Source of the DNA: an uncultured Desulfobacteraceae bacterium
GTDB taxonomy: Bacteria > Desulfobacterota > Desulfobacteria > Desulfobacterales > UBA5616
Direction of reading: 5' to 3'
Length of the DNA: 42,900 nucleotides
Assembly: GCA_964440555.1 (NCBI GenBank)
Contig: CAYTSY010000008.1
Location: 1 to 42,900 of the forward strand
The translations under genes were made by a program, and so were the position numbers. Shown here piece by piece: positions 1 through 42,900 of the stretch. The first letter of the stretch is position 1; each line of letters starts with the position of its first letter. A model generated the notes under the pieces. That model was not told where the DNA came from and did no database searches. It saw only the letters and a program-made list of their open reading frames with translations.

Positions 1-441
1 GCACTGCTTGGACTCTTGTTCGCCGGTCTTGCCTTCGCGGAGATCAAGCTCTTTTTCAATGGTATTCAAGTCAATGTCGGACATCATGGTTGCCCGGACC
101 CTGCCGTACTCTTCTTCCACTTTCAATTCGCTGACCCGGATCTTCTTTTTTTGACTTTCCTGGTAAAGGATTTCCCTGTTGATCAGATGGTCAAAGGTGT
201 TTTTTTTCAACACCCGGATTTCATCTTCATTTAAGAGCGTACCCATGCTTGTCAACCGTTGCTCCTCGCTCGAATAAGCCCATATAAAATCTTTTTTGGT
301 CACGGGGACGCCATTTACGGCCGCAATTTTTGCGTTTAAATCCCGATTATTTTGGGCAGGCCAAACCAAAGGCGGCCAAGCCGTGGGACCAGCCAGGGTG
401 AAAAGTGAAATTAAAAATATCACAGCAGATCTTTGTTTCAT
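1..441 (-). CDS. SurA/PpiD-like periplasmic chaperone, N-terminal part (gene continues beyond the left window edge)
   Basis: Absent from the ORF track because there is no stop in the window. The reverse complement of 1-441 is open from the ATG at 441-439. It reads MKQRSAVIFLISLFTLAGPTAW (signal peptide), then IAAVNGVPVTKKDF...LINREILYQESQKKKI, which resembles SurA_N-type chaperone domains. Confidence 0.55.
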   Translation of the reverse strand, partial: MKQRSAVIFLISLFTLAGPTAWPPLVWPAQNNRDLNAKIAAVNGVPVTKKDFIWAYSSEEQRLTSMGTLLNEDEIRVLKKNTFDHLINREILYQESQKKKIRVSELKVEEEYGRVRATMMSDIDLNTIEKELDLREGKTGEQESKQC

Positions 442-813
442 TTATCGGGCTCCTTGTTAAAAAACCATTTTCCAATCACTGAAAATAAACCGAACGCACG
501 TGTATTCCAATCATGTTATTATTACCATATTCAGAATATTTTTAAAGGTAATTTTTATGCACCGCCCGGCCGGTTTTGTGCTGTCAGGTTCCCCAAAATA
601 AGCAAAGCCCCTTTTTTGAGCTGGAAGGTTGGCGGCAAGCTTGTATCAGCACATGAAGAAATCGATGAATGGATAGAAAATAGCCGGGGTGTAAGACCTT
701 TAGATTTAAAAAGATTGAAGTGAGGCAGCAGATAATGTATAAGTACGAAGATACATGCTATGGAAGAGCATCTGAAGAATCTAGGGGTGGTAGTAACTCC
801 TTGGTCTTGTATG

Positions 814-890
<77 letters not shown>

Positions 891-1088
891 TTAAACCAAG
901 CCGATTGATAGCATATGTGATGGGGGTTGTCCATATGAAATTCACGCCCCCAAAACTCCCGTAAAAAGCGTATTTTCCCTGTTTTTTGCGGGATAGTCGT
1001 GATATGAGTGAAAAAGATAAAATTTCAGGCAATGTCGAAATTGCCGGAGAGGAAAAAGGAAAGGGGACAAGCAGGCGCTTCAAATCAC

Positions 1089-1964
1089 ATGGAAAAATCT
1101 CTTGTTAAATACGATCCTCTTCAGCGTTATCTCTCTGAAATAAGTCAATACCCATTGCTTACCCGCGAACAGGAGCGGGATCTGGCCATCCAGGTTCAAC
1201 AATACGGGGACAATGACGCCGCTTATAAAATGGTGACATCCAATTTGCGACTTGTCGTTAAAATCGCTTTGGAATTTCAGAGAATCTGGATGCAAAATTT
1301 ATTGGACTTGATCCAGGAAGGCAACATCGGATTGATGCAGGCCGTAAAAAAATTCGATCCGTATAAAAATGTTAAATTTTCCTACTATTCTTCTTTTTGG
1401 ATAAAGGCGTATATTTTAAAATTTATCATGGACAACTGGCGTCTTGTCAAGATCGGTACGACCCAGGGACAGCGCAAATTATTTTTCAGACTGAAAAAAG
1501 AAAAACAGCTCCTGTTGGACCAGGGATTTGACCCAAAGCCGAAACTGCTTTCGCAAAAGCTCGGCGTTTCAGAGCAGGAGATCATCAATATGGATCAGCG
1601 CCTCGACGGGTGGGACGTTTCTCTGGATGCCCCACTGAAAGAGGATTCGGATTCCGAGAGAATCGATTTTTTCAGTTCCGGTGAGGAATCTGCTGAAGAT
1701 CATATCGCCCGGATGGAAATCGAATCGATTTTAAATGACAAAATAGCCACTTTCAAAGGGAATATGAGCAAAAGAGAACTTGAGATATTTGAACAACGGG
1801 TCTTTTCCGATTCTCCCGCGACGTTGCAGGAAATCGGCGATAAATATGGAATCTCACGCGAGCGGGTCCGGCAGATCGAAAAAAATATCATTAAAAAAAT
1901 GAAGGAATATTTCAACAGGGAAATTCCTGACTTCAGTTCATATGCAGCAGATGAAAAACAATAA
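1089..1964 (+). CDS. rpoH: RNA polymerase sigma-32 (heat-shock sigma factor RpoH)
   Basis: Sigma70-family regions 2-4 are present (LIQEGNIGLMQAVKKFDP, ISRERVRQIEKNIIKKM), plus an RpoH-box-like QGQRKLFFRLKKE. The start is ambiguous (GTG 1008, ATG 1032 or ATG 1089). Confidence 0.8.
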   Translation: MEKSLVKYDPLQRYLSEISQYPLLTREQERDLAIQVQQYGDNDAAYKMVTSNLRLVVKIALEFQRIWMQNLLDLIQEGNIGLMQAVKKFDPYKNVKFSYYSSFWIKAYILKFIMDNWRLVKIGTTQGQRKLFFRLKKEKQLLLDQGFDPKPKLLSQKLGVSEQEIINMDQRLDGWDVSLDAPLKEDSDSERIDFFSSGEESAEDHIARMEIESILNDKIATFKGNMSKRELEIFEQRVFSDSPATLQEIGDKYGISRERVRQIEKNIIKKMKEYFNREIPDFSSYAADEKQ

Positions 1965-3738
1965 AGTATCAGAAATCAAATTAAAGATGGTCCATTGGGC
2001 AGCAGATGCCATTTTTTCCACGGTTATTTTTTGCGGGCTGATTTTCCCGGGGTGTTCCGCTTTTCGGCATCCCTCCCCCCTCAAACAGCCTGCCACGGGC
2101 GTATTGAGCCCATCTGATGAAAAGTCCGGGACTCAAAACGGGAATTCATTTTTTTTCTTTGCAAAATCCCAACTGGACCTCAAACAAGGAGACACGGATA
2201 AGGCTGTTCAAAATCTTAAACAGGCTATAGAACTTGATCCGAATGTCTTGTTTCTGAAAAGGGAGCTGGCGCAGCTCCATTGGCAGCGCAAAGAAGCCGA
2301 GGCTGCTGATGCCATTGTCTCAGATTTAATGTCCAAGGATCCGGATGATATCGAAAACCTGATGCTTTACGCGAGAATCAAGCATGGAATGAATGAACTG
2401 GATGAAGCCAAATCCGCCTATGAAAAAGTGATTGCAAAGGATCCGAAACAAAAAAACATTTATTTGCTGTTGGGTGGATTATACATGGATGAAAGCAACC
2501 CGGACTTCGCTGTCCAGGTCTACCAAAAGCTGCTGAAACAATTTCCGGAAGATTTTGCCGGTTACTATCTGATGGCACAGGCGCAGACATTAAAGAGAAA
2601 ACCGGTTGAAGCGGAACAAAATTTTCTCAAGGCGCTGGAAATCGAGCCCGAACTCGATGAAGCCCGATACGAGCTCATTGCGCTATATAAAGCCAAAAAC
2701 CGGGGTATCGGCAATGAAAAGATTATCGGTCTGTATTTGGAGATGCTGGCCAGAAACCCGAACAATATCCGTGCGTCCATGGAATTGGGATATTTTTACC
2801 GGCAAATCGGGCGGTCTGCGGAAGCCGATAAAATTTTTACGGCATTGGGTAAAAGGAGCCTGACCGATAAATATGTGATCCAGCATGTGCTCCAGTTCTA
2901 TCTGGAGCAACAAAAATTCGATGAAGCGCTGGCTATTTTAAGACAAATGCTGCACGGCGCTCCAGAGAGTTCTGAGATCGAGTATATCATCGGAATTGCC
3001 TATGACGGGAAAAAAGAAAATGAGGCCGCGATACATCACTTAAAACGCGTTGATCCGGATTCACGTTTTTTCCAGAATGCCGTGACGCACATCGCGTTTT
3101 TATACCAGGAATCCGGAAAAACAGAAGAAGCCATTGCCTATCTGGAAGAAGTGATTGATCATGCGCCCCGCAATGTTGAACCCAGGCTTTATTTAGGGGC
3201 TCTTTACGAGGAGTCTGAACTGTTTGAGAAAGCCGAGGCCGTGTTAAAGGAAGGAATCGGGATTGAACCGGATAACCCGAAATTCTTTTTCCGGCTTGGC
3301 GTGGTTTATGACAAGTGGGGGAAAAAAGACGATTCGATCGCGATGATGAAAGAGGCTGTCCGGATCGATCCAAAAGATGCCAATTCGCTGAATTATTTGG
3401 GATACACCTATGCTGAGATGGGCAAGAATCTGGACGAGGCCGAGCGCCTGGTGCGCGAAGCCCTGAAATACAAACCGGATGACGGGTATATCATTGATAG
3501 CCTGGGATGGGTGTATTTTAAAAAAGGCGAATATGAAAAAGCTCTTTTATTTTTAAAAAAAGCTATCCAACGGGTTCCCGAAGATCCAACCATCCTTGAA
3601 CATCTGGGAGACGTTTACCTTAAGGCCAATAATCAAAAAAAAGCCCTTGAATTCTATCAGCAGTCCATGATGAATGCAACCGAGGGAAAAGACAATCTGG
3701 ATAAAAAAATCAAGGAACTGATCAATCTGGGGTATTGA
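1942..3738 (+). CDS. TPR-repeat protein, probably secreted or a lipoprotein
   Basis: 598 aa with many 34-aa TPR-like units (A..Y.kAl.ldP). The N-terminal hydrophobic stretch ends in FPGC. Alternative starts are at 1951 and 1987. It overlaps the rpoH end. Confidence 0.8.
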   Translation: MQQMKNNKVSEIKLKMVHWAADAIFSTVIFCGLIFPGCSAFRHPSPLKQPATGVLSPSDEKSGTQNGNSFFFFAKSQLDLKQGDTDKAVQNLKQAIELDPNVLFLKRELAQLHWQRKEAEAADAIVSDLMSKDPDDIENLMLYARIKHGMNELDEAKSAYEKVIAKDPKQKNIYLLLGGLYMDESNPDFAVQVYQKLLKQFPEDFAGYYLMAQAQTLKRKPVEAEQNFLKALEIEPELDEARYELIALYKAKNRGIGNEKIIGLYLEMLARNPNNIRASMELGYFYRQIGRSAEADKIFTALGKRSLTDKYVIQHVLQFYLEQQKFDEALAILRQMLHGAPESSEIEYIIGIAYDGKKENEAAIHHLKRVDPDSRFFQNAVTHIAFLYQESGKTEEAIAYLEEVIDHAPRNVEPRLYLGALYEESELFEKAEAVLKEGIGIEPDNPKFFFRLGVVYDKWGKKDDSIAMMKEAVRIDPKDANSLNYLGYTYAEMGKNLDEAERLVREALKYKPDDGYIIDSLGWVYFKKGEYEKALLFLKKAIQRVPEDPTILEHLGDVYLKANNQKKALEFYQQSMMNATEGKDNLDKKIKELINLGY

Positions 3739-4550
3739 TGTCTGTGTTCAGGAAAGTGTTTATTTCGTATTTTCTGTTGATCCAGGCCGTGGGTATTTCT
3801 TCATGCGGCAACATCAATCGAAGGCACACCCACCCGCTTTTCGATATGCGTTCTTATGAAATGTCCGCTCCGGAAAGTGACGAAATCAGCCGCCTGATTT
3901 CGTCGCTGCAACAAAGAAATGCCGCGGTTTCCACGTATAAGGGGATCGGGAACGTAAAGCTCTGGAATAACAAGCACGTCATTTCAAGCCGGGCCGCCTG
4001 GATCGGAGACTCTCCTCTGAAGCTGCGTCTGGAAATGCTGGGAATTCATGGCGGACCGATCGCCAGCGTTGCGATAAACGGACAAAATTTTTATTATTAT
4101 TCCCATGCCGATAAAAAATATTACGCGCGGCCTTTGACCGATGACGGCTTAAAGCCTTTTGTATCCTTTCCCTTGCCGGTGGAAGTGGTGACCCATCTGC
4201 TTATGGGCCGGATTCCGGTGTATGCATACCGGGCGGCTAAAATCATGGAAAATCCTTCCCAAGAAGGTTATATTTTGACGCTTGTTTCGAAAGACGCGAA
4301 AAAAGCCCAAAAGATTTTTTTAAACAGCGAGACAACGGGCATGTTCAGGATCGAATATTACGAGAAAAACGGATCATTGGCAGTCAGCGCGGCATTAAGC
4401 GATCACCGGAGGGTTGCATCTTTTGAAATTCCTTTCGCCATTACCATATCAGACGGTAAAGGAAGCGGATTAAAAATGGATATTGACCGGTACTGGACGG
4501 ACGTGGCGGTTGAGCCTTCCGTCTTTGTACTGCCGCGCAATGCCGGGTGA
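3735..4550 (+). CDS. Lipoprotein, LolB-like / DUF4292-like
   Basis: Signal peptide with lipobox (AVGISSC). There is a 4-nt start/stop overlap with the TPR gene. The beta-rich sequence resembles the LolB/DUF4292 fold; the family call is from memory only. Confidence 0.5.
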   Translation: MMSVFRKVFISYFLLIQAVGISSCGNINRRHTHPLFDMRSYEMSAPESDEISRLISSLQQRNAAVSTYKGIGNVKLWNNKHVISSRAAWIGDSPLKLRLEMLGIHGGPIASVAINGQNFYYYSHADKKYYARPLTDDGLKPFVSFPLPVEVVTHLLMGRIPVYAYRAAKIMENPSQEGYILTLVSKDAKKAQKIFLNSETTGMFRIEYYEKNGSLAVSAALSDHRRVASFEIPFAITISDGKGSGLKMDIDRYWTDVAVEPSVFVLPRNAG

Positions 4551-4567
4551 ACGTGTTATAAAAGGTT

Positions 4568-5353
4568 ATGATGAGTTCTGCCAAGTTTGTCGCCATTGAG
4601 GGACGCCTGAAAAAATGTAAGAACGTGGTGACGTTAGGGGCCAAACCCAATTTCTCGGATTATGCCGCCGACGCGCGGCAATTGATCCGCAAGGCTGAGA
4701 CAATTTATTACCCTTCTTCGTTTTATGCGCCATTGTTCGATGCCATGGGTAAAAAAACATTTCCTTCCCCTTCAACCTACCAGTTTGCTCAGGATAAGAT
4801 CAAACAAACCGCCTTGTTCACCCTTCTGAACATCCCTCATCCCCGCACCCGGATCTTTTACGGGAACCGCGCGCATCAAACCATTGCAAACCATTTTGCT
4901 TTCCCTTTTATCGGGAAAATCCCCAGGGGCTCATCCTTGGGAAAGGGCGTGTACTTGATTACGGATCATGCGTCGCTGATGAAATACTGCCAATCCACCC
5001 ATGCCGCCTATATACAGGAATATTTTCCCATTGATCGCGATATGCGGATTGTCGTGATCGGACAGCGGGTGGCCCTGGCGTATTGGCGGATTGCCGCGCC
5101 GGGGGAATTCAGAACCAATGTTGCCGTGGGCGCTTCCATCTGTTTGGAAGCAGTGCCCGACGAGGCAATTGATCTGGCCCTTGACGCTGCAAGAAGATGC
5201 CGGTGGGATGACGTGGGGATCGACGTGATGTCCCATCAGAACAGGTTTTACGTTATTGAAGGGAATATGAAGTACGGGAAAGCCGGATTTGAAGCCGCAG
5301 GTATCGACTATTATAAAATGATGGAAGAGAAATTGGAAAATGGTGAAATCTAA
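4568..5353 (+). CDS. ATP-grasp domain protein (RimK-like ligase)
   Basis: Shows the FPFIGKIPRGSSLGKGVYLI ... QEYFPIDRDMRIVVIG ... RFYVIEGN pattern typical of the RimK/ATP-grasp fold. Confidence 0.7.
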   Translation: MMSSAKFVAIEGRLKKCKNVVTLGAKPNFSDYAADARQLIRKAETIYYPSSFYAPLFDAMGKKTFPSPSTYQFAQDKIKQTALFTLLNIPHPRTRIFYGNRAHQTIANHFAFPFIGKIPRGSSLGKGVYLITDHASLMKYCQSTHAAYIQEYFPIDRDMRIVVIGQRVALAYWRIAAPGEFRTNVAVGASICLEAVPDEAIDLALDAARRCRWDDVGIDVMSHQNRFYVIEGNMKYGKAGFEAAGIDYYKMMEEKLENGEI

Positions 5354-6536
5354 CCCGCATCATCTTGAAATAGATGTATCTGAAACTGATTTGGGCAGGA
5401 TAAAGAATAATCTGGATATAATGGAATCAGACCGGTTGTCGCCGTTTGCCGCGCAAAGCCGCAACGGCATCAGACGAAAGCAGGACACCCATTCCGAAAC
5501 CGGCTACCGGCAATGCTTTTCATTGGATGTGGACAGGATTCTGCACTCCCTTGCCTATACCCGCTACATCGACAAAACCCAGGTGTTTTCCCTGATTGTT
5601 AACGACCACATCACCCACCGGGTCCTGCATGTGCAACTGCTGTCTAAAATAGCCCGGACCATCGGCCGGTTTTTGAGCCTGAATGAGGATCTAATCGAAG
5701 CAGTCGCATTGGGCCATGACATCGGACACCCGCCTTTCGGCCATGAGGGAGAAAGAATCCTCTCGTCGCTATGCCGCCGGCAGGGAATCGGATCATTTGT
5801 TCACAGCGCCCAGAGCATTCAGTTTCTGGATCAGGTGGAACGTGACGGACAGGGATGGAACCTGTGCCTGCAGACCCTGGACGGTATCCTTTGCCATGAC
5901 GGGGAAATCCATGATCCGTTTCTGGAACCGGATCCGTGCAAATCCTTTGACGCCCTGGATGCCGAGGTCCGAAAGAAAGTTGAAGACCCGGAATGCCGGC
6001 TTCGTCCCATGACGCTGGAGGGGTGCGTAGTCCGAATGGCCGACACCATCAGTTACATCGGAAGGGACCTGGAAGACGCCATCCGTCTGGGATTGATCAA
6101 AAGAACCGATATCCCAGCAAAAATCGTCAAAATCCTGGGCAACACCAATGGAACAATCGTTTACACGCTTGTGACGGATGTCATCACAAGCAGTCTGAAT
6201 CAAGGCTTTACAGCCTTCAGCAGTCCTGTCTCCGAGGCCCTCGAAAACCTGAAGCGGTTTAATCTGGATCGTATTTACAACAACCCCAAGACCAGACAGC
6301 ACCTGGGAAATATTGAAAGCCTCTATGGCATGTTGTTTGAAAAATTTATGTCCGATTTAAAGGAGCATAACGACGCTTCAGTTATTTTTGCCGGATTTTT
6401 GAAAAACAAATCAAAAAGCTATACCGAGAGAAATCGTGATCCCGAAATCGTAAGGGATTTTATTTCCGGCATGACGGACAGCTATTTTTTAAGTCAGTGT
6501 CCCGAGGATGTAAGGCCTGTGTCGATTTTTCTGTAA
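5340..6536 (+). CDS. dGTPase-like HD-domain phosphohydrolase
   Basis: Carries RTR..H...V motifs and the HDIGHPPFGHEGE signature of the dGTP triphosphohydrolase-like family. It overlaps the ATP-grasp stop by 14 nt. Confidence 0.8.
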   Translation: MVKSNPHHLEIDVSETDLGRIKNNLDIMESDRLSPFAAQSRNGIRRKQDTHSETGYRQCFSLDVDRILHSLAYTRYIDKTQVFSLIVNDHITHRVLHVQLLSKIARTIGRFLSLNEDLIEAVALGHDIGHPPFGHEGERILSSLCRRQGIGSFVHSAQSIQFLDQVERDGQGWNLCLQTLDGILCHDGEIHDPFLEPDPCKSFDALDAEVRKKVEDPECRLRPMTLEGCVVRMADTISYIGRDLEDAIRLGLIKRTDIPAKIVKILGNTNGTIVYTLVTDVITSSLNQGFTAFSSPVSEALENLKRFNLDRIYNNPKTRQHLGNIESLYGMLFEKFMSDLKEHNDASVIFAGFLKNKSKSYTERNRDPEIVRDFISGMTDSYFLSQCPEDVRPVSIFL

Positions 6537-6557
6537 ACGAAGCCTGTGAAATAAATT

Positions 6558-6646
6558 GTTGATGGTTGACCGTTGACCATTGATGGTTGTAATCTTTTTT
6601 CAACTTTCAACTTTCAACTTTAAACTTTCAACTTTCAACTTTAAAC
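6558..6646. repeat. Two adjacent heptamer arrays: (GTTGAYS)x5 at 6558-6590 and (CAACTTT/AAACTTT)x6.5 at 6601-6646
   Basis: Direct reading gives GTTGATG GTTGACC GTTGACC ATTGATG GTTGT, an 11-nt spacer, then CAACTTT CAACTTT CAACTTT AAACTTT CAACTTT CAACTTT AAAC. GTTG and CAAC are complementary at every heptad. Confidence 0.9.
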
Positions 6647-6648
6647 AT

Positions 6649-7392
6649 ATGGTAAAAGCCGAAAAACGCAGTTACAGGAACCTCATCAATCAAGAAACGT
6701 TAAAAACATACAGAATCATTGTTAAGGAAACGGACCTGTATGTGCATACAAAAACCGATTTGACGGAACTGGCCGCTGAATCGGTGCTTCGCTTAAGGGG
6801 ATATATAGAATCCTATATTAAAAGGTTTCCCGAATTTTTCAGTACGCTCAACCCATGGCGTGATCCCGGGCCCTGTCCGGAAATCATCCGCGATATGATT
6901 GATGCAGGAAATACAGCGGGGGTCGGCCCGATGGCTGCTGTTGCGGGCGCCATCGCGGAGCGTGTGGGCAGGGACCTGTTAAGGCATACGGATGAGGTTA
7001 TCATAGAAAACGGGGGCGATACATTTATCAAAATCCATTGTCCGGTTTCCGCAGGCATATACGCCGGCGGTTCCTTACTGAGTCTGCGTGTGGGTCTGCG
7101 TATCGATTCTTCGGAGGATCCGGTTTCCGTGTGCACCTCATCCGGGACGGTGGGTCACTCCCTGAGCTTTGGAAAGGCTGATGCGGTTTGTGTAAAATCC
7201 GCCTCATGCGCTCTTGCCGATGCGGCTGCAACGGCAATCGGAAACAGGGTGAAAAAGGCTTCTGATATTCCGGATGCGGTTACATTCGGAAAAGAAATCC
7301 CCGGCGTGGACGGTCTTGTCGTGATTTTCAGAGAGTCGATGGGGATATGGGGAAACCTCGAAGTGATACCTCTTCAGGGAAAAAAACCTTGA
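6649..7392 (+). CDS. UPF0280 family protein (ApbE-superfamily-like)
   Basis: Contains KETDLYV, GVGPMAAVAGAIAERVG and IIENGGDTF motifs characteristic of UPF0280. The ORF-track start at 6580 translates the heptamer repeat (FQLSTFNFKLSTFNFK), so the ATG at 6649 is preferred. Confidence 0.7.
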   Translation: MVKAEKRSYRNLINQETLKTYRIIVKETDLYVHTKTDLTELAAESVLRLRGYIESYIKRFPEFFSTLNPWRDPGPCPEIIRDMIDAGNTAGVGPMAAVAGAIAERVGRDLLRHTDEVIIENGGDTFIKIHCPVSAGIYAGGSLLSLRVGLRIDSSEDPVSVCTSSGTVGHSLSFGKADAVCVKSASCALADAAATAIGNRVKKASDIPDAVTFGKEIPGVDGLVVIFRESMGIWGNLEVIPLQGKKP

Positions 7393-7418
7393 GTTTTTAC
7401 GTTTGAAAGGAGTATAGG

Positions 7419-7931
7419 ATGCAAACTATGTGGGCGCCTTGGCGCATCGAATATATTTTGGAAAATAAAGACCATGGCTGTGTTTTTTGCGAGGCAATGC
7501 AACAAAAAGATGAGCTGACCCTTTTCAAAGGCAGCAACGTCATGGTGGTGATGAACAAATTTCCCTATATCAACGGTCATCTGCTCGTAGCGCCGGTACA
7601 TCATGTGTCGAGGTTGGATCAGATGACCGAAAGAGAAATGGGAAAGCTTCTCGCGATGGTGGAAAAATCCATCGGAATCCTGAAGCTTCAAATGAATCCG
7701 GACGGTTTTAATGTGGGCTTAAATCTCGGGAAGGTCGCCGGCGCCGGTATTGAAGCGCATCTGCATTTTCACATTGTGCCCCGATGGCACGGAGATACAA
7801 ATGCGCTGACTGTCTTTGCAGATGTACGGGTCATTCCGGAACATCTCGAGGCCACGTACAGGAAACTGAAGCCATGTTTTGATGCCGTAAAGGAAAACAG
7901 ATCAAACCCACGGGAGAAATCAAATGAATAA
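7419..7931 (+). CDS. HIT family protein (histidine triad nucleotide hydrolase/transferase)
   Basis: Contains CVFC, MNKFPYINGHLLVAP and the histidine-triad HLHFHIVPRW. Confidence 0.8.
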   Translation: MQTMWAPWRIEYILENKDHGCVFCEAMQQKDELTLFKGSNVMVVMNKFPYINGHLLVAPVHHVSRLDQMTEREMGKLLAMVEKSIGILKLQMNPDGFNVGLNLGKVAGAGIEAHLHFHIVPRWHGDTNALTVFADVRVIPEHLEATYRKLKPCFDAVKENRSNPREKSNE

Positions 7932-8307
7932 AGCAAAGGGAATTTTTTGGTTGGTTGTCCTTGGAATTTTTGCGTTCCTGTTTTTCCAGAACCAGGATTT
8001 TTTTCTAGAAAGGCGGACCCTGCGGCTCAACCTGTTTTGAGGAGGCGAGCACACTACCCCGGACTTGCCGGTCGCGCTTTTTTTTGTTGTTTTTTCTCTT
8101 CTCGGGTTCTTAATCGCTTATTTTTTCGGTCTTTATGCAAAATTCAAGGCTGGTCAAACAATTAAAAGCCTGCATGCCAAACAGAATTTACACCTTGAAT
8201 CCATTTCCAATTTAAATGCGGAGATTGAATCCCTGAAATCGGCTCTTGACCGGAAAGACAGAGAAACTTCTCCCGTTGCTTCCGAAGTGGAACAGACTCA
8301 ACAATAA
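7924..8307 (+). pseudogene. LapA-domain (DUF1049-like) inner-membrane protein interrupted by an in-frame TGA at 8038-8040
   Basis: The ATG at 7924 gives MNKAKGIFWLVVLGIFAFLFFQNQDFFLERRTLRLNLF, then TGA. The same frame continues as GGEHTTPDLPVALFFVVFSLLGFLIAYFFGLYAKFK... followed by a coiled-coil tail. Together these give the two-TM LapA architecture; the ORF track only calls 8065-8307. Confidence 0.5.
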
Positions 8308-8341
8308 TCTTCTCATGTGTGACCTGAAAAAACTGTAGAAA

Positions 8342-10954
8342 ATGAAAATCACCCCGATGCTCAAACAATATCTTTCCATAAAGGAGCAATATCCTGATGC
8401 GATTTTATTCTATCGGATGGGTGATTTTTATGAAATGTTTTTTGAAGATGCAGCCGTTGCCTCAAAAATCCTTGAGATTACGCTCACCTCCCGGAATAAG
8501 AACGACACCCAGGCCGTTCCGATGTGCGGGGTTCCGTACCGGGCGGCCAGGGGGTATATCGCGAGACTTATCGAAACCGGGCATAAAGTGGCCATCTGCG
8601 ACCAGATGGAAGATCCGGCTTTATCAAAAGGGCTGGTGAAAAGGGAAGTCGTTCGGCTCATCACGCCCGGGATGATTGTCGAAGATGAATATCTGGATGG
8701 GAAGACGAATAATTTTATTCTGTCGGCGGTCCGTCAGGGCGACATGCTGGGGATATCCTTTCTGGATATTTCAACCGGAACATTCCGGTTGACCCAATCA
8801 CACGATGCGGAAGCGGTTGTCGACGAAATTCAACGGGTATCTCCCAGTGAAATGATTTTCCCGGAGGCTGCAAAATCCGATTCTTTTTTCATGACGTTAA
8901 CTAATTTGTTCGAAGAAAAAGTCATCGGGTATCTGGATAATGGCGTTTTTGAATATGGAAAAGGCCGGGAGAAGCTGATGCGGCACTTTCAAACCCTGTC
9001 TTTGGAAGGGTTTGGATGCGAAGATTTTACGGCCGGCGTGGGAGCAGCAGGCGCCTTGATCCATTACGTGGGGGAAACCCAAAAGCAGCGGCTTTCCCAT
9101 ATCGCCGGCATCGAAACCTATTCCTTGGACCAGTTTTTGCTGATCGATGAAACCAGTTGCAAAAATCTGGAGTTGATCGGAAACATCCGCACGGGAACCC
9201 GGCAGGGGACTTTGTTCCACGTTATCGATCATACCGTCACGGCCATGGGGGCGAGGCACTTAAAAGAATGGCTGCGATATCCCTTGATTGATCCCCAGCG
9301 GATCGAGTCCCGGTTGGATGCTGTCGGAGAAGGCGTTGAAAAAATGTTTACGGCCGGACAAATCAGAGAAGCATTAGGTTCCGTGTACGATTTGCAGCGC
9401 ATCAGCAGCAAAGTCGCCCTGGGACATTGCAATGCCAGAGATCTTGTAGCCCTGAAGCATTCCCTGAAAATGCTGCCGGTAATCCGGTCACGGATTGAAA
9501 CCTTTGTTTCCCCGCTTTTCCAGTGGCAGACGGATAACCGGCCGTTAAGTGACCTGGCGGATGTCATCGAGCGGGCCATTCGGGAAGATTCGCCGCCGGT
9601 GATCAACGAAGGCGGCATTATTAAACCCGGATTCAATGAAGCGCTTGACGAATTATTGGAAATCAGCACAAATGCCAAAGGATGGCTGGCAAAACTCGAG
9701 ACCCGGCAAAAAGAAGAGACCGGCATCAATTCGTTGAAGGTCCGGTACAATAAGGTTTTCGGGTATTATATCGAGGTTTCCCGTGCCCATGCGAATTCGG
9801 TTCCCGAAACATTTATCCGCAAGCAGACGCTGGTCAATGCGGAACGGTATATCACCGAAGAACTGAAGGCTTTTGAAACCAATGCCTTAAGCGCTCAGGA
9901 GAAACGGGCGTCGCTGGAATATGAGATTTTTCATGAAGTCCGCAACCAGGTCATGTTGAACCGGGCGCTGATTCAACAGGCAGCGGCCTGGCTGGCCGAG
10001 GTGGATTGCCTCCTTTGTCTGGCCCACGTAGCCGATGAAAACAACTATTGCCGGCCGCAAATAAAAACGGACGGCCGCATTATTATCGAGAACGGTCGTC
10101 ATCCGGTGGTTGAAAAAATGATCGCGGGCGAACGTTTTGTTCCCAATTCGATCGCCCTTGACAATGAAAAAAATCAGGTTCTGATCATCACCGGGCCTAA
10201 TATGGCGGGAAAATCAACGATTCTCAGGCAGGTGGCATTAACCGTCCTTATGGCTCAGATGGGGTCGTTTGTTCCGGCCGCCAAATCTTCGGTCAGCATC
10301 ACCGACCGGATTTTTACCCGGGTCGGGGCCTTGGACAACCTGTCCGGCGGTCAAAGCACCTTTATGGTGGAGATGCAGGAAACCGCCAATATTTTGCATA
10401 ATGCGACTCCCAACAGTCTGGTGATCATGGACGAAATCGGAAGGGGCACCGGCACCTTCGACGGATTGAGCATCGCCTGGGCGGTTGCGGAATATTTGCA
10501 TGACGTCAATCATAAAGGCGTAAAAACGCTTTTCGCCACCCATTACCATAAATTAACCGACCTGACGCGTTACAATAAAAGGGTCAAAAACTATCATGTT
10601 GCGGTCAAGGAGTGGAATGATGAAATTATTTTTTTAAGAAAACTTGCCGAAGGAGGTACCAATCGGAGCTACGGCATACAAGTCGCCCGGTTGGCGGGTC
10701 TTCCTTCAAAGGTTATCGAACGCGCAAAAAAAATATTATTTCATGTTGAGAACGGGGAAGACGCCATCGGTGGTCTGTCCCCTTCGGAAGAAGGAGAAGC
10801 GGTCTTTAAAAAAGGCCATATCCAACTTTCCTTATTTAAAAAACAGGAAAGTTATATTTTGGAAGCATTGCGGCGGCTTGATATATCCAAACTGACGCCC
10901 ATGGACGCCATGAACTGGCTGCATGATTTGGCGGAAAGAGCAAAAGCGTCATGA
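8342..10954 (+). CDS. mutS: DNA mismatch repair protein MutS
   Basis: 870 aa. Has N-terminal PMLKQYL..K...PDAILFYRMGDFYEMFF, Walker A GPNMAGKST, and STFMVEM and DEIGRGT motifs. Confidence 0.97.
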   Translation: MKITPMLKQYLSIKEQYPDAILFYRMGDFYEMFFEDAAVASKILEITLTSRNKNDTQAVPMCGVPYRAARGYIARLIETGHKVAICDQMEDPALSKGLVKREVVRLITPGMIVEDEYLDGKTNNFILSAVRQGDMLGISFLDISTGTFRLTQSHDAEAVVDEIQRVSPSEMIFPEAAKSDSFFMTLTNLFEEKVIGYLDNGVFEYGKGREKLMRHFQTLSLEGFGCEDFTAGVGAAGALIHYVGETQKQRLSHIAGIETYSLDQFLLIDETSCKNLELIGNIRTGTRQGTLFHVIDHTVTAMGARHLKEWLRYPLIDPQRIESRLDAVGEGVEKMFTAGQIREALGSVYDLQRISSKVALGHCNARDLVALKHSLKMLPVIRSRIETFVSPLFQWQTDNRPLSDLADVIERAIREDSPPVINEGGIIKPGFNEALDELLEISTNAKGWLAKLETRQKEETGINSLKVRYNKVFGYYIEVSRAHANSVPETFIRKQTLVNAERYITEELKAFETNALSAQEKRASLEYEIFHEVRNQVMLNRALIQQAAAWLAEVDCLLCLAHVADENNYCRPQIKTDGRIIIENGRHPVVEKMIAGERFVPNSIALDNEKNQVLIITGPNMAGKSTILRQVALTVLMAQMGSFVPAAKSSVSITDRIFTRVGALDNLSGGQSTFMVEMQETANILHNATPNSLVIMDEIGRGTGTFDGLSIAWAVAEYLHDVNHKGVKTLFATHYHKLTDLTRYNKRVKNYHVAVKEWNDEIIFLRKLAEGGTNRSYGIQVARLAGLPSKVIERAKKILFHVENGEDAIGGLSPSEEGEAVFKKGHIQLSLFKKQESYILEALRRLDISKLTPMDAMNWLHDLAERAKAS

Positions 10955-10965
10955 TGTAGCAATAA

Positions 10966-10993
10966 GTTGAAAGTTTAAAGTTTAAAGATGAAA
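10966..10993. repeat. Heptamer array GTTGAAA GTTTAAA GTTTAAA GATGAAA
   Basis: Read directly. It is the reverse complement of the CAACTTT/AAACTTT units at 6601-6646. Confidence 0.85.
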
Positions 10994-11036
10994 AGAGTGT
11001 TAACTTTTAGAGCGTTGATTCCTGACAGCGCTTGTA

Positions 11037-12674
11037 TTGTCGATTGCCTTGTCAGGGGTTTGCCTTGCGCAGACGCAAAAGACGGGTCGGGCTCCCTGGA
11101 ATGAAGCGCCTGGCGCGAGATATGAGCAAGCCGAGAAGTGCCGCCGGGAGTTGAAAAGCAACCCCAAAAAAGAAAAATACCGCGAAAACTGGCTGACCTG
11201 CATTGAAAAATACTATGCAGTTTACGAGATTGATCCCAAAGGCCCCTGGGCCGCGGCCGGGCTTTACAGGGCGGGGGTTTTATCCGAAGAACTCTACGCG
11301 AAATCATTTAAACTCCAGGACCGGGACAAGTCCCTGGAATTTTATAAGCAAATAATTTCGGATTTCCCGGAAAGCCGGTACAGACAAAGAGCCTCCGGCA
11401 GGTATGCCGCGATCTGCGGTGCAGACCCCGCTTGCGCCAGACATGCAAAAGGCGCCCCTTCTTTCTCTGTTTCATCTCCGAAAAGGGACCCGGTTTCTGA
11501 GATTATAGAAAAAACCAACCCTGCCGCACGCGAAAAAGCAGTCCCGGAAAAAGGAAAAAATAATAAGGCGGTTATTTCGGAAATACGGTATTGGTCGAAC
11601 CCCAGCTATACCCGGATCGTCATTGATGCCGATCCGTTTACAACTTTTGAGCACCATCTGCTGGCAAAAGATTCCTCCTTAAACAAACCGCCAAGACTTT
11701 ACATCGACTTAAAAAACAGCCGGCTCGGCGCAGATATTCAAAAAGCCATCCCGGTTGACGACAACCTACTGTCCGGCATCCGCGCCGGCCAATATACAAC
11801 CGATACGGTGCGCATTGTCATCGACATTAAGTCGTTTCAAACCTATAAAATATTCCCCTTAAGCGAACCCTTCCGGATTATTGTGGATATGTGGGGGGAT
11901 AAACCCGTGTCGCCGAAAAAAACGTTTCAGCCGCCGGTTTTAACGCAAAAAGGGAAAATTCCTCCCCGTGCACTGGCCAAGCAACTCGCATTGGGCGTCA
12001 GCCGGGTGGTGATCGACCCCGGCCATGGCGGAAAGGACCCCGGTGCGCCGGGATATCTCAAAAGCGTCCATGAAAAGGAGGTAACGCTGAAAATAGCCCG
12101 GAAGCTTGCTGAAAAAATGCGGGAAAGATTAAACTGCGAAGTGATTTTAACGCGTACCGGGGATCGATATCTGACGCTTGAGGAGCGCACCGCGATCGCC
12201 AATACCAAAAATGCGGATCTGTTTATTTCCATTCATGTCAATGCGCATAAAAATTCTGACACGCATGGAATCGAAACCTACTTCCTCAACCTCGCCACGG
12301 ATGATGAGTCCATCCGCGTGGCGGCACGTGAAAATGCCACTTCAACCAAGAATATAAGCGATCTGCACTCCATTTTATCCGATCTCATGCAAAACGCCAA
12401 AATCAATGAGTCGAGCCGGTTGGCTTTTATTGTTCAGGAATCCATGGTGCACAATATGAGGTCTCATTATTCGGGCATCAAGAGCAATGGCGTAAAACAG
12501 GCGCCGTTTTATGTACTTCTGGGAGCGCAGATGCCTGCTGTTTTAATTGAAACCTCGTTCCTCAGCAATCCCAGGGAGTGCAGGCGGCTTGTTTCCAACG
12601 ATTACCAAAACCGTCTCTGTGACGGCATCGTCAGGGGCGTTAAAAAATATATCGATGAAATGAGCCCCAATTAA
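11037..12674 (+). CDS. N-acetylmuramoyl-L-alanine amidase (AmiC-like) with AMIN domain and N-terminal TPR-like region
   Basis: AMIN-like IRYWSNPSYTRIVIDAD, and amidase_3 motifs VVIDPGHGGKDPGA, ISIHVNA and PAVLIETSFLSN. The N-terminus looks frameshifted (see findings). Confidence 0.85.
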   Translation: MSIALSGVCLAQTQKTGRAPWNEAPGARYEQAEKCRRELKSNPKKEKYRENWLTCIEKYYAVYEIDPKGPWAAAGLYRAGVLSEELYAKSFKLQDRDKSLEFYKQIISDFPESRYRQRASGRYAAICGADPACARHAKGAPSFSVSSPKRDPVSEIIEKTNPAAREKAVPEKGKNNKAVISEIRYWSNPSYTRIVIDADPFTTFEHHLLAKDSSLNKPPRLYIDLKNSRLGADIQKAIPVDDNLLSGIRAGQYTTDTVRIVIDIKSFQTYKIFPLSEPFRIIVDMWGDKPVSPKKTFQPPVLTQKGKIPPRALAKQLALGVSRVVIDPGHGGKDPGAPGYLKSVHEKEVTLKIARKLAEKMRERLNCEVILTRTGDRYLTLEERTAIANTKNADLFISIHVNAHKNSDTHGIETYFLNLATDDESIRVAARENATSTKNISDLHSILSDLMQNAKINESSRLAFIVQESMVHNMRSHYSGIKSNGVKQAPFYVLLGAQMPAVLIETSFLSNPRECRRLVSNDYQNRLCDGIVRGVKKYIDEMSPN

Positions 12675-12684
12675 GTCAACGAAA

Positions 12685-12716
12685 GTTTTGAGTGTTGAGT
12701 TTTGGGTTTTGAGTGG
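12685..12716. repeat. Heptamer array GTTTTGA GTGTTGA GTTTTGG GTTTTGA GTGG
   Basis: Read directly. It shares a 20-nt identical stretch (GTGTTGAGTTTTGGGTTTTG) with 33099-33118. Confidence 0.85.
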
Positions 12717-12861
12717 AACGTTTATATGCTTTAAACGATGGAAAAATGAAACATCCGGTTGACGGCAGGGTTGTGAAAATGATAAATGCCCGCAAGGCGT
12801 TGGGAATGCAGGCCCACTGAATTTGATTGTAATTGCATTTATATGGCCAAAGGAGCGACAA

Positions 12862-13650
12862 ATGAGTTACACATCGATACTTTTTTCCGTTGAACACCAA
12901 ATTGCCCTGATCACTTTCAACCGTCCGAAGGCCCTCAACGCGTTGAACAGCGCTTTGTTGGATGAATTTTCCGATGCCTTGCATCAGGTTGCAAAAGACG
13001 ATGAAATCAAAGTCCTTGTTCTGACCGGCGCAGGGGAAAAAGCATTTGTGGCGGGTGCGGATATAACCGAGCTTTCCCGATTGAATTCTCTTGAAAGCAA
13101 GGTATTTGCTCAAAAAGGACATTCCGTCATGAATATGTTGCAGGCCCTGCCGATACCGGTTGTGGCGGCAGTAAACGGCTTTGCGTTGGGAGGGGGCAGC
13201 GAAATCGCGCTTGCTTCTGATTTTATATATGCGGCTGCAAACGCCAAATTTGGTTTTCCCGAAATCAATCTGGGGCTCATTCCGGGATTTGGCGGCACGC
13301 AGCGGGGGCCAAGGGCCGTCGGGAAGAATCTGGCCAAGGAGATGATATTTACGGGCAAAATAATTTCCGCGCAAGAAGCTATGGAAATCGGCATGGTGAA
13401 CAAGGTCTGCGCGCCTGAATTTTTAATGGAAGAAGTCTTTAAAATCGCCCGGGACATGGCATCAAAAGGCCGTGTGTCGCTGAGAGCAGCCAAAAGAGCC
13501 ATAAACAGCGGCATGAATGTTGACCTCACCACCGGATGTGAGATCGAGATCAATGAATTCGCCCTTTGTTTTTCCAGCGAGGACGCCAAAGAAGGAACTT
13601 CCGCATTTCTGGAAAAAAGAAAAGCGCAATTTAAAGCCGGGCTGAAATAA
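12862..13650 (+). CDS. Enoyl-CoA hydratase (crotonase family)
   Basis: Crotonase pattern ITFNRPKALNAL ... VLTGAGEKAFVAGADI ... AAVNGFALGGGSEIAL. The ATG at 12862 is preceded by AAGGAG. Confidence 0.85.
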   Translation: MSYTSILFSVEHQIALITFNRPKALNALNSALLDEFSDALHQVAKDDEIKVLVLTGAGEKAFVAGADITELSRLNSLESKVFAQKGHSVMNMLQALPIPVVAAVNGFALGGGSEIALASDFIYAAANAKFGFPEINLGLIPGFGGTQRGPRAVGKNLAKEMIFTGKIISAQEAMEIGMVNKVCAPEFLMEEVFKIARDMASKGRVSLRAAKRAINSGMNVDLTTGCEIEINEFALCFSSEDAKEGTSAFLEKRKAQFKAGLK

Positions 13651-13671
13651 AAAATTAAGGAGGACAGATAA

Positions 13672-14973
13672 ATGATTCTCGATATCGGGTTTGAGACCAT
13701 GCCCCGGGAGGATCTTGAAGTCATTCAGTTGAGAAGACTTCAGGCAACCATCGAGCGGGCATATTACAATGTTCCCTTTTACAGAAAAAATTTTGACAAA
13801 CATGATATCAAGCCCCAGGACATCAAATCCTTAGAGGACTTACAAAGGCTCCCCTTTACCACAAAACAGGATTTGCGGGACAATTACCCCTTCGGCATGT
13901 TTGCTGTACCCATGGACAATATCGTCCGCATCCATGCATCTTCGGGTACGACGGGAAAACCGACGGTCGTCGGATATACAGCCCGGGACATCAAAACGTG
14001 GGCCGAGCTGATGGCCCGGTCCCTTGCAGCCGGAGGCGCCACCCGCGGCGATATTATTCACAACGCCTATGGCTATGGGCTTTTTACCGGAGGGTTGGGG
14101 ATTCATTACGGTGCTGAGAAACTGGGTGCCTCGGTTATTCCCGTGTCCGGGGGAAACACAAAGCGGCAAATCGTACTCATGAAGGATTTCGGCCCTACCA
14201 TTTTGACGTCCACTCCCTCTTACGCGCTTCACCTCGCGGAAGTTGCCGAAGAAGTCGGCGAATCATTTAAGGATTTCAAGTTTAAATTCGGAATTTTCGG
14301 CGCAGAGCCCTGGTCGGAAGAAATGCGTACGGAGATCGAACAAAAATTATTTCTGACTGCCGTTGATATATACGGGTTAAGTGAAGTCATGGGGCCGGGG
14401 GTGGCCATGGAATGTCATGAGGCCAAAAAAGGGCTGCATATTTTTGAAGATCATTTCATCCCGGAAATCATCGATCCGAATACCGGCGATGTCCTTGAAT
14501 ATGGAAAGACCGGCGAGCTGGTATTTACATCGATCACAAAGGAGGCCTTTCCTGTGATCCGGTACAGAACCCGCGACATCACGGCGCTCAACCCCGAACC
14601 CTGCAGTTGCGGCAGGACCCATGTTCGAATGAAAAAGGTGAGCGGAAGAACCGACGATATGATCATCATCCGGGGAGTGAATGTCTTACCCTCCAAGATC
14701 GAAAGCGTTTTGATGGAATCCAGGGATCTTGAACCCCACTATCAACTGATTGTCGACCGGGAAGATAACCTCGATGTATTGACGGTCTTGGTTGAAGTGG
14801 GCGAGCGGCTTTTTTCAGATGAAGTCAAGGTTCTCCAGGATGAGGAGAGAAAAATTTCAAAAAACATCAAAGACTATTTAGGCGTTTCAGCAAAAGTAAA
14901 ACTTGTGGAGCCCAAAACAATCGCACGAAGCGAGGGCAAAGCCGTAAGGGTTATAGACAACCGCAAACGCTGA
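13672..14973 (+). CDS. paaK: Phenylacetate-CoA ligase (PaaK-type adenylate-forming enzyme)
   Basis: 433 aa with [16 protein letters not shown]-binding SSGTTGKPT and the typical PaaK length and C-terminus. Confidence 0.85.
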
Positions 14974-15027
14974 ATGCCCGAATAAAAACCCGGGCTACAA
15001 ATGACAAGCGAAAAAAAGGGGGATATC

Positions 15028-15459
15028 ATGCGAGTTGAACAGATATCGGTGTTTCTGGAAAATAAGGCCGGAAGACTTGCTGAAGTAACGTCGATCCTCA
15101 GTGAGGCCGGGGTGAATATACGCGCGCTTTCCGTTGCCGATACTTCCGAGTTCGGCGTCCTTCGCCTGATCGTGGACGACAACGGCAAGGCTGAAAAAGC
15201 CCTCAAGGACAACGGGTTCAGCGTGGGGAAAACTCATGTCGTGGCAATCGAAGTGGAAGATAAGCCCGGCGGCCTTCATAACATACTGGAATTGCTGACC
15301 CGGGCAAATATCAATGTGGAGTACATGTACTCCCTGGTTACGCAGAGAAACGGCAATGCCGTTTTGGTTTTTCGTTTTGACCATACGGATGAGGCAATTG
15401 AACTTCTGGGCAAAAGCGGAATCCCGGTCATTAACGGCAGCAACGTCCATGCTATGTGA
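15028..15459 (+). CDS. ACT-domain (amino-acid-binding) protein
   Basis: Two ACT-like repeats (ISVFLENKAGRLAEVTSILSEAGVNI; AIEVEDKPGGLHNILELLTRANINV). The ATG at 15028 follows GGGGGA. Confidence 0.75.
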   Translation: MRVEQISVFLENKAGRLAEVTSILSEAGVNIRALSVADTSEFGVLRLIVDDNGKAEKALKDNGFSVGKTHVVAIEVEDKPGGLHNILELLTRANINVEYMYSLVTQRNGNAVLVFRFDHTDEAIELLGKSGIPVINGSNVHAM

Positions 15460-15566
15460 AGTTGAAAGTTGAAAGCGGGAAAAGTCTAAAGCGGGAAAAG
15501 TTGAAAGAAGATGGTTGTCATCCCTGATCTTCTTGCTTTCAGCTTTAAACTTTAAGCTTTCAACTC
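15458..15566. repeat. Heptamer-periodic inverted-arm element (GTTGAAA/GCGGGAAAA units versus GCTTTCA/GCTTTAA/ACTTTAA units)
   Basis: The left arm is gaaGTTGAAAGTTGAAAGCGGGAAAAGTCTAAAGCGGGAAAAGTTGAAAGAAGAT. The right arm is ATCTTCTTGCTTTCAGCTTTAAACTTTAAGCTTTCAACTC. There is a central perfect 8-bp stem AAGAAGAT/ATCTTCTT, with imperfect pairing outwards. Confidence 0.85.
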
Positions 15567-15657
15567 ATATAAAGAGTGTGAGAGATAGTCTCTCAGATTA
15601 AACGCGTAAGAACCCCAAACCATTTTAAAAACAGCCTGTTGGAAAAAGGAGGAACAC

Positions 15658-16833
15658 ATGACCCTGAAAAAAATGTTAGTCGTCGTTTCTGTTTGTTTGA
15701 TCGGATTTGGCTGGATTGCAGCGCCGGCGATCGCCGCCGAAAAGGAAGCCTACAAGGTCGGAGCCGTTTTTTCCGTTACCGGTCCTGCTTCTTTCCTGGG
15801 AGATCCTGAAAAAAAGACGGCTGAAATGCTCGCCGAACAGATTAATAAGGCCGGCGGCGTCAACGGCCATCCTCTGGAGCTAATCGTGTATGACGATGAG
15901 GGAGATGCGACGAAATGCAATCTGATGGTCAAAAAGCTGATCACCAAGGACAACGTGTGCGCCATCATCGGTCCATCAGTCACGGGTTTGTCCGTTGCGG
16001 TTGTCCCGGTCGTAGAGGAACACAAAATTCCCATGATATCCTGTGCGGCCAGTTATAAGATTGTCACGAATGAGAAAACAGGCAAACCGTACCACTGGGT
16101 ATTCAAAACGCCCCAGTCGGACTCCATGGCGGTTGAAGCGATTTATGCGCACATGAAGAAAAAAGGGATCAAAAAAATCGCCGTTATGAGCGTCAACAGC
16201 GGTTTTGGAACCTCGGGACGCGACGAACTGTTGAGGCTCGCGCCGAATTTTGGAATGGAAATCGCAGCGGATGAAAAGTACGGCCCAAAAGATACCGACA
16301 TGACGGCCCAACTGACAAAAATTAAGGGCAAGGGCGTACAGGCCATCGTCAATTGGTCCGTCGGCCCGACGCAGGTAACCGTTTTGCGGAACTGGAAAGA
16401 CCTGGGCATGACGGATATCACCTTTTACCAGAGCCATGGATTCGGCAGCCGTGAAAACATCAAACTGGCGGCAGGGGCCGCGGAAGGCGTATTTTGTCCA
16501 TTGGGCGCCTGCAATATTGCTGAAATACTCCCCAAGGATCATCCCCAAAAAGCAGTGGCCATGAAGTACCTGGAAGATTACAAAGCCAAGTTCAACGAAC
16601 CGCTGAGTTCTTTTGGCGGGCATGCCTGGGATTCGCTCCATCTCGTCGTCAATGCAATGGCCGCCGTGGGATGCGATAAGGCGGGCATAAGAGATCATGT
16701 TGAAAAAACAACCGGGTTTGTAGGACAACACGGCGTATTCAATTTCAGCCCTGATGACCACAACGGTCTGAAGACGGAAACAGCCTTTAGCATGGTCGTC
16801 GTCAAAGAAGGCGATTGGTCGCTTGCGGACTGA
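15658..16833 (+). CDS. ABC transporter substrate-binding protein (LivJ/K-like, branched-chain or aromatic amino acids)
   Basis: Signal peptide, then the YKVGAVFSVTGPASFLGDPEKK pattern typical of Leu/Ile/Val-binding family proteins. Confidence 0.85.
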   Translation: MTLKKMLVVVSVCLIGFGWIAAPAIAAEKEAYKVGAVFSVTGPASFLGDPEKKTAEMLAEQINKAGGVNGHPLELIVYDDEGDATKCNLMVKKLITKDNVCAIIGPSVTGLSVAVVPVVEEHKIPMISCAASYKIVTNEKTGKPYHWVFKTPQSDSMAVEAIYAHMKKKGIKKIAVMSVNSGFGTSGRDELLRLAPNFGMEIAADEKYGPKDTDMTAQLTKIKGKGVQAIVNWSVGPTQVTVLRNWKDLGMTDITFYQSHGFGSRENIKLAAGAAEGVFCPLGACNIAEILPKDHPQKAVAMKYLEDYKAKFNEPLSSFGGHAWDSLHLVVNAMAAVGCDKAGIRDHVEKTTGFVGQHGVFNFSPDDHNGLKTETAFSMVVVKEGDWSLAD

Positions 16834-16869
16834 TCCTTAATCTGCTTTATTCTCCAACGACAACCGCGT

Positions 16870-16899
16870 GAGGGCGGCATTTGGCCGCCCTCATGTTTT
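16870..16899 (+). terminator. Intercistronic GC-rich hairpin with a short T tract (attenuator or partial terminator between binding-protein and permease genes)
   Basis: GAGGGCGGC-atttg-GCCGCCCTC forms a perfect 9-bp stem, followed by atgTTTTc. Confidence 0.5.
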
Positions 16900-16917
16900 C
16901 ACTCAACGGTTTCATAT

Positions 16918-17820
16918 ATGGAAAACATCTCATTTACCGGACAGTTGTTTCAATATCTGATTACCGGCATTACCATCGGCAGCATCTATGCGATGGTGGC
17001 TATTGGATTTAATATTATTTACGATGTAACCGAAATCATCAATTTCGCCCAGGGGGAATTCGTCATGCTGGGCGGACTGACAATTGTCGGCTTAATTGCC
17101 GTATTTAAAATTCCCCTTGTGCCTGCATTTATCTCAACGGTTGTCCTGGTAACGATCATCGGTGTGCTTGTGGACCGCCTGGCAGTCCGCACGATTCCCA
17201 ACCCCTCGGTTTTGACCCTGATTATCACGACGATTGCCGTTTCATTCATCATCAGAGGGGCAGCCATGTCCATCTGGGGAAAAAATCCCTATGATCTGGC
17301 GGCTTTTTCCGGCCGGGACCCTATCCGGCTTTGGGGCGCCGTCCTCCAGCCTCAGCACCTTTGGGTGGTCGGCTTTTTAGTTGTCATTGTTTTGGGATTA
17401 AGCCTTTTTTTTGATAAGACCCTGACCGGCAAAGCCATGAGAGCCTGTGCCGATAATGCCGGCGCCGCCAGACTGGTGGGAATCGACGTCAACCGGATGG
17501 TGATGCTGTCCTTTGCGCTTTCCGCAGCCATCGGAGCGATTGCGGGAATTACCGTCACGCCCATCTCCCTCATGGAGTATGACCGGGGAGCGATGCTGGC
17601 CGTGAAAGGCTTTGCAGCAGTTATTTTGGGGGGTCTGGGCAGCTTCCCCGGCGCTGTTCTCGGCGGTCTTATCCTGGGGATCATTGAGTCCTTCGGCGCA
17701 GGGCTTCTTTCTTCAGGGTACAAAGACGCTTTTGCCCTGATTGTGCTGTTATTTGTTCTTTTTTTTAAGCCCAGCGGCATTCTGGGCAATCCGGAGATCA
17801 GCCGGATTAAAAGGTTTTAA
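16918..17820 (+). CDS. livH: Branched-chain amino acid ABC permease (LivH-type)
   Basis: 300-aa polytopic membrane protein with LivH-like motifs (INFAQGEFVMLG, AMRACADNAGAARLVGI). Confidence 0.85.
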   Translation: MENISFTGQLFQYLITGITIGSIYAMVAIGFNIIYDVTEIINFAQGEFVMLGGLTIVGLIAVFKIPLVPAFISTVVLVTIIGVLVDRLAVRTIPNPSVLTLIITTIAVSFIIRGAAMSIWGKNPYDLAAFSGRDPIRLWGAVLQPQHLWVVGFLVVIVLGLSLFFDKTLTGKAMRACADNAGAARLVGIDVNRMVMLSFALSAAIGAIAGITVTPISLMEYDRGAMLAVKGFAAVILGGLGSFPGAVLGGLILGIIESFGAGLLSSGYKDAFALIVLLFVLFFKPSGILGNPEISRIKRF

Positions 17821-17822
17821 CC

Positions 17823-18797
17823 ATGTTAAAATTCCGCAAAACTTCCATTGTCGCCTTTGCTCTGATCATCGGCTTATTTCCTTTGATCGCCGCGCATGTC
17901 AGCGCCATCGACCACTATCCCGATATCATGGTATTTGCCGGAATTTATTGTCTGATCACCATCGGGTTGAGCCTTTTGATGGGATATGCAGGTCAGATTT
18001 CTTTGGGCCATGCCGCTTTTTTCTTATTTGGCGCTTACATCAGCGCCATATTAACCACCCGGTTCGGTTTAAACCCATGGGCCTGCATGATTATCGGGGT
18101 ATTGGCAACATCTCTGGCAGCGGCGGTGGTAGGGACGCCGTCTTTGAAACTCAAGGGCCATTATCTTGCCATGGCAACGCTGGCCTTCGGGATCATCATG
18201 TTTATCGTTTTTAGCGAAGAAGCCGGGTGGACCGGCGGCCCTGACGGCATGACCGGCATACCCGGGTTGTCATTGCCCGGCTTTCCATTGAATACCGTCA
18301 ACCGGTACTACTATTTTGTCTGGATTTGCGTGCTCCTTGCATTTATTTTTACGACGAATATCATTGAATCCGGTGCAGGCCGTGCCTTAAGGGCCATTCA
18401 CAGCAGTGAGTCCGCTGCAATGGCCATGGGCGTTAATGTTTCGGGTTATAAAATCGTCATTTTTGTTTATTCCGCGGCACTTGCTTCATTTGCCGGCAGC
18501 CTGTACGCCCATTATCTTAATTTTATCAATCCAACGTCATTTGATATTTTTTTTGGAATCAAATTATTGATCATGCTTTCCCTGGGCGGGATGCATTATA
18601 TGTGGGGCGCTGTTGTCGGCGCCGTTGTTGTCACTTTTTTGAGCTATGAATGGCTTCATTATTTTGAGGATCTTGAAATTTTAGTCTACGGCGCCATCTT
18701 ACTGCTCACAACCATTTTTTTACCCCATGGGTTGGCCGGTCTTCCCCTTATTGTCAGAGACCGGTTTAAGCGATCATCCAAATATGAAACCGGATAA
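17823..18797 (+). CDS. livM: Branched-chain amino acid ABC permease (LivM-type)
   Basis: 324-aa membrane protein with GYAGQISLGHAAFF and RALRAIHSSESAAMAMGVN. Confidence 0.85.
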   Translation: MLKFRKTSIVAFALIIGLFPLIAAHVSAIDHYPDIMVFAGIYCLITIGLSLLMGYAGQISLGHAAFFLFGAYISAILTTRFGLNPWACMIIGVLATSLAAAVVGTPSLKLKGHYLAMATLAFGIIMFIVFSEEAGWTGGPDGMTGIPGLSLPGFPLNTVNRYYYFVWICVLLAFIFTTNIIESGAGRALRAIHSSESAAMAMGVNVSGYKIVIFVYSAALASFAGSLYAHYLNFINPTSFDIFFGIKLLIMLSLGGMHYMWGAVVGAVVVTFLSYEWLHYFEDLEILVYGAILLLTTIFLPHGLAGLPLIVRDRFKRSSKYETG

Positions 18798-19572
18798 AGA
18801 CGAATATATCCTGCAGGTCAATGGACTGATAATGGCGTTTGGGGGGCTGATGGCCCTGTGTAAACCGGAATTTTCGGTGAAACGCGGAACCATCACCTCC
18901 ATTATCGGCCCAAACGGCGCCGGGAAAACCACCCTGTTCAACGCCATCACCGGATTTTTAAAGCCCGATGCGGGATCGGTGTTGTTTAAAGGAGAAAAAA
19001 TAAACCATCTTAAACCCTATGAAATTGCAAGGCTCGGCATTTCACGGACCTTTCAGACCGTGGAAATATTCGGCAATATGACGGTTCTGGAAAATGTAAT
19101 GCTGGGGTTTCACACCCGATCCAGACCGCGCTTTTTGTTGTCCGGCTTTAAAACGCCCTGGTCAAACCAAAAAGAGGAAGAAACCAAATCCAGGGCGATG
19201 GAAATTCTGAAATTTATCGGTCTTTCAGCAAAATACCACGAGCCTTCCCAAAGTTTGCCTCTGGGGGAACAAAAAATATTGGAAATAGGGAGAGCCCTGG
19301 CAGGCAATCCGGAACTGATCTGTCTGGACGAACCGGCCGCGGGGTTAAATGAAACCGAATCTCATGTTGCTTCTTCTTTGATCCTGGCGATCAAGGAAAA
19401 AGGTATTACCGTTTTGCTGGTGGAACACGACATGAAGGTGGTTATGGATATTTCCGATGCGATTATGGTATTGAACCATGGCCAGAAGATCGCGGATGGG
19501 TCGCCTGACGAAATACGGAAAAATCCGATGGTGATTGAAGCTTATCTGGGAGATGAAGTCCACTATGCTTGA
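18784..19572 (+). CDS. livG: ABC transporter ATP-binding protein (LivG-type)
   Basis: Walker A GPNGAGKTT, signature LPLGEQKILEI and Walker B LICLDEPAAG. The ATG at 18784 is preferred over the ORF-track start at 18727. Confidence 0.85.
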   Translation: MKPDKDEYILQVNGLIMAFGGLMALCKPEFSVKRGTITSIIGPNGAGKTTLFNAITGFLKPDAGSVLFKGEKINHLKPYEIARLGISRTFQTVEIFGNMTVLENVMLGFHTRSRPRFLLSGFKTPWSNQKEEETKSRAMEILKFIGLSAKYHEPSQSLPLGEQKILEIGRALAGNPELICLDEPAAGLNETESHVASSLILAIKEKGITVLLVEHDMKVVMDISDAIMVLNHGQKIADGSPDEIRKNPMVIEAYLGDEVHYA

Positions 19573-20278
19573 GATTGAAGAACTCAATGCCTATTACGGG
19601 AATATTCGGGCTCTGGTGGACGTCAGCCTGCGGGTGCCGCAGGGAAAGATTGTTTCCATAATCGGGGCAAATGGCGCCGGCAAATCAACGCTGCTCAAAT
19701 CGATTTCAGGGTTGATTCAAAATAAAACCGGCCGTATTGCCTATCGCAACAAAAATATCGCCCAACTGCCGGCAAATCGTATCGTCAGCCTGGGAATTTC
19801 TCAGGTTCCTGAAGGGAGGCAGCTTTTTGCCCACCTGACGGTGGAAGATAATATCCTTTTGGGCGCCTGGCATTATTATAACTCCCGGAACCGAAGCAAC
19901 ATCCGGAGCCGAATAAAAGATGCCTACGCCATGTTTCCCATTCTGGAAAAGCGATCCCGCCAGATCGCCGGCACACTTTCTGGAGGCGAACAACAGATGT
20001 TGGCGATCGCCCGCTCGATCATGGCCCGGCCGGAATTGATTCTGCTTGATGAACCCTCCATGGGGATAGCGCCGTTGATCGTCCGTGAGATTTTTAAAGT
20101 CATCGTTGATTTAAACCGCAATGGAACAACGGTTCTGTTGGTTGAACAAAATGCCGGCGCTGCGCTGAAAGTGGCCCACCATGCCTATGTGCTGGAAGGC
20201 GGGAAAGTTGTTCTGGAAGGCATTCCCAAAGAATTTCTGGATAACCCAAGGGTTAAGGAAGTATATTTGGGGGGATGA
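19565..20278 (+). CDS. livF: ABC transporter ATP-binding protein (LivF-type)
   Basis: Walker A GANGAGKST, signature LSGGEQQMLAI and Walker B LILLDEPSMG. The ATG at 19565 overlaps the livG stop (ATGCTTGA). Confidence 0.85.
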   Translation: MLEIEELNAYYGNIRALVDVSLRVPQGKIVSIIGANGAGKSTLLKSISGLIQNKTGRIAYRNKNIAQLPANRIVSLGISQVPEGRQLFAHLTVEDNILLGAWHYYNSRNRSNIRSRIKDAYAMFPILEKRSRQIAGTLSGGEQQMLAIARSIMARPELILLDEPSMGIAPLIVREIFKVIVDLNRNGTTVLLVEQNAGAALKVAHHAYVLEGGKVVLEGIPKEFLDNPRVKEVYLGG

Positions 20279-20292
20279 AGGCGGGTAAAAAA

Positions 20293-20376
20293 CCGTGAAT
20301 CGTAAATCGTAAATGGTGACGGGAAGATGTCGGCGTCGGACTTGTCACGATTTACGGTTTACGCGTTACGATTCAT
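20293..20376. repeat. Heptamer-periodic long imperfect hairpin (CGTGAAT CGTAAAT CGTAAAT GGTGAC / GTCACGATTTACGGTTTACGCGTTACGATTCA)
   Basis: CGTAAATGGTGAC (20308-20320) pairs with GTCACGATTTACG (20344-20356) with one mismatch. TGAATCGTAA (20296-20305) pairs with TTACGATTCA (20367-20376). The right arm has one extra heptad. Confidence 0.85.
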
Positions 20377-20464
20377 AATTGACAATTATTCTGGTATATT
20401 ATATAATACAAAAATTCATGACAAAAACGACCTTTTGCAGGTCAACCTTTTTCTGGCAATCCAA

Positions 20465-20716
20465 ATGAACCAGGACAAATCTTTTTATCAACTGATTTGG
20501 GGGTGGCTGCTTGCTTTAGCAGGTGTCGGCGTTTTTTTCAGGGTACCGCAGGTGATGCCCAAAATTGAACAAATCAGGCAGTATGCTCCGGTTTTACCTT
20601 ATATCAAATTCTGTCTATACCTGTTGGGCGTTATCCTTTTAGGCGGCGGTGCAAAAAAGATTTTTAAATATTATGAAAAAAAAGCTGAAGGTGAAAGGTG
20701 GAAGCCAAAATGCTGA
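20465..20716 (+). CDS. Small two-TM membrane protein, hypothetical
   Basis: From the ATG at 20465: MNQDKSFYQLIWGWLLALAGVGVFF... YIKFCLYLLGVILLGGG. Its stop overlaps the downstream ATG (ATGCTGA). The upstream part of the ORF-track call lies in the repeat. Confidence 0.5.
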   Translation: MNQDKSFYQLIWGWLLALAGVGVFFRVPQVMPKIEQIRQYAPVLPYIKFCLYLLGVILLGGGAKKIFKYYEKKAEGERWKPKC

Positions 20717-23004
20717 ATTCCAATGTTTCAAATAACCGTTTCCGGGATTTGGAGTCCGAGGTCATTTACCGTACGCGGCTCCAGGAAATCGGAAACAAAA
20801 TCAACTCAGCTTCGAATCTGGATGAAATTCTGATCGGTCTTCAGGAAGATATCACCGCGTTGTTCAATGCGGAGCGGGTGACCATTTATGTAGCCGATGC
20901 CGAAAAAGAAGAGCTGGTATCCCGGGTAAAATCGGGAAACGACATTATGGAAGGCCGAATCCGGGTGTCGTCGGACAGCATCGCCGGGTATTCCGCATTT
21001 AAACAGAAAATCGTCAACATCAACAACGTGTATGATGAAGATGAATTGAAATCCATTGATCCCAAGCTCATCTTTGATAAACGGTGGGACCAGAAAACCG
21101 GATTTACGACCCGGCAGGTTCTTGCCTGCCCTGTTATGTTCAAAAATCAGGTGTTGGGCGCCATTCAACTGTTGAATCAACTGGGCGGGGATGTTTTCAC
21201 CGGGGATGTCGAAAATTCGCTCAAGGAACTGGCCGATATCCTCGGCATTGCCCTTTATAATCAACAAAAGATGGAACGAAGCAGGATTCATAAATTCAGC
21301 TACCTTCTCGAAAGCCATCTGATCACCCAAAAAGAATTGGACAAAGCCGTTGCGGATGCCAGACAACGGAAAATAGAAGTGGAAGATATTCTGGTCGAAG
21401 AATTGAAAATTGCCAAAAAGGAAATCGGCAGGTCTTTAAGTAAATATTACCGGATTCCGTTTGTCAGTTATAATGCGAATGTTCCGATTCCCGGGGAGCT
21501 CATGATCGGCATGAAAGTTCCTTTCATGAGAAAAAATTTCTGGGTGCCCTTATGCCTGGAGGAGGACAAAGTCGTCATTGCCGTTGACAATCCATATGAC
21601 ATCCGGAAAGTCGATGACATAAAATCGTTGTTTCCGGGGAAACCGTTGAAATTATGCGTGGCTCTGAAACGAGACATTCTCGATTATCTTAAGCTGTTTA
21701 CCCAGGATGAAAAAGAACTTGCCGCTATTGACGACATCATCTCCCAGCTCAAGCAGGAAGCCGAGGATATAGAGGATTCTGAATCCTCTGTCGGCGAAGA
21801 AGACAGCGCTGTTGTCCAGTTGGTCAATAAAATCATATTGGACGCATTCGATCGGGGCGCTTCGGATATTCATATCGAGCCCTATCCCGGGAAAGAGAGC
21901 ACGCAGGTGCGGGTGCGGGTGGATGGCAGGTGCCATTTGTATCAGACGATCCCTTTCAGTTATAAAAATGCCGTGGTTTCACGGATCAAGATTATGGCCG
22001 ATCTCGATATCGCCGAAAGAAGAAAACCGCAGGACGGCAAAATTAAATTTAAAAAATACAGCGGGAAAGATCTCGAGCTGCGCGTGGCAACGGTTCCCAC
22101 GCAGGGTGGAATGGAGGACGTGGTGATGCGGATTCTCCACTCCGGAGAACCGATTCCCCTTGATAAGATGGCTTTTTCAAAGCAGAATTATGAAAGATTT
22201 TTAAGTGTTATCACCAAACCCTATGGGATCGTTTTTGTCTGCGGGCCTACGGGCTCGGGTAAAACCACCACGCTGCACTCGGCCCTGCGGTATATCAATA
22301 AAGTGGAAACCAAGATCTGGACCGCCGAGGATCCCGTTGAAATCACCCAAAAAGGATTGCGGCAGGTTCAGGTAAAACCCAAGATCGGGTTTGATTTTGC
22401 AGCGGCCATGCGTGCATTTTTGCGGGCGGATCCCGATGTGATCATGGTGGGAGAAATGCGGGACAAAGAGACGACCCATATCGGCATTGAAGCTTCCCTG
22501 ACCGGCCACCTGGTTTTTTCCACCCTTCATACCAACAGTGCACCGGAAAGTATTACCCGCCTTCTTGATATGGGCATGGACCCGTTTAATTTTGCGGATG
22601 CGATTTTGTGCATCCTGGCGCAACGACTCGTCCTGACCCTTTGCAAAACCTGCAAAAAGCCCTACCACCCGGAAAAAGAAGAGTACGACGAATTGGTGCG
22701 GGAGTACGGAGAAGATTCATTTTCGAAGCATCTCAACATTCCCTACGATGACAGTTTAAATCTACATAAGCCCGAAGGCTGCCCGGAATGCAACAATACC
22801 GGCTACCGGGGCCGCATGGGGATTCATGAACTCCTGATGGGCACGGATATTATGAAAAAGCTTATTCAGAGCAAGGCCAAGATGGAGGATATCCGGGTCC
22901 AGGCCATGGCCGATGGAATGACGACGCTGAAGCAGGACGGTATTGAAAAAATTTTTGCCGGCAGTTGCGACCTGATCCAGGTGAGAAAGGTTACGATAAA
23001 ATAA
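20710..23004 (+). CDS. GAF-domain-containing GspE/PilB-family secretion ATPase
   Basis: N-terminal GAF-like region (ILIGLQEDITALFNAERVTIYV...VLGAIQLLN) and a T2SSE_N-like domain (LITQKELDKAV...VVIAVDNPYD). The ATPase core has Walker A GPTGSGKTT, MVGEMRD and the tetracysteine CKTC...CPEC. Confidence 0.85.
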   Translation: MLNSNVSNNRFRDLESEVIYRTRLQEIGNKINSASNLDEILIGLQEDITALFNAERVTIYVADAEKEELVSRVKSGNDIMEGRIRVSSDSIAGYSAFKQKIVNINNVYDEDELKSIDPKLIFDKRWDQKTGFTTRQVLACPVMFKNQVLGAIQLLNQLGGDVFTGDVENSLKELADILGIALYNQQKMERSRIHKFSYLLESHLITQKELDKAVADARQRKIEVEDILVEELKIAKKEIGRSLSKYYRIPFVSYNANVPIPGELMIGMKVPFMRKNFWVPLCLEEDKVVIAVDNPYDIRKVDDIKSLFPGKPLKLCVALKRDILDYLKLFTQDEKELAAIDDIISQLKQEAEDIEDSESSVGEEDSAVVQLVNKIILDAFDRGASDIHIEPYPGKESTQVRVRVDGRCHLYQTIPFSYKNAVVSRIKIMADLDIAERRKPQDGKIKFKKYSGKDLELRVATVPTQGGMEDVVMRILHSGEPIPLDKMAFSKQNYERFLSVITKPYGIVFVCGPTGSGKTTTLHSALRYINKVETKIWTAEDPVEITQKGLRQVQVKPKIGFDFAAAMRAFLRADPDVIMVGEMRDKETTHIGIEASLTGHLVFSTLHTNSAPESITRLLDMGMDPFNFADAILCILAQRLVLTLCKTCKKPYHPEKEEYDELVREYGEDSFSKHLNIPYDDSLNLHKPEGCPECNNTGYRGRMGIHELLMGTDIMKKLIQSKAKMEDIRVQAMADGMTTLKQDGIEKIFAGSCDLIQVRKVTIK

Positions 23005-23035
23005 ATCAAGGCGCTTTCATGTTTTCTTTGGCTGA

Positions 23036-23617
23036 TTAGGTAACCGGCAATTCACTGTCTTTCCCTTTCAGCCCCGGGCCTTTAACCTGCTTTTTAAAAT
23101 ATCGATCCTTTTCACTGAAAATGCATCCGCAATAGGACTGGCGATACATTCCCAATGATTTTGAGGTGCTCACCCCGTATTTCCAGCCGATCCGGAAATC
23201 CTTGTAATAAAAACCGATTCCTGTTGACTTGGCAACGGATTCGCCGATGGATGCAATGATTTCGTGCTGTTGAAAGACGCTGTAAAGAAGCGTTGTTGAA
23301 AAACAGTCAAATCGGCCGTGCTTTGCGATTTCAGCGGTTTTTGTCAGGCGGTCATGATAGCAATACAGGCAACGTTTGTTCTCCCGAAAAACCGTATTGC
23401 GGACAAACCCTTCCAGGTCATATCCTTCGGAACAGATGACGGAAAGTCCGATATCCTCCGAATATTTTTGTAATGCCGCTTCCCTTTTGACGCATTCCGT
23501 GTAAGGGTGAATGTTGTGCCTGTAAAAGTAGCCCATCACCTCAATTCCTTCGGACCGGATGGTTTCAACCGGATAGATCGCGCACGGCGCGCAGCAGACA
23601 TGCAGAAGCAGTTTCAT
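23036..23617 (-). CDS. queH: Epoxyqueuosine reductase QueH (DUF208)
   Basis: MKLLLHVCCAPCAIYP plus conserved Cys motifs (CLYCYHDRL, YCGCIFS) typical of QueH. Confidence 0.8.
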   Translation of the reverse strand: MKLLLHVCCAPCAIYPVETIRSEGIEVMGYFYRHNIHPYTECVKREAALQKYSEDIGLSVICSEGYDLEGFVRNTVFRENKRCLYCYHDRLTKTAEIAKHGRFDCFSTTLLYSVFQQHEIIASIGESVAKSTGIGFYYKDFRIGWKYGVSTSKSLGMYRQSYCGCIFSEKDRYFKKQVKGPGLKGKDSELPVT

Positions 23618-24303
23618 TTTCTTTCTCCGAAAATAAACGTGCCGATACGAACAAGGGTGGCCCCTTCTTCCACGGCGATCCGATAATCCCCGCTCATGCC
23701 CATGGACAGTTCATTCATTTCAACGCGGGGCATGGCCGCCCGGGCAACCTTCCGGCTCAACTCAAAAAGGGTTTTAAAATACGGGCGTACATCCTCAGGA
23801 TTTTCAAAATAGGGCGGCAGGGTCATCAACCCCTTGACGGCGATATGGTCAAGCTCTGCGATATCGCTGATAAGGCTTAAAATATCGTTTGGATCTATCC
23901 CGGATTTCGTCGGCTCTCCGTCGATGTTGACCTGTATAAGAATGTCCTGGGTCTTGTTGATACCGGCAGCCTGCCGATTCAGTTCCCGGGCAAGCCGCAA
24001 AGAATCCACCGTATGAATCAAATCAAAAAGTCCAACCGCAGTTTTAGCTTTGTTGGTTTGGAGACGGCCGATAAAATGCCATTCGGCCGGCACGCCTGCC
24101 AGTCTCTGGATTCTGTATGCAGCTTCCTGGATGTAGTTTTCGCCTAAAAGCCTCACGCCCGCGCGAATGGCCGAAAGGATTTTTTCTTGAGCAACATTTT
24201 TACAGACCGCCACCAGTCGGATAGCGCCCGGATCACGCCCGCATTTTTGAGCAGCCCGTGAAATGGAATCCATAACCGAAATGACGTTTCTTTCAATATC
24301 CAT
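23614..24303 (-). CDS. yggS: YggS-family pyridoxal-phosphate homeostasis protein
   Basis: Contains LVAVCKN, GENYIQE, WHFIGRLQTNK, ELSMGMSGDY and VRIGTFIFG motifs. Confidence 0.85.
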   Translation of the reverse strand: MDIERNVISVMDSISRAAQKCGRDPGAIRLVAVCKNVAQEKILSAIRAGVRLLGENYIQEAAYRIQRLAGVPAEWHFIGRLQTNKAKTAVGLFDLIHTVDSLRLARELNRQAAGINKTQDILIQVNIDGEPTKSGIDPNDILSLISDIAELDHIAVKGLMTLPPYFENPEDVRPYFKTLFELSRKVARAAMPRVEMNELSMGMSGDYRIAVEEGATLVRIGTFIFGERK

Positions 24304-24311
24304 GGGATCGC

Positions 24312-24914
24312 TTAAACTCTTCCCTGAAGCCTGATCACCTTCTTTTTTATTAGAATTTCAATGAGTTCACACACCGGCAACCCAACGACGTTGGTATATG
24401 ACCCGTTGATGCGCTGGACCAGAAACGTTCCCAGCCCCTGGATGGCATAGGCGCCGGCTTTGTCAAAGGGTTCATCCGTATCGATGTACCACTCAATTTC
24501 CTCATCTGAAAGAGGCTTAAAATACACGGTTGTTTTTACCGTACCGGTGATGCATTCGGATTCTTTTTCACAGCAGGCGCAGTAGCCCGTGAAGACGTCG
24601 TGAGCGGCGCCGCTGAGCTGATGGAGCATGCCCCGGGCATCATCTTTATCTTTGGGTTTTTCCAGGACATGGCCATTGGAAAGGACAATGGTATCCGCAC
24701 CGATCACCCAGCTTTCCGGGTATTTTTTGGAAATATCCGTTGCTTTTGATTCAGCCAGTGTTTTAACATAGTCTTCAGGCGGCAGATGGCTGAACCCGCT
24801 TTCATCGATGCTGCTGGGAATAACCAAAAAGGACAGCCCCGCCTGTTTGAGAAGATAATTGCGGCGTGGCGATTTAGATGCCAGGATCAGATGCCGTTGC
24901 ATAATGGTTTTCAT
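24312..24914 (-). CDS. maf: Maf-like nucleoside triphosphate pyrophosphatase
   Basis: Contains LILASKSPRR..LL, GADTIV, DKAGAYAIQG and NVVGLP motifs. Confidence 0.85.
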   Translation of the reverse strand: MKTIMQRHLILASKSPRRNYLLKQAGLSFLVIPSSIDESGFSHLPPEDYVKTLAESKATDISKKYPESWVIGADTIVLSNGHVLEKPKDKDDARGMLHQLSGAAHDVFTGYCACCEKESECITGTVKTTVYFKPLSDEEIEWYIDTDEPFDKAGAYAIQGLGTFLVQRINGSYTNVVGLPVCELIEILIKKKVIRLQGRV

Positions 24915-24952
24915 AATTTCGGGATATCAGAAGAAACCCGGTTTGACAAGTG

Positions 24953-25005
24953 CCGGTTGGCCGTTACCGGTTACCGGTTATCCGTTATCTGTTATCCGTT
25001 ATCCA
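24953..25005. repeat. Heptamer array, 7.5 copies (CGGTTGG CCGTTAC CGGTTAC CGGTTAT CCGTTAT CTGTTAT CCGTTAT CC)
   Basis: GTT recurs exactly every 7 nt at 24956, 24963, 24970, 24977, 24984, 24991 and 24998. The array lies in the divergent maf / 25021 intergenic region. Confidence 0.9.
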
Positions 25006-25020
25006 TTTTTGGAGTGAACA

Positions 25021-25689
25021 ATGGCACCTATCTGGATTATCGGCGCCGGCAAGTTCGGCCTTAAAGCGGCGCTGAAGCTGAAGGCAACACATCCGGGCGC
25101 ACGCCTGACGGTAGTCGATAAGGATGAGCATAAATGCCGGCTGAGTCAATTACCGGACGTTGATGCGGTCTGCATGGACGGGATAGCGTTTTTATCGGCC
25201 GGTCTGGCAGGATCAACGCATCCAGGTCAACCGGAGTGGGTTATCCCGGCTGTACCGATTCACCTGGCCTGGCGTTGGATAAGGGTGCAACTGGAAAAAG
25301 ATTTTGACGTTATGCCGATTGAAGTGCCCGAGGAAATCGTACGCCTTTTGCCTAATCCCCTTAAAGGCAAAGGTACTGAAGTATATGCCAGCCTGGCCGA
25401 TTTTTTCTGTCCCGATGATTGCCCGGAACCGGTAAAAACCTGCACCGCCACCCGAAAGCCGAGGTCGTATAATTTGTATGAAAGACTTCAACACATCGAT
25501 ATCCCCGGATTTATATCCATTGTCATACAGAGCCGTCAACTGGCACCCGGAGTAGGGGGGTATCGTCCCCGGGCCCTTTTTGAAGCACTGTCTGCGATTT
25601 GCATGACGCAAACCGCTGTTGTGTTGAGCACTTCCTGCAGGTGCCACGCCGTCTTGCAGGCTTTTCGCATGATAAAGAGGGGTTCGTGA
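25021..25689 (+). CDS. Hypothetical NAD(P)-binding Rossmann-type protein with Cys-rich C-terminal half
   Basis: N-terminal IWIIGAGKFGLKAALKL...VVDKD (GxGxxG followed by an acidic residue). Later come FFCPDDCPEPVKTC and STSCRCH. I do not recognise a family. Confidence 0.55.
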   Translation: MAPIWIIGAGKFGLKAALKLKATHPGARLTVVDKDEHKCRLSQLPDVDAVCMDGIAFLSAGLAGSTHPGQPEWVIPAVPIHLAWRWIRVQLEKDFDVMPIEVPEEIVRLLPNPLKGKGTEVYASLADFFCPDDCPEPVKTCTATRKPRSYNLYERLQHIDIPGFISIVIQSRQLAPGVGGYRPRALFEALSAICMTQTAVVLSTSCRCHAVLQAFRMIKRGS

Positions 25690-26456
25690 TGCCCGCATTG
25701 GTGATTGATTCAAAAGAATGGATGCAAATGGTTCGAGACGGCGCCAAGGAGATGGGGGTTTTGCTGGATTTACCCATGGCGGAAAAGATGGCTGCCCATT
25801 GCACCGAACTGATGCGCTGGAATCAAAAGGTCAATTTGACGGCCATAACGGATCCGATGGAAGCGGCGGTCAAGCATGTGCTCGATTCCCTGGCCGCATA
25901 TCATCTGTTGCCCGGCGATGCATCCGTCCTGGATGTGGGCTCAGGGGGCGGCTTCCCCGGGCTGGTGTTGAAAATCGCAAGCCCCGGGCTTTCCGTTGCA
26001 CTGATAGATGCTTCAAGGAAAAGGGTGAGTTTTTTAAAGCATGTCATTCGACTCTTGTCGCTGCCCCGGATTGAAGCAATACATGCCAGAGTAGAAGAAA
26101 TTGCCCGGCAAAAGGAATTTGCCCAAAGGTTTGACGCTGCTGCCTGCCGTGCGTTTACTTCTCTTTCCGGGTTCGTTGAAGTGGCCGGCCCCCTGGTGAA
26201 AAAAGGGGGCATACTGGTTGCCTACAAGGGAAAAGAGGTGGATGAGGAAATCAAAGCCATGGGTTTGGACGCATCCGGGTGCGAAATAAAGGACGGCGGA
26301 AATTTTGATGATTTTTCACTGGAAATCCGGCCATACCATCTGCCGTACCTGCATATTGAAAGGGCGTTGGTCGTTGTAAGGAAAAACCGGACAAAAGATT
26401 TTTCCGGCAGGGAGGAAGGCAGACAGCTCAGGATGCGGCCGGAGGGAACTGACTGA
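25689..26456 (+). CDS. rsmG: 16S rRNA (guanine527-N7)-methyltransferase RsmG (GidB)
   Basis: Contains WNQKVNLTAI and the SAM motif VLDVGSGGGFPGLVLKI. The ATG at 25689 overlaps the upstream stop (GTGATG). The ORF-track start at 25599 would overlap the previous gene by 90 nt. Confidence 0.8.
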   Translation: MPALVIDSKEWMQMVRDGAKEMGVLLDLPMAEKMAAHCTELMRWNQKVNLTAITDPMEAAVKHVLDSLAAYHLLPGDASVLDVGSGGGFPGLVLKIASPGLSVALIDASRKRVSFLKHVIRLLSLPRIEAIHARVEEIARQKEFAQRFDAAACRAFTSLSGFVEVAGPLVKKGGILVAYKGKEVDEEIKAMGLDASGCEIKDGGNFDDFSLEIRPYHLPYLHIERALVVVRKNRTKDFSGREEGRQLRMRPEGTD

Positions 26457-27351
26457 GTCTTTCACAAATAAAGTCAATGGTTTGTTTGTGCTCCTCATTG
26501 CCCCGGCCCTTGACCCACAGGGGCTCTCCAAAGGAAAAATACACTTTTTTGTTTTTTTTGATGCTTCCGAATTCTTTGAGGATCTTTCCATTTTCCCATG
26601 CATCGGTCATCAATGCCAGCGGGACAACGGGAACCCCGGCGTTTTTGGCCAGTTTTACGCCAATGGAGTTGAACTGAGAGGGATCCAATGACCGGGCCCG
26701 GGTGCTCTGGGGAAATACGACAACAGATATTCCCTGTTGCAACCTGCTTTTCCCTTCCTCAAGAATGACTTTATAATCCAGGCGCGGATTTGTCCTGCCG
26801 ACGGAAATAGGATTTCTGGATCTCATGATATGCTTGAACACAGGATATTCAAGAAGACCTTGTTTGACGATGAATGTCATCGGGCGAACGGGATAAATTA
26901 TGATCGGCAACGCCATGGTTTCAAGGACGCTCATATGGTTTCCGATGATAACGCAGGGGGTTTTAAGGTCCATGAGATGCTCAATCCCCGTAATTTCAAT
27001 CTCCACGCCCACGTTTTCCAGTGACCGGAAAACATCCAAACTGCTTTCGCACCAGTCCTTATCACCGTACCGTCCCCTTTTTACCCTCCAGCTCGCCTTA
27101 ATAATGATGGAAATAAAATTTTTATAAAAAAAGACGGTTGGAAAGATTCTTGAAAAAAAAGGAACGGTTTTATGTTCTGTTCGATATATCGAATTCGTAT
27201 AGTGCAATTGGTTCATACCCGTTATTCGATTTTTTTTGATATATGCCGTGTAAATTGACTCCACCCTTTTCCAGTCTTTTATCAGATGTCCGGAAGGAGA
27301 AAAAAGGGTCAAACCATGATTATGGATTAAAAGATTTTCAATAGCCGCCAA
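26428..27351 (-). CDS. Lysophospholipid/1-acyl-glycerol-3-phosphate acyltransferase family protein (PlsC-like)
   Basis: Motif-I-like GNHMSVLET (H-x4-E rather than H-x4-D), then FIVK, VVFPQSTR and VPVVP. The start is uncertain (TTG at 27351). Its 3' end overlaps convergent rsmG by 29 nt. Confidence 0.65.
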   Translation of the reverse strand: MAAIENLLIHNHGLTLFSPSGHLIKDWKRVESIYTAYIKKNRITGMNQLHYTNSIYRTEHKTVPFFSRIFPTVFFYKNFISIIIKASWRVKRGRYGDKDWCESSLDVFRSLENVGVEIEITGIEHLMDLKTPCVIIGNHMSVLETMALPIIIYPVRPMTFIVKQGLLEYPVFKHIMRSRNPISVGRTNPRLDYKVILEEGKSRLQQGISVVVFPQSTRARSLDPSQFNSIGVKLAKNAGVPVVPLALMTDAWENGKILKEFGSIKKNKKVYFSFGEPLWVKGRGNEEHKQTIDFICERLSQFPPAAS

Positions 27352-27371
27352 TCACGGTTTGACCCATAGGC

Positions 27372-27632
27372 TTACATGCCGGGTTTGTATCTTTCGGCGG
27401 TATCTTTGAGTTGGGCAATCTCCAGACCGAGACTTATGCATTGTTTGCCGTCCATGCAAAGGGCTGCATCTTTTTCTTCAAGGTAATGCTTGATCGTATT
27501 CTTATCTTTTTTAAGATATACCGCCCACGCTTTCTGTTCTTTGTCGTATTCTACTGTCACATCAATACCGCATTCGCCTATGTCCGGATAAACAGATTGA
27601 ATCTTTTTACAAAGCGCTTCTTTTTCGTACAT
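27372..27632 (-). CDS. Small hypothetical protein (86 aa, four Cys)
   Basis: Clean ORF with GGGGGAAACC upstream of the ATG. No recognisable family. Confidence 0.45.
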   Translation of the reverse strand: MYEKEALCKKIQSVYPDIGECGIDVTVEYDKEQKAWAVYLKKDKNTIKHYLEEKDAALCMDGKQCISLGLEIAQLKDTAERYKPGM

Positions 27633-27674
27633 GGTTTCCCCCTTTCTTGGAAAAACGGTTTATTTGAGTTTAAG

Positions 27675-28046
27675 TTATATGAGCATTTCAACTTCAATGT
27701 CTAATCCCTTGGCAATTATTTTTAATGAATCAATTGTGGGGTTTCTTTTACCGTTCTCTATCTGAGAAAGATAGGCTGCACTGATGCCAACTTTTTTAGC
27801 CAGCTCATTCATTTTGATTTTCTTATATTCTCTCCATGCACGGATAGGGCTGATTCCGTCAAGAACGGCAAAAGTGACTTCACCTGGAACTGTTATTTCT
27901 TTGCCTTCCTGAATGGCTTTTACATTTCTTTCTATATCTTGTATATCCTCAGCATCTTCCAGCGCTTCCTGAATTTTTTTATATTCACTGAAAGGGATAA
28001 CAGCCCATTCGGGTTTTCCATTTTTTTCTATAATTTGAACACTCAT
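27675..28046 (-). CDS. Type II antitoxin, XRE-family HTH with N-terminal Phd-like extension
   Basis: C-terminal HTH MNELAKKVGISAAYLSQIENGKRNPTIDSL. There is a 4-nt overlap with the upstream RelE-like gene. Confidence 0.75.
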   Translation of the reverse strand: MSVQIIEKNGKPEWAVIPFSEYKKIQEALEDAEDIQDIERNVKAIQEGKEITVPGEVTFAVLDGISPIRAWREYKKIKMNELAKKVGISAAYLSQIENGKRNPTIDSLKIIAKGLDIEVEMLI

Positions 28047-28297
28047 TTGTATACCTCCCCTCGAGTTTTTAAGGTGATAACGTGGATTAAAAGTTCATCG
28101 TCGTTAACGGTGTATACGATTCTCCAATCACCGACTCGAAGTCTATAGCCCGGATGGCCCGTTAATTTTTTTACATTACGCATCCCATTGGGATTATGCG
28201 CTAATTCTTGTATTTTCTTTCCGATGGTTAATGCAACAGTGCGCGGCATTCTTCGAAGCGTCTTGTCCGCATCTTTGCTGAAAGTTATTTTGTACAT
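28043..28297 (-). CDS. Type II toxin, RelE/ParE family
   Basis: MYKITFSKDADKTLRRMP...KLTGHPGYRLRVGDWRIVYTVNDDELLIHVITLKTRGEVY is a classic RelE/StbE pattern. The gene order is toxin first (HigBA-like). Confidence 0.8.
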   Translation of the reverse strand: MYKITFSKDADKTLRRMPRTVALTIGKKIQELAHNPNGMRNVKKLTGHPGYRLRVGDWRIVYTVNDDELLIHVITLKTRGEVYK

Positions 28298-28381
28298 GTT
28301 GTATATGTTAACAAAAAGAAACAAAAAAGCAAGATTAAAGTTAGCTGGTAGTTATTTTATCACACTGCAGAAATGAGGATG

Positions 28382-29011
28382 TCAGCCCATCGGATAAACA
28401 GCAAATATCGTGCAGCTCCAGATGGAATGGGAGATGATCACCGCAGCCAGGCTTTTCGTCCGCCAGTACAGGGCGCCCCAAAAGGCGCCGGCTACGGCAG
28501 CGGCGCCGATTAGCATGAAATTGAACGACCAGATATGAACTCCGGCATAGACCGCGGTTGACAGGAGCCACCCCTGCCATCCGCCGAAGCGGTTGATCAG
28601 GTTTTTTTGAAGATATCCCCGCCAGTATATTTCTTCGCAGGGCCCGGTGATGAAGAAAAGCAGAAGCGAGATGACCCACACGGGCGTTCCGGCGCCTTTA
28701 TCGTAAATTCCTCCGATCTGCTGGTCGGCAAAGGGCAGGAGGAACCCGGAAACTTTTTTCCCCATCCAGAAAATTCCATATAGCACTGCCGCCGATGCCA
28801 CACCCAGAAGAATGGCCCTGCCGTTAAAGGCCAGGGAATCTTTTTGATCCTTTTGCAGCAAAAAAGACAACGCCGCCAAAGTCGTTGCCGATGCGGAAAT
28901 TTTAATCCAAAAGGTGGCCCATGTCAGATAAAACGTGACAAACCACAATACGGCCGCCAGCAAGACCGTCCCGATCACTGGAGCCGGCAACTTCTTGCTT
29001 TGATTCAACAC
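28382..29011 (-). CDS. CPBP-family intramembrane glutamic endopeptidase (CAAX protease-like)
   Basis: Contains PCEEIYWRGY, AVYAGVHIW and IISHSIWS motifs. The GTG at 29011 overlaps the upstream stop (GTGTTGA). The ORF-track start at 29164 would overlap the prenyltransferase by 160 nt. Confidence 0.75.
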   Translation of the reverse strand: MLNQSKKLPAPVIGTVLLAAVLWFVTFYLTWATFWIKISASATTLAALSFLLQKDQKDSLAFNGRAILLGVASAAVLYGIFWMGKKVSGFLLPFADQQIGGIYDKGAGTPVWVISLLLFFITGPCEEIYWRGYLQKNLINRFGGWQGWLLSTAVYAGVHIWSFNFMLIGAAAVAGAFWGALYWRTKSLAAVIISHSIWSCTIFAVYPMG

Positions 29012-30018
29012 ACGCCCTCCAGGATCAGGGAAAGAACCAGCAATACACCGAATGCCGTATCCAATTGCGCGGTCCGGGCGTCGGCATCGCTGGGCATCTG
29101 CCTGATCATCAGGCGAAACAAACGCAGTGCCAGGGGAATCGAAAGCAGTACTATAAGCGACCATAAATGCAGAGGACCGAAAAAAGACATCGCCACGACG
29201 CCCAGATACGCCATGAGGATCAGAATGTAGTATAATGTCAGACCTTTTCGTTGCCCCAACAGAATGGCCAGCGTTGAAATCCCCTTGCTGTGATCGTGGG
29301 CGATATCGCGGATATTATTGGCCAGCAGAACCAGCGCAACCAGAATTCCGAAGGGCAGGGATATCCAAAAGGCGTTCATGCTTAACGTCTGTCTCTGAAC
29401 AAAATAGGCGCCCTCCACCATCAATGGGCCCCACATGAGAAATACGGACACCTCCCCCAGGGCAAGATATTTGTATTTCAGCGGGGGCGCCGTGTACATC
29501 AGGCTGGCAAACACACCGATCAGGCAAATGGCCAGAAGCTCCCATCCGCGGGTCGCCACCAGGAAGAGACCGATTAAAGCTGAGATCCCATATAGTAAAA
29601 TTACCGCTATGCCGATTTGCTTTTCGGTCAATTTCCCTTCCACCAATGGATGCGGGCGATATTGGGCGGTGGAGGCGTCGCAGGTATCCACCCCGTTTTT
29701 AACGTCATAGTAATCATTGACCAGGTTGGTGGCGGCATGCACGGCAACAGCCCCAAGCAGGGTGATGGAATAATAAATCCATGAAAAATTGCCGTCCAAT
29801 GACGCCAGGACGCTGCCCACGCTTACGGAAATTGCGCTCATCGTAAAAGACCACGGGCGGCTGGCCAGAAACCAGTTTCGATAAACGTTCACTCTAAAAT
29901 AATTCCTTCCTGCATAAACAAATGCTTTACCAGTTTTTAAAATAACAGATGATAAAAACCGGTAACTCCCATATCGGAGTTTGGGAGGGTTGTCAACGGC
30001 GCCTTTTCCCCTCAGCAA
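29005..30018 (-). CDS. UbiA-superfamily prenyltransferase, MenA-like (1,4-dihydroxy-2-naphthoate prenyltransferase family)
   Basis: Contains NLVNDYYDVKNGVD and NNIRDIAHD aspartate-rich motifs and about 8 TM segments. An alternative GTG start at 29892 is likely. Confidence 0.75.
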   Translation of the reverse strand: MLRGKGAVDNPPKLRYGSYRFLSSVILKTGKAFVYAGRNYFRVNVYRNWFLASRPWSFTMSAISVSVGSVLASLDGNFSWIYYSITLLGAVAVHAATNLVNDYYDVKNGVDTCDASTAQYRPHPLVEGKLTEKQIGIAVILLYGISALIGLFLVATRGWELLAICLIGVFASLMYTAPPLKYKYLALGEVSVFLMWGPLMVEGAYFVQRQTLSMNAFWISLPFGILVALVLLANNIRDIAHDHSKGISTLAILLGQRKGLTLYYILILMAYLGVVAMSFFGPLHLWSLIVLLSIPLALRLFRLMIRQMPSDADARTAQLDTAFGVLLVLSLILEGVC

Positions 30019-30036
30019 CCCCCGGTCAACGTTTTT

Positions 30037-30687
30037 CTAGTCGGGAGCGCCGGCCTTTTCCCAATCTTCGATTTCAACGTGAGACTCAACTTCTTCCCAG
30101 CCGGTAATCATGGCTTTGATATGGGCGCAGATCGTATGGCCGGTTGTGGTCATATAAACATGAACGGCCACAAAGGATAAAATGAGAAAGGCCCCTGCCA
30201 TATGAATTGCTGCGATCATCCCCAGGGAAAGAAATTGGGAAGCACCGTCCGGCCAGGAATTGTACGACCAGTATAAAAAACCTGTTGTCATCTGTATGGG
30301 CAGCATAACGGCTGCCAGGGACAGATAGGTCAGGCGTTGAAGCGGGTTGTGCTTGGCATCTTTGCGTTTTGGGGCAGGATGGGGCCGGCCCAGGAAGATG
30401 CCATGGGCATAATAAAGAATCACGGCGAGCATTTTTTTGGTTGTCGGGATGTAACTGCGCCACTCCCCGGTGGTAAAAATCCAGAACACGAAAAAGCCGA
30501 AAGCGATGAGCCAGGTGATGCCCAAAAAATTATGGACGGCAACCGCAGATTCAAATCCGAAAAGCGTATAGACACCGTGAATTTCAAGTCCTGTGACCAG
30601 GAGCAGGACAATCAGAATCATTTGAAGCCAATGCCAGGCTCTTTCGTAGCGCGTGTAGAGATAAATACGGGTCATATGGTCGGCCAT
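30037..30687 (-). CDS. Membrane di-heme cytochrome b (Ni/Fe-hydrogenase/FdnI-type cytochrome b family)
   Basis: 4-5 TM helices with conserved His (ERAWHWLQ, AVHNFLG, AAIHMAGAF, AVHVYMT). It starts 3 nt after the stop of the octaheme cytochrome gene. Confidence 0.7.
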   Translation of the reverse strand: MADHMTRIYLYTRYERAWHWLQMILIVLLLVTGLEIHGVYTLFGFESAVAVHNFLGITWLIAFGFFVFWIFTTGEWRSYIPTTKKMLAVILYYAHGIFLGRPHPAPKRKDAKHNPLQRLTYLSLAAVMLPIQMTTGFLYWSYNSWPDGASQFLSLGMIAAIHMAGAFLILSFVAVHVYMTTTGHTICAHIKAMITGWEEVESHVEIEDWEKAGAPD

Positions 30688-30690
30688 GCG

Positions 30691-32316
30691 TCAATTCTCC
30701 TTTCTGCGAAAGCTTGCGATCACCCGTCCCAATCCATGGACAAACACGCCGAAAAACGAACCGGCAACCATGGCCCACCCGAGGATATCAATCGGTTTGA
30801 AACGGTCCCGGCCGGGCATATAGAAACCGGCGAGGTCAGCCATGCGGCCATTGGAATCAACGTGGCATTCCACGCATTTAACGACATTGTTTTTGGGCGC
30901 AACCATATGGGTGATGGGATAGACGTAGGTGCTGTCCACGAAATCGAATTTTCCGGAAAACGGCAACCCCATGAAATCCATCCCCTTTTTAAGCGCGCCG
31001 TCCCAGTCCAGAGTAGTCCAATATCCGTCGGGGCCGGACAAAAGCGGCGCCAGAAGGGTATTGTTGATTTTGTCATAAGGCTGTTTTCCCCGGTGAACCT
31101 TAAAGGGGAAAATACGGGCGTTTTTGTCATTTTGATCGCCTAAAGGCCGGCTGACGCGAACCGGTTGGGACGGGTCGATCACATCTTTTACCGTGAGGGT
31201 CACGATGGAGCCATTGAACCAGAAATATTCCGGCATAACATTTTTTTCCCATTTCATCTGCCCCTTGATGGAAAGGTAGTCGTCCTTACCCAACTCGCCC
31301 TTGACCGTGAAGGGTTTCCCGGCCTTTGTTTTGCCGGCTTTGGACCAGTCCCAGCTCATTTTGGTAGGATTGACCCGCGCAAATGTCGGGATATGGCAGG
31401 ATTGGCATGCCACTTTGTCCGTGTGGTCGTTGGGTTTATCTCCTGATTCGTGAGGAAAGGCCGTGTGACAGGATTCACAAGTGATTTTAGGCGTCAGGTC
31501 GTCTTCGACCAGACTTTTACGGTCTTTTGCCGCCGGTATGGTATAGATTCTCCCGGCTATGCGGTGTTGTTTGGTGGTATGGCATCGGGTGCAGGCAAAG
31601 TCCTGGCCGTCAGCGCCCATGTGAACATCCAGCGTCTTGTTGGGATCGGCCATGGAGGAGTCCAGGTCCCCATGTTTGACGCCGTCGCCGCCGCCGCCGT
31701 AAAAATGGCATGAACCGCAATTTTTACGGCCCGGCCGGGCCACCTGGGAAACGGCATTCTGAAGGTCCTTTTGAATTTCCGCAGCGATTTCCTTCTCCGC
31801 CGGATCATCTGATTCGGAGAAATACCCATAATCCTCAAAGGCTTCTGAAAAATTGAATTCCTTTTGGCCATGACAGACCAGACAGTTGACCAGGTCGGCT
31901 TTGCCGTTCCAGCCGGTATGGCAGGCCTGGCATTGTTTGTCATTCATGTAATTGGTCGAGATGCAGAAATTGTTGACCGAATCCCCGGCTTTTCCGGTTT
32001 TCTTCCCGTTGATTTCGGTGGGCGCAAGCCATGTCCAGTGGATAGTTTGCGTAAACTGCCGATGAGCCTCGGAGTGACAGGAGATGCAGGCGCCGGTGAT
32101 CTGTGATCCGGATTCAAAGGCCTGTTGGAGGGCTTTATGCTTGGTGTGGTCCGTCGTGGACCAATGCGTGCCGTCCTTGGTGGCCTGTCTGGCCATGGCG
32201 CGTCCAACGGGCCGGCGCTCATCCTGGGCGTTGAGATCAGAAATCGCCGTCGATAAGGATAAGACCAGACCGATCAGCACCGGAAATCCACATAACCGGA
32301 AAATATTTCGTTTCAT
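30691..32316 (-). CDS. Octaheme c-type cytochrome, tetrathionate-reductase (Otr) family-like, with C-terminal TM anchor
   Basis: Eight CxxCH motifs: CISCH, CQACH, CLVCH, CGSCH, CTRCH, CESCH, CQSCH, CVECH. Signal peptide from the ATG at 32316 (MKRNIFRLCGFPVLIGLVLSLS). Otr-like N-terminus STTDHTKHKAL...CISCH...HWTW. C-terminal hydrophobic helix ILGWAMVAGSFFGVFVHGLG. Confidence 0.85.
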   Translation of the reverse strand: MKRNIFRLCGFPVLIGLVLSLSTAISDLNAQDERRPVGRAMARQATKDGTHWSTTDHTKHKALQQAFESGSQITGACISCHSEAHRQFTQTIHWTWLAPTEINGKKTGKAGDSVNNFCISTNYMNDKQCQACHTGWNGKADLVNCLVCHGQKEFNFSEAFEDYGYFSESDDPAEKEIAAEIQKDLQNAVSQVARPGRKNCGSCHFYGGGGDGVKHGDLDSSMADPNKTLDVHMGADGQDFACTRCHTTKQHRIAGRIYTIPAAKDRKSLVEDDLTPKITCESCHTAFPHESGDKPNDHTDKVACQSCHIPTFARVNPTKMSWDWSKAGKTKAGKPFTVKGELGKDDYLSIKGQMKWEKNVMPEYFWFNGSIVTLTVKDVIDPSQPVRVSRPLGDQNDKNARIFPFKVHRGKQPYDKINNTLLAPLLSGPDGYWTTLDWDGALKKGMDFMGLPFSGKFDFVDSTYVYPITHMVAPKNNVVKCVECHVDSNGRMADLAGFYMPGRDRFKPIDILGWAMVAGSFFGVFVHGLGRVIASFRRKEN

Positions 32317-32336
32317 GTCGTTTCTCCGCTTATTCC

Positions 32337-32359
32337 CCCTCCCCCTCGATGGGGGAGGG
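32337..32359 (-). other. Perfect 9-bp G/C hairpin between the small secreted protein gene and the octaheme cytochrome gene
   Basis: On the + strand: CCCTCCCCC-tcgat-GGGGGAGGG. It sits 17 nt after the upstream stop and about 20 nt before the octaheme ATG, with no T tract. Confidence 0.45.
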
Positions 32360-32375
32360 CCGGGGGGTGCGGGAT

Positions 32376-32723
32376 TTATTTGCATTTTGCCGGCGCAGGC
32401 GAATCCGCGGCGTGGTCATGCAGGTACGTATAGATGTCCAACAACTCCTGTGCAGAGAGTTTGTCCCATTCCGCCTTGCATCCGAATTCCTCAAAGTCTT
32501 TGCCGGCAAAGACTTTTTTCCATTGCGCCTGTGTTTTGCTGTCCGGGCCGATTGCCGGTTTTGCGGAATCTGTGCCGCCCCGTTCATGACACAGTTTGTA
32601 AATGTTGCGATAGGCGTATTTACCTTTTCTTCCATCCCCCTTGTCTTCCGACAACGCCGAACCGATGCAGGTCAATACGAATACAACCGATAAAATGCCG
32701 ATCCACCATTTTTTGTTCATCAT
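32376..32723 (-). CDS. Small secreted protein, cytochrome-c-like layout but with a lone CH (YKLCH) instead of CxxCH
   Basis: Signal peptide MMNKKWWIGILSVVFVLTCIGSALS. The mature region has GKYAYRNIYKLCHERGG...P..KTQAQWKKVF...LSAQELLDIYTYLHDHAADSPAPAKC. Confidence 0.55.
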   Translation of the reverse strand: MMNKKWWIGILSVVFVLTCIGSALSEDKGDGRKGKYAYRNIYKLCHERGGTDSAKPAIGPDSKTQAQWKKVFAGKDFEEFGCKAEWDKLSAQELLDIYTYLHDHAADSPAPAKCK

Positions 32724-32764
32724 GTCTCCTTTTGGCTTAAGCTGAGTTTGAGATAATACCTTTA

Positions 32765-33079
32765 TTAAAAAACCAGATAACGGTCAACCATGTTTAACAT
32801 TTCCGCGTTTCTCCCCTGGGTGGCAAAATCCTTGAATCCGACGCCGGGGACCTCCTGTTCACGGCCATGAAGACCGTTGGCGCGAAAACTGACATCGCAA
32901 ATGGAGAGCTTCGCCTTTCCCACCAGTTGTTTAAATTCCTGCGCCATGGTCAGAAGGACCCCTTTTCCGGTGAAAAAAATACGCACCTGTATGGCTTTTT
33001 CATGAGCTGCGGCGGTCAGTTTGACCACATCGGCCAGATGCCGGTCGGAGCTGACGAGGATGCCGAGGGTTTTTTCCAT
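32765..33079 (-). CDS. DsrE/DsrF-like family protein
   Basis: 104 aa. LGILVSSD...LTAAAHEKAIQVRIFFTGKGV...LSICDVSFRANGL...DRYLVF has the length and pattern of the DsrE/F fold, with one candidate active Cys. Confidence 0.55.
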   Translation of the reverse strand: MEKTLGILVSSDRHLADVVKLTAAAHEKAIQVRIFFTGKGVLLTMAQEFKQLVGKAKLSICDVSFRANGLHGREQEVPGVGFKDFATQGRNAEMLNMVDRYLVF

Positions 33080-33093
33080 GGATGACTCCTTTA

Positions 33094-33615
33094 TCAGAGT
33101 GTTGAGTTTTGGGTTTTGGGTTTTGAGTTTTGGGTCATGGCCCGGGTCACTTTTTCAAAAAGAGTTTCCCGGACGTTTTTATCCGTCGCATACTTGAGGA
33201 TCAGCAGATAGATCCCTTCCCGGATGAGATCCGACTCATCTTTATTTCTGTTGCATTCAACACGCTTGAGTACTCCCAGCAATTCAGAGACTTCCGGGCT
33301 GATCCGGGTCCTGACCTCGATGGACAGGGGGCCCATGGCTTCGAAGGGGATTTCTTCGCTTCCTTCCCGGCAGGCGTCGTCGTGAGATGCATACTGAACG
33401 ATGAGGCGGTAGCACTCCATGGCCTTGTCCGCAAATCGCTGCTTTAAAAACTCTTCGCCCAGAGACGTGATGATTTTCCTGGCCCAGAAGGCTTCATCGC
33501 TGTCTGAGCCGTATTTTTCGAGTACTTTTGTAGCTGATTCAAGCGCACGGTCATAGCACGCGCAACGTTCCAGGACCATGGCCCTGACAAGATCCTTATC
33601 CATCTGTTCCTCCAT
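33094..33615 (-). CDS. Conserved hypothetical protein; C-terminal part resembles a ribbon-helix-helix (CopG-like) domain
   Basis: 173 aa with five Cys (RCAC, ECY, DACR, VEC). The C-terminal LSIEVRTRISPEVSELLGVLKRVE...DLIREGIYLLILKY fits a beta-alpha-alpha pattern. The last 13 codons translate the heptamer repeat. Confidence 0.5.
   Translation of the reverse strand: MEEQMDKDLVRAMVLERCACYDRALESATKVLEKYGSDSDEAFWARKIITSLGEEFLKQRFADKAMECYRLIVQYASHDDACREGSEEIPFEAMGPLSIEVRTRISPEVSELLGVLKRVECNRNKDESDLIREGIYLLILKYATDKNVRETLFEKVTRAMTQNSKPKTQNSTL
33099..33136. repeat. Heptamer array GTGTTGA GTTTTGG GTTTTGG GTTTTGA GTTTTGG GTC
   Basis: Read directly. It uses the same units as 12685-12716 and overlaps the 3' end of CDS 33094-33615. 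Confidence 0.85.
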
Positions 33616-33636
33616 ATCCCCGCAGCGGTTAATTTT

Positions 33637-33810
33637 TTACCACCAGCAAATTACTTTATCGTGGGAAAAGATCTCATCCACCAGGGCGGCCCAATCCACC
33701 TCTTTTTCATAAAGGGCCTTTACGGACGATTCGCCGGATTTTGAGACCAACCCGCAAAGTTTTTCCACTGTTTCATCGGGTTCGGACCGTAAAATATGAA
33801 GCACTTTCAT
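33637..33810 (-). CDS. Small conserved hypothetical protein (DsrH/TusB-like size)
   Basis: The ATG at 33810 is preceded by GAGGGAA. MKVLHILRSEPDETVEKL... ends in ICWW. The family call is tentative. Confidence 0.45.
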   Translation of the reverse strand: MKVLHILRSEPDETVEKLCGLVSKSGESSVKALYEKEVDWAALVDEIFSHDKVICWW

Positions 33811-33818
33811 TTGTTCCC

Positions 33819-34106
33819 TCAAAAGGGGATGACGACATCCGCCTCGTTTATTTTTTCAGCAATCTCGGCCATGGTCGCATACTGAAAGCCGTAGTTTTCA
33901 ACGTTGACCGGGTCGTTTGAAAATCGCTTTCCTTCCATTTCATCCAAAAAATCCATGTTGTCCTGATAGGCTTCATCCATGTTGACGATCGGGTGATGAA
34001 GGACGACCATGGTCACCTCAGTGTCTTCAAGCAACAACCCCAGGCTGGTTCTTAAACCCTCGTATTGCTGTTCGACGTCTTTGATTAGAACGATTGCTTT
34101 TTTCAT
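33819..34106 (-). CDS. DsrE-like fold protein lacking Cys (DsrF/H-like)
   Basis: 95 aa. MKKAIVLIKD...VTMVVLHHPIV...ADVVIPF has a DsrEFH-like length and beta-alpha pattern, with no cysteine. Confidence 0.5.
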   Translation of the reverse strand: MKKAIVLIKDVEQQYEGLRTSLGLLLEDTEVTMVVLHHPIVNMDEAYQDNMDFLDEMEGKRFSNDPVNVENYGFQYATMAEIAEKINEADVVIPF

Positions 34107-34124
34107 CTGTTGTAGCCTTTGGTT

Positions 34125-34370
34125 TCAGCCTTTTTTAATATAATAACGGGTAAATCCCGCTGAATCATCCACCATTCCCAAAAACGCGTTGCCTCCCTTG
34201 GCGCCGAAGTCCGGGATATCGTTTTTCGAACCCGGGTCCGTTCCCAGAATTTCCAGAATTTGTCCTGTCTTCATGTCCTTGAGCATTTTTTTTGTTTTAA
34301 GCAACGGCATGGGACAGGTTAATCCCCGGGCGTCGAGCAATTTGTCTGCCTGAATCGAATTGACATCCAT
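34125..34370 (-). CDS. tusA: TusA-family sulfurtransferase (SirA-like)
   Basis: 81 aa with the canonical LDARGLTCPMPLLKTKKML motif (the CPxP active-site Cys). Confidence 0.85.
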   Translation of the reverse strand: MDVNSIQADKLLDARGLTCPMPLLKTKKMLKDMKTGQILEILGTDPGSKNDIPDFGAKGGNAFLGMVDDSAGFTRYYIKKG

Positions 34371-34392
34371 TTTATACTCATCCTTTCGATGA

Positions 34393-35589
34393 TTAAAAAA
34401 TTACAAATTTTTCCGTTTTTTCATTCCAGATCGCGATAAACACCCATGCCAGCAGAAATATGAAAAATAGCGGAAGCGCGACAGACCATGAAAACACGCT
34501 GATCAGAGAAACGCCTTTGCCCAGTTTTTCATCGAGGTTCAAAACCGTCAACAACCGGGCCGCCGATGAATTGGCAAGGGCAAAGGCCACCAGCGTAGAA
34601 ACCAGTTTAAGGTGTCCTTCACCGATCCGCCACAGCGTGCTGGAGCCACATCCGCCGGCCAGGAGCATGCCGAATCCGAAAATCAGTCCTCCGGTCATGC
34701 TTCCGAGCCAGAACGGATGGTAGATCCCCATGGTTTCCGGCTGAATATAGCTCCACTTGATGACTGCCGAACCTGCTCCGTAAATCATCAGGCTCATGGC
34801 CACGACCCGCACCATTTCCGCGTCTCCGGTCATAAACGGGCAGCGGAAGGCCCTTACAAAGCAAAAGCGTGACCGGTGCATGGTCAGGCCGATCAAAAAA
34901 CCGAAGAACAACAGTCCGCCGATCTGGGTTTTATCCATCCATGAATAGAGATAGAAAATGGCCAGGGCTGCAGCAAAAACCGATCCGCCGACCCAGGGTT
35001 GAACCTTTGCCCAGTTTATGCGTGCCTCACGGGCCGTTTCCCGGGGAGGATCAACCGTTATTTTGGGTGGGAATCGATCCATTTCCCACAACAAGTATCG
35101 AAGACCGAGCCATGCGCCCGCGCCAAGGCCCAGCATCATGGCATATCCTCCCATGGAAAATACGCCGATAGCGGTGTAAAACCCGCCGACATTGCAGCCG
35201 CCGGCCAGGGCCGCCCCCGTCCCCATGAAAATGCCGCCGGCAATGCCTTTGGCATATTCAATCGGGGGCGACTTCCGGACTTTAAATTGTCTCCCCATCA
35301 ACGCGGAAGCCAGGGCGCCGAGCAACAAACCGGTATTGGAAACCGACATGGTATGAATCCACGGCGCATCAGGCTGTTTTTCAATGATTCCTGCAAAGTA
35401 AAACATCCAGTCTCCCCAGTTGCGATATCCCCCGACGATTCCCCAGGGACTTTGCCATAGAAAAAGGAGCAACGCCAATACCGCGATAAAGATGCCCGCC
35501 AGCCATGTGGGCCAGTCCCTTTCAAAAACAGCAATGTAATTTTTTCTGGCCTCGTCTTTTACGGTTGCCCAAAAACTTTCCGCTTCCAC
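34393..35589 (-). CDS. YeeE/YedE-family sulfur-compound (thiosulfate) transporter
   Basis: Polytopic membrane protein with the three conserved Cys-containing re-entrant motifs (LAGGCNVGGF, RSRFCFVRAF, LAGGCGSSTLW). The GTG at 35589 is preceded by AAGGAAAAG and is preferred. The ORF-track TTG at 35652 translates the repeat. Confidence 0.85.
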   Translation of the reverse strand: MEAESFWATVKDEARKNYIAVFERDWPTWLAGIFIAVLALLLFLWQSPWGIVGGYRNWGDWMFYFAGIIEKQPDAPWIHTMSVSNTGLLLGALASALMGRQFKVRKSPPIEYAKGIAGGIFMGTGAALAGGCNVGGFYTAIGVFSMGGYAMMLGLGAGAWLGLRYLLWEMDRFPPKITVDPPRETAREARINWAKVQPWVGGSVFAAALAIFYLYSWMDKTQIGGLLFFGFLIGLTMHRSRFCFVRAFRCPFMTGDAEMVRVVAMSLMIYGAGSAVIKWSYIQPETMGIYHPFWLGSMTGGLIFGFGMLLAGGCGSSTLWRIGEGHLKLVSTLVAFALANSSAARLLTVLNLDEKLGKGVSLISVFSWSVALPLFFIFLLAWVFIAIWNEKTEKFVIF

Positions 35590-35602
35590 AGTCTTTTCCT
35601 TT

Positions 35603-35665
35603 AGCTTAAAGTTACAAGCTACAAGCTGAAAGCCAAAAGCTTGTATTTTCAACTTTCAACTTTCT
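35603..35665. repeat. Nine-unit heptamer array AGCTTAA AGTTACA AGCTACA AGCTGAA AGCCAAA AGCTTGT ATTTTCA ACTTTCA ACTTTCT
   Basis: Read directly. It contains the 7-bp stem ACAAGCT (35621-35627) / AGCTTGT (35638-35644). It lies between the porin stop and the yeeE start, inside the operon. Confidence 0.85.
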
Positions 35666-35668
35666 TCA

Positions 35669-37405
35669 TCAATACCTGAATGTCGCGGAAATATACCCGT
35701 CCCAGACATCGTCGACAATGGGATTGAGCCCGTCAAAAGACGTTGCGTCCGAAATTTTGACCGGTTGTCCCAGAGGGTTGCCGCTGCCGGTATAGGCATA
35801 GTCGTAGACCCTCCCACCCAGGGTTATGAAAAAGACGTTGCTGAAAACCGGTTGAATGTAGTAGGCTTCATAAACGCTGCCCCGAACCGCCAGTTTGCTT
35901 CCCACCAGCGAATCTTCCGCTCCGGTGAAATTGAACCAGTACTTGGAACCCCAGTTATACTCAAGACCGAGTCTGGCCGCGTACGGCATGGGGAACAGGG
36001 CGCCCGCGTAAATGCCGTAACCGTCTCTTTCCTTTAACTGGCCGTTGGAGCTCAACAGACCGACGCCCATGATTTCATAAAATGGGTTTCTGGAAATCTG
36101 GGAGGGATCCGTACGGGTATAGGAAGCAGCGAAGAACAGATCAATATCCGCCAGCCGCTCGGCAAGATTGGTGGTTAAAAGCAGAGACGCGGCGTCCCAG
36201 TCGCCGATGTTGGTCATAGGTTCCATACGGGTGATGAATGCACCGCTGTTTTGCTCAAAGTAGTATTCGTTGATGCCGTCCCCGGTCATGTCCATCCGGG
36301 AGACGATAAACGGCATGACGGTTAAGCCCGTAAATCCATCGGTGATGTCCCAGGCATGGGCATAATTAAACACCGCGCTGGTCGTATCGTTGTCAAAGAG
36401 CGTGGCGATGAAGCCGAACATATGGACATCATCGACCTCGGGCTGGGTGGAACTTAAAGAGGAACTGTTGCCCCAGTCACCCTCAAATCCTACGCCGTAG
36501 CAGAGTTTAAAATCTGCGCCCGGAATGCCGGTAACCTCTTCCAATCCAAAGTTCAGTGAAGCCCCGTCAAATTGCCAGTTGATAATCGTGCCCAGCGGAG
36601 AACCGCCTTCAAGGCTGTAGCTTGCGTATTCCAGCGGCGGCCCATCGGTTGACGGCCGTCTCCCCAGACTGAAGTTGACGGGAACAGACCCCATTTCGTC
36701 CTTGTAATTGAAATATGCCCGTTCCAGGCGAAGGGTGTCTCCATGGGGGAGGCTTGATGAGTTGCCGTCAAAGGTTACATCGCCTAAACTCCCCTGATTG
36801 AATTTAACGCCGGTGCTGTCCCCGAAAACTTTATACGCGGCAAGCCGTCCGCCGAAGCTCAATTGATCGTTATATTTGGAGTTGAAGTTCAAGCGGAATT
36901 TATTGGTGTAAATAATGTCGTTGTCCACATCGGTTTTCATGGGCGGGGGAACCATGCCCGCACCGGCCATGGCCGCCATGCCACCCTGAATCTGGGCAAG
37001 GGTCGCGCCGTTGAATCCTCCAGCCGGCGGGGGGGAAGGGTTAAAAGGCGTAAAAAAACCGCCGATGAGCGCAGACGGCGCACTGACGATATCCTGGTAA
37101 TGAATGCTGTCCGCCCTGGATCGGAGTTCAACGCCCAGCGCCAGTTTGTCGGTGGCAGTGTGAATTTCCGCTTTGTTGAGTCTTTCGTCTATTTCAGCGA
37201 TGTCGGACTCTTTTTTGGCGTCGGCCGTTTCCATGGTTTCGATTTTTTGTTGCAGGGTTGTAAGATTGTCCTGCATGGTTTTGAGTTGCTCTTTGAGGGC
37301 GTTTACATCATCAGCAGCGGCAACGGTTTGTGAAAACAACAAAAGCGAAAAACATATCGCCGCCGGCCATACGCCCCGGATCATTTTACCGGTTTTTTTC
37401 ATCAT
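35669..37405 (-). CDS. Outer-membrane beta-barrel protein with N-terminal coiled coil (DUF3373-like putative porin)
   Basis: ATG-ATG at 37405 is preceded by AAAGGAGGAG. Signal peptide ...LLLFSQTVAAADD, then a heptad-rich segment LKEQLKTMQDNLTTLQQKIETME. The long beta-rich region has alternating aromatic/Gly residues and a terminal ...SATFRY. Confidence 0.65.
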   Translation of the reverse strand: MMKKTGKMIRGVWPAAICFSLLLFSQTVAAADDVNALKEQLKTMQDNLTTLQQKIETMETADAKKESDIAEIDERLNKAEIHTATDKLALGVELRSRADSIHYQDIVSAPSALIGGFFTPFNPSPPPAGGFNGATLAQIQGGMAAMAGAGMVPPPMKTDVDNDIIYTNKFRLNFNSKYNDQLSFGGRLAAYKVFGDSTGVKFNQGSLGDVTFDGNSSSLPHGDTLRLERAYFNYKDEMGSVPVNFSLGRRPSTDGPPLEYASYSLEGGSPLGTIINWQFDGASLNFGLEEVTGIPGADFKLCYGVGFEGDWGNSSSLSSTQPEVDDVHMFGFIATLFDNDTTSAVFNYAHAWDITDGFTGLTVMPFIVSRMDMTGDGINEYYFEQNSGAFITRMEPMTNIGDWDAASLLLTTNLAERLADIDLFFAASYTRTDPSQISRNPFYEIMGVGLLSSNGQLKERDGYGIYAGALFPMPYAARLGLEYNWGSKYWFNFTGAEDSLVGSKLAVRGSVYEAYYIQPVFSNVFFITLGGRVYDYAYTGSGNPLGQPVKISDATSFDGLNPIVDDVWDGYISATFRY

Positions 37406-37454
37406 CTGCTCCTCCTTTGAGTATGATTTTTTTATTTGTTTGCGCATATGATAA

Positions 37455-37469
37455 TCAATAATTGTGCCA
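37455..37469 (-). promoter_or_regulatory. Candidate sigma54 (-24/-12) promoter for the porin-yeeE-tusA... operon
   Basis: The minus strand reads TGGCACAATTATTGA. This has exact consensus spacing (TGGCAC-N5-TTGC) with TTGA in place of TTGC. It lies about 50 nt upstream of the ATG at 37405. Confidence 0.5.
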
Positions 37470-37575
37470 TGAGATCCAGCGCAATTGAAAATCTGATATA
37501 ACCATCTGAAAATGAAATAAAAATATGTGCAACAGGTTTGCAGAAAACGCTCTTGAAAAATTTGCCGGTCGTGGT

Positions 37576-37627
37576 AATGTTAACAAATGTTAATTATCAA
37601 CATTAACATGTTAACCGTGGCATTAAC
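37576..37627. promoter_or_regulatory. Cluster of GTTAAC/GTTAAT/ATTAAC dyads (candidate enhancer/UAS sites)
   Basis: The region reads AATGTTAACAAATGTTAATTATCAACATTAACATGTTAACCGTGGCATTAAC. It contains a perfect 8-bp inverted repeat ATGTTAAT-N7-ATTAACAT (37587-37609), plus ATGTTAAC at 37577 and 37608. It is centred about 135 bp upstream of the -24/-12 element and abuts the regulator's RBS. Confidence 0.4.
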
Positions 37628-37638
37628 AGGAGGTGCCC

Positions 37639-39042
37639 ATGGAAATCGCCGCTTATTGGAAGACCATAGCGGATACGCTGCAGGACGGGCTGTTGGTGAT
37701 TGACCCGGAAGGAAACATCCGGGCGGCCAATCAGGCAGCTTCGCGGATCACCGGTTATTCAAAAGAGGAACTCGTCGGCAAGTCCTGCCGCATTCTCAAT
37801 TGCACCGGCTGCAACATCATCGGCAAAGGCCCGGGTGAAAACTGGTGCGGTCTTTTTTCAAAAGGGGAGGTAAGGGAAAAAAAGTGCCTGATCACCAACC
37901 TGGATCGCCGGGCTGTTCATATCCTCAAATCGGCCAAGGTGTTGCGCGATGATGACGGCCGGATAGTCGGCGCCGTGGAAAATCTTACCGATATCACCGA
38001 TAAAGTCAGACAACAGCAGGAGTTGACCCGCCTGCGGCAGACCTTTCACCTGGATGACGGCTATTGCGGGATATTAGGCAAATCCCCGGTCATGCAAAAC
38101 CTGTTTGCGCTCATCGAAAACGTTTCCCAATCCGATGCACCGGTCATCATTTCGGGTCAGAGCGGAACCGGAAAAGAATTGGCGGCCCGCGCTATACATG
38201 AAACCGGTCCCCGTAAGAAGAAACCCTTCATCAAGGTCAATTGCGCAGCCTTGAACGAAAATGTCCTGGAAAGTGAACTCTTCGGCCATGTCCGGGGAGC
38301 ATATACCGGTGCTGACAGGACGCGGATCGGCAGGTTTGAAGCGGCTCACGAAGGGACTATTTTTTTAGATGAAATCGGAGACTTGCCGTTATCCATCCAG
38401 GTTAAGCTGCTGCGTGTTTTAGAAGAAAAGAAGATCGAGCGCGTGGGGGATCACCGACCGATCTCCGTGGACGTCAGAATCATCACCGCCACACATAAAA
38501 ACCTGGAGTCTCTGATCGAAAAACAACTGTTTCGGGAAGATCTGTTTTTTCGGATCAATGTATTTCCCCTGCATTGTCCTTCCCTGGTTGATCGCATCGA
38601 AGATATCCCCATCATTGCACAACACTTTATCCACCAAAGCGCCGCAAAAACAGGGAAAAAGATCCTCGGTCTGACGCCGGAAGCCATGGAAAAACTGATG
38701 GCCTATCCCTGGCCCGGCAATATCCGCGAACTTAGAAATACCATTGAGTATGCTTTTGTCCTCTGTCCCAGCGGAGGCATTGATGTGCGGCATTTGCCGC
38801 CCAACGTGGCAAGAGGCCAAATACTTGACCGTAAAGGACCAAGCGGCGTGCAACGTTTTGGCGATGCGCAGAGGGATCGTATCGTTGATGCGCTCAACCG
38901 GGCCGGCCAAAGCCGGACCGATGCCGCCCGGCTCCTGGGTATAAGCCGTGTAACATTATGGAAGCAAATGAAAAAATATAACATCACCCCTGAGGCAGAC
39001 AGCCAGGGAATCCAAAAGCCAACGCTGGTCGATGAATCGTGA
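37639..39042 (+). CDS. Sigma54-dependent transcriptional activator with N-terminal Cys-rich PAS domain
   Basis: PAS region (LLVIDPEGNIRAANQAASRITGYSKEELVGKSC). AAA+ domain with Walker A GQSGTGKE, ESELFGHVRGAYTGA (GAFTGA-type loop) and LDEIGD. C-terminal Fis-type HTH AARLLGISRVTLWKQMKKY. The ATG at 37639 is preceded by AGGAGG. Confidence 0.9.
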   Translation: MEIAAYWKTIADTLQDGLLVIDPEGNIRAANQAASRITGYSKEELVGKSCRILNCTGCNIIGKGPGENWCGLFSKGEVREKKCLITNLDRRAVHILKSAKVLRDDDGRIVGAVENLTDITDKVRQQQELTRLRQTFHLDDGYCGILGKSPVMQNLFALIENVSQSDAPVIISGQSGTGKELAARAIHETGPRKKKPFIKVNCAALNENVLESELFGHVRGAYTGADRTRIGRFEAAHEGTIFLDEIGDLPLSIQVKLLRVLEEKKIERVGDHRPISVDVRIITATHKNLESLIEKQLFREDLFFRINVFPLHCPSLVDRIEDIPIIAQHFIHQSAAKTGKKILGLTPEAMEKLMAYPWPGNIRELRNTIEYAFVLCPSGGIDVRHLPPNVARGQILDRKGPSGVQRFGDAQRDRIVDALNRAGQSRTDAARLLGISRVTLWKQMKKYNITPEADSQGIQKPTLVDES

Positions 39043-39053
39043 ATCGTGGCGGG
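39031..39053. repeat. Short heptamer array GATGAAT CGTGAAT CGTGGCG
   Basis: Uses the same unit type as 20294-20320 and spans the stop codon of the sigma54 activator. Confidence 0.7.
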
Positions 39054-39103
39054 AAAATGCCAAAAGTATATTTTTATTATGTATGGTGGGGAGACAATGA
39101 AAC

Positions 39104-39736
39104 ATGAACAGGTCTGAGGTACAAATGGTGGGAGAGCGGTTTCGATATGCCGACCAACTGCCGTCGCCGCTTTGGGACGACCTTCAGGCACGTCCTGCGC
39201 AAGAGGCGGCAATTGCTTCAGGAGCGGTGCTGCAAAGCGGGGAGTTCAGGATTCCTCTGGTGGGAGTGACCTATCTGGTGGATCCAAAATCGCGACGGAT
39301 CACGCGGGAGGATGAAAAGGAACACCGGGTCAGCTTCCAGACGGGCGTGGTTTTGCTGACCGCCCTGGCTAAATCCGTGGGGGTACCCCCCAGCGGGCGG
39401 ATGGTGACGCCGCAGGAACTGAAGGGCGGCTCTCTTTTCTTTACCGGCGCGCACAGTCTTGCCGTCAAACCCCTTGCAAAACGGTTTGGCTATGATCCCG
39501 GCGCGTTGATTGCTTCGGCGCAAAAAATCGGCGGCAAAACCATTTCCGGGGCCGATTGCGCCGTCTGTATTCCCGGGTTGCCCTTGCTGCCGCTTTATGT
39601 GTTCCTGTGGCAGGCGGACGACGAGTTCGAGGCCCGCGCCGTTATCGGCATTGACGACCGGGCATTGTTCCATTTGGACTTGGCCGGCGTATTTGCTTTA
39701 ACCAATATTATGGCAAGCCGTTTGATCGGGCAATAA
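39104..39736 (+). CDS. DUF3786-like protein
   Basis: The pattern ...YLVDP...VLLTALA...ELKGGSLFF...PLAKRFG...GADCAVCIPGLPLLPLYVFLWQADDEFEARAVIGIDD... matches my recollection of DUF3786. Not verified. Confidence 0.5.
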   Translation: MNRSEVQMVGERFRYADQLPSPLWDDLQARPAQEAAIASGAVLQSGEFRIPLVGVTYLVDPKSRRITREDEKEHRVSFQTGVVLLTALAKSVGVPPSGRMVTPQELKGGSLFFTGAHSLAVKPLAKRFGYDPGALIASAQKIGGKTISGADCAVCIPGLPLLPLYVFLWQADDEFEARAVIGIDDRALFHLDLAGVFALTNIMASRLIGQ

Positions 39737-39860
39737 ACGATAAAAGTGCGGCAAAAGGTTTACATCGCATGAAAAATGTGGCAAATATTTTCCAATCAGC
39801 CTTTGTCCCCGTTAGTCATTCGAATGAATTGAGAAAGCATAAACATGAGGTGTGGCGCAA

Positions 39861-40955
39861 ATGAGTAAAATAAAGATCGCTGTTGCCGGAGTGGGTAACT
39901 GTCCAAGCGCATTGATACAGGGAATTTATTACTACAGGGACAAAAGGCCGGAGGATGCCGTCGGCCTCATGCACTGGCAGATAGGCGGTTACACGCCGGG
40001 TGATATCGAAGTGGTTGCGGCCTTTGACATCGACAGACGGAAAGTGGGAGAAGATGTCAACAAAGCAATTTTTTCCGAACCGAATTGTACAACCATTTTT
40101 TACCCGGATTTGCCGGAGTCCGGCGTCAGGGTCCGTATGGGTAAAATCCTGGATGGTTTTTCAGAGCACATGAAAGACTACGAGGGGAAATACACGTTTA
40201 TTTTGTCCGATGAACCTGAACCCGAATCAGGTGCGGTAGTGAAAACGTTAAAGGATACCGGAGCGGAAATCCTGCTCAATTATCTGCCGGTCGGGTCGGA
40301 AGATGCCACACGATTTTACGCCCAATGCGCCCTTGACGCCGGTGTTGGGTTTATTAATAATATCCCGGTGTTTATCGCCAGCGATCAAAGCTGGGCCGGA
40401 CGTTTCAAAGAAAAAAATATTCCCCTGATCGGAGATGATATCAAGTCCCAGCTTGGAGCCACCATCACCCATCGGACCCTGACCGATCTCTTTAAAAAGC
40501 GGGGGGTGAAACTGGAGCGCACCTATCAATTGAATACCGGTGGAAACACGGATTTCCTCAATATGCTCAACCAGCATCGCCTGATATCCAAAAAAATATC
40601 GAAGACCGAGGCCGTCCAGGCGGTGACGCAAAAGCGGCTGGACAATGAAAATATTCATATCGGGCCCTCTGACTATGTCCCCTGGCAAAAAGACAATAAA
40701 GTCTGCTTTATCCGGATGGAGGGAAAATTGTTCGGGGATGTGCCCATGGAACTGGAACTTCGTCTTTCGGTGGAAGATTCTCCCAATTCCGCCGGCGTTG
40801 CCATAGACAGCATCCGGTGTGCGAAACTGGCGATTGAAAACGGCGAGGGTGGCGCGCTTATCGAGCCATCCGCCTATTTTTGTAAACACCCCCCCCGGCA
40901 ATTCACCGACGATGAGGCCTATCACATGATCGAGGCGTACATTTCCAAATACTAA
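39861..40955 (+). CDS. Inositol-3-phosphate synthase (short archaeal/bacterial type)
   Basis: IKIAVAGVGNCPSALIQG (NAD-binding N-terminus), IGDDIKSQLGATI, QLNTGGNTDFLNM and SPNSAGVAID motifs. About 365 aa. Confidence 0.85.
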   Translation: MSKIKIAVAGVGNCPSALIQGIYYYRDKRPEDAVGLMHWQIGGYTPGDIEVVAAFDIDRRKVGEDVNKAIFSEPNCTTIFYPDLPESGVRVRMGKILDGFSEHMKDYEGKYTFILSDEPEPESGAVVKTLKDTGAEILLNYLPVGSEDATRFYAQCALDAGVGFINNIPVFIASDQSWAGRFKEKNIPLIGDDIKSQLGATITHRTLTDLFKKRGVKLERTYQLNTGGNTDFLNMLNQHRLISKKISKTEAVQAVTQKRLDNENIHIGPSDYVPWQKDNKVCFIRMEGKLFGDVPMELELRLSVEDSPNSAGVAIDSIRCAKLAIENGEGGALIEPSAYFCKHPPRQFTDDEAYHMIEAYISKY

Positions 40956-40966
40956 GGACTGAAAAG

Positions 40967-41284
40967 ATGCCCATTTATGAATACGAGCATATCGACGGGG
41001 CGCCGTGCTCATCCGGGAAACGGTTTGAAATCATGCAGCCTATGTCGGATGCCCCCCTGGTCCGATGCCCGCAATGCCAGGGGAAGATCCGCAAACTATT
41101 GTCTTGCATTCATATCAGTACCCCGAAGACAAACAGCGAATTAAAAGACCTGGGGTTTACAAAACTGGTCCGGCGGGATGACGGCGTCTATGAAAATGTT
41201 ACGGCAAGGGGCAAGGACAGGCGGATGGTAATCCGGGACAAGCCGGAAACGCTGCCCGATTTGAGATCGACCATCAGGGAATGA
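40967..41284 (+). CDS. FmdB-family zinc-ribbon protein
   Basis: MPIYEYEH...C...FEIMQPMSD..LVRCPQCQGKIRKL has the FmdB/CxxC_CxxC_SSSS layout, with a longer C-terminal tail than usual. Confidence 0.7.
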   Translation: MPIYEYEHIDGAPCSSGKRFEIMQPMSDAPLVRCPQCQGKIRKLLSCIHISTPKTNSELKDLGFTKLVRRDDGVYENVTARGKDRRMVIRDKPETLPDLRSTIRE

Positions 41285-41290
41285 TAAAGA

Positions 41291-41406
41291 CGGAAGTCAG
41301 GTGCCAGATGTCGGAAGTCGGAACTTTGGATTTTTTAGGTTAAAAGATTTTTTCCTTTATTCTGACTTCTGCCTTCTGACTTCTGGATCCCGGGTCTTCT
41401 GTCAGC
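41291..41406. repeat. Heptamer-periodic inverted arms (GGAAGTCAGG.../...TCTGACTTCTGCCTTCTGACTTCTGG)
   Basis: GAAGTCAG (41293-41300) is complementary to CTGACTTC at 41362-41369 and 41376-41383. The right-arm units are TCTGACT TCTGCCT TCTGACT TCTGGAT. Confidence 0.8.
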
Positions 41407-41423
41407 AGGAGAAAAATCAGATC

Positions 41424-42881
41424 ATGCAGTCAAAAAAATATCGCCGAAAAAGGTTATGGCGAAATGCATTCGCAGGGCTTCTTTTGCTTTTCTGGTTTGC
41501 GGCCGCAGGGCCGTCGTCCACGGCTTCAGAAGTTGCCGCTCCTGCTTTCCGTTTGTTGAATGCGGATGATTTTTCCCGGATTGCCGAAATGGCCGCGCCT
41601 GCCGTCGTGAATATCCGTACTGAAAGAACGATTGAAGGGGGAGGCCCGGTTTTTCGGTATTATGATGAATCTCCCGGGCAAAATCCGGTGCCCTCCAACC
41701 CATTTTTCGATCAATTTCTTGGAGAAGGCCCCGGCAAAAAGTATAAGGAGAGAAGCCTGGGGTCCGGTTTTTTTATAGATAAATTCGGAGACATCGTGAC
41801 CAATCACCATGTCGTCGACGGAGCGGATAAAATCAGGGTTCGGCTTGAGGATGGACGGGAGTTCGATGCCGAGGTCGTTGGTTCCGACCCTCAAACGGAT
41901 TTGGCTCTGATCAGAATCGATGCCCAGATTATTTCCCCGGTGATTCCCGAAGGAAACTCGGACCAGTTGAAAGTGGGTGAATGGGTAACAGCCATCGGAA
42001 GCCCTTTCGGATTGGAGCAGACTGTGACTATCGGGATTGTCAGCGGAAAAGGACGCTCGATCGGAATGGGTGTTTTTGACGACTTCATTCAAACTGATGC
42101 GTCCATCAATCCGGGCAACAGCGGAGGCCCTCTGTTGAATGTAAAGGGGGAGGTCGTCGGCGTTAATACGGCGATGTATGCCGGCGGCTTTGGAATCGGA
42201 TTTGCCATTCCCATGAACATGGCCAGGGATGTATTGCGCCAGATTATGGAATACGGAGAAGTTTCAAGGGGGTGGCTTGGTATCACCGTTGAGGATATAG
42301 ATGATTCCGCCCGGCGATATTTTGGGATAGGCGACAGACAAGGCGTAATCGTCGTCAATGTCTGGGAGGGAAATCCGGCCGATGAAGCGGGAATCGAACC
42401 CAATGACCTCATCCTTGAAATTGACGGCAAGCCTGTAACAAAAACAACGGATATGCCCAGGATCATTTCCGGCGTTCGGGCGGGCAAAACGATTGATGTC
42501 AAAGTGTTTCGGGATGGCGAAGAAAGCATCTGCAAAACAAAGGTGACCCGAAGGGAGAACGTCGATACCGGCGCCCTGAAGCCCGCCAAAGGCTTTGCAG
42601 CCAAACTCGGCATCCGGATCATTGATTTATCTCCTGAAACAGCCGCCCGTTTCGATTTGGAGCAAAACGACGGCGTTCTGATCGTGGAGATCGACCCCGA
42701 CGGCATTGCCGGGCAAACCGGCATCCTGCCGGGAGATGTCATTAAAGAGGTCAATCACAACAGCATAAGAACCGTTGAGGATTACAAACGACAGGTCCGA
42801 AGCATTGGAAAAGGGGTCGAAGCCCAATTTTTGATTCAACGAAAAACCGCCGGATACCTGGTGGTGAAATTTATCCGATAA
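41424..42881 (+). CDS. Periplasmic serine endoprotease DegP/HtrA (Do family, two PDZ domains)
   Basis: Signal peptide from the ATG at 41424. Catalytic triad contexts TNHHVV, DLALIRI and GNSGGPL, plus two PDZ-like segments. The ORF-track start at 41301 translates the repeat region. Confidence 0.9.
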   Translation: MQSKKYRRKRLWRNAFAGLLLLFWFAAAGPSSTASEVAAPAFRLLNADDFSRIAEMAAPAVVNIRTERTIEGGGPVFRYYDESPGQNPVPSNPFFDQFLGEGPGKKYKERSLGSGFFIDKFGDIVTNHHVVDGADKIRVRLEDGREFDAEVVGSDPQTDLALIRIDAQIISPVIPEGNSDQLKVGEWVTAIGSPFGLEQTVTIGIVSGKGRSIGMGVFDDFIQTDASINPGNSGGPLLNVKGEVVGVNTAMYAGGFGIGFAIPMNMARDVLRQIMEYGEVSRGWLGITVEDIDDSARRYFGIGDRQGVIVVNVWEGNPADEAGIEPNDLILEIDGKPVTKTTDMPRIISGVRAGKTIDVKVFRDGEESICKTKVTRRENVDTGALKPAKGFAAKLGIRIIDLSPETAARFDLEQNDGVLIVEIDPDGIAGQTGILPGDVIKEVNHNSIRTVEDYKRQVRSIGKGVEAQFLIQRKTAGYLVVKFIR

Positions 42882-42900
42882 ACTTCATTCACGGGGGGGA

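Follow-up and report, generated by a model that had tools for sequence, protein, structure and literature searches.

Between an ACT-domain gene and the first gene of an ABC transporter operon lies a 109-nt segment (15458-15566, designated S4) that consists of short repeats and can fold into a hairpin. The locus raises the question of whether S4 is a functional element of this one gap or one copy of a repeat that is dispersed among many gaps. We examined ten sites, S1-S10, in the window, the whole 42,900-nt stretch of DNA that was analysed, and determined periodicity by Tandem Repeats Finder (TRF), a scan of our own, and lag autocorrelation. The comparison material consisted of the 43-kb window and short metagenomic contigs, with contigs of a sister lineage standing in for strains of the source species. 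Why tandem heptamers outnumber all other periodic repeats between the genes of prokaryotes has been an open question since 1990, and the contig and its relatives provide an additional, independent clade rich in such arrays. The reading that we favour, with modest confidence, is that S4 is one copy of lineage-specific, STRR-like heptad families that are resized by slippage, are probably transcribed within operons, and may fold upon themselves.

The S4 gap and its flanking genes contain the following features:
15001-15459 (+), ACT-domain pair gene (Pfam ACT_8, 2.9e-29)
15459-15512 (+), 5' arm of S4: AAGTTGA twice, then a 16-nt unit (AAAGTTG plus AAAGCGGGA) three times, ending in AAGAAGAT
15505-15534 (+), core stem of S4: AAGAAGAT (15505-15512) and ATCTTCTT (15527-15534), inverted repeat I10
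15527-15565 (+), 3' arm of S4: ATCTTCTT, then GCTTTCA GCTTTAA ACTTTAA GCTTTCA ACT
15566-15657 (+), non-repeat stretch that completes the gap: TGAGAGATAGTCTCTCA (15579-15595) as a small hairpin, then ATTAAACGCGTAA and the Shine-Dalgarno sequence AAAGGAGG
15658-16833 (+), gene for a LivK-type periplasmic binding protein (Pfam Peripla_BP_6, 2.7e-55), the first gene of the ABC transporter operon

The TGA stop codon of the ACT gene (15457-15459) adjoins the first repeat unit of S4. In the 5' arm, which represents direct-repeat family D1, TRF placed a period of 7 at 15459-15475 and one of 16 at 15465-15507; the 16-nt unit is a 7+9 composite present in three copies (15465-15512). The 3' arm contains two copies of a 14-nt unit, with TRF periods of 7 and 14 at 15536-15565. 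The strict 7-nt periodicity that the preliminary description attributed to S4 was therefore overstated. The core stem proposed there is borne out, as its two strands are 100% complementary around a 14-nt loop (15513-15526), and the arms pair with each other in several registers (inverted repeats I1-I9). The whole hairpin has a minimum free energy of -34.2 kcal/mol (z=-3.48), which was equalled by none of 200 shuffles. The stem is AT-rich and is followed by CATATAAAG, and thus there is no GC-rich stem with a U-tract. The remainder of the gap (15566-15657) is partly conserved with the sister lineage (alignment A3 against L236/L237).

The other nine sites are:
6558-6646 (+), S1, hairpin: GTTGAYS five times, then TTTCAAC seven times (TRF score 84; z=-4.7)
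10964-10993 (+), S2, solo array: 3.4 copies of GTTGAAA/GTTTAAA, starting 11 nt past the mutS stop
12684-12716 (+), S3, solo array: 4.4 copies of GTTTTGR, starting 10 nt past the stop of an amidase gene
20290-20376 (+), S5, hairpin: 3.6 copies of CGTRAAT, a unique centre (GTGACGGGAAGATG...), and 3.9 copies of ACGATTT
24953-25005 (no strand assigned), S6, solo array: 6-7 copies of CCGTTAY in a divergent gap
33097-33136 (-), S7, solo array: CAAAACY five times on the sense strand
35603-35665 (-), S8, hairpin: AAAGTTG twice, then GCTTNNA five times on the sense strand (z=-5.9)
39031-39059 (+), S9, half-element: GATGAAT CGTGAAT CGT and GTGGCGGGAAAATG
41291-41406 (+), S10, hairpin: five GGAAGTC-type units, then four CTTCTGA-type units

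Period-7 arrays were found by TRF at all ten of these previously listed sites and at no further position in the window. When periods 2-15 were scanned, only periods 7 and 14 gave runs scoring at least 12, four each, and 20 Markov shuffles yielded no run at this threshold (T=12) versus the four observed for period 7. The lag-7 autocorrelation is 0.348 in intergenic DNA (z=9.1 against shuffles; z=6.7 for lag 14) and 0.246 in coding DNA. Gap by gap, nine of the ten array gaps exceed 300 of 300 shuffles, and S9 (39031-39053, 2.3 copies) is marginal, with P=0.10 for its portion outside the ORF. In these shuffle tests the window arrays are longer than expected by chance, as is characteristic of long SSRs. 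Of the 18 intergenic gaps with a length of 50 nt or more, 10 contain arrays, and the arrays account for 635 of the 2542 intergenic bases (~25%). At least six unit types occur within 43 kb, and three families recur at two to four distant sites each, in agreement with the earlier claim: GTTGAAA-type units at S1, S2, S4, and S8, GTTTTGR at S3 and S7, and CGTRAAT at S5 and S9. No motif is common to all units, as no tetranucleotide is prominent; 11 of 62 units contain CTGA, and the same count applies to AATC, AATA, and TCAA.

The arrays affect gene calls. Mechanical ORFs start inside S1 (TTG at 6580), the loop of S5 (ATG at 20327), S8 (TTG at 35652), and S10 (GTG at 41301), which supports the earlier remark that arrays are translated into spurious N-terminal extensions. 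S7 is translated as the final 13 residues of the ORF at 33094-33615, and the S9 array provides the stop codon of a sigma-54 activator gene. In practice, gene calls acquire false start codons and C-terminal tails from the arrays, and Desulfobacterales MAGs are fragmented by them during assembly.

Five of the ten sites (S1, S4, S5, S8, and S10) fold on the gene strand with z-scores between -3.8 and -6.5, and the fold z-scores gave no significant hairpin on the gene strand at S2, S3, S6, S7, and S9. The long bulged hairpins that the preliminary description proposed for many sites thus occur at five of the ten. S1 fills the gap from the stop of an HD gene (6536) to the ATG at 6649; it ends 2 nt ahead of this ATG, which lacks a Shine-Dalgarno sequence, and each of its heptads has roughly five paired and two mismatched bases. 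The genes that flank S1 overlap in L235, and 29 nt separate them in the contig to which protein P0002 belongs. S5 (-39.3 kcal/mol, z=-6.5) is flanked by the stop of a livF-like gene (20278) and a perfect sigma-70 consensus identified by a promoter scan (20379-20407). S8 begins 3 nt past the stop of a DUF3373 gene and folds with -22.6 kcal/mol as sense and -12.4 kcal/mol as antisense RNA. S10 occupies the gap that begins at the stop of a Zn-ribbon gene (41284) and leads to a DegP-like gene with its Shine-Dalgarno sequence and ATG (41424). Its arms (41291-41325 and 41360-41385) lie on opposite strands, the 3' arm consists of CTTCTGA CTTCTGC CTTCTGA CTTCTGG, and the folding energy is -47.1 kcal/mol in sense versus -32.0 kcal/mol in antisense orientation.

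Three of the five window hairpins (S5, S8, and S10) are more stable by 10-15 kcal/mol as sense than as antisense RNA, which hints at an RNA-level constraint; over the relatives, the same comparison was not significant (6 versus 5). An inverted partner array lies within 220 nt of 24 of the 72 arrays of relatives versus 1 of 72 in a reversed-unit control. Among 30 solo arrays, 23 have a purine-rich sense strand (baseline 0.56, P=0.017), with 15 of the 30 at a purine content of at least 0.7 and one at 0.3 or less. This orientation bias shows that selection acts on solo arrays, which weighs against the inferred view that they are mostly harmless. In relatives of the window, purine-rich arrays reach as far as the ACT gene's Shine-Dalgarno sequence.

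In the window, each of the nine arrays that lie in co-directional gaps starts between 12 nt inside the upstream gene end (S9) and 21 nt past the stop, and for eight of them the preceding stop is nearer than the start that follows. The corresponding counts in relatives are 22 and 13 (P=0.18, with a crude ORF model), and stop-proximal placement is a tendency only. Divergent gaps, which contain promoters only, are depleted of arrays (2 of 49 sites versus 14% of the intergenic bases). The terminator scan scored no array hairpin as a terminator, its sole match within an array being a 5-bp stem in the 3' arm of S10 (41382-41394), and no U-tract tail follows any array hairpin. The array hairpins were rejected as intrinsic (Rho-independent) terminators because of this lack of a terminator call and of a GC-rich stem with a U-tract. 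Rfam covariance models matched only a tRNA-Arg at the gathering threshold and had no match to the arrays up to E=1.

The genomes closest to the window are Desulfobacteraceae/Desulfobacterales MAGs, and the best match reaches 81% amino-acid identity in the genome collection and 74% in metagenomes. Related Desulfobacterales DNA amounting to 1.84 Mb contains 101 heptamer runs, of which 84 are intergenic, and 24 octamer runs; the other periods account for at most five runs each, the period-14 echo aside. The array density in the clade reaches 6 sites per 10 kb, and the 72 arrays of relatives comprise 54 canonical units. Across 80 species, this density shows over-dispersion (chi-square 208, df 79). 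No arrays were found in 71 kb of the nearest species in the genome collection (L001-L004), and the syntenic relative L235 (21 kb) has none in the five gaps orthologous to S1-S5.

Array lengths turn over fast. Where the flanks are 97-99% identical, none of 19 orthologous array sites has the same length (median difference 51 nt), and where they are at least 99.9% identical, the length is kept at 10 of 13 sites. Three contigs with 98-99% identical flanks have array regions of 456, 189, and 409 nt in one and the same gap. Clean indels distinguish L035 from L093 (28 nt, four units) and L073 from L113 (39 nt), and the orthologue of S9 in L239 is longer by one heptad (7 nt). The comparison of copy numbers called for in the preliminary description, carried out on relatives, thus revealed variation; two clean cases amount to exactly one unit and four units. 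Such whole-unit changes between close relatives, the signature of slippage, occur in the relatives and in the sister lineage.

The gap between the ACT and periplasmic binding protein (PBP) genes has a length of 22-129 nt and is hairpin-free in L235 and L001-L004. The sister lineage L236/L237, with ~81% nucleotide identity to the window, carries a CGTRAAT-type hairpin that immediately follows the ACT stop and belongs to the same unit family as S5 and S9, and its gap outside the hairpin aligns with the window. Heptad hairpins that differ from each other occupy this gap in the window, L236, L018, L024, and L056. S7 has an orthologous array in the sister lineage (L238). A close alignment (A4) of S5 with the L239 orthologue of S9 extends over ~40 nt and covers the non-repeat 14-mer GTGACGGGAAGATG, which at up to two mismatches occurs in the window at S5 and S9 only. 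Since S5 and S9 have this 14-mer in common, they are dispersed copies, and S9, as judged from its sequence, is a paralogue of the 5' half of S5. In an alignment of six sites, with a mean column identity of 42%, only the heptads and a short centre are in common. CGGGAARA was rejected as a marker of the element because coding DNA also contains it often (18 matches versus 7.7 expected), and the 14-mer was used instead.

We propose the following origin of S4. A few unit families recur at unrelated intergenic sites, and about one array in three has a nearby inverted partner, which enables the strand or transcript to fold into a long hairpin. Arrays would grow and shrink by replication slippage, and whole elements, each consisting of an array and a short unique centre, would be copied into new gaps. 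They would persist only where they do little harm, directly behind stops in co-directional gene strings; unpaired arrays would have their purine-rich, C-poor strand as the sense strand, and paired arrays would loop themselves out of the mRNA. The S4 hairpin is probably part of the paaK-ACT message. There, it may act at most as a modest 3'-end or intercistronic stem-loop, as a barrier to 3' exonucleases or by partially uncoupling the livK-type operon, and it would be neither a canonical terminator nor a sequence-specific regulatory site. Besides the orientation bias of solo arrays and the greater sense-strand stability of S5, S8, and S10, two points speak against this reading. A mechanism of mobility is not visible: target-site duplications are absent, the heptads are the only ends of the elements, and Pfam detected neither a transposase nor a RAYT in 30 window proteins, a set that leaves out ~15 ORFs at 23.6-33.1 kb. 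Furthermore, the different heptad hairpins in the ACT-PBP gap could equally mean that a hairpin is selected there.

If so, the elements would be cis-acting RNA hairpins selected at gene and operon boundaries, and the heptads merely building material. They could serve as 3'-exonuclease barriers, RNase III sites, weak factor-dependent terminators, or devices of stop-start translational coupling, roles equal to those proposed for hairpin-forming STRRs (PMC2670836). Selected hairpins would fit the positions directly behind stop codons, the location of S5 where an operon ends and a perfect sigma-70 consensus follows, that of S1 just before an ATG without a Shine-Dalgarno sequence and between genes that overlap in a relative, the differing hairpins in the ACT-PBP gap of at least five lineages, and the greater sense-strand stability of S5, S8, and S10. 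We nevertheless regard them as unlikely, since the hairpin-free gap in L235 and L001-L004 makes such a function dispensable, U-tract tails are missing, the sense-antisense comparison is null over the relatives, the stems have two systematic mismatches per heptad and unequal unit numbers in their arms, and half of the window arrays have no partner arm. Pure in-place microsatellites, formed by independent slippage from chance heptamer seeds, neutral, and without dispersal or function, would account for the whole-unit indels, the rapid turnover, the high unit diversity (54 canonical units in 72 arrays), and the variant units in adjoining blocks within arrays; heptamer SSRs are also common in prokaryotes (PMC6344855; Mrazek et al. 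2007, as cited in PMC4679880). This explanation is very unlikely in view of the sequence outside the repeat that is common to S5, S9, and the L236 element, the unit families at two to four unrelated sites in 43 kb and at non-orthologous sites of two lineages, the excess of inverted partners over the control, the purine bias of the sense strand, and the strong over-dispersion of density between genomes.

Paralogous copies at unrelated sites, presence or absence between close lineages, and the inverted-arm architecture are features of non-autonomous, MITE- or REPIN-like transposable elements, in which the heptad arms would be terminal inverted repeats and the transposase would be encoded elsewhere; in Geobacter metallireducens, IS elements are located at fixed distances from such arrays (PMC2700814). 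We consider this origin very doubtful. The elements have neither target-site duplications nor a fixed length or ends, their arms are unequal in unit number, the loops are unrelated between copies, and solo arrays and half-elements are common; the 30 scanned proteins contain no transposase or RAYT, and 43 kb leaves one possible in the rest of the genome. It is highly improbable that the arrays are binding sites in duplex DNA for a global regulator or nucleoid-associated protein, paired on opposite strands. Inverted pairs at variable distance match the description from Geobacter (PMC2700814), S10 fits the class-3 unit MTYCTGA, the presence or absence of arrays in a genome would suit that of a trans-acting factor, and contiguous heptads bind proteins elsewhere, for example TTTTGAT in the ctxAB promoter (bioRxiv 10.1101/2021.05.14.444153). 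However, the window with its six or more unit types and the relatives with their 54 would require many factors or none, divergent gaps are depleted of arrays, copy numbers drift freely, and a transcription-direction bias is unexpected of a duplex-DNA site. An assembly artefact or a chance pattern, the outcome that the preliminary description had named as refuting the arrays, is practically impossible, even though repeats can confuse short-read assembly and an N-run adjoins arrays in L024. The lag-7 signal contradicts it, similar arrays recur in independent MAGs and metagenome contigs by the dozen, arrays are present at the S7 and S9 sites when the sister lineage is assembled independently (ENA, Logan), and near-identical contigs of different assemblies have identical arrays (L046 and L126, L015 and L090).

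A trans-acting partner system, either a protein that reads single strands in a 7-nt register or an enzyme that copies modules of an array and a centre, is quite unlikely, and it would explain together why abundance is all-or-none, why unit families are clade-specific, and why the sense strand is biased towards purines. If such a partner existed, the arrays would be a genome-wide post-transcriptional layer and not junk, composed of intercistronic hairpins and of Shine-Dalgarno-like purine platforms before start codons.

The preferred reading, in which S4 belongs to dispersed heptad families, relates the window to several known systems. Hairpin-forming STRRs of cyanobacteria are known, for example, from the hupS-hupL gap, where transcript stabilisation or translational coupling was proposed (PMC2670836). 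The window arrays resemble STRRs in their tandem 7-nt units, their many non-coding copies in a few families, several per genome, their intergenic position, often between co-transcribed genes, and their formation of hairpins. STRR hosts are filamentous or heterocystous cyanobacteria, whereas the window host belongs to the Desulfobacterales, and the window units GTTGAAA, CGTRAAT, GTTTTGR, CCGTTAY, and GGAAGTC are not STRR1-3. The units of Mazel et al. from 1990 are reportedly CCCCAGT (STRR1), TTGGTCA (STRR2), and CAACAGT (STRR3), and no doublets of them occur in the window at up to one mismatch. Relatives contain CCAATGA arrays, which we take to be a reverse-complement rotation of the STRR2 unit TTGGTCA, and this STRR2-equivalent unit is present in 10 of their loci. 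Since the window lacks STRR1, STRR3, and TAACTGA units and its host is one of the Desulfobacterales, the arrays are an analogue of STRRs and not members. The likeness seen in the preliminary description is thus one of kind, in the dispersed heptamer families and hairpins, and does not extend to membership, since the units and the host phylum differ. The length turnover, sister-lineage replacement, and shared non-repeat centres shown here were not found in the STRR literature examined.

The preliminary description was aware of no equivalent in Desulfobacterota, but the paired arrays of Geobacter metallireducens, published in 2009, are a precedent at the level of the phylum (PMC2700814). They comprise 49 elements with four GGACCGG heptanucleotides, eight opposite-strand pairs of five tandem MTYCTGA heptanucleotides, 24 pairs of tandem octanucleotide arrays, and 21 pairs of tandem nonanucleotide arrays, and were proposed to be IHF/HU-type binding sites (PMC2700814). 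In both systems, there are three to five tandem units, mostly in opposite-strand pairs at variable distance, with tens of copies, present in one species and absent from its relative. The CTTCTGA units in the 3' arm of S10, and of S10 only, fit the class-3 consensus MTYCTGA, in a comparison with the published consensus. The elements described by Aklujkar et al. (2009) form BLAST-alignable families with fixed numbers of four or five units (PMC2700814), whereas the arrays of the window and its relatives have variable copy numbers, arms of up to eight units, and a transcription-direction bias. In the literature searched, we found no description of heptamer arrays in Desulfobacterales specifically.

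Heptamers are the most abundant intergenic periodic repeat across prokaryotes according to the SPADE survey (PMC6344855), and they are the commonest among the long SSRs with 5-11-nt units of Mrazek et al. 2007, as cited in PMC4679880. The arrays studied here agree with long SSRs in the dominance of period 7, intergenic position, slippage-type length change, and phylogenetically scattered, genome-specific abundance. The surveys treat arrays as independent, whereas here families recur, non-repeat segments are shared, and inverted pairs are formed. TAACTGA repeats occur in marine Beggiatoaceae and some Cyanobacteria and Bacteroidetes (MacGregor 2015, PMC4679880). These are likewise direct intergenic heptamers, present in two to six or more copies; they favour one orientation with respect to the ORF that follows and are missing from close relatives. 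The Beggiatoaceae arrays consist essentially of one unit, are located just upstream of start codons, and include one inverted set only (PMC4679880), whereas the window arrays have many units, are anchored at stop codons, and are half in inverted pairs. TAACTGA doublets are absent from the window and occur in 1 of 160 loci of relatives.

REP/BIME and REPIN sequences of enterobacteria and pseudomonads are imperfect palindromes of 20-40 nt with fixed sequence that are mobilised by RAYT transposases, and REPs protect upstream mRNA from 3' exonucleases. The window arrays are similarly short, intergenic, hairpin-forming, and dispersed in families, usually after stop codons within operons. REPs have no internal heptad periodicity, and the 30 scanned window proteins include no RAYT. 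The six-site alignment contains no conserved palindrome of 20-40 nt such as REP or REPIN copies would have in common. The hmw genes of Haemophilus influenzae are preceded by 7-bp repeats that vary in copy number between strains and can tune expression. Together with the TTTTGAT heptads of the Vibrio cholerae ctxAB promoter, they resemble the window arrays in contiguous 7-bp repeats with copy numbers differing between strains. They are single promoter loci with known protein partners, whereas the arrays described here are genome-wide and mostly behind stop codons.

Heptad arrays are therefore not new in kind, as heptamer repeats, hairpin-forming STRRs, and the Geobacter paired arrays were described before. 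The clade makes several of their properties readable from sequence, namely the fast length turnover, the replacement of hairpins in one gap, paralogues with common non-repeat centres, the transcription-direction bias, and strong differences from genome to genome. Additionally, (GTTGAAA)3 was found in 24 and (TCAGAGG)3 in 38 viral contigs, versus 10 and 2 for scrambled units. With one scrambled control each, this is only suggestive of some heptad units being favoured.

The heptad arrays in the window, a complete NCBI contig of 42,900 bp from a Desulfobacterales bacterium, lie far beyond chance. Tandem Repeats Finder recovered all ten period-7 sites listed in the preliminary description, and no period-7 arrays in the window beyond them. 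The sites are S1 (6558–6646), S2 (10964–10993), S3 (12684–12716), S4 (15459–15565), S5 (20290–20376), S6 (24953–25005), S7 (33097–33136, minus strand), S8 (35603–35665, minus strand), S9 (39031–39059), and S10 (41291–41406). Our own scan of the window for periods 2–15 found runs only at period 7 and its echo 14, and 0 runs in Markov shuffles. According to the curated gene map used for the intergenic statistics of the window, 18 intergenic gaps are 50 nt or longer; 10 of them contain arrays, which cover 635 of 2542 intergenic bases. The lag-7 autocorrelation is 0.348 in the gaps (z = 9.1), compared to 0.246 in coding DNA. The enrichment over a shuffled background is borne out gap by gap, with all 300 shuffles exceeded in nine gaps and a marginal result for S9. 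Unit types recur at distant sites, as had been noticed, with three families present at two to four window sites each: GTTGAAA-type units at S1, S2, S4, and S8, GTTTTGR at S3 and S7, and CGTRAAT at S5 and S9. Besides S4, inverted array pairs are formed by S1, S5, S8, and S10 (folding z from −3.8 to −6.5), and S2, S3, S6, S7, and S9 are solo arrays. As a feature, the arrays are both real and striking, and their earlier characterization is correct in all but two respects: the strict periodicity claimed for S4, and the novelty claim.

Across many different prokaryotes, tandem heptamers are reported to be more abundant than any other intergenic periodic repeat, with no known function (PMC6344855; Mrazek 2007, as summarized in PMC4679880). 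The 7-bp STRRs of cyanobacteria fold into hairpins between genes that are transcribed together, and a role in transcript stabilization or translation coupling is suspected (PMC2670836). TAACTGA arrays precede start codons in marine Beggiatoaceae (PMC4679880). The statement that no equivalent had been described in Desulfobacterota is incorrect, since the genome of Geobacter metallireducens, a member of this phylum, contains 49 elements of four GGACCGG units each, and paired opposite-strand arrays, including five tandem MTYCTGA heptanucleotides, which are missing in G. sulfurreducens (PMC2700814). S10 matches the MTYCTGA consensus. The window arrays contain no STRR1, STRR3, TAACTGA, or GGACCGG units, and are therefore an additional case of a known kind of repeat, and not a new kind. 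Their value lies in the comparative handles that they provide on an old open question rather than in categorical novelty.

The focal element S4 is located between the ACT-domain gene (15001–15459) and the LivK-type binding-protein gene (15658–16833), in the ACT-PBP gap, and is organized as follows.

15457–15459, plus strand: stop codon TGA of the ACT-domain gene; the S4 repeat starts at 15459
15459–15512, plus strand: S4 5' arm, AAGTTGA twice, then a 16-nt unit (AAAGTTG + AAAGCGGGA) three times
15505–15512 and 15527–15534, plus strand: S4 core stem AAGAAGAT/ATCTTCTT with a 14-nt loop
15527–15565, plus strand: S4 3' arm, units of the GCTTTCA/GCTTTAA type repeating with a period of 14 nt

The 16-nt units of the 5' arm mean that calling the 7-nt periodicity of S4 strict was an overstatement. 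The fold of S4 has an energy of −34.2 kcal/mol (z = −3.48), equalled by 0 of 200 shuffles. Since the arms can pair in many registers, the frequency of the minimum-energy structure in the ensemble is only 0.006. There is no U-tract 3' of the S4 hairpin, a terminator scan called none of the array hairpins in the window, and Rfam has no match at any window array. A textbook intrinsic terminator follows the binding-protein gene in the syntenic 21-kb relative L235 (12967–13049), and the scan found none in the equivalent window gap, 16834–16917. The paaK-ACT gap of the window is only 27 nt long, with a possible vestige, CAAATGAC, at 14990–14997.

Array lengths differ between close relatives, as the copy-number comparison suggested in the preliminary description shows when run on relatives; two clean cases correspond to exactly one and four units. 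Length is kept at 10 of 13 orthologous array sites with flank identity of at least 99.9%, and at 0 of 19 sites where the 300-nt flanks are 97–99% identical (median difference 51 nt). Clean indels measure 28 nt, or four units (L035 versus L093), and 39 nt (L073 versus L113), and three contigs that share 98–99% flank identity have array regions of 456, 189, and 409 nt in the paaK-ACT gap. The presence of arrays is lineage-specific. The five gaps of L235 orthologous to S1–S5 (0, 76, 111, 22, and 95 nt) contain none, and the ACT-PBP gap is short and array-free in the nearest species of the genome collection; the closest species-level relatives are Desulfobacteraceae MAGs with protein identity of at most 81% (LivK-type binding protein). 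A sister lineage, about 81% identical to the window in nucleotides, was reached through cluster look-ups as short contigs. It contains orthologous arrays of S7 and S9, the latter longer by exactly one heptad, which rules out the assembly artefact considered in the preliminary description. Its ACT-PBP gap has 156 nt, the distal part of which can be aligned with the window, and directly 3' of the stop carries a hairpin, CCGTGAAT CGTGAAT CGTAAAT ... GTCACGATTCACG (−23.9 kcal/mol), with units from the S5/S9 family and not the GTTGAAA family of S4. S5 aligns closely with the S9 orthologue over about 40 nt (A4), including the non-repeat 14-mer GTGACGGGAAGATG, which at up to two mismatches occurs in the window only in S5 and S9. 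S5 and S9 are therefore paralogous copies of an element composed of an array and a unique centre, not independent expansions.

In 160 relatives' loci around binding-protein-gene homologues (1.84 Mb, from species-representative genomes and metagenomes), there are 101 heptamer runs, 84 of them intergenic, 24 octamer runs, and at most five of every other period, the period-14 echo excepted. The octanucleotide arrays are the second commonest tandem class, and 8-nt units (GGTCAGAA) are interleaved within TCAGAGG heptamer arrays. Seventy-two arrays reduce to 54 canonical units, among which no common tetranucleotide stands out. Inverted pairing is frequent: a partner array lies within 220 nt of 24/72 arrays, versus 1/72 in the reversed-unit control. 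Divergent gaps are depleted of arrays, with 2 of 49 sites versus 14% of intergenic bases. Orientation is biased with respect to transcription: the purine-rich strand is the sense strand in 23 of 30 solo arrays in co-directional gaps (baseline 0.56, P = 0.017), with a purine content of at least 0.7 in 15 and at most 0.3 in one. Species differ greatly in array density, which is strongly over-dispersed (chi-square 208, df 79); 52 of 80 loci are array-free, and the mean is 0.5 sites per 10 kb, compared to 2.3 in the window. In many relatives, long purine-rich solo arrays (TCAGAGG, CAGTGAW, CCAATGA) in the paaK-ACT gap reach the Shine-Dalgarno sequence (L086 9023–9418, L012 1487–1798, L055 9322–9449, and others). 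Among viral-classified contigs (IMG/VR, L161–L234), exact (TCAGAGG)3 is present in 38 and (GTTGAAA)3 in 24, compared to 2 and 10 for scrambled units, and some are array-rich, such as L198 with nine matches in 13 kb.

Arrays may be resized by replication slippage and copied into new gaps by some route, and selection would weed out placements that do harm. From what is established for rut sites, unstructured sense RNA that is rich in C and poor in G would load Rho and cause polarity. The purine bias of the sense strand could have arisen because such placements would be selected out, and it would follow from the same filter that S7, the sole C-rich sense array of the window, is translated. Inverted pairs may be tolerated in tight operons by looping themselves out of the mRNA. 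The main rival explanation is that hairpins such as S4 are selected for a 3'-end or intercistronic stem-loop role, as the repeated occupation of the ACT-PBP gap by different heptad hairpins (in the window, the sister contig L236, L018, L024, and L056) would suggest; however, they are wholly absent from this gap in L235 and L001–L004, and the sense versus antisense folding test over the relatives is null (6 versus 5). In our view, the S4 hairpin is probably part of the paaK-ACT transcript, with at most a modest role of this type.

By our reading of the ORF and array coordinates, all nine co-directional-gap arrays start between 12 nt inside the upstream gene end (S9) and 21 nt past the stop, and two of them, S7 and S9, overlap with the upstream ORF at its end. 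S7 (33094–33136, minus strand) encodes the last 13 residues (TQNSKPKTQNSTL) of the hypothetical ORF 33094–33615, the product of which would have a different tail in the sister lineage, because the site there reads (CAAAACT)n followed by T8. The S1 array ends 2 nt upstream of an ATG lacking a Shine-Dalgarno sequence. Directly 3' of the S5 hairpin is a perfect sigma-70 consensus, TTGACA-17-TATAAT (20379–20407), the probable promoter of a gene for a small membrane protein with its start near ATG 20466. The 129-aa ORF 20327–20716, whose start falls in the loop of the S5 hairpin, is probably a spurious extension; mechanical ORF starts inside S1, S5, S8, and S10 agree with the earlier remark that ORF callers extend into arrays. 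The enoyl-CoA hydratase gene adjoining S3 (12823–13650) is missing between amidase and paaK in L235, and present in closer contigs.

In many Desulfobacterales (L026 641–745, L020 9756–9990, L039 3721–3976, and at least 20 other relatives' loci), the gene of the LivK-type binding protein is preceded by a conserved leader, GGCTGATRCAGGARGATCTCC...AGCY plus GGTTTCAGRTGAGAYCCATTTGAAAY, which is absent from the window. This leader folds into two hairpins with a few compensatory changes and matches no Rfam family; it may be a cis-regulatory RNA not described so far. In L024, near 9015–9300, an N run adjoins heptamer arrays (GGATAGA..., TTGAGGGG...), an indication that repeats of this type leave breaks or gaps in short-read assemblies. 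L108 (~3600–3680) differs from L027 (7020–7066), with 99.5% identical flanks, by an extra 52-nt palindromic insert (TTTTACCCTGTTAAATAA...TTATTTAACAGGGCAGG) adjoining a CAAAATT array; the insert resembles a small hairpin element distinct from the array.

Follow-up and report, generated by a model that had tools for sequence, protein, structure and literature searches.

The analysed window, a 42,900-nt stretch of DNA, carries twelve genes on one strand, all at the positions given in an earlier note on this sequence, and a divergent activator gene. Profile searches upheld the families assigned there to the octaheme cytochrome, YeeE, TusA, DUF3373, Ni_hydr_CYTB, UbiA/MenA and CPBP proteins, and Pfam confirmed PAS, Sigma54_activat and HTH_8 domains in the divergent sigma-54 enhancer-binding regulator. 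The features are as follows:

37639–39042, plus strand: sigma-54 enhancer-binding activator (EBP); Pfam Sigma54_activat (237 bits), AAA_lid_14, PAS_9/PAS_4, HTH_8
37575–37625, no strand assigned: TTAACA/TGTTAA repeat cluster, putative activator sites (UAS), ~105–170 nt upstream of −24/−12
37455–37469, minus strand: sigma-54-type −24/−12 promoter TGGCACaattaTTGA; motif match and positional homologs
35669–37405, minus strand: outer-membrane beta-barrel, DUF3373; Pfam 394 bits, E=1e-117, residues 174–592
34393–35589, minus strand: YedE-type (YeeE/YedE family) inner-membrane sulfur transporter; Pfam Sulf_transp 165 bits
34125–34370, minus strand: TusA-family sulfur carrier; Pfam TusA 79 bits
33819–34106, minus strand: p95, small Cys-less DsrE/F-fold protein; weak Pfam DsrE/DsrF match, E=0.012
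33637–33810, minus strand: p61, 57 aa from ATG; C-terminal KVICWW conserved
33094–33603, minus strand: p173, Cys-rich, the optional third conserved hypothetical protein in YTD clusters; 55 homologs
32765–33079, minus strand: p104, DsrE-like subunit (DsrE type II); Pfam DsrE E=0.0012
32376–32720, minus strand: p115, secreted small cytochrome-c-derived protein; degenerate heme motif YKLCH, three invariant cysteines
30691–32316, minus strand: Otr-family octaheme cytochrome c; TIGR04315 520.6 bits, cutoff 375
30037–30687, minus strand: di-heme cytochrome b (FdnI/PhsC/Ni_hydr_CYTB family); Pfam Ni_hydr_CYTB 88.7 bits
29005–29892, minus strand: MenA-type prenyltransferase; TIGR00751 menA 122 bits, cutoff 102
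28382–29011, minus strand: CPBP/Rce1-like intramembrane protease; Pfam Rce1-like 65 bits

The locus had been described as a twelve-gene unit, but only ten of the genes are conserved: the DUF3373 porin, the YedE-type transporter, TusA, three DsrF/H/E-like proteins, p173, p115, Otr and cytochrome b, divergent from the PAS/sigma-54 activator. Neither the MenA-like nor the CPBP gene was found in our comparison set of 23 genome and 80 metagenome loci (103 related loci), and a long spacer follows cytochrome b; both genes are local neighbours outside the conserved module. Junctions ranging from a 7-nt overlap to ~80 nt, as reported earlier, require the MenA-like gene to start at TTG 30018. MenA family models begin to align at residue ~45 of the ORF, which makes a GTG at ~29892, with GGAAGGA upstream, the likelier start; the resulting spacer of ~144 nt is AT-rich and contains a weak hairpin and a T-run. 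The MenA-like gene probably serves housekeeping menaquinone synthesis, and the CPBP gene, which with its start (GTG 29011 or TTG 29008) runs into the MenA stop (29005), is translationally coupled to it. Between the ten conserved genes, the gaps measure 3–79 nt, and a terminator scan listed no site in any of them, all other listed sites being intracoding. Both observations support our proposal that the minus-strand genes from 37405 to 30037 form one sigma-54-dependent operon.

The TGGCAC-N5-TTGA element previously placed before the first gene was found ~50 nt ahead of ATG 37405; across the 42.9 kb, with up to one mismatch allowed, the motif matches only three times, this site included. Of 13 orthologous intergenic regions, 12 have a homologous site, TGGCA[CT]-N5-[CT]TGC, at the matching relative position. 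The −12 element in the window reads GA instead of the consensus GC, which counts against the interpretation that we favour below. Seven matches to GTTAACA occur in the whole window, three of them within 37578–37615, and a TTAACA-N4-5-TTAACATAA-like direct repeat with inverted copies was present at the equivalent position in all 13 orthologous intergenic regions, suggesting that these repeats are likely the binding sites (UAS) of the activator. The activator gene starts at ATG 37639, preceded by GGAGGTG (the ORF list gives GTG 37633), and encodes an N-terminal Cys-rich PAS domain, an AAA+ sigma-54 interaction domain and a Fis-type HTH; no receiver domain or transmembrane segment was found in it. 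Five cysteines of the PAS domain (C-x4-C-x2-C-x12-C-x12-C) are each conserved in 96% or more of 45 orthologs, and the signal that the domain senses is probably a cytoplasmic one related to sulfur or redox state.

DUF3373 corresponds to TCDB 1.B.62, a putative 18-strand porin (TCDB family listing, PMC4827864), and one study lists a DUF3373 protein solely under thiosulfate disproportionation (PMC13490349). The protein encoded here starts at 37405, preceded by AAAGGAGGAG, and has a signal peptide and an N-terminal coiled coil; the signal peptide and the heptad-rich N-terminus were read directly from the sequence. Ortholog alignment places the likely start of the transporter at GTG 35589 in an ORF reaching 35652. 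The transporter is colinear with its best NCBIfam match, the selenium YedE/FdhT model (126 bits, below the cutoff of 350), and matches the Spirochaeta thermophila YeeE structure 6LEO with E=2e-17, its two halves in swapped order; C153, C264 and C335 are invariant in 26 sequences. TusA, whose PDB relatives include 3LVJ TusA, retains Cys19 in the CPMP motif in all 27 sequences and also matches the YedF model (43 against a cutoff of 79).

The three small DsrF/H/E-like proteins correspond to the published "DsrEFH type II", and YTD stands for YeeE-TusA-DsrEFH-II (PMC13293266). A DsrE-like protein together with a pair of conserved hypothetical proteins makes up DsrEFH type II, a sulfur transferase in vitro with an active Cys (PMC13293266; PMC13047784), so the view that YTD clusters have no demonstrated biochemistry is outdated (Plum-Jensen 2026). 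YTD proteins are also more abundant during thiosulfate disproportionation (PMC9751629). In the window, p104 scores 19.4 bits with Pfam DsrE (cutoff 22.7); PF02635 is on record for many of its 626 homologs, some named 'DsrE family protein', and its single cysteine, Cys61, is invariant within KLSxCDVSFR. DsrE/DsrF was the top recurrent family for p95 (5 of 16 members), the gene for which adjoins tusA in every locus. For both proteins labelled DsrE-like earlier, the Pfam support is below threshold. A family search with p61, conserved in 14 loci, gave no match. Considering PMC13293266 and PMC13047784, p95 is probably the DsrF-like subunit and p61, judged by its position and the literature, probably the DsrH-like subunit of DsrEFH type II; the sub-threshold or missing matches count against the interpretation favoured below.

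The p173 protein (173 aa, or 169 aa as called by NCBI) had been labelled RHH-like. That label is not established: among 32 members, weak TPR_2 matches appeared in 24, against four faint matches over three RHH-type families (RHH_3 twice, RHH_1 and Antitox_RHH). The protein comprises a TPR-like four-helix N-domain with an invariant CxC and two further cysteines (C14, C16 and C64 invariant, C78 in at least 90%) and a helical C-domain; its AlphaFold2 model (pLDDT 82) gave only weak TPR matches in Foldseek (E>0.1). None of the 55 homologs carries a functional annotation, one JGI entry being labelled TPR repeat protein. Besides the window, p173 is present in loci L001–5, L006–8, L013, L014, L017, L019, L020 and L022, and absent from L009, L010, L015, L016 and L023.

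The secreted 115-aa protein called cytochrome-like in the earlier note is indeed cytochrome-c-derived, but its motif is Y-K-L-C-H and not CxxCH. The window's clade shows Y-K-x-C-[H/M/N/F/Y/E], and CxxCH is present in more distant homologs (37–47% identity; L009, L010, L012, L015, L016, L018 and L021). C45, C82 and C114 of p115 are invariant in 47 sequences, and the His is found in only 28%. Sources name p115 homologs 'cytochrome c family protein', and the AlphaFold2 model (pLDDT 79) gave weak Foldseek matches, mostly to class I cytochromes c (E~1). p115 adjoins YeeE and/or Otr in every arrangement seen. Of 28 long metagenome loci, 16 have a secreted triple rhodanese separating p115 from Otr, as does Desulfosarcina widdelii; most relatives carry this periplasmic protein, and its absence from the window counts against our favoured interpretation.

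Otr, probably starting at 32316 (MKRNIF...) in an ORF extending to 32385, has a signal peptide and, at its C-terminus, a conserved transmembrane helix with a His conserved in 99%; its eight CxxCH motifs were read straight from the sequence. It matches Shewanella Otr (1SP3) with E=2e-97; the eight CxxCH and Lys132 (GKAG) are invariant, and 88% of 89 homologs retain Cys141 (NNFC). The cytochrome b gene begins 3 nt past the Otr stop; 65 of 71 metagenome loci also have it after Otr. Its product, with PhsC as best NCBIfam match (99.5 bits, below cutoff) and H19, H52, H162 and H176 invariant in 76 sequences, is presumably the menaquinol-interacting partner of Otr.

Synteny extends beyond the YTD core in related genomes; its absence there was one of the findings that the earlier note had named as refuting its reading. 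The order EBP | DUF3373-YeeE-TusA-p95-p61-(p173)-p104-p115-(rhodanese)-Otr-CytB was found in 10 other Desulfobacterales genomes at 56–80% identity (L001–5, L009, L015, L019, L020 and L023, the last being cultured D. widdelii, AP021875.1), and the full porin-YTD-Otr order also on metagenome contigs L054, L061 and L067. Viewed from Otr, the commoner core is the activator divergent from p115, secreted triple rhodanese, Otr and cytochrome b, to which some lineages add DsrEFH-II or the full YTD/porin set. The full fusion is a minority arrangement: 28 of the Otr-anchored metagenome loci extend 8 kb or more upstream, and not one shows it, which counts against our favoured interpretation. Together, the modules were met in the arrangements EBP | p115-Rhd3-Otr-CytB; EBP | DsrF/H/E-like-p115-Rhd3-Otr-CytB; DUF3373-p115-Otr-CytB; EBP | DUF3373-YeeE-p115; and an Otr module convergent with YTD. 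Such independent rearrangements with unchanged partners argue for a functional link between the modules. L010 has, in place of Otr-CytB, genes for a TorD-like chaperone, a PhsA-like molybdoenzyme exported by Tat (514 bits), and 4Fe-4S and NrfD subunits.

As had been proposed, the locus physically joins three parts under a single sigma-54 activator: a relay of the YedE-TusA-DsrE type in the cytoplasm, an octaheme/cytochrome b module in the periplasm and a barrel in the outer membrane. Every single module is already known; the composite, its regulator and p115 are undescribed in the literature searched. Two groupings had been noted before: a pair of Otr and cytochrome b in Thermosulfurimonas dismutans (PMC4911364), and a porin/periplasmic rhodanese/YeeE grouping in Desulfurivibrio dismutans (PMC12142623). 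To call the locus a complete pathway goes further than the sequence, which gives neither the substrate nor the way in which electrons flow. What is established here is the identity of the genes and the conservation of catalytic residues, synteny and the promoter with its repeats; we infer co-transcription, substrate, electron-flow direction, the roles of p115 and p173, and the activator's signal.

We consider it rather probable (roughly 60%) that the locus is one inducible, envelope-spanning sigma-54 operon in which the relay and Otr-CytB handle a sulfur-cycle intermediate in both compartments. The activator, bound at the TTAACA repeats, would switch on the operon from 37405 to 30037, and the DUF3373 porin would let an anionic intermediate of inorganic sulfur, namely polysulfide, thiosulfate or tetrathionate, into the periplasm. 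There p115, with the triple rhodanese beside it in most relatives, may handle sulfane or S-S-bonded sulfur, and membrane-anchored Otr would perform a redox step, most likely menaquinol-driven reduction, wired to the menaquinone pool via the di-heme cytochrome b. The YedE-type transporter, TusA and the DsrEFH type II trio would import sulfur to the cytoplasm for the DsrC/DsrAB system. A model of disproportionation with periplasmic Psr, cytoplasmic Dsr and menaquinone has been set out (PMC12142623). The invariance of residues functional in characterised relatives (the three YeeE cysteines, TusA Cys19, p104 Cys61, the Otr CxxCH motifs and Lys132, and the four cytochrome b histidines) supports this scheme, and the triple rhodanese by p115/Otr and the PhsA-like enzyme in L010 provide its sulfur context. 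No dsr, apr or sat gene lies on this contig, and YTD stands alone in many genomes (e.g. Desulfospira joergensenii); both facts count against it. If the scheme is correct, one regulated unit of this sulfate-reducer-type bacterium serves the periplasmic and cytoplasmic branches of dissimilatory sulfur-intermediate use (disproportionation or respiration), and the layout shared by related bacteria hints at the natural job of the octaheme cytochrome.

Electrons might instead flow the opposite way, a possible though clearly less probable reading in which Otr-cytochrome b oxidises sulfide or polysulfide in the periplasm and delivers the electrons to menaquinone. The locus would then be a sulfur-oxidation module, the resulting sulfane sulfur moving through p115/rhodanese, YedE, TusA and DsrEFH-II to DsrC, to be oxidised by reductive-type DsrAB working in reverse. 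All synteny evidence is compatible with either direction, and by established redox potentials sulfide/S0 is reducing enough for menaquinone. Oxidation of thiosulfate to tetrathionate, however, cannot reduce menaquinone (+198 mV against ~−70 mV; PMC9751629, PMC8528874), assays to date have treated Otr-family enzymes as reductases (PMC12949373), and the PhsA-like substitute in L010 belongs to a family characterised as reductases. The physiological substrate of Otr is unsettled, which also weighs against our favoured scheme: in a ttr-deletion background of Shewanella sp. ANA-3, otr deletion left tetrathionate and trithionate turnover unchanged; otr deletion in this strain slightly increased sulfite accumulation; the authors suggest sulfite; and nitrite and hydroxylamine were the best substrates in vitro (PMC12949373). 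Otr could accordingly be a periplasmic six-electron sulfite reductase of the MccA/SirA type, its eight hemes superimposing on those of MccA (PMC12949373), or a nitrite/hydroxylamine reductase, respiring or detoxifying and tied to the sulfur relay by co-regulation only. We regard this as unlikely, since Otr is consistently accompanied by genes for secreted rhodanese, p115 and DsrEFH-II-like proteins and is replaced by a PhsA-like enzyme in one genome, which speaks for chemistry of the sulfane or thiosulfate type and not for N-oxides; nor were nitrate/nitrite genes found beside Otr in loci with inspected neighbouring ORFs.

Least probable is that YTD and Otr-cytochrome b are two unrelated operons end to end, or a selenium metabolism system (YedE/YedF-type). 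The transporter and TusA matches noted above hint at selenium, but both scores fall far below the model cutoffs, and no scanned ORF of the window matched a selenium-specific family such as selD. Beyond the solitary YTD clusters, Otr-CytB occurs alone in an Otr subclade at no more than 55% identity. Against a chance abutment, the modules stay together through at least five gene orders, one conserved activator and promoter are common to both, and p115 adjoins YeeE in loci lacking Otr, and Otr in those lacking YeeE.

The locus comprises twelve consecutive minus-strand ORFs, running from 37405 to 28382, and a divergent activator gene on the plus strand. The assignments obtained for these genes were as follows.

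37639–39042, plus strand: activator, a sigma-54 enhancer-binding protein with a PAS domain, a sigma-54 interaction domain (AAA+) and HTH_8
From 37405, minus strand: DUF3373 porin (profile search, 394 bits)
Minus strand: Sulf_transp transporter of the YeeE/YedE type (Pfam, 165 bits)
Minus strand: TusA (Pfam, 79 bits against a cutoff of 28.6)
Minus strand: p95, DsrF-like small protein
Minus strand: p61, DsrH-like small protein
Minus strand: p173, Cys-rich protein
Minus strand: p104, DsrE-like small protein
Minus strand: p115, secreted protein derived from cytochrome c
Minus strand: Otr-family octaheme cytochrome (TIGR04315, 520.6 bits against a cutoff of 375, model positions 1–440 covered)
Minus strand: cytochrome b, CytB (Ni_hydr_CYTB, 88.7 bits; nearest named model PhsC)
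Minus strand: MenA-type UbiA prenyltransferase (TIGR00751, 122 bits against a cutoff of 102)
To 28382, minus strand: CPBP protease, Rce1-like (65 bits)

Most gene labels proposed in the earlier note, including the octaheme, YeeE and TusA assignments, were confirmed by the profile searches, and its account of the genes was largely right. No above-threshold profile match was obtained for the four small proteins p104, p95, p61 and p173. Base composition is uniform along the locus, giving no sign of recent insertion; no signs of mobile elements were noted around it, and an Rfam scan of 27000–40000 returned zero RNA families. The closest relatives of the window are Desulfobacteraceae MAGs. The remainder of the contig carries housekeeping genes (MutS, an amidase, an ABC transporter, a secretion ATPase and HtrA), and a lone tRNA-Arg(TCT) gene lies close to the contig start (814–890, minus strand). 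The dsr, apr and sat genes were not found on the 42,900-nt contig.

With the YeeE protein as query, a scan covering a single genome for each GTDB species yielded 21 loci, against which all window proteins were then searched by tblastn (related loci are numbered L001–L023 in genomes and higher on metagenome contigs). The order DUF3373-YeeE-TusA-p95-p61-(p173)-p104-p115-(insert)-Otr-CytB, next to the activator, was present in L001–L005, L009, L015, L019 and L020, and the cultured Desulfosarcina widdelii PP31 (L023; AP021875.1:6,095,288-6,115,602), reached via a p104 homolog, keeps the porin-to-CytB order too. Synteny beyond the core of the YeeE-TusA-DsrE-type sulfur-relay (YTD) cluster, on which the earlier proposal depended, is therefore found in ten other genomes. 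The insert between p115 and Otr in L002–L004, L020 and L023 is a secreted protein with three rhodanese domains. In L010, the Otr-CytB slot is occupied by a TorD-like chaperone, a Tat-exported molybdoenzyme, a 4Fe-4S subunit and an NrfD subunit, and the top model for the molybdoenzyme is the thiosulfate reductase PhsA (514 bits, below cutoff). In two Desulfobulbaceae loci only the activator and DUF3373-YeeE-p115 are retained, TusA being optional; Desulfonatronovibrio-type loci and Desulfospira joergensenii hold only YeeE-TusA-p95-p61-p173-p104.

A metagenome scan with the Otr alignment gave 509 confirmed matches, 80 of which were kept. CytB follows Otr in 65 of the 71 kept loci with enough downstream sequence. 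Of the loci whose upstream sequence reaches at least 8 kb, 28 in all, 16 have the activator (at least 50% identity), 15 have p115 and 16 have the triple rhodanese; six add DsrF/H/E-like genes between the activator and p115, and none holds the full porin-YeeE-TusA set, which occurs on three shorter contigs (L054, L061 and L067). These partner counts identify the activator with a p115-rhodanese-Otr-cytochrome b series as the commonest unit. The window is a rarer fusion, in which that unit is joined to the YTD cluster and the porin and the rhodanese has been lost. Otr homologs with partner genes share 56–66% identity with the window Otr, and at about 57% identity or below (L077 and L082–L096) CytB is the sole partner retained. 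The same partner genes recur in at least five gene orders, and L046 even has the Otr module convergent with the YTD cluster. This persistence of the partners through different gene orders is our strongest argument for a functional link between the modules.

The genes after cytochrome b vary in every related locus, and MenA or CPBP homologs were found in none of 103 related loci (0 of 80 among the kept Otr-anchored metagenome loci). MenA family models align from about residue 45 onward of the long MenA ORF, and the likely start is a GTG near 29892. This start leaves an AT-rich spacer of about 144 nt after cytochrome b, where the search for a strong terminator turned up only a weak 5–6-bp hairpin and a short T-run. 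Membership of the MenA-like and CPBP genes in the pathway was rejected on the basis of synteny and the spacer, and the two are regarded as neighbours, most likely a gene for housekeeping menaquinone synthesis and one for a coupled protease. They overlap by 4–7 nt and are probably translationally coupled. The earlier twelve-gene interpretation thus holds in part, with ten conserved genes instead of twelve, and annotators should keep the MenA and CPBP genes out of the pathway. Immediately downstream of the CPBP gene lies a type II toxin-antitoxin pair (27675–28324, minus strand), consisting of a ParE-family toxin gene (28043–28324, minus strand) that overlaps a Phd/RelB-like plus HTH_3 antitoxin gene (27675–28046, minus strand).

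The sequence TGGCACaattaTTGA lies at 37455–37469, approximately 50 nt ahead of the ATG at 37405, which is preceded by a strong Shine-Dalgarno sequence. The whole window contains only three sites matching the sigma-54 consensus with at most one mismatch. We extracted the activator-to-porin intergenic regions from 13 related loci and found TGGCA[CT]-N5-[CT]TGC at the equivalent position in 12 of them. TTAACA-N4-5-TTAACATAA-type repeats and inverted TGTTAA copies occur in all 13 regions, about 100 nt farther upstream; GTTAACA has seven matches in the window, three of them inside 37578–37615. The conservation of both elements in related loci is good evidence that a sigma-54 promoter with putative activator sites precedes the DUF3373 gene. 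The sigma-54 element noticed earlier in front of the first gene is thus retained as a site shared with relatives, although its −12 element in the window, TTGA, has GA versus the GC of the GG-N10-GC consensus.

The five cysteines of the activator PAS domain (C-x4-C-x2-C-x12-C-x12-C) are kept in at least 96% of 45 orthologs, and the domain may act as an Fe-S or thiol-based sensor. Activators of the FisR type, which work with sigma-54, sense sulfide or sulfane sulfur via cysteines, and NreB-type proteins are Fe-S PAS sensors. Like the FisR type, the window activator appears to be a sigma-54 enhancer-binding protein placed over sulfur-metabolism genes, with conserved cysteines in its sensor domain. 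Its sensor is a PAS domain with the five-Cys pattern, and the likeness to FisR and NreB is meant as an analogy. Past the activator, still on the plus strand (39104–40955), come a gene for a DUF3786 protein and one for an inositol-3-phosphate synthase, whose TIGR03450-like match scores 432 bits and falls below cutoff; the synthase also adjoins the activator in L001 and L019.

The transporter is colinear with YedE-type models. It shares homology with YeeE, a thiosulfate importer of known structure (6LEO, E = 2e-17), the order of the two halves being exchanged between them. Its RxxFCF, GGCGS and GGCNVG motifs align with 6LEO, and the invariant C153, C264 and C335 correspond to the central cysteine trio that S. 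thermophila YeeE requires. Scores fell below the equivalog cutoffs for TsuA and selenium YedE, and the assignment is at the level of the YeeE/YedE family, not of subfamily or substrate. A role in selenium metabolism was rejected, as the model scores lie far below cutoff and the context is one of sulfur. The CPxP cysteine of TusA, Cys19, is invariant.

In the window and at least 17 related loci, tusA is followed by the genes for p95, p61 and p104, and in about half of these loci p173 intervenes. Pfam DsrE/DsrF matches for p104 (E = 0.0012) and p95 (E = 0.012), both labelled DsrE-like in the earlier note, are sub-threshold, and neither p61 nor the window p173 had a match in family profile searches. 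Many of the 626 homologs of p104 are named DsrE family. Its Cys61, in KLSxCDVSFR, is invariant in 14 aligned sequences and appears to be the equivalent of the published DsrE Cys67. PDB profile searches with the p104 and p95 alignments gave no meaningful match and did not reach DsrEFH 2HY5, a failure also met by the authors who described DsrEFH type II; hhalign of p104 against p95 detected no relationship (probability 4.6%). The DsrE-like protein of YTD clusters and two conserved hypothetical proteins model as a DsrEFH-like heterotrimer (PMC13293266; PMC13047784). Sulfur transfer via the DsrE cysteine has been demonstrated in vitro (Plum-Jensen et al. 2026; PMC13293266), which makes the former view of YTD as lacking demonstrated biochemistry outdated. 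By position, p95, p61 and p104 are probably a DsrEFH type II trio in the order F-like, H-like, E-like.

The cytoplasmic set resembles the published YTD or yeeE-tusA-dsrEFH type II clusters (Umezawa 2020, as cited; PMC13293266; PMC13047784) in its adjacent YedE-type transporter and CPxP-Cys TusA, its DsrE-like protein with one invariant Cys, its small conserved hypothetical proteins and its Desulfobacterota host. However, the order in the window is TusA-F-like-H-like-(p173)-E-like versus TusA-DsrE-Chp-Chp, and the window adds a third Cys-rich conserved hypothetical protein (p173), the porin upstream, p115-Otr-cytochrome b downstream and the sigma-54 activator. p173 is the optional 'chp3' of YTD clusters mentioned in PMC12998232. 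Its TPR-like helical domain holds an invariant CxC along with two more cysteines. The RHH-like label first attached to it finds an echo in four faint Pfam matches among 32 members (RHH_3 twice, RHH_1 and Antitox_RHH; E 0.04–0.6), whereas the AlphaFold2 monomer contains helices and no strand, and Foldseek returned weak TPR matches only (E ≥ 0.1).

Otr aligns with Shewanella Otr 1SP3 over residues 85–510 (E = 2.4e-97). As in the Shewanella oneidensis protein, the NNFC cysteine is conserved (it aligns with Cys64 of 1SP3 and is kept in 88% of 89 homologs), and all eight CxxCH motifs are colinear with those of 1SP3 and invariant in the 89 homologs. The invariant Lys132 (GK[AG]G) lies one position off the heme-ligating Lys56 of 1SP3 in the ungapped alignment. 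Shewanella Otr is soluble and has been proposed to be fed by CymA, whereas the window Otr ends in a conserved C-terminal transmembrane helix (30691–30790, minus strand), has a dedicated di-heme cytochrome b and is set among sulfur-trafficking genes. A histidine in this helix, H550 (ORF numbering), is present in 99% of the 89 homologs and might touch, or serve as ligand to, one of the hemes in the partner cytochrome b. The cytochrome b gene starts 3 nt past the Otr stop, and its four expected heme-ligand histidines are all invariant. A pair of this kind (TDIS_1882/1883), in which a multi-helix cytochrome b neighbours a periplasmic Otr, has been proposed as a membrane-linked tetrathionate reductase in the sulfur disproportionator Thermosulfurimonas dismutans, and no linkage to a porin, YTD cluster, p115, rhodanese or activator is reported there (PMC4911364). 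Even the type Otr enzyme has a contested role in the cell (PMC12949373; PMC8528874): in Shewanella sp. ANA-3, Otr is dispensable for tetrathionate respiration and may reduce sulfite (PMC12949373), and otr of marine Acidobacteriota is induced 36-fold by tetrathionate (PMC8528874).

In p115, CxxCH is missing from the window protein, which has YKLCH instead. Across 47 homologs, 81% have Tyr in place of the first heme-motif Cys and only 28% retain the His. In the window's clade the His position is taken by H, M, N, F, Y or E, and three other cysteines never vary. More distant homologs (37–47% identity) have CxxCH, which indicates that p115 descended from cytochrome c, yet it should not be filed as one. 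Foldseek with the p115 model gave a weak resemblance to class I cytochrome c (E ≥ 0.1). Homologs are named 'periplasmic monoheme cytochrome c' in databases, a label that is wrong or unsafe for most of the clade because the heme motif has decayed there. For the porin, DUF3373 has been described as a putative 18-strand porin family (PMC4827864), and the proteome tables of Dissulfuribacter thermophilus list a DUF3373 protein under the thiosulfate-disproportionating condition only (PMC13490349).

We infer that the locus encodes a system that is inducible, spans the envelope and acts on a sulfur-cycle intermediate. The porin would provide the entry route into the periplasm and p115 a periplasmic handling step, which the rhodanese would join in relatives; Otr-cytochrome b would carry out a quinol-linked redox step, and YedE-TusA-DsrEFH-II would serve import and relay toward DsrC/DsrAB. 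What stands of the 'complete pathway' of the earlier note is a conserved, probably co-regulated link between modules, the pathway itself being conditional. In the Desulfurivibrio dismutans model, Psr operates in the periplasm and Dsr in the cytoplasm, with menaquinone between them (PMC12142623). The proposed system follows the logic of that model and of PsrABC/PhsABC plus periplasmic, Sud-type rhodanese, which combines a porin, a secreted rhodanese, YeeE/YedE, TusA, a cytoplasmic Dsr and a quinol-linked periplasmic reductase. In contrast to D. dismutans, catalysis falls to a multiheme cytochrome with cytochrome b in place of a molybdoenzyme with NrfD, and the parts that are scattered there lie in one predicted operon here. 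The multiheme module would take the place of Psr, an equivalence supported by the PhsA-like complex that fills the exact Otr-CytB slot in L010.

A reductive direction of the Otr-cytochrome b step is favoured, because thiosulfate-to-tetrathionate oxidation cannot reduce menaquinone (PMC9751629) and because the enzyme family found in its place in L010, PhsA-like, is reductive. A real rival to the reductive reading is that sulfide or polysulfide is oxidised and menaquinone receives the electrons; the case made for DsrEFH-II as a marker of oxidation capacity (PMC13293266) speaks for it. The most extended reading combines four proposals, to which we jointly assign a probability of roughly 0.2: activator-controlled p115-(rhodanese)-Otr-cytochrome b might be the missing periplasmic quinol-linked branch for sulfur intermediates in many Desulfobacterales; the natural substrate of Otr might be protein-bound or free sulfane or S-S sulfur; p115 might be a heme-less former cytochrome c acting as a three-Cys periplasmic sulfur carrier between Otr/rhodanese and YedE; and the fused version in the window might form a self-contained, single-operon disproportionation module.

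The modules are each known separately, namely YTD/DsrEFH-II, the Otr plus cytochrome b pair (PMC4911364) and groupings of porin, rhodanese and YeeE. In the literature searched, we found no description of the fusion of YTD with Otr-cytochrome b, of the sigma-54 activator that they share, with a Cys-rich PAS domain and TTAACA sites, or of the p115 family with its decayed heme motif. Of the candidate markers of disproportionation, YTD/DsrEFH-II belongs to the best two (PMC12998232, PMC13293266). Debate continues over how microbial sulfur disproportionation works, and over how bacteria with a 'sulfate-reducer' gene set oxidise sulfur; the role of Otr-type octahemes has been a question since 2004 and was raised again in 2026 (PMC12949373). 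The conserved, probably co-regulated YTD-Otr link, which takes in an outer-membrane pore, a secreted rhodanese and a cytochrome-derived protein, offers a concrete hypothesis that is testable in cultured Desulfosarcina widdelii (AP021875.1).

Several related loci carry further genes around these modules. A fusion of FmdE, a treble-clef zinc finger and MoCF_biosynth lies just downstream of the module at L009:14944-16779 and L010:17893-19527, one of these two genomes having Otr and the other the PhsA-like enzyme. At L016:2204-9829, the genes directly upstream of YeeE-TusA-DsrEFH-II-p115 code for a pair of very large secreted proteins, of 1362 and 1081 aa, and the activator of this locus is diverged (37%) and convergent. 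Between the activator and p115 of L024 (L024:7819-8064), in an arrangement without YeeE, lies the gene for an 81-aa protein whose N-terminal pattern is TusA-like (…GVISPLCLLKCK…) and which has zero family matches. Two tandem Otr-CytB pairs stand behind a single p115-rhodanese unit at L028:9932-15109, with identities to the window proteins of 62%/69% and 55%/70%.

Follow-up and report, generated by a model that had tools for sequence, protein, structure and literature searches.

What does an Otr-family octaheme cytochrome c do when it carries its own membrane helix, is paired with a cytochrome b and stands at the end of a conserved operon? This question is raised by a locus in the window, i.e., the whole 42,900-nucleotide stretch of DNA analysed here, from an uncultured Desulfobacteraceae bacterium. 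The physiological role of Otr has long been unclear, because the Shewanella enzyme is soluble, promiscuous and tied to no obvious pathway.

An octaheme cytochrome c and its cytochrome b partner

Judged by its sequence, the 541-aa product of positions 30691-32316 (minus strand) can be regarded as a genuine Otr-family octaheme cytochrome c, in agreement with the initial annotation. The family model TIGR04315 matches it with 520.6 bits (cut-off 375, E 3.6e-156) over model positions 1-440 of 440 and returns 521.4 bits for the same protein in a whole-genome scan; PF11783 matches as well, and the Shewanella Otr structure (1sp3_A) aligns with residues 85-510 at E 2.4e-97. These match strengths (TIGR04315, 1sp3_A), like that of PF01292 for the cytochrome b discussed below, are far above chance. 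At E ≤ 0.01, the only models hit were TIGR04315, PF11783, generic cytochrome c3/c7/c554 models and, as a sub-threshold match, the DmsE-family decahaem model TIGR03508 (22.6 bits vs a cut-off of 192.2), while the NrfA, MccA and HAO-ONR models gave no match in these Pfam and NCBIfam scans. The open reading frame comprises a predicted signal peptide, a catalytic domain with the CxxCH motifs and a C-terminal tail anchor. Exactly eight canonical CxxCH motifs, the number initially annotated, are found between residues 77 and 481 (first Cys at 77, 129, 145, 200, 242, 280, 304 and 481), as they are in all 120 of the best database homologues, and the N-terminal segment reported earlier (STTDHTKHKAL...CISCH...HWTW) is likewise present. 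The putative signal peptide (residues 1-27, MKRNIFRLCGFPVLIGLVLSLSTAIS; 32236-32316, minus strand) contains a hydrophobic segment at residues 8-26 (KD 2.0) followed by AIS/DL, with cleavage predicted after residue 27. A longer reading frame from 32385 was discarded as having an improbable start and running into the upstream gene.

Past the last haem motif, residues 511-533 (ILGWAMVAGSFFGVFVHGLGRVI; 30718-30786, minus strand) form a hydrophobic helix with a Kyte-Doolittle 19-residue mean of 1.5-1.7, followed by RRKEN, predicted to be cytoplasmic; by this tail helix the octaheme protein appears to be anchored in the membrane. The helix had been noted before as unusual; its presence stands but the adjective does not, since it is present in each of the 120 best homologues from the database and in 20 of the 30 family loci sampled in the phylum. 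The tail contains a conserved His527 (codon 30736-30738, minus strand) within a motif, H[GA]xx[RK], shared by all 120 best homologues, and an added-sequence alignment reveals that the tails of Escherichia coli FdnH and HyaA likewise bear a His near the cytoplasmic end. Mutagenesis of Wolinella HydA His305 and HydC His122 reportedly provides a precedent for such a tail His. Transmembrane (TM) topology, both for this tail and for the cytochrome b, was assigned only from hydropathy and the positive-inside rule.

The partner gene (30037-30687, minus strand) encodes a 216-aa putative dihaem cytochrome b of the FdnI/HyaC (Ni_hydr_CYTB) type with four predicted TM helices, matched by PF01292 with 88.7 bits (gathering threshold 30.1, E 5e-25). 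As originally described, it starts 3 nt after the octaheme stop codon, the junction reading TGA-CGC-ATG; the final codons of otr contain an AGGAG ribosome-binding site, and the cytochrome b is predicted to be translationally coupled to otr. Five histidines (H19, H52, H103, H162 and H176) are invariant among 25 aligned sequences. Four of them, H19, H52, H162 and H176, align with FdnI H18, H57, H155 and H169, which we take to be the haem b ligands of FdnI, as Jormakka et al. reportedly established in 2002; the putative bis-His ligands are distributed as one in TM1, one in TM2 and two in TM4, and the protein would carry two haems b. The AlphaFold 2 (AF2) model (pLDDT 89.7) has 1kqf_C (FdnI; E 4.6e-4, TM 0.62, prob 1.00) and 6g94_A (HyaC; prob 1.00) as its best Foldseek matches, and the FdnI/HyaC relationship is drawn solely from this predicted fold and the added-sequence alignment, a phmmer search of the PDB by sequence having returned nothing meaningful. 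The best NCBIfam match is PhsC (NF011582), whose 99.5 bits miss the equivalog cut-off of 204.

The catalytic centre can be located by alignment at haem 2. The initial annotation had sought the Lys ligand of this haem in the DHTKHK stretch, but those lysines are not conserved. The candidate ligand is instead K109 of an invariant GK column (GKAGD; codon 31990-31992, minus strand), which aligns with the residue counted as K56 of the 1SP3 chain, presumably the Lys ligand of Otr haem 2; Mowat et al. (2004) are said to have reported Lys56 as ligating the active-site haem in Shewanella Otr. The GK pair sits about 7-9 residues ahead of a conserved NNFC, and GK...NNFC occurs in 120/120 best homologues. 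The Cys of this motif, C118 (VNNFC; codon 31963-31965, minus strand), occupies a column in which all aligned family sequences complete at that position have Cys or a TGA (Sec) codon, with an in-frame TGA at exactly this point in 13 of 20 tail-anchored relatives; the octaheme protein of the window has Cys, not Sec. TIGR04315 has been named among selenoprotein families (PMC13188914), and the Cys/Sec exchange in an active-site column points to chalcogen chemistry. In addition, the family alignment reveals altered surroundings of haem 2 in the window's subclade (DKxC..CH.GW; DKQCQACHTGW in the window vs PRCTSCHAGY in Shewanella Otr), and its specificity may therefore differ from that of the Shewanella enzyme.

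Co-inheritance and a conserved sulfur operon

The tail and the cytochrome b are strictly inherited together. Among the 30 sampled phylum loci, the cytochrome b gene lies downstream of all 20 tail-bearing Otrs and of none of the nine complete soluble ones, and Otr is encoded directly upstream in 69 of 70 loci holding this cytochrome b. Tail-anchored Otrs, including that of the window, constitute one clade separate from the soluble forms. In one MAG (L129), Otr and cytochrome b are fused into a single 766-aa open reading frame, whose linker agrees with a cytoplasmic location of both the tail C-terminus and the cytochrome b N-terminus. The clade is large in Desulfobacterota, where most of the Otr-family members sampled are tail-anchored with a dedicated cytochrome b; the architecture is widespread among sulfate-reducing bacteria and extends to Rhodocyclales-type Pseudomonadota. 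This arrangement is thus no rarity, and, as the pairing was already in print in a 2016 genome paper (PMC4911364), its novelty is modest.

The octaheme/cytochrome b pair forms the end of a conserved, probably σ54-controlled operon. Its first gene (35669-37447, minus strand) encodes a DUF3373 outer-membrane protein (PF11853, 393.9 bits) and neighbours otr loci in eight cases (L001, L004, L007, L017, L018, L047, L054 and L055). Divergently from it, a σ54-dependent activator with PAS and HTH_8 domains is encoded at 37633-39042 on the plus strand (PF00158, 237 bits), as also in L054 and L055. Between the DUF3373 gene and otr lies a YTD cluster, defined as yedE-tusA-dsrE-like plus two conserved hypothetical genes and associated with DsrEFH type II (PMC9751629, PMC13293266). 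It begins with a YedE/YeeE-type inner-membrane sulfur transporter (34393-35652, minus strand; PF04143, 165.5 bits), for which the NCBIfam models TsuA and YedE give sub-threshold matches, and a TusA sulfurtransferase (34125-34370, minus strand; PF01206, 79.2 bits). These are followed by two conserved YTD proteins of 95 aa (33819-34106, minus strand; 52-63% identical in L006 and L014, and likewise present in L054 and L055) and 61 aa (33637-33822, minus strand; conserved in L006, L009 and L014, its place taken by a 57-aa gene in L054 and L055). An additional 173-aa protein without a Pfam or NCBIfam match (33094-33615, minus strand) is inserted in the cluster, at a place held by a 160-aa gene in L054 and by none in Desulfosarcina widdelii. 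The final member, a 104-aa DsrE-like protein (32765-33079, minus strand), matches PF02635 weakly (19.4 bits); kept in L006, L009, L014, L054 and L055, it is probably a DsrEFH type II member of the cluster, given the description in PMC13293266. The YTD gene order is thus the expected one apart from the extra gene, and it recurs in L006, L054 and L055.

Directly upstream of otr is the gene for a secreted protein of 114/115 aa, here termed p115 (32376-32723, minus strand), which has three invariant Cys, no CxxCH and an invariant C-terminal ...DSPxPAKCK; one of the three Cys is penultimate, on a Pro-rich C-terminal arm. No Pfam or NCBIfam family matches p115. Its AF2 model (pLDDT 80.6) retrieved only non-significant class-I cytochrome c matches (E ~1) in a fold search, and p115 may tentatively be described as a haem-less protein with a weak class-I cytochrome-c-like fold. 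Haem attachment through its YKLCH was considered and rejected, the residue after the Cys varying among H, M, N, F, Y and K in 26 homologues. The gene precedes otr in 13 of 18 related loci and is also found in L054 and L055.

The set DUF3373-YedE-TusA-DsrE-like-p115-Otr-cytochrome b, together with the divergent activator, is kept in L054 and in the cultured D. widdelii, and conservation of the operon across genomes amounts to 60-70% identity. D. widdelii has a triple-rhodanese protein gene between p115 and otr; in the genome of the window, whose assembly is 75% complete, a search for it gave only weak unrelated matches. The link between YTD genes and otr was seen only in the window's subclade; elsewhere, tail-anchored Otrs and their cytochromes b are encoded as isolated pairs next to ArsR or σ54 regulator genes. 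A terminator and promoter scan of the operon gave counts not above shuffled expectation. Two genes beyond the cytochrome b are specific to the window: a MenA-like prenyltransferase gene (29005-30018, minus strand; TIGR00751, 122 bits vs a cut-off of 102), located 18 nt past the cytochrome b, absent from the related loci and the only MenA match in the 75%-complete genome, and a gene for a CPBP/Rce1-like intramembrane protease (28382-29164, minus strand; PF02517, 65 bits).

Direction of electron flow and possible substrates

From a TM anchor and a dedicated dihaem cytochrome b, the initial annotation had suggested that the complex is a quinol:substrate oxidoreductase, which is the natural reading. 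The reading we favour, with moderate confidence, is that otr and the cytochrome b encode a menaquinol-linked, membrane-bound periplasmic reductase of a sulfur compound, with tetrathionate as first choice. It builds on family membership, domain anatomy, conserved residues, the joint inheritance of tail and cytochrome b and the conservation of the operon; from these we infer haem b binding, the position of the quinone site, the direction of electron flow and the substrate. The MenA-like gene after the cytochrome b and the presence of DsrA in the genome are also counted in its favour.

According to this model, the octaheme subunit would be exported and face the periplasm, and past haem 8 its single tail helix would return through the membrane to end in the cytoplasm, packing on the four-helix two-haem cytochrome b as the FdnH and HyaA tails do. 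Menaquinol would deliver its electrons at a quinone site close to the haem b on the cytoplasmic side, at the level of the cytochrome b's KHNPLQR motif and invariant H103 loop and of tail His527. From there they would traverse the membrane via both haems b, pass to the c-haem chain near haem 8 and arrive at haem 2 with its Lys109 ligand; Cys118, for which many relatives have selenocysteine, would take part in catalysis there. Shewanella OTR has a positive patch close to haem VIII (PMC4484225), which fits electron entry at the C-terminal haem. The substrate, most likely an inorganic sulfur compound (tetrathionate or, as second choice, polysulfide or another sulfane compound), would enter via the DUF3373 outer-membrane protein, and the product (thiosulfate or sulfane sulfur) may be taken up by YedE and handed through TusA to the DsrEFH-II-like proteins. 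Family membership does not fix the substrate of Otr, because in vitro the promiscuous Shewanella enzyme turns over tetrathionate as well as nitrite and hydroxylamine (PMC4484225).

One argument against this reading is energetic. A cytoplasmic-side quinol site would make flow from quinol to the periplasm consume membrane potential, which is wasteful with the high-potential tetrathionate and fits a low-potential acceptor or the opposite flow better. FdnI and HyaC, the nearest folds to the cytochrome b, normally run from donor to quinone. The same complex might accordingly work as a dehydrogenase on the periplasmic face: haem 2 would take electrons from sulfide, polysulfide or some other reduced donor, and menaquinone would be reduced on the cytoplasmic side. 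Energy would then be saved by a redox loop as in Fdh-N or hydrogenase-1, and sulfane sulfur would pass to YedE/TusA/DsrEFH-II for further oxidation. The putative cytoplasmic-side quinone-site elements and the rhodanese and Cys-bearing p115 encoded beside otr agree with such a direction, but the sole characterised Otr is described as a reductase, and we know of no Otr-family sulfide dehydrogenase. YTD/DsrEFH-II genes relay sulfur towards DsrC in vitro and have recently been interpreted as an oxidative marker, serving sulfur oxidation (PMC13293266). However, the conversion of thiosulfate to tetrathionate cannot reduce menaquinone (+180 mV vs -70 mV; PMC9751629), which would restrict the donors to low-potential ones such as sulfide. 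Taken as a whole, reversed operation with its energy-saving loop and oxidative relay seems unlikely.

Otr is credited with nitrite reduction in several genome papers, and the complex might be a quinol-linked nitrite, hydroxylamine or NO reductase for ammonification or defence against nitrosative stress, with the sulfur genes as mere neighbours. However, the genome encodes its own canonical NrfA (405 bits), so that a second nitrite reductase is not needed, and Pfam and NCBIfam scans found no nitrogen-metabolism gene in the operon, whose sulfur transporter, relay genes and rhodanese are kept together across genomes at the identity given above. As the active-site Cys/Sec exchange also points elsewhere, a nitrogenous substrate is improbable. 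The DUF3373 barrel, encoded beside otr in many loci, distant ones included, would suit a porin-cytochrome-like conduit in which cytochrome b, octaheme protein and barrel carry electrons out of the cell to minerals or partner cells. This is very hard to reconcile with the strict retention of catalytic Otr features (the invariant Lys and the Cys/Sec), with an operon that has no second, extracellular multihaem cytochrome and with the remaining genes being sulfur carriers, and we consider it highly improbable.

A broader proposal, tentative and on balance rather doubtful, is that the tail-anchored Otr:cytochrome b complex and p115, joined in relatives by the triple-rhodanese protein, represent the missing periplasmic front end of the YTD/DsrEFH-II pathway in Desulfosarcina-type sulfate reducers. 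The quinone-linked octahaem enzyme would treat carrier-bound or free sulfane or polythionate sulfur and deliver the product to YedE/TusA; p115 might be a SoxY-like swinging-arm carrier, and the quinone site would lie where the two subunits meet, formed by His527 of the tail and His103 of the cytochrome b. In one lineage, the genes for an Otr-cytochrome b complex share an operon with those for a sulfur importer and a TusA/DsrEFH-II relay. This is relevant to the ongoing debate on the role of YTD clusters, in sulfur oxidation or in disproportionation, and D. widdelii offers a concrete culturable system for testing the natural role of Otr-type enzymes. For metagenomes it also carries a caution: a gene annotated "otr" should not be assumed to encode a soluble reductase of tetrathionate or nitrite.

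Comparison with known systems

Shewanella oneidensis Otr (SO_4144, 1SP3) shares with the octaheme protein of the window the TIGR04315 match, the whole catalytic domain, the order of the CxxCH motifs, the invariant Lys (counted K56) and the conserved Cys (in INNFC). It differs at the C-terminus, where the 1sp3 match ends after haem 8 without a tail helix, whereas the window's protein continues for about 55 residues with a TM helix, has a cytochrome b of its own and falls in a different clade; the tail at 511-533 and the coupled cytochrome b set it apart from the soluble Shewanella-type subtype. The solubility ascribed to the Shewanella enzyme in the initial annotation agrees with its purification as a soluble protein, studied as a partner of the CymA/STC network (PMC4484225). 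Another parallel is Thermosulfurimonas dismutans, in which Otr (TDIS_1882) is encoded beside a multi-TM cytochrome b (TDIS_1883) and a membrane link was proposed (PMC4911364); that report, compared here by description, is a genome-paper inference that does not mention the tail helix, conserved His, strict co-inheritance or YTD link.

For the membrane part, E. coli FdnH/FdnI and HyaA/HyaC resemble the pair in the cytochrome b fold, the four His positions and the partner's single TM tail with a His. However, their partners are Fe-S proteins and the enzymes are donor:quinone reductases, whereas the partner here is a catalytic multihaem cytochrome c. PhsABC is similar as a periplasm-facing sulfur-compound reductase on a Ni_hydr_CYTB anchor (predicted for the window's complex), but its catalytic subunit is a molybdoenzyme rather than a haem c protein, and the PhsC score of the cytochrome b is far under the cut-off. 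NrfHA and MccA are periplasmic catalytic multihaem cytochromes c with a dedicated membrane quinol dehydrogenase; their anchors are of the NapC/NrfH-type tetrahaem c or NrfD type, in contrast to the dihaem cytochrome b predicted here. MccSep of Geobacter sulfurreducens, a pentahaem selenoprotein polysulfide reductase, needs Sec/Cys beside its active haem (PMC13510729). Likened by description, this residue parallels the Cys/Sec column of tail-anchored Otrs, although MccSep is a pentahaem tetramer with a Cys-ligated active haem and the octaheme protein of the window carries Cys rather than Sec.

Octahaem protein and its C-terminal anchor

The octahaem protein is encoded on the minus strand by an open reading frame at 30691-32385, preferably read from the ATG at 32316 as a 541-aa product, since this start is preceded by a GGAG ribosome-binding site and the longer reading overlaps the end of the upstream gene. 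The product begins with a signal peptide (residues ~1-27), carries exactly eight CxxCH motifs (first Cys at 77, 129, 145, 200, 242, 280, 304, and 481), and ends past haem 8 in a tail (...PGRDRFKPIDILGWAMVAGSFFGVFVHGLGRVIASFRRKEN) whose residues 511-533 are hydrophobic (Kyte-Doolittle 19-residue mean 1.5-1.7) and are followed by a basic end. The eight motifs, the N-terminal segment, and the C-terminal hydrophobic helix described in the initial annotation are all present in this frame. A G/C-rich inverted repeat (CCCCCATCGAGGGGGAGGGGG), with no T tract after it, occupies the spacer ahead of the otr start (32320-32375).

By every sequence test applied, the protein belongs to the octaheme tetrathionate reductase (Otr) family. 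It aligns over residues 85-510 with the Shewanella Otr structure (1sp3_A, E 2.4e-97) and also contains Pfam PF11783; at E ≤ 0.01 it has no match to NrfA, MccA, or HAO models, the remaining matches being a sub-threshold DmsE-family decahaem and generic cytochrome c3/c7/c554 models. It departs from the Shewanella subtype, which is soluble and lacks a dedicated quinol dehydrogenase. In a FastTree phylogeny, soluble and tail-anchored Otrs form two clades and the window protein nests inside the anchored one. It is the sole family member in its 3.4-Mb, 75%-complete assembly.

When 301 genomes of the phylum were searched with the TIGR04315 profile, 44 scored above the cut-off, and flanks of 1.5 kb were examined at the 30 best loci. 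A tail of 36-46 residues with a hydrophobic helix (Kyte-Doolittle 1.5-2.7) was found in 20 of these 30, each followed immediately 3' of otr by a homologue of the window cytochrome b (20/20; 46-66% identity). Nine complete otr genes stop soon past haem 8 (...DPQKK), and the cytochrome b is missing from all nine; the remaining locus is interrupted by a contig end. Conversely, when species-representative genomes were scanned with an alignment of the cytochrome b, at least 592 relatives were confirmed, and among the 80 loci kept from these an Otr ends just 5' of the cytochrome b in 69 of the 70 with enough upstream DNA; since these co-occurrence counts are drawn from related genomes, they reflect a pair kept throughout a diverse clade, not one gained independently many times. 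Carriers of the pair, among the matches listed, include Azonexus, Thauera, Azoarcus, Dechloromonas, Pseudothauera, and many Desulfobacterota, with Desulforhopalus vacuolatus DSM 9700 and Azonexus hydrophilus as cultured representatives. A search of 5.8 billion proteins returned more than 5,400 Otr relatives at E ≤ 1e-10, and the tail is present in all 120 best homologues. The helix, which had initially been called unusual, is therefore a defining feature of a large Otr subfamily inherited together with a dedicated cytochrome b.

In one Proteobacteria metagenome-assembled genome (L129:126-2426), a complete tail-anchored Otr and the cytochrome b form one 766-aa reading frame, in which a short basic linker joins the tail helix to the cytochrome b N-terminus; this fits a predicted cytoplasmic location of both ends. 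This single case is either a natural fusion or the result of a lost stop codon or sequencing error. The adjoining gene (L129:3291-4523, minus strand) encodes a 410-aa protein whose C-terminal half, judged by eye, resembles another Ni_hydr_CYTB-type cytochrome b (RTERVIHWFNA...).

Cytochrome b partner and predicted quinone site

The window cytochrome b (216 aa; 30037-30687, minus strand; Pfam PF01292, Ni_hydr_CYTB, 88.7 bits) starts, as had been annotated, 3 nt past the octahaem stop (TGA, CGC, ATG), and an AGGAG lies within the last Otr codons ahead of its ATG. Among NCBIfam models PhsC scores highest, with 99.5 bits where the cut-off is 204, which rules out PhsC equivalog identity. The AlphaFold2 model (pLDDT 89.7) matches most closely the FdnI subunit of E. 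coli formate dehydrogenase-N (1kqf_C; E 4.6e-4, prob 1.00, TM 0.62, 204 columns), followed by HyaC of hydrogenase-1 (6g94_A, prob 1.00).

Five His residues (H19, H52, H103, H162, and H176) are invariant among 25 orthologues. With E. coli FdnI and HyaC added to the alignment, H19, H52, H162, and H176 fall on FdnI H18, H57, H155, and H169, which we take to be haem ligands, as reportedly established by Jormakka and colleagues in 2002, and H103 falls on FdnI H101. Clusters of Lys and Arg, counted by eye on the translation, occur at the N-terminus, in the long TM2-TM3 loop (nine K/R), and at the C-terminus. By hydropathy and the positive-inside rule, the protein would have four helices with the N-terminus inside, in which case H52 and H162 would hold a periplasmic-side haem and H19 and H176 a cytoplasmic-side haem.

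The tail of the octahaem protein carries a conserved His as well. The motif H[GA]xx[RK] is found in 120 of 120 homologue tails and places the His (H527 in the window Otr) four residues ahead of an Arg or Lys, where the helix reaches the cytoplasmic side. In E. coli, FdnH (...FAGLIFHYIGIGPNKE) and HyaA (...AAAVGVHAVASAVDQRRRH), the subunits docking on FdnI and HyaC, respectively, likewise have a His at the cytoplasmic end of their C-terminal anchors, and the same anchor design thus recurs in three enzyme classes using this cytochrome b. In Wolinella, the HydA anchor His305 and HydC His122 are said, after work by Gross and colleagues, to be needed for quinone reactivity. From the tail His, the loop holding invariant H103, and the K(H/L)NPLQR motif ahead of TM3, we infer that a quinone site would lie at the cytoplasmic-side haem, as in FdnI.

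Catalytic residues and the sulfur operon

In an alignment of the window Otr, 47 related loci, and the 1SP3 segment, a Gly-Lys pair is invariant 8-9 residues ahead of an invariant NN(F/Y)-Cys. The Lys is residue 56 of 1SP3, counted along the printed chain, presumably the Lys ligand of haem 2, as Mowat and colleagues reportedly described for Otr in 2004. The equivalent window residues are K109 (GKAGD) and C118, and every one of the 120 best database homologues has GK...NNFC. A lysine of the DHTKHK stretch had been proposed as the haem ligand in the initial annotation; the lysines of that stretch are not conserved, which leaves the proposal unsupported.

At the Cys118 column, 13 of the 20 tail-anchored relatives in the phylum sample have an in-frame TGA, and these are probably selenocysteine (Sec) forms. 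A 2026 review (PMC13188914) lists TIGR04315 with the selenoprotein families annotated in GenBank. No TGA was found at this column among the soluble Otrs sampled, and the window protein has Cys. Exchange of Cys and Sec at site 118 points to a catalytic chalcogen and hence argues for sulfur or selenium chemistry there. Each TGA-bearing gene (L022, L024, L027, L028, L033, L036-L039, L041, L042, L044, and L046) has one TGA, exactly at NNF-Cys, and 10 of the 13 Sec forms have an extra Cys two residues ahead of the haem-2 motif (NW-C-R-CTSCH). Some Sec-type otr-cytochrome b pairs stand alone beside a regulator upstream of otr, assigned by eye to the ArsR family (L027, L036, L041, and L042); σ54 activators adjoin the pairs in L030, L044, and L046.

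Upstream of otr in the window, on the same strand, come, in this order, genes for a DUF3373 outer-membrane protein (PF11853, 394 bits), a sulfur transporter of the YedE/YeeE type (PF04143), TusA (PF01206), and proteins of 95, 61, 173, and 104 aa, of which the 104-aa one weakly resembles DsrE, and then p115 (32376-32723, minus strand), the last gene ahead of otr; a PAS-σ54 activator is divergent to the operon. The YedE-TusA-small-gene set corresponds to the "YTD cluster" of sulfur disproportionators (PMC9751629), whose small proteins have recently been identified as a DsrEFH type II relay carrying sulfur from TusA to DsrC (PMC13293266). The 173-aa gene (33094-33615, minus strand), which is without a family match, interrupts this set; a 160-aa gene is found at the same position in L054, an environmental contig of 1.18 Mb, and none in Desulfosarcina widdelii or locus L006.

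The entire gene order, from activator to cytochrome b, is repeated in two further genomes: L054, whose Otr is 70% identical to that of the window, and cultured D. widdelii (L055, AP021875.1). The whole p115-otr-cytochrome b trio is present in 10 of 18 related loci, and three others have two of the three genes, interrupted by a contig end or flank limit; rhodanese or DsrE-like genes also occur at several loci. Between p115 and otr, D. widdelii encodes a 380-aa protein that has three rhodanese domains (L055:9420-10559). Similar triple-rhodanese proteins (370-400 aa, secreted or lipoprotein-like) occupy this position in L002, L003, L005, L006, L009, L012, and L014; the window lacks the gene, and a search of the 75%-complete genome gave no close homologue.

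The secreted 115-aa p115 occurs solely in the Otr subclade of the window; three of its Cys are invariant, as is its C-terminal Pro-rich arm (...DSPxPAKCK). Its model weakly resembles class-I cytochromes c. A haem site at its first Cys was rejected, there being no CxxCH and the following residue being variable; some databases nevertheless label it "monohaem cytochrome c". It may be a sulfur carrier.

Past the cytochrome b by 18 nt lies a MenA-like prenyltransferase gene (29005-30018, minus strand; TIGR00751, 122 bits against 102), the sole MenA-family match in the assembly, overlapped by a CPBP intramembrane protease gene (28382-29164, minus strand). Both are specific to the window, neither being conserved beside otr elsewhere. 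Toxin-antitoxin genes (ParE-family toxin, 28043-28324; HTH/Phd-like antitoxin, 27675-28046; minus strand) lie just past the operon end. The genome also encodes NrfA and DsrA.

Proposed function and relation to known systems

The sequences show an Otr domain in which every conserved catalytic residue is retained, a single C-terminal transmembrane helix predicted by hydropathy, and a translationally coupled FdnI/HyaC-type cytochrome b with the four canonical His; the tail and the cytochrome b are strictly inherited together, one apparent fusion ORF joins the two proteins, and the sulfur-transport and relay operon is conserved. The proposed complex would pass electrons between the menaquinone pool and a substrate in the periplasm. 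The path would lead from the cytoplasmic-side quinone site via the H19/H176 haem b and then the H52/H162 haem b into the c-haem chain near haem 8, and would terminate at Lys109-ligated haem 2 with Cys118 alongside. The tail starts ~25 residues past haem 8, and a positive docking patch has been described near haem VIII of Shewanella OTR (PMC4484225).

A sulfur compound is the favored substrate, given the operon context and the Cys/Sec exchange. Tetrathionate would be the first choice, considering the family's named activity and the suitability of its product, thiosulfate, for a YeeE/TusA-type importer. Second comes polysulfide or another sulfane compound, since relatives carry the rhodanese and MccSep, a Sec-dependent multihaem polysulfide reductase, has recently set a precedent (PMC13510729). 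Reduction of nitrite or hydroxylamine appears quite improbable, as the genome has an NrfA of its own and the sulfur operon is conserved.

With the quinone site on the cytoplasmic side, electron flow from quinol to the periplasm would oppose the membrane potential, which suits a low-potential acceptor, as reportedly shown for PhsABC, or else the opposite direction. In that opposite direction, a periplasmic donor such as sulfide would reduce menaquinone, and energy would be conserved in a loop like that of Fdh-N; the predicted position of the quinone site would suit this flow, which is also compatible with an oxidative reading of DsrEFH-II (PMC13293266). It is therefore kept as the main rival to reduction of a sulfur compound, and we regard it as rather unlikely. 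As for thiosulfate, its oxidation to tetrathionate is ruled out by the potentials given in PMC9751629.

Parts of this picture have precedents. Otr-type proteins already bear automatic names in databases, and an adjacent cytochrome b was suggested in 2016 as the membrane link of the Thermosulfurimonas dismutans Otr (PMC4911364). The accessible part of the literature contained no report of the tail anchor and the His conserved in it, of the anchored proteins as a clade of their own, of a fusion ORF, of tail and cytochrome b being inherited one-to-one, or of an operon that unites otr-cytochrome b with the YTD/DsrEFH-II genes and p115; the word "cytochrome" is absent from the main text of the DsrEFH-II characterization paper (PMC13293266). 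The anchored Otr is a widespread, as yet uncharacterized membrane-bound form of Otr, of which the window gene is an ordinary member.

Follow-up and report, generated by a model that had tools for sequence, protein, structure and literature searches.

A probable six-gene variant of the YeeE-TusA-DsrEFH type II cluster with an accessory two-domain protein in an uncultured Desulfobacteraceae bacterium

Genes at the locus

The window analysed here is a 42,900-nucleotide stretch of contig CAYTSY010000008.1 from an uncultured Desulfobacteraceae bacterium. All five consecutive open reading frames of the original prediction were found on the minus strand at 33094-35589, each at the coordinates given for it, and they lie within a longer operon with the following features:

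37633..39042, plus strand: divergent sigma54-dependent activator with PAS, AAA+ and HTH domains (open reading frame; domains from Pfam matches of the orthologue in locus L096)
37455..37469, minus strand: sigma54-type promoter-like site TGGCACAATTATTGA, upstream of the operon (sequence motif)
35669..37447, minus strand: DUF3373 outer-membrane beta-barrel protein, operon gene 1 (PF11853, E = 1.2e-117)
34393..35589, minus strand: YeeE/YedE-family sulfur transporter, 398 aa (PF04143, Sulf_transp, E = 2.8e-48; three invariant Cys)
34125..34370, minus strand: TusA sulfur carrier, 81 aa, with CPMP motif (PF01206, E = 2.1e-22; Cys19 invariant)
33819..34106, minus strand: p95, putative Cys-less small DsrEFH type II subunit, DsrF- or DsrH-like (synteny, 76 of 80 loci)
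33637..33810, minus strand: p57, putative 57-aa trio subunit with an invariant C-terminal WW (synteny, 79 of 80 loci; alignment)
33094..33603, minus strand: p173, accessory two-domain protein, probably of 169 aa (homologue alignment, AlphaFold, Foldseek, synteny)
32765..33079, minus strand: p104, DsrE-like (type II) subunit with conserved Cys61 (Pfam DsrE; Cys alignment)
32376..32723, minus strand: p115, small secreted cytochrome-like protein, often co-located (open reading frame and synteny)
30691..32385, minus strand: octaheme tetrathionate-reductase-family cytochrome c (TIGR04315, E = 3.6e-156)
30037..30687, minus strand: membrane cytochrome b, thiosulfate-reductase PhsC-like (PF01292, E = 5.2e-25; NF011582, E = 2.2e-28)

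Orthologues of the sigma54 activator adjoin many related loci in a synteny comparison of 80 loci, and the motif TGGCAY-N5-TTG(C/A) occurs at the equivalent position in 18 of 23 related loci, p173-positive and p173-negative alike. At the other end of the operon, p115 has three invariant cysteines, with CxxCH present in half of its homologues versus YKLCH in the window. The p104 gene falls just beyond the stretch covered by the original prediction, yet it belongs to the same unit as p173, with its start 14 nt past the p173 stop; the two genes abut in locus L013.

The transporter and carrier proved as predicted, namely a YeeE with three conserved Cys motifs and a TusA with CPMP. Read from a GTG start, YeeE has 398 residues (397-398 in homologues), and its cysteines in GGCNVGG, RFCF and GGCGSS are invariant across 64 homologues, as is Cys19 of TusA, within the CPMP motif, across 70 sequences. 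The 57-residue p57 does end in ICWW, with WW invariant and the cysteine present in 75% of homologues, and profile searches found no family match for it.

The 95-residue protein had been described as a DsrE-fold protein with no cysteine. It has none, and its homologue alignment contains no conserved cysteine; however, the cluster's DsrE-like protein with a cysteine is p104, not p95, and its Cys61 occurs in 80 of 80 sequences. The Pfam DsrE family matches the p104 of the window (E = 1.2e-3) and 30 of 31 homologues (best E = 8.9e-7), compared with a weak match to the last 24 residues of p95 (E = 0.012) and weak matches in 8 of 31 p95 homologues. Some sources name p104 homologues 'DsrE family protein'. 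The p95 gene follows tusA in 76 of 80 loci, and synteny of p95 and p57 holds in 76-79 of the 80 as well as in distant clusters in which dsrE comes first. When searched against all PDB sequences, profile HMMs of p104, p95 and p57 matched no DsrEFH protein, 2HY5 chains included, in agreement with the published statement that the type II small proteins are too divergent for HMMs (PMC13293266, PMC13047784). Comparison of p95, p57 and p104 with one another by hhalign, from alignments of low diversity, found no mutual homology. A DsrE-like fold for p95 and p57 is suggested by the literature on their orthologues.

Cluster identity and gene order

Judged by sequence and gene order, the locus is a YeeE-TusA-DsrEFH type II cluster, orthologous to published ones, and the original call of a 'YTD-type' core is upheld both by synteny across 80 related loci, where the canonical order is yeeE-tusA-p95-p57-p104, and by the publication of orthologous clusters under the YTD or type II name. 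The kind of cluster was already known, because Table S5 of PMC13293266 (2026) gives the orthologous trios of Desulfocicer vacuolatum, Desulfospira joergensenii and Desulfosarcina widdelii under the name 'YeeE-TusA-DsrEFH type II', 'YTD gene cluster' being the earlier name (Umezawa et al., 2020, as cited in PMC13293266). It is debated whether many "sulfate reducers" are also capable of sulfur oxidation or disproportionation, and these clusters are central to that debate (PMC13293266, PMC13047784). Hetero-oligomer formation and sulfur transfer from TusA to DsrE (Cys67) to DsrC have been demonstrated in vitro for Electronema aureum proteins only (PMC13293266).

With the published clusters the locus shares a three-Cys YeeE, a CPxP TusA, a one-Cys DsrE-like protein, two small partners counted as Cys-less and a host genome that carries dsrA. 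The dsrA of the genome from which the window derives matches TIGR02064 at 607 bits, above the cut-off, and a second sulfite-reductase-like frame directly 3' of it on the same contig (87 bits, below the cut-off) is probably dsrB; dsrC was not found in the host assembly, which is 75% complete. Two features differ. Whereas dsrE directly follows tusA in published Desulfobulbales and Dissulfurimicrobium clusters, here the trio runs p95-p57-p104 with the DsrE-like gene last, and a sixth gene, p173, is inserted ahead of it. Distant relatives (35-40% identity) have dsrE first, and the clade of the window is permuted to p95-p57-p104. The existence of the trio in two gene orders is new here. In this clade the Cys-bearing DsrE is the last gene, and annotation from the gene after tusA would therefore pick the wrong protein. 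Also new is a conserved sixth gene within the trio in about a quarter of clusters. The 173-residue protein had been counted as one of the two conserved hypotheticals of the YTD composition, but those are p95 and p57; p173 is an extra gene, missing from about three-quarters of related clusters, and it is not mentioned in the literature examined on YeeE-TusA-DsrEFH type II clusters.

The system also resembles DsrEFH type I of Allochromatium vinosum (PDB 2HY5), for which p104 membership in Pfam DsrE and a proposed hetero-oligomer passing sulfur from TusA through a DsrE cysteine to DsrC are the points of likeness. In contrast to type I, the p95, p57 and p104 HMMs miss the 2HY5 chains and p57 has merely 57 residues; the type I host is a purple sulfur bacterium, whereas the host here is a Desulfobacteraceae relative with dsrA. 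In cable bacteria, the DsrH-like protein has no equivalent of Cys20 in A. vinosum DsrH (PMC13047784).

Distribution and domains of p173

As annotated, p173 spans 33094-33615 on the minus strand and encodes 173 residues. Its start is probably the second ATG at 33603 (MDKDL), giving 169 residues, because a GGAGG ribosome-binding site accompanies this codon and the N-termini of homologues match it. The protein has the five cysteines ascribed to it, and across 22 loci C18, C20 and C68 are invariant, C82 is found in 95% and C121 in 45%. The gene is present in 21 of 80 loci, invariably between p57 and p104, and in 6 of 13 p104-bearing relatives. On the trio tree its distribution is patchy, at least 4-6 gains or losses being needed, and one locus (L068) retains a relic. 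We conclude that p173 is an accessory gene that has been lost repeatedly and is not a core part of the cluster. Carriers include the cultured type strains Desulfospira joergensenii and Desulfocicer vacuolatum as well as Sulfomarinibacter-type Acidobacteriota.

In some p173-negative loci, p57 and p104 are separated by 230-285 nt, and we considered that a shortened p173 might be hidden there; these intervals contain no conserved open reading frame, and the relic occurs in L068 only. A search for trio residues that co-vary with p173 returned only a three-residue loop in p104 (HGRE), which we rejected as contact evidence because it follows phylogeny, with exceptions.

p173 consists of two domains, a conserved TPR-like N-domain of four helices (AlphaFold pLDDT above 90) and a more variable C-domain, with mean pairwise identities of 71% and 47%, respectively. 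Searches of the PDB with the full-length protein, by HMM and by Foldseek, gave matches confined to the N-domain. In the PDB HMM search this domain matched designed consensus TPR proteins (E = 0.002-0.06), no single repeat being significant, and Foldseek placed it with TPR structures at probability 1.0 (E = 0.1, target-normalised TM-score 0.6); the Pfam TPR_2 match of p173 is below cut-off (E = 0.076). Like TPR proteins, the N-domain is built of two helical hairpins, and one homologue has been named a TPR repeat protein by JGI, but p173 has only about two repeats and carries a conserved CxC...C...C set that is atypical of TPRs. The layout of the helices suggests that the four conserved cysteines are clustered in space.

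The C-terminal segment had been read as a ribbon-helix-helix (RHH). With regard to topology the reading fits: the family consensus alternates as a strand and continues into two helices (vsVxVxT.vS.dV.e.L ... K.E.eLiREgiYlliLkYa), and the C-domain modelled alone by AlphaFold (pLDDT 82) has 19 extended residues followed by helices at 20-30, 40-54 and 59-77. The strand-helix-helix order and a helix-B motif similar to '..LIREgi..' are shared with RHH proteins (CopG/Arc/MetJ; ParD). Against the PDB, the top two of three Foldseek matches were ParD2 (7r5a_D) and ParD1 (8c24_E), with a target-normalised TM-score of 0.66 and E = 4-8, and a search of the viral structure library found nothing significant. 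CopG as well as ParD is among the non-significant structural matches of this domain.

Support from sequences and profiles did not follow. Pfam Antitox_RHH, RHH_1 and RHH_3 match the C-domain at E = 0.037-0.26, all below cut-off, and across 20 p173 C-domains the sub-threshold Pfam matches are scattered, with CTD11 in 4 and Antitox_RHH in 3. The PDB HMM search gave no match to the C-domain, and its profile, run against 1.84 billion representative proteins, returned 12 matches, which belong to its own family except for one HTH_7-domain protein. When the C-domain was compared by hhalign with a CopG-family alignment derived from the CopG-type antitoxin of the same genome, the probability was 0.6%. 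RHH proteins differ from the p173 C-domain in that no significant sequence or profile match connects them, and also in that the latter is acidic, has a third helix and variable strand residues, and lies C-terminal to a TPR-like domain.

Possible roles of p173

We consider it fairly probable that these genes form the cytoplasmic core of a sulfur relay within an operon under sigma54 control, a six-gene variant of YeeE-TusA-DsrEFH type II in which p173 is an accessory partner. By analogy with published work on orthologues, YeeE would import a sulfur species, either thiosulfate or sulfane sulfur, through the inner membrane and TusA would accept the sulfur on the cysteine of its CPxP motif, passing it to Cys61 of the DsrE-like p104 in a complex with the small p95 and p57, from which it would reach DsrC and DsrAB. 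We infer that p173 may form a homodimer joined through its RHH-like C-domain, with a TPR-like N-domain whose four clustered cysteines could hold a metal or Fe-S centre or act as a persulfide carrier. This domain might dock on the two-fold-symmetric DsrEFH-II complex or on its partners TusA or DsrC, and docking could modulate or extend the relay. In keeping with a partner protein, p173 occupies one and the same mid-operon position in every context examined, including distant relatives in operons in which a molybdopterin oxidoreductase replaces the octaheme cytochrome; its spacing to p104 is tight, its TPR-like N-domain is far better conserved than its C-domain, and the C-domain is acidic. Should p173 carry sulfur or a metal, or regulate the operon, it could account for differences in physiology among carriers of otherwise identical clusters.

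The principal alternative, which we regard as possible but rather unlikely, is that p173 is an RHH transcription factor, in which a beta-ribbon formed by the C-domain dimer binds an operator within the operon and the Cys-rich N-domain senses sulfane sulfur or redox state, through persulfide or polysulfide bridging of the CxC and a distal cysteine or through a labile metal centre; p173 would then add feedback control to that of the sigma54 activator. Such a role would be consistent with the RHH-like consensus, the ParD matches and weak Pfam matches described above, with the extended first 19 residues of the C-domain, as expected of a strand that pairs only in the dimer, and with the availability of four conserved cysteines for sensing. 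However, every RHH signal, including the Foldseek matches and the viral structure search, is below significance, and both the large profile search, which gave its own family plus one HTH_7 protein, and the hhalign comparison with CopG speak against it. The C-domain has a median pI of 5.0 and a median net charge of -3.5, which argues weakly against DNA binding, and its outward-facing strand residues are not conserved. The gene also lies mid-operon, between subunit genes, and the upstream regions showed no operator-like repeat confined to p173-positive loci. TGTTAA repeats and the sigma54 promoter occur in loci with and without p173, indicating that the main control of the operon is independent of p173. 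We favour a dimeric, Cys- or metal-bearing relay partner over a DNA-binding regulator. That p173 represents a new family, either an optional fourth component of DsrEFH type II (a Cys4 metal or persulfide adaptor) or a new class of sulfane-sulfur-sensing RHH regulator with a TPR-like sensor, seems to us about evenly balanced. On either version, the published 'YTD' scheme of five genes would leave out a component in some Desulfobacterales and in marine Acidobacteriota.

A role as an anti-activator or partner switch, in which the TPR-like domain as a protein-binding module would hold the PAS-AAA+ sigma54 activator and let go when sulfane sulfur modifies its cysteines, is very improbable: many such clusters do have a sigma54 promoter and a divergent sigma54 activator, but p173 is missing from most activator-linked clusters, and several p173-positive loci, Acidobacteriota included, have no adjacent activator in the stretch fetched. 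We give equally little credence to p173 as a dispensable hitch-hiker with no role in the relay, kept in the operon by chance; although its repeated loss while the cluster remains would agree with this, the gene has kept its reading frame and its position in both Desulfobacterota and Acidobacteriota, even where identity falls to about 40%, with invariant cysteines and a highly conserved N-domain, and no member was seen outside the operon context among the contexts examined.

The relay operon and its DsrE subunit

From 28.4 to 37.5 kb, the minus strand of the window carries a tightly packed gene row, in which neighbouring relay genes (yeeE, tusA, p95, p57, p173 and p104, the numbers giving ORF length in amino acids) are spaced 8–33 nt apart.

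Genes of the operon and its activator, with window coordinates
37633–39042, divergent from the operon: sigma54 activator (PAS-AAA+)
35669–37447, minus: DUF3373 outer-membrane barrel (PF11853, E = 1.2e-117)
34393–35589, minus: YeeE (PF04143, E = 2.8e-48)
34125–34370, minus: TusA (PF01206, E = 2.1e-22; CPMP motif)
33819–34106, minus: p95 (95 aa, no Cys)
33637–33810, minus: p57 (57 aa, ICWW at the C-terminal end)
33094–33615, minus: p173 (173-aa ORF, five Cys)
32765–33079, minus: p104 (104 aa; Pfam DsrE, E = 1.2e-3)
32376–32723, minus: p115, small secreted protein
30691–32385, minus: octaheme cytochrome, tetrathionate-reductase family (TIGR04315, E = 3.6e-156)
30037–30687, minus: cytochrome b (PF01292, E = 5.2e-25)
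29005–30018, minus: putative UbiA-type prenyltransferase (UbiA/MenA-type motifs)

The sequence-level features named in the original prediction hold: YeeE has three Cys, invariant across 64 homologues, the TusA cysteine and the C-terminal WW of p57 are invariant across their homologues, and the Cys counts of p95 and the 173-aa ORF are as described. That prediction took p95 for the DsrE of a YTD-type core spanning 33094–35589, which is wrong; the interval stops 14 nt short of the real DsrE. By its conserved residues and domain match, p104 is identified as the DsrE-like subunit, with Cys61 (SICDVS) conserved in 80 of 80 sequences, Pfam DsrE matched by 30 of 31 family members (best 8.9e-7), and homologues labelled "DsrE family protein" in some sources. 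We take p95 and p57, which accompany p104 in nearly all loci, to be its two small partner proteins, putatively DsrF- or DsrH-like in fold; profile HMMs of the three found no match in the PDB, and hhalign found no mutual similarity among them. More distant clusters (35–40% identity) have the order p104-p95-p57, dsrE-first as in published clusters, indicating that the window's clade carries a permuted order with dsrE last.

Two smaller features of the encoded proteins vary among loci. Among loci L012–L091, 95% of p173-positive clusters have a three-residue loop (H-GRE, residues 71–74) ten residues past the catalytic Cys of p104, and a deletion removes it from 34 of 55 p173-negative ones; the pattern mostly tracks phylogeny, with exceptions. 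In p115, the full CxxCH haem motif of about half of 47 homologues (49% share a Cys at window position 42) is replaced by YKLCH in the window, and three other Cys, including that of the C-terminal …AKCK, are invariant; p115 could attach haem through a single Cys or be a haem-free variant.

Distribution of the cluster and of p173

Searching the p104 alignment against one genome per species gave 80 named loci, onto which all window proteins were placed by tblastn. These loci belong mostly to Desulfobacterales, and also to Desulfohalobiaceae and marine Acidobacteriota (Sulfomarinibacter/Thermoanaerobaculia type), and their recurrent core is yeeE-tusA-p95-p57-p104. The cluster is already known, and its function has been partly demonstrated in vitro for orthologues. 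Structure prediction in two 2026 papers shows a DsrEFH-like complex of the dsrE-like protein with the two hypothetical ones (PMC13293266, PMC13047784), and one, which named the complex "DsrEFH type II", demonstrated sulfur transfer in vitro from TusA to the conserved DsrE Cys67 and on to DsrC (PMC13293266). Its Table S5 lists "YeeE-TusA-DsrEFH type II" in Desulfocicer vacuolatum DSM 3385, Desulfospira joergensenii DSM 10085 and Desulfosarcina widdelii PP31 (PMC13293266), which are our loci L052, L066 and L021, so that the tie to the published cluster is direct and needs no analogy.

Only 21 of the 80 loci contain p173, in each case between p57 and p104, and every member with readable context, distant relatives included, occupies this identical slot. 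Among 61 relatives, 13 have p104 and six have p173, all six alongside p104. On a tree of concatenated p95, p57 and p104, p173 occupies four separate clades and its presence requires at least 4–6 changes, for which repeated loss is the simplest reading. In Desulfococcaceae bacterium HSG9 (L068), sister of a p173-positive locus, remains of the p173 C-domain (…AVFLLILKYADDKN…; L068:5884–5952) survive in the 178-nt p57-p104 spacer and mark a recent gene loss.

Apparently new are the permuted gene order, the corrected assignment of DsrE for this clade and the additional sixth gene. The 2026 distribution paper makes no mention of an inserted gene (PMC13293266), and our literature search found no paper linking TPR or ribbon-helix-helix (RHH) proteins to YeeE-TusA-DsrEFH type II clusters. 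Two type strains in that paper's list carry p173, and cultured strains make the six-gene variant testable, which is of moderate interest.

Distant six-gene versions of the relay, on metagenome and NCBI contigs (L096, L097, L106), lie in operons where two rhodaneses, a TorD-like chaperone, a molybdopterin oxidoreductase and an Fe-S subunit replace the octaheme cytochrome and cytochrome b, so the relay module pairs with varied periplasmic or membrane sulfur redox modules.

Architecture of p173 and the ribbon-helix-helix question

The p173 start is most likely the second ATG, at 33603 (MDKDL…; product 169 aa), which has a GGAGG ribosome-binding site and is where all homologues begin. The family is small (55 clusters at 90% identity, typically 158–160 aa); no Pfam or NCBIfam model matched it, and sources label members "hypothetical". 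An AlphaFold model built on a 28-sequence alignment (mean pLDDT 82) has four N-terminal helices (pLDDT > 90), joined through a disordered linker to three C-terminal ones. The N-domain looks like a pair of TPR hairpins, with HMM matches to consensus TPR proteins (E = 0.002–0.06) and a Foldseek probability of 1.0 (E = 0.1). Four Cys are conserved across 22 loci, C18, C20 and C68 invariantly and C82 in 95%; in distant relatives their positions have moved while the region is kept, as CxC plus C-x6-C or as CxxC, a pattern consistent with a site for a metal, a cluster or redox chemistry. Mean pairwise identity is 71% in the N-domain versus 47% in the C-domain.

GTTTTGR heptamer arrays occur at 33099–33139 and 12685–12711 (6 matches versus 0 expected). 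On the opposite strand, 33099–33136 forms the last ~11 codons of p173 (…TQNSKPKTQNSTL), so the window protein is tailed, whereas homologues lack the tail and end near …RAMTE.

The original prediction read the C-terminus as RHH; of this, an RHH-like topology is plausible, with chances roughly even, while searches gave no significant match to the RHH family. The family consensus shows an alternating strand and then two helices, and the C-domain modelled alone (pLDDT 82) has 19 extended residues and helices at 20–30, 40–54 and 59–77. The best two of three Foldseek matches in the PDB were the RHH antitoxins ParD2 and ParD1 (target-normalised TM-score 0.66; E = 4–8, below significance), and a few members weakly match Antitox_RHH, RHH_1 or RHH_3 (Pfam E ≥ 0.037, also below significance). 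A viral structure library gave no significant match, hhalign against this genome's own CopG-type antitoxin alignment gave a probability of 0.6%, and the C-domain profile retrieved only its own family and one other protein from 1.84 billion representative proteins. DNA binding is unsupported. The C-domain is acidic, with a median pI of 5.0 and a net charge of −3.5, and conservation is lacking at the three strand positions that face outward. The one other protein (P0186, L100:1327–1683; E = 3.2e-5), a 118-aa metagenomic protein combining an HTH_7 domain with a segment resembling the p173 C-domain, is the sole relative found outside the relay context.

Regulation and the proposed role of p173

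Upstream of the operon lie a sigma54-type promoter (TGGCAY-N5-TTGC; window copy TGGCACAATTATTGA at 37469–37455) and TGTTAA repeats. Across 23 related loci (L012–L091; window 37455–37632), the promoter and 2–6 TGTTAA/TTAACA repeats lie between the activator and DUF3373 genes, and the repeats are probably binding sites of the sigma54 activator. Stand-alone p173-positive clusters have both elements upstream of yeeE. That p173 is a regulator, as an RHH fold might suggest, is the less likely reading. Promoter and repeats occur in loci both with and without p173, so the divergent PAS-AAA+ activator accounts for the main control, and a search for a repeat peculiar to p173-positive loci found none.

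Our favoured reading, at roughly even odds, is that p173 dimerises and serves the relay as an accessory partner. It is put forward because the gene sits mid-operon, flanked by subunit genes at tight spacing, because the strongly conserved TPR-like domain bears the Cys cluster, and because the acidic, variable C-domain may serve dimerisation only. For the relay we follow the published model and infer every transfer, binding and docking step. YeeE would import a sulfur species, whose plausible source is the octaheme tetrathionate-reductase-type cytochrome of the periplasm and whose plausible way in is the DUF3373 barrel; TusA would take up the sulfur and pass it to Cys61 of p104, complexed with p95 and p57, and this complex would deliver it to DsrC and DsrAB. 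On contig C44 of the genome that the window comes from lies dsrA, probably adjoined by dsrB; a search of the assembly, which is 75% complete, found no dsrC/tusE-family gene. A p173 dimer would suit a DsrEFH-type hexamer, whose symmetry is two-fold.
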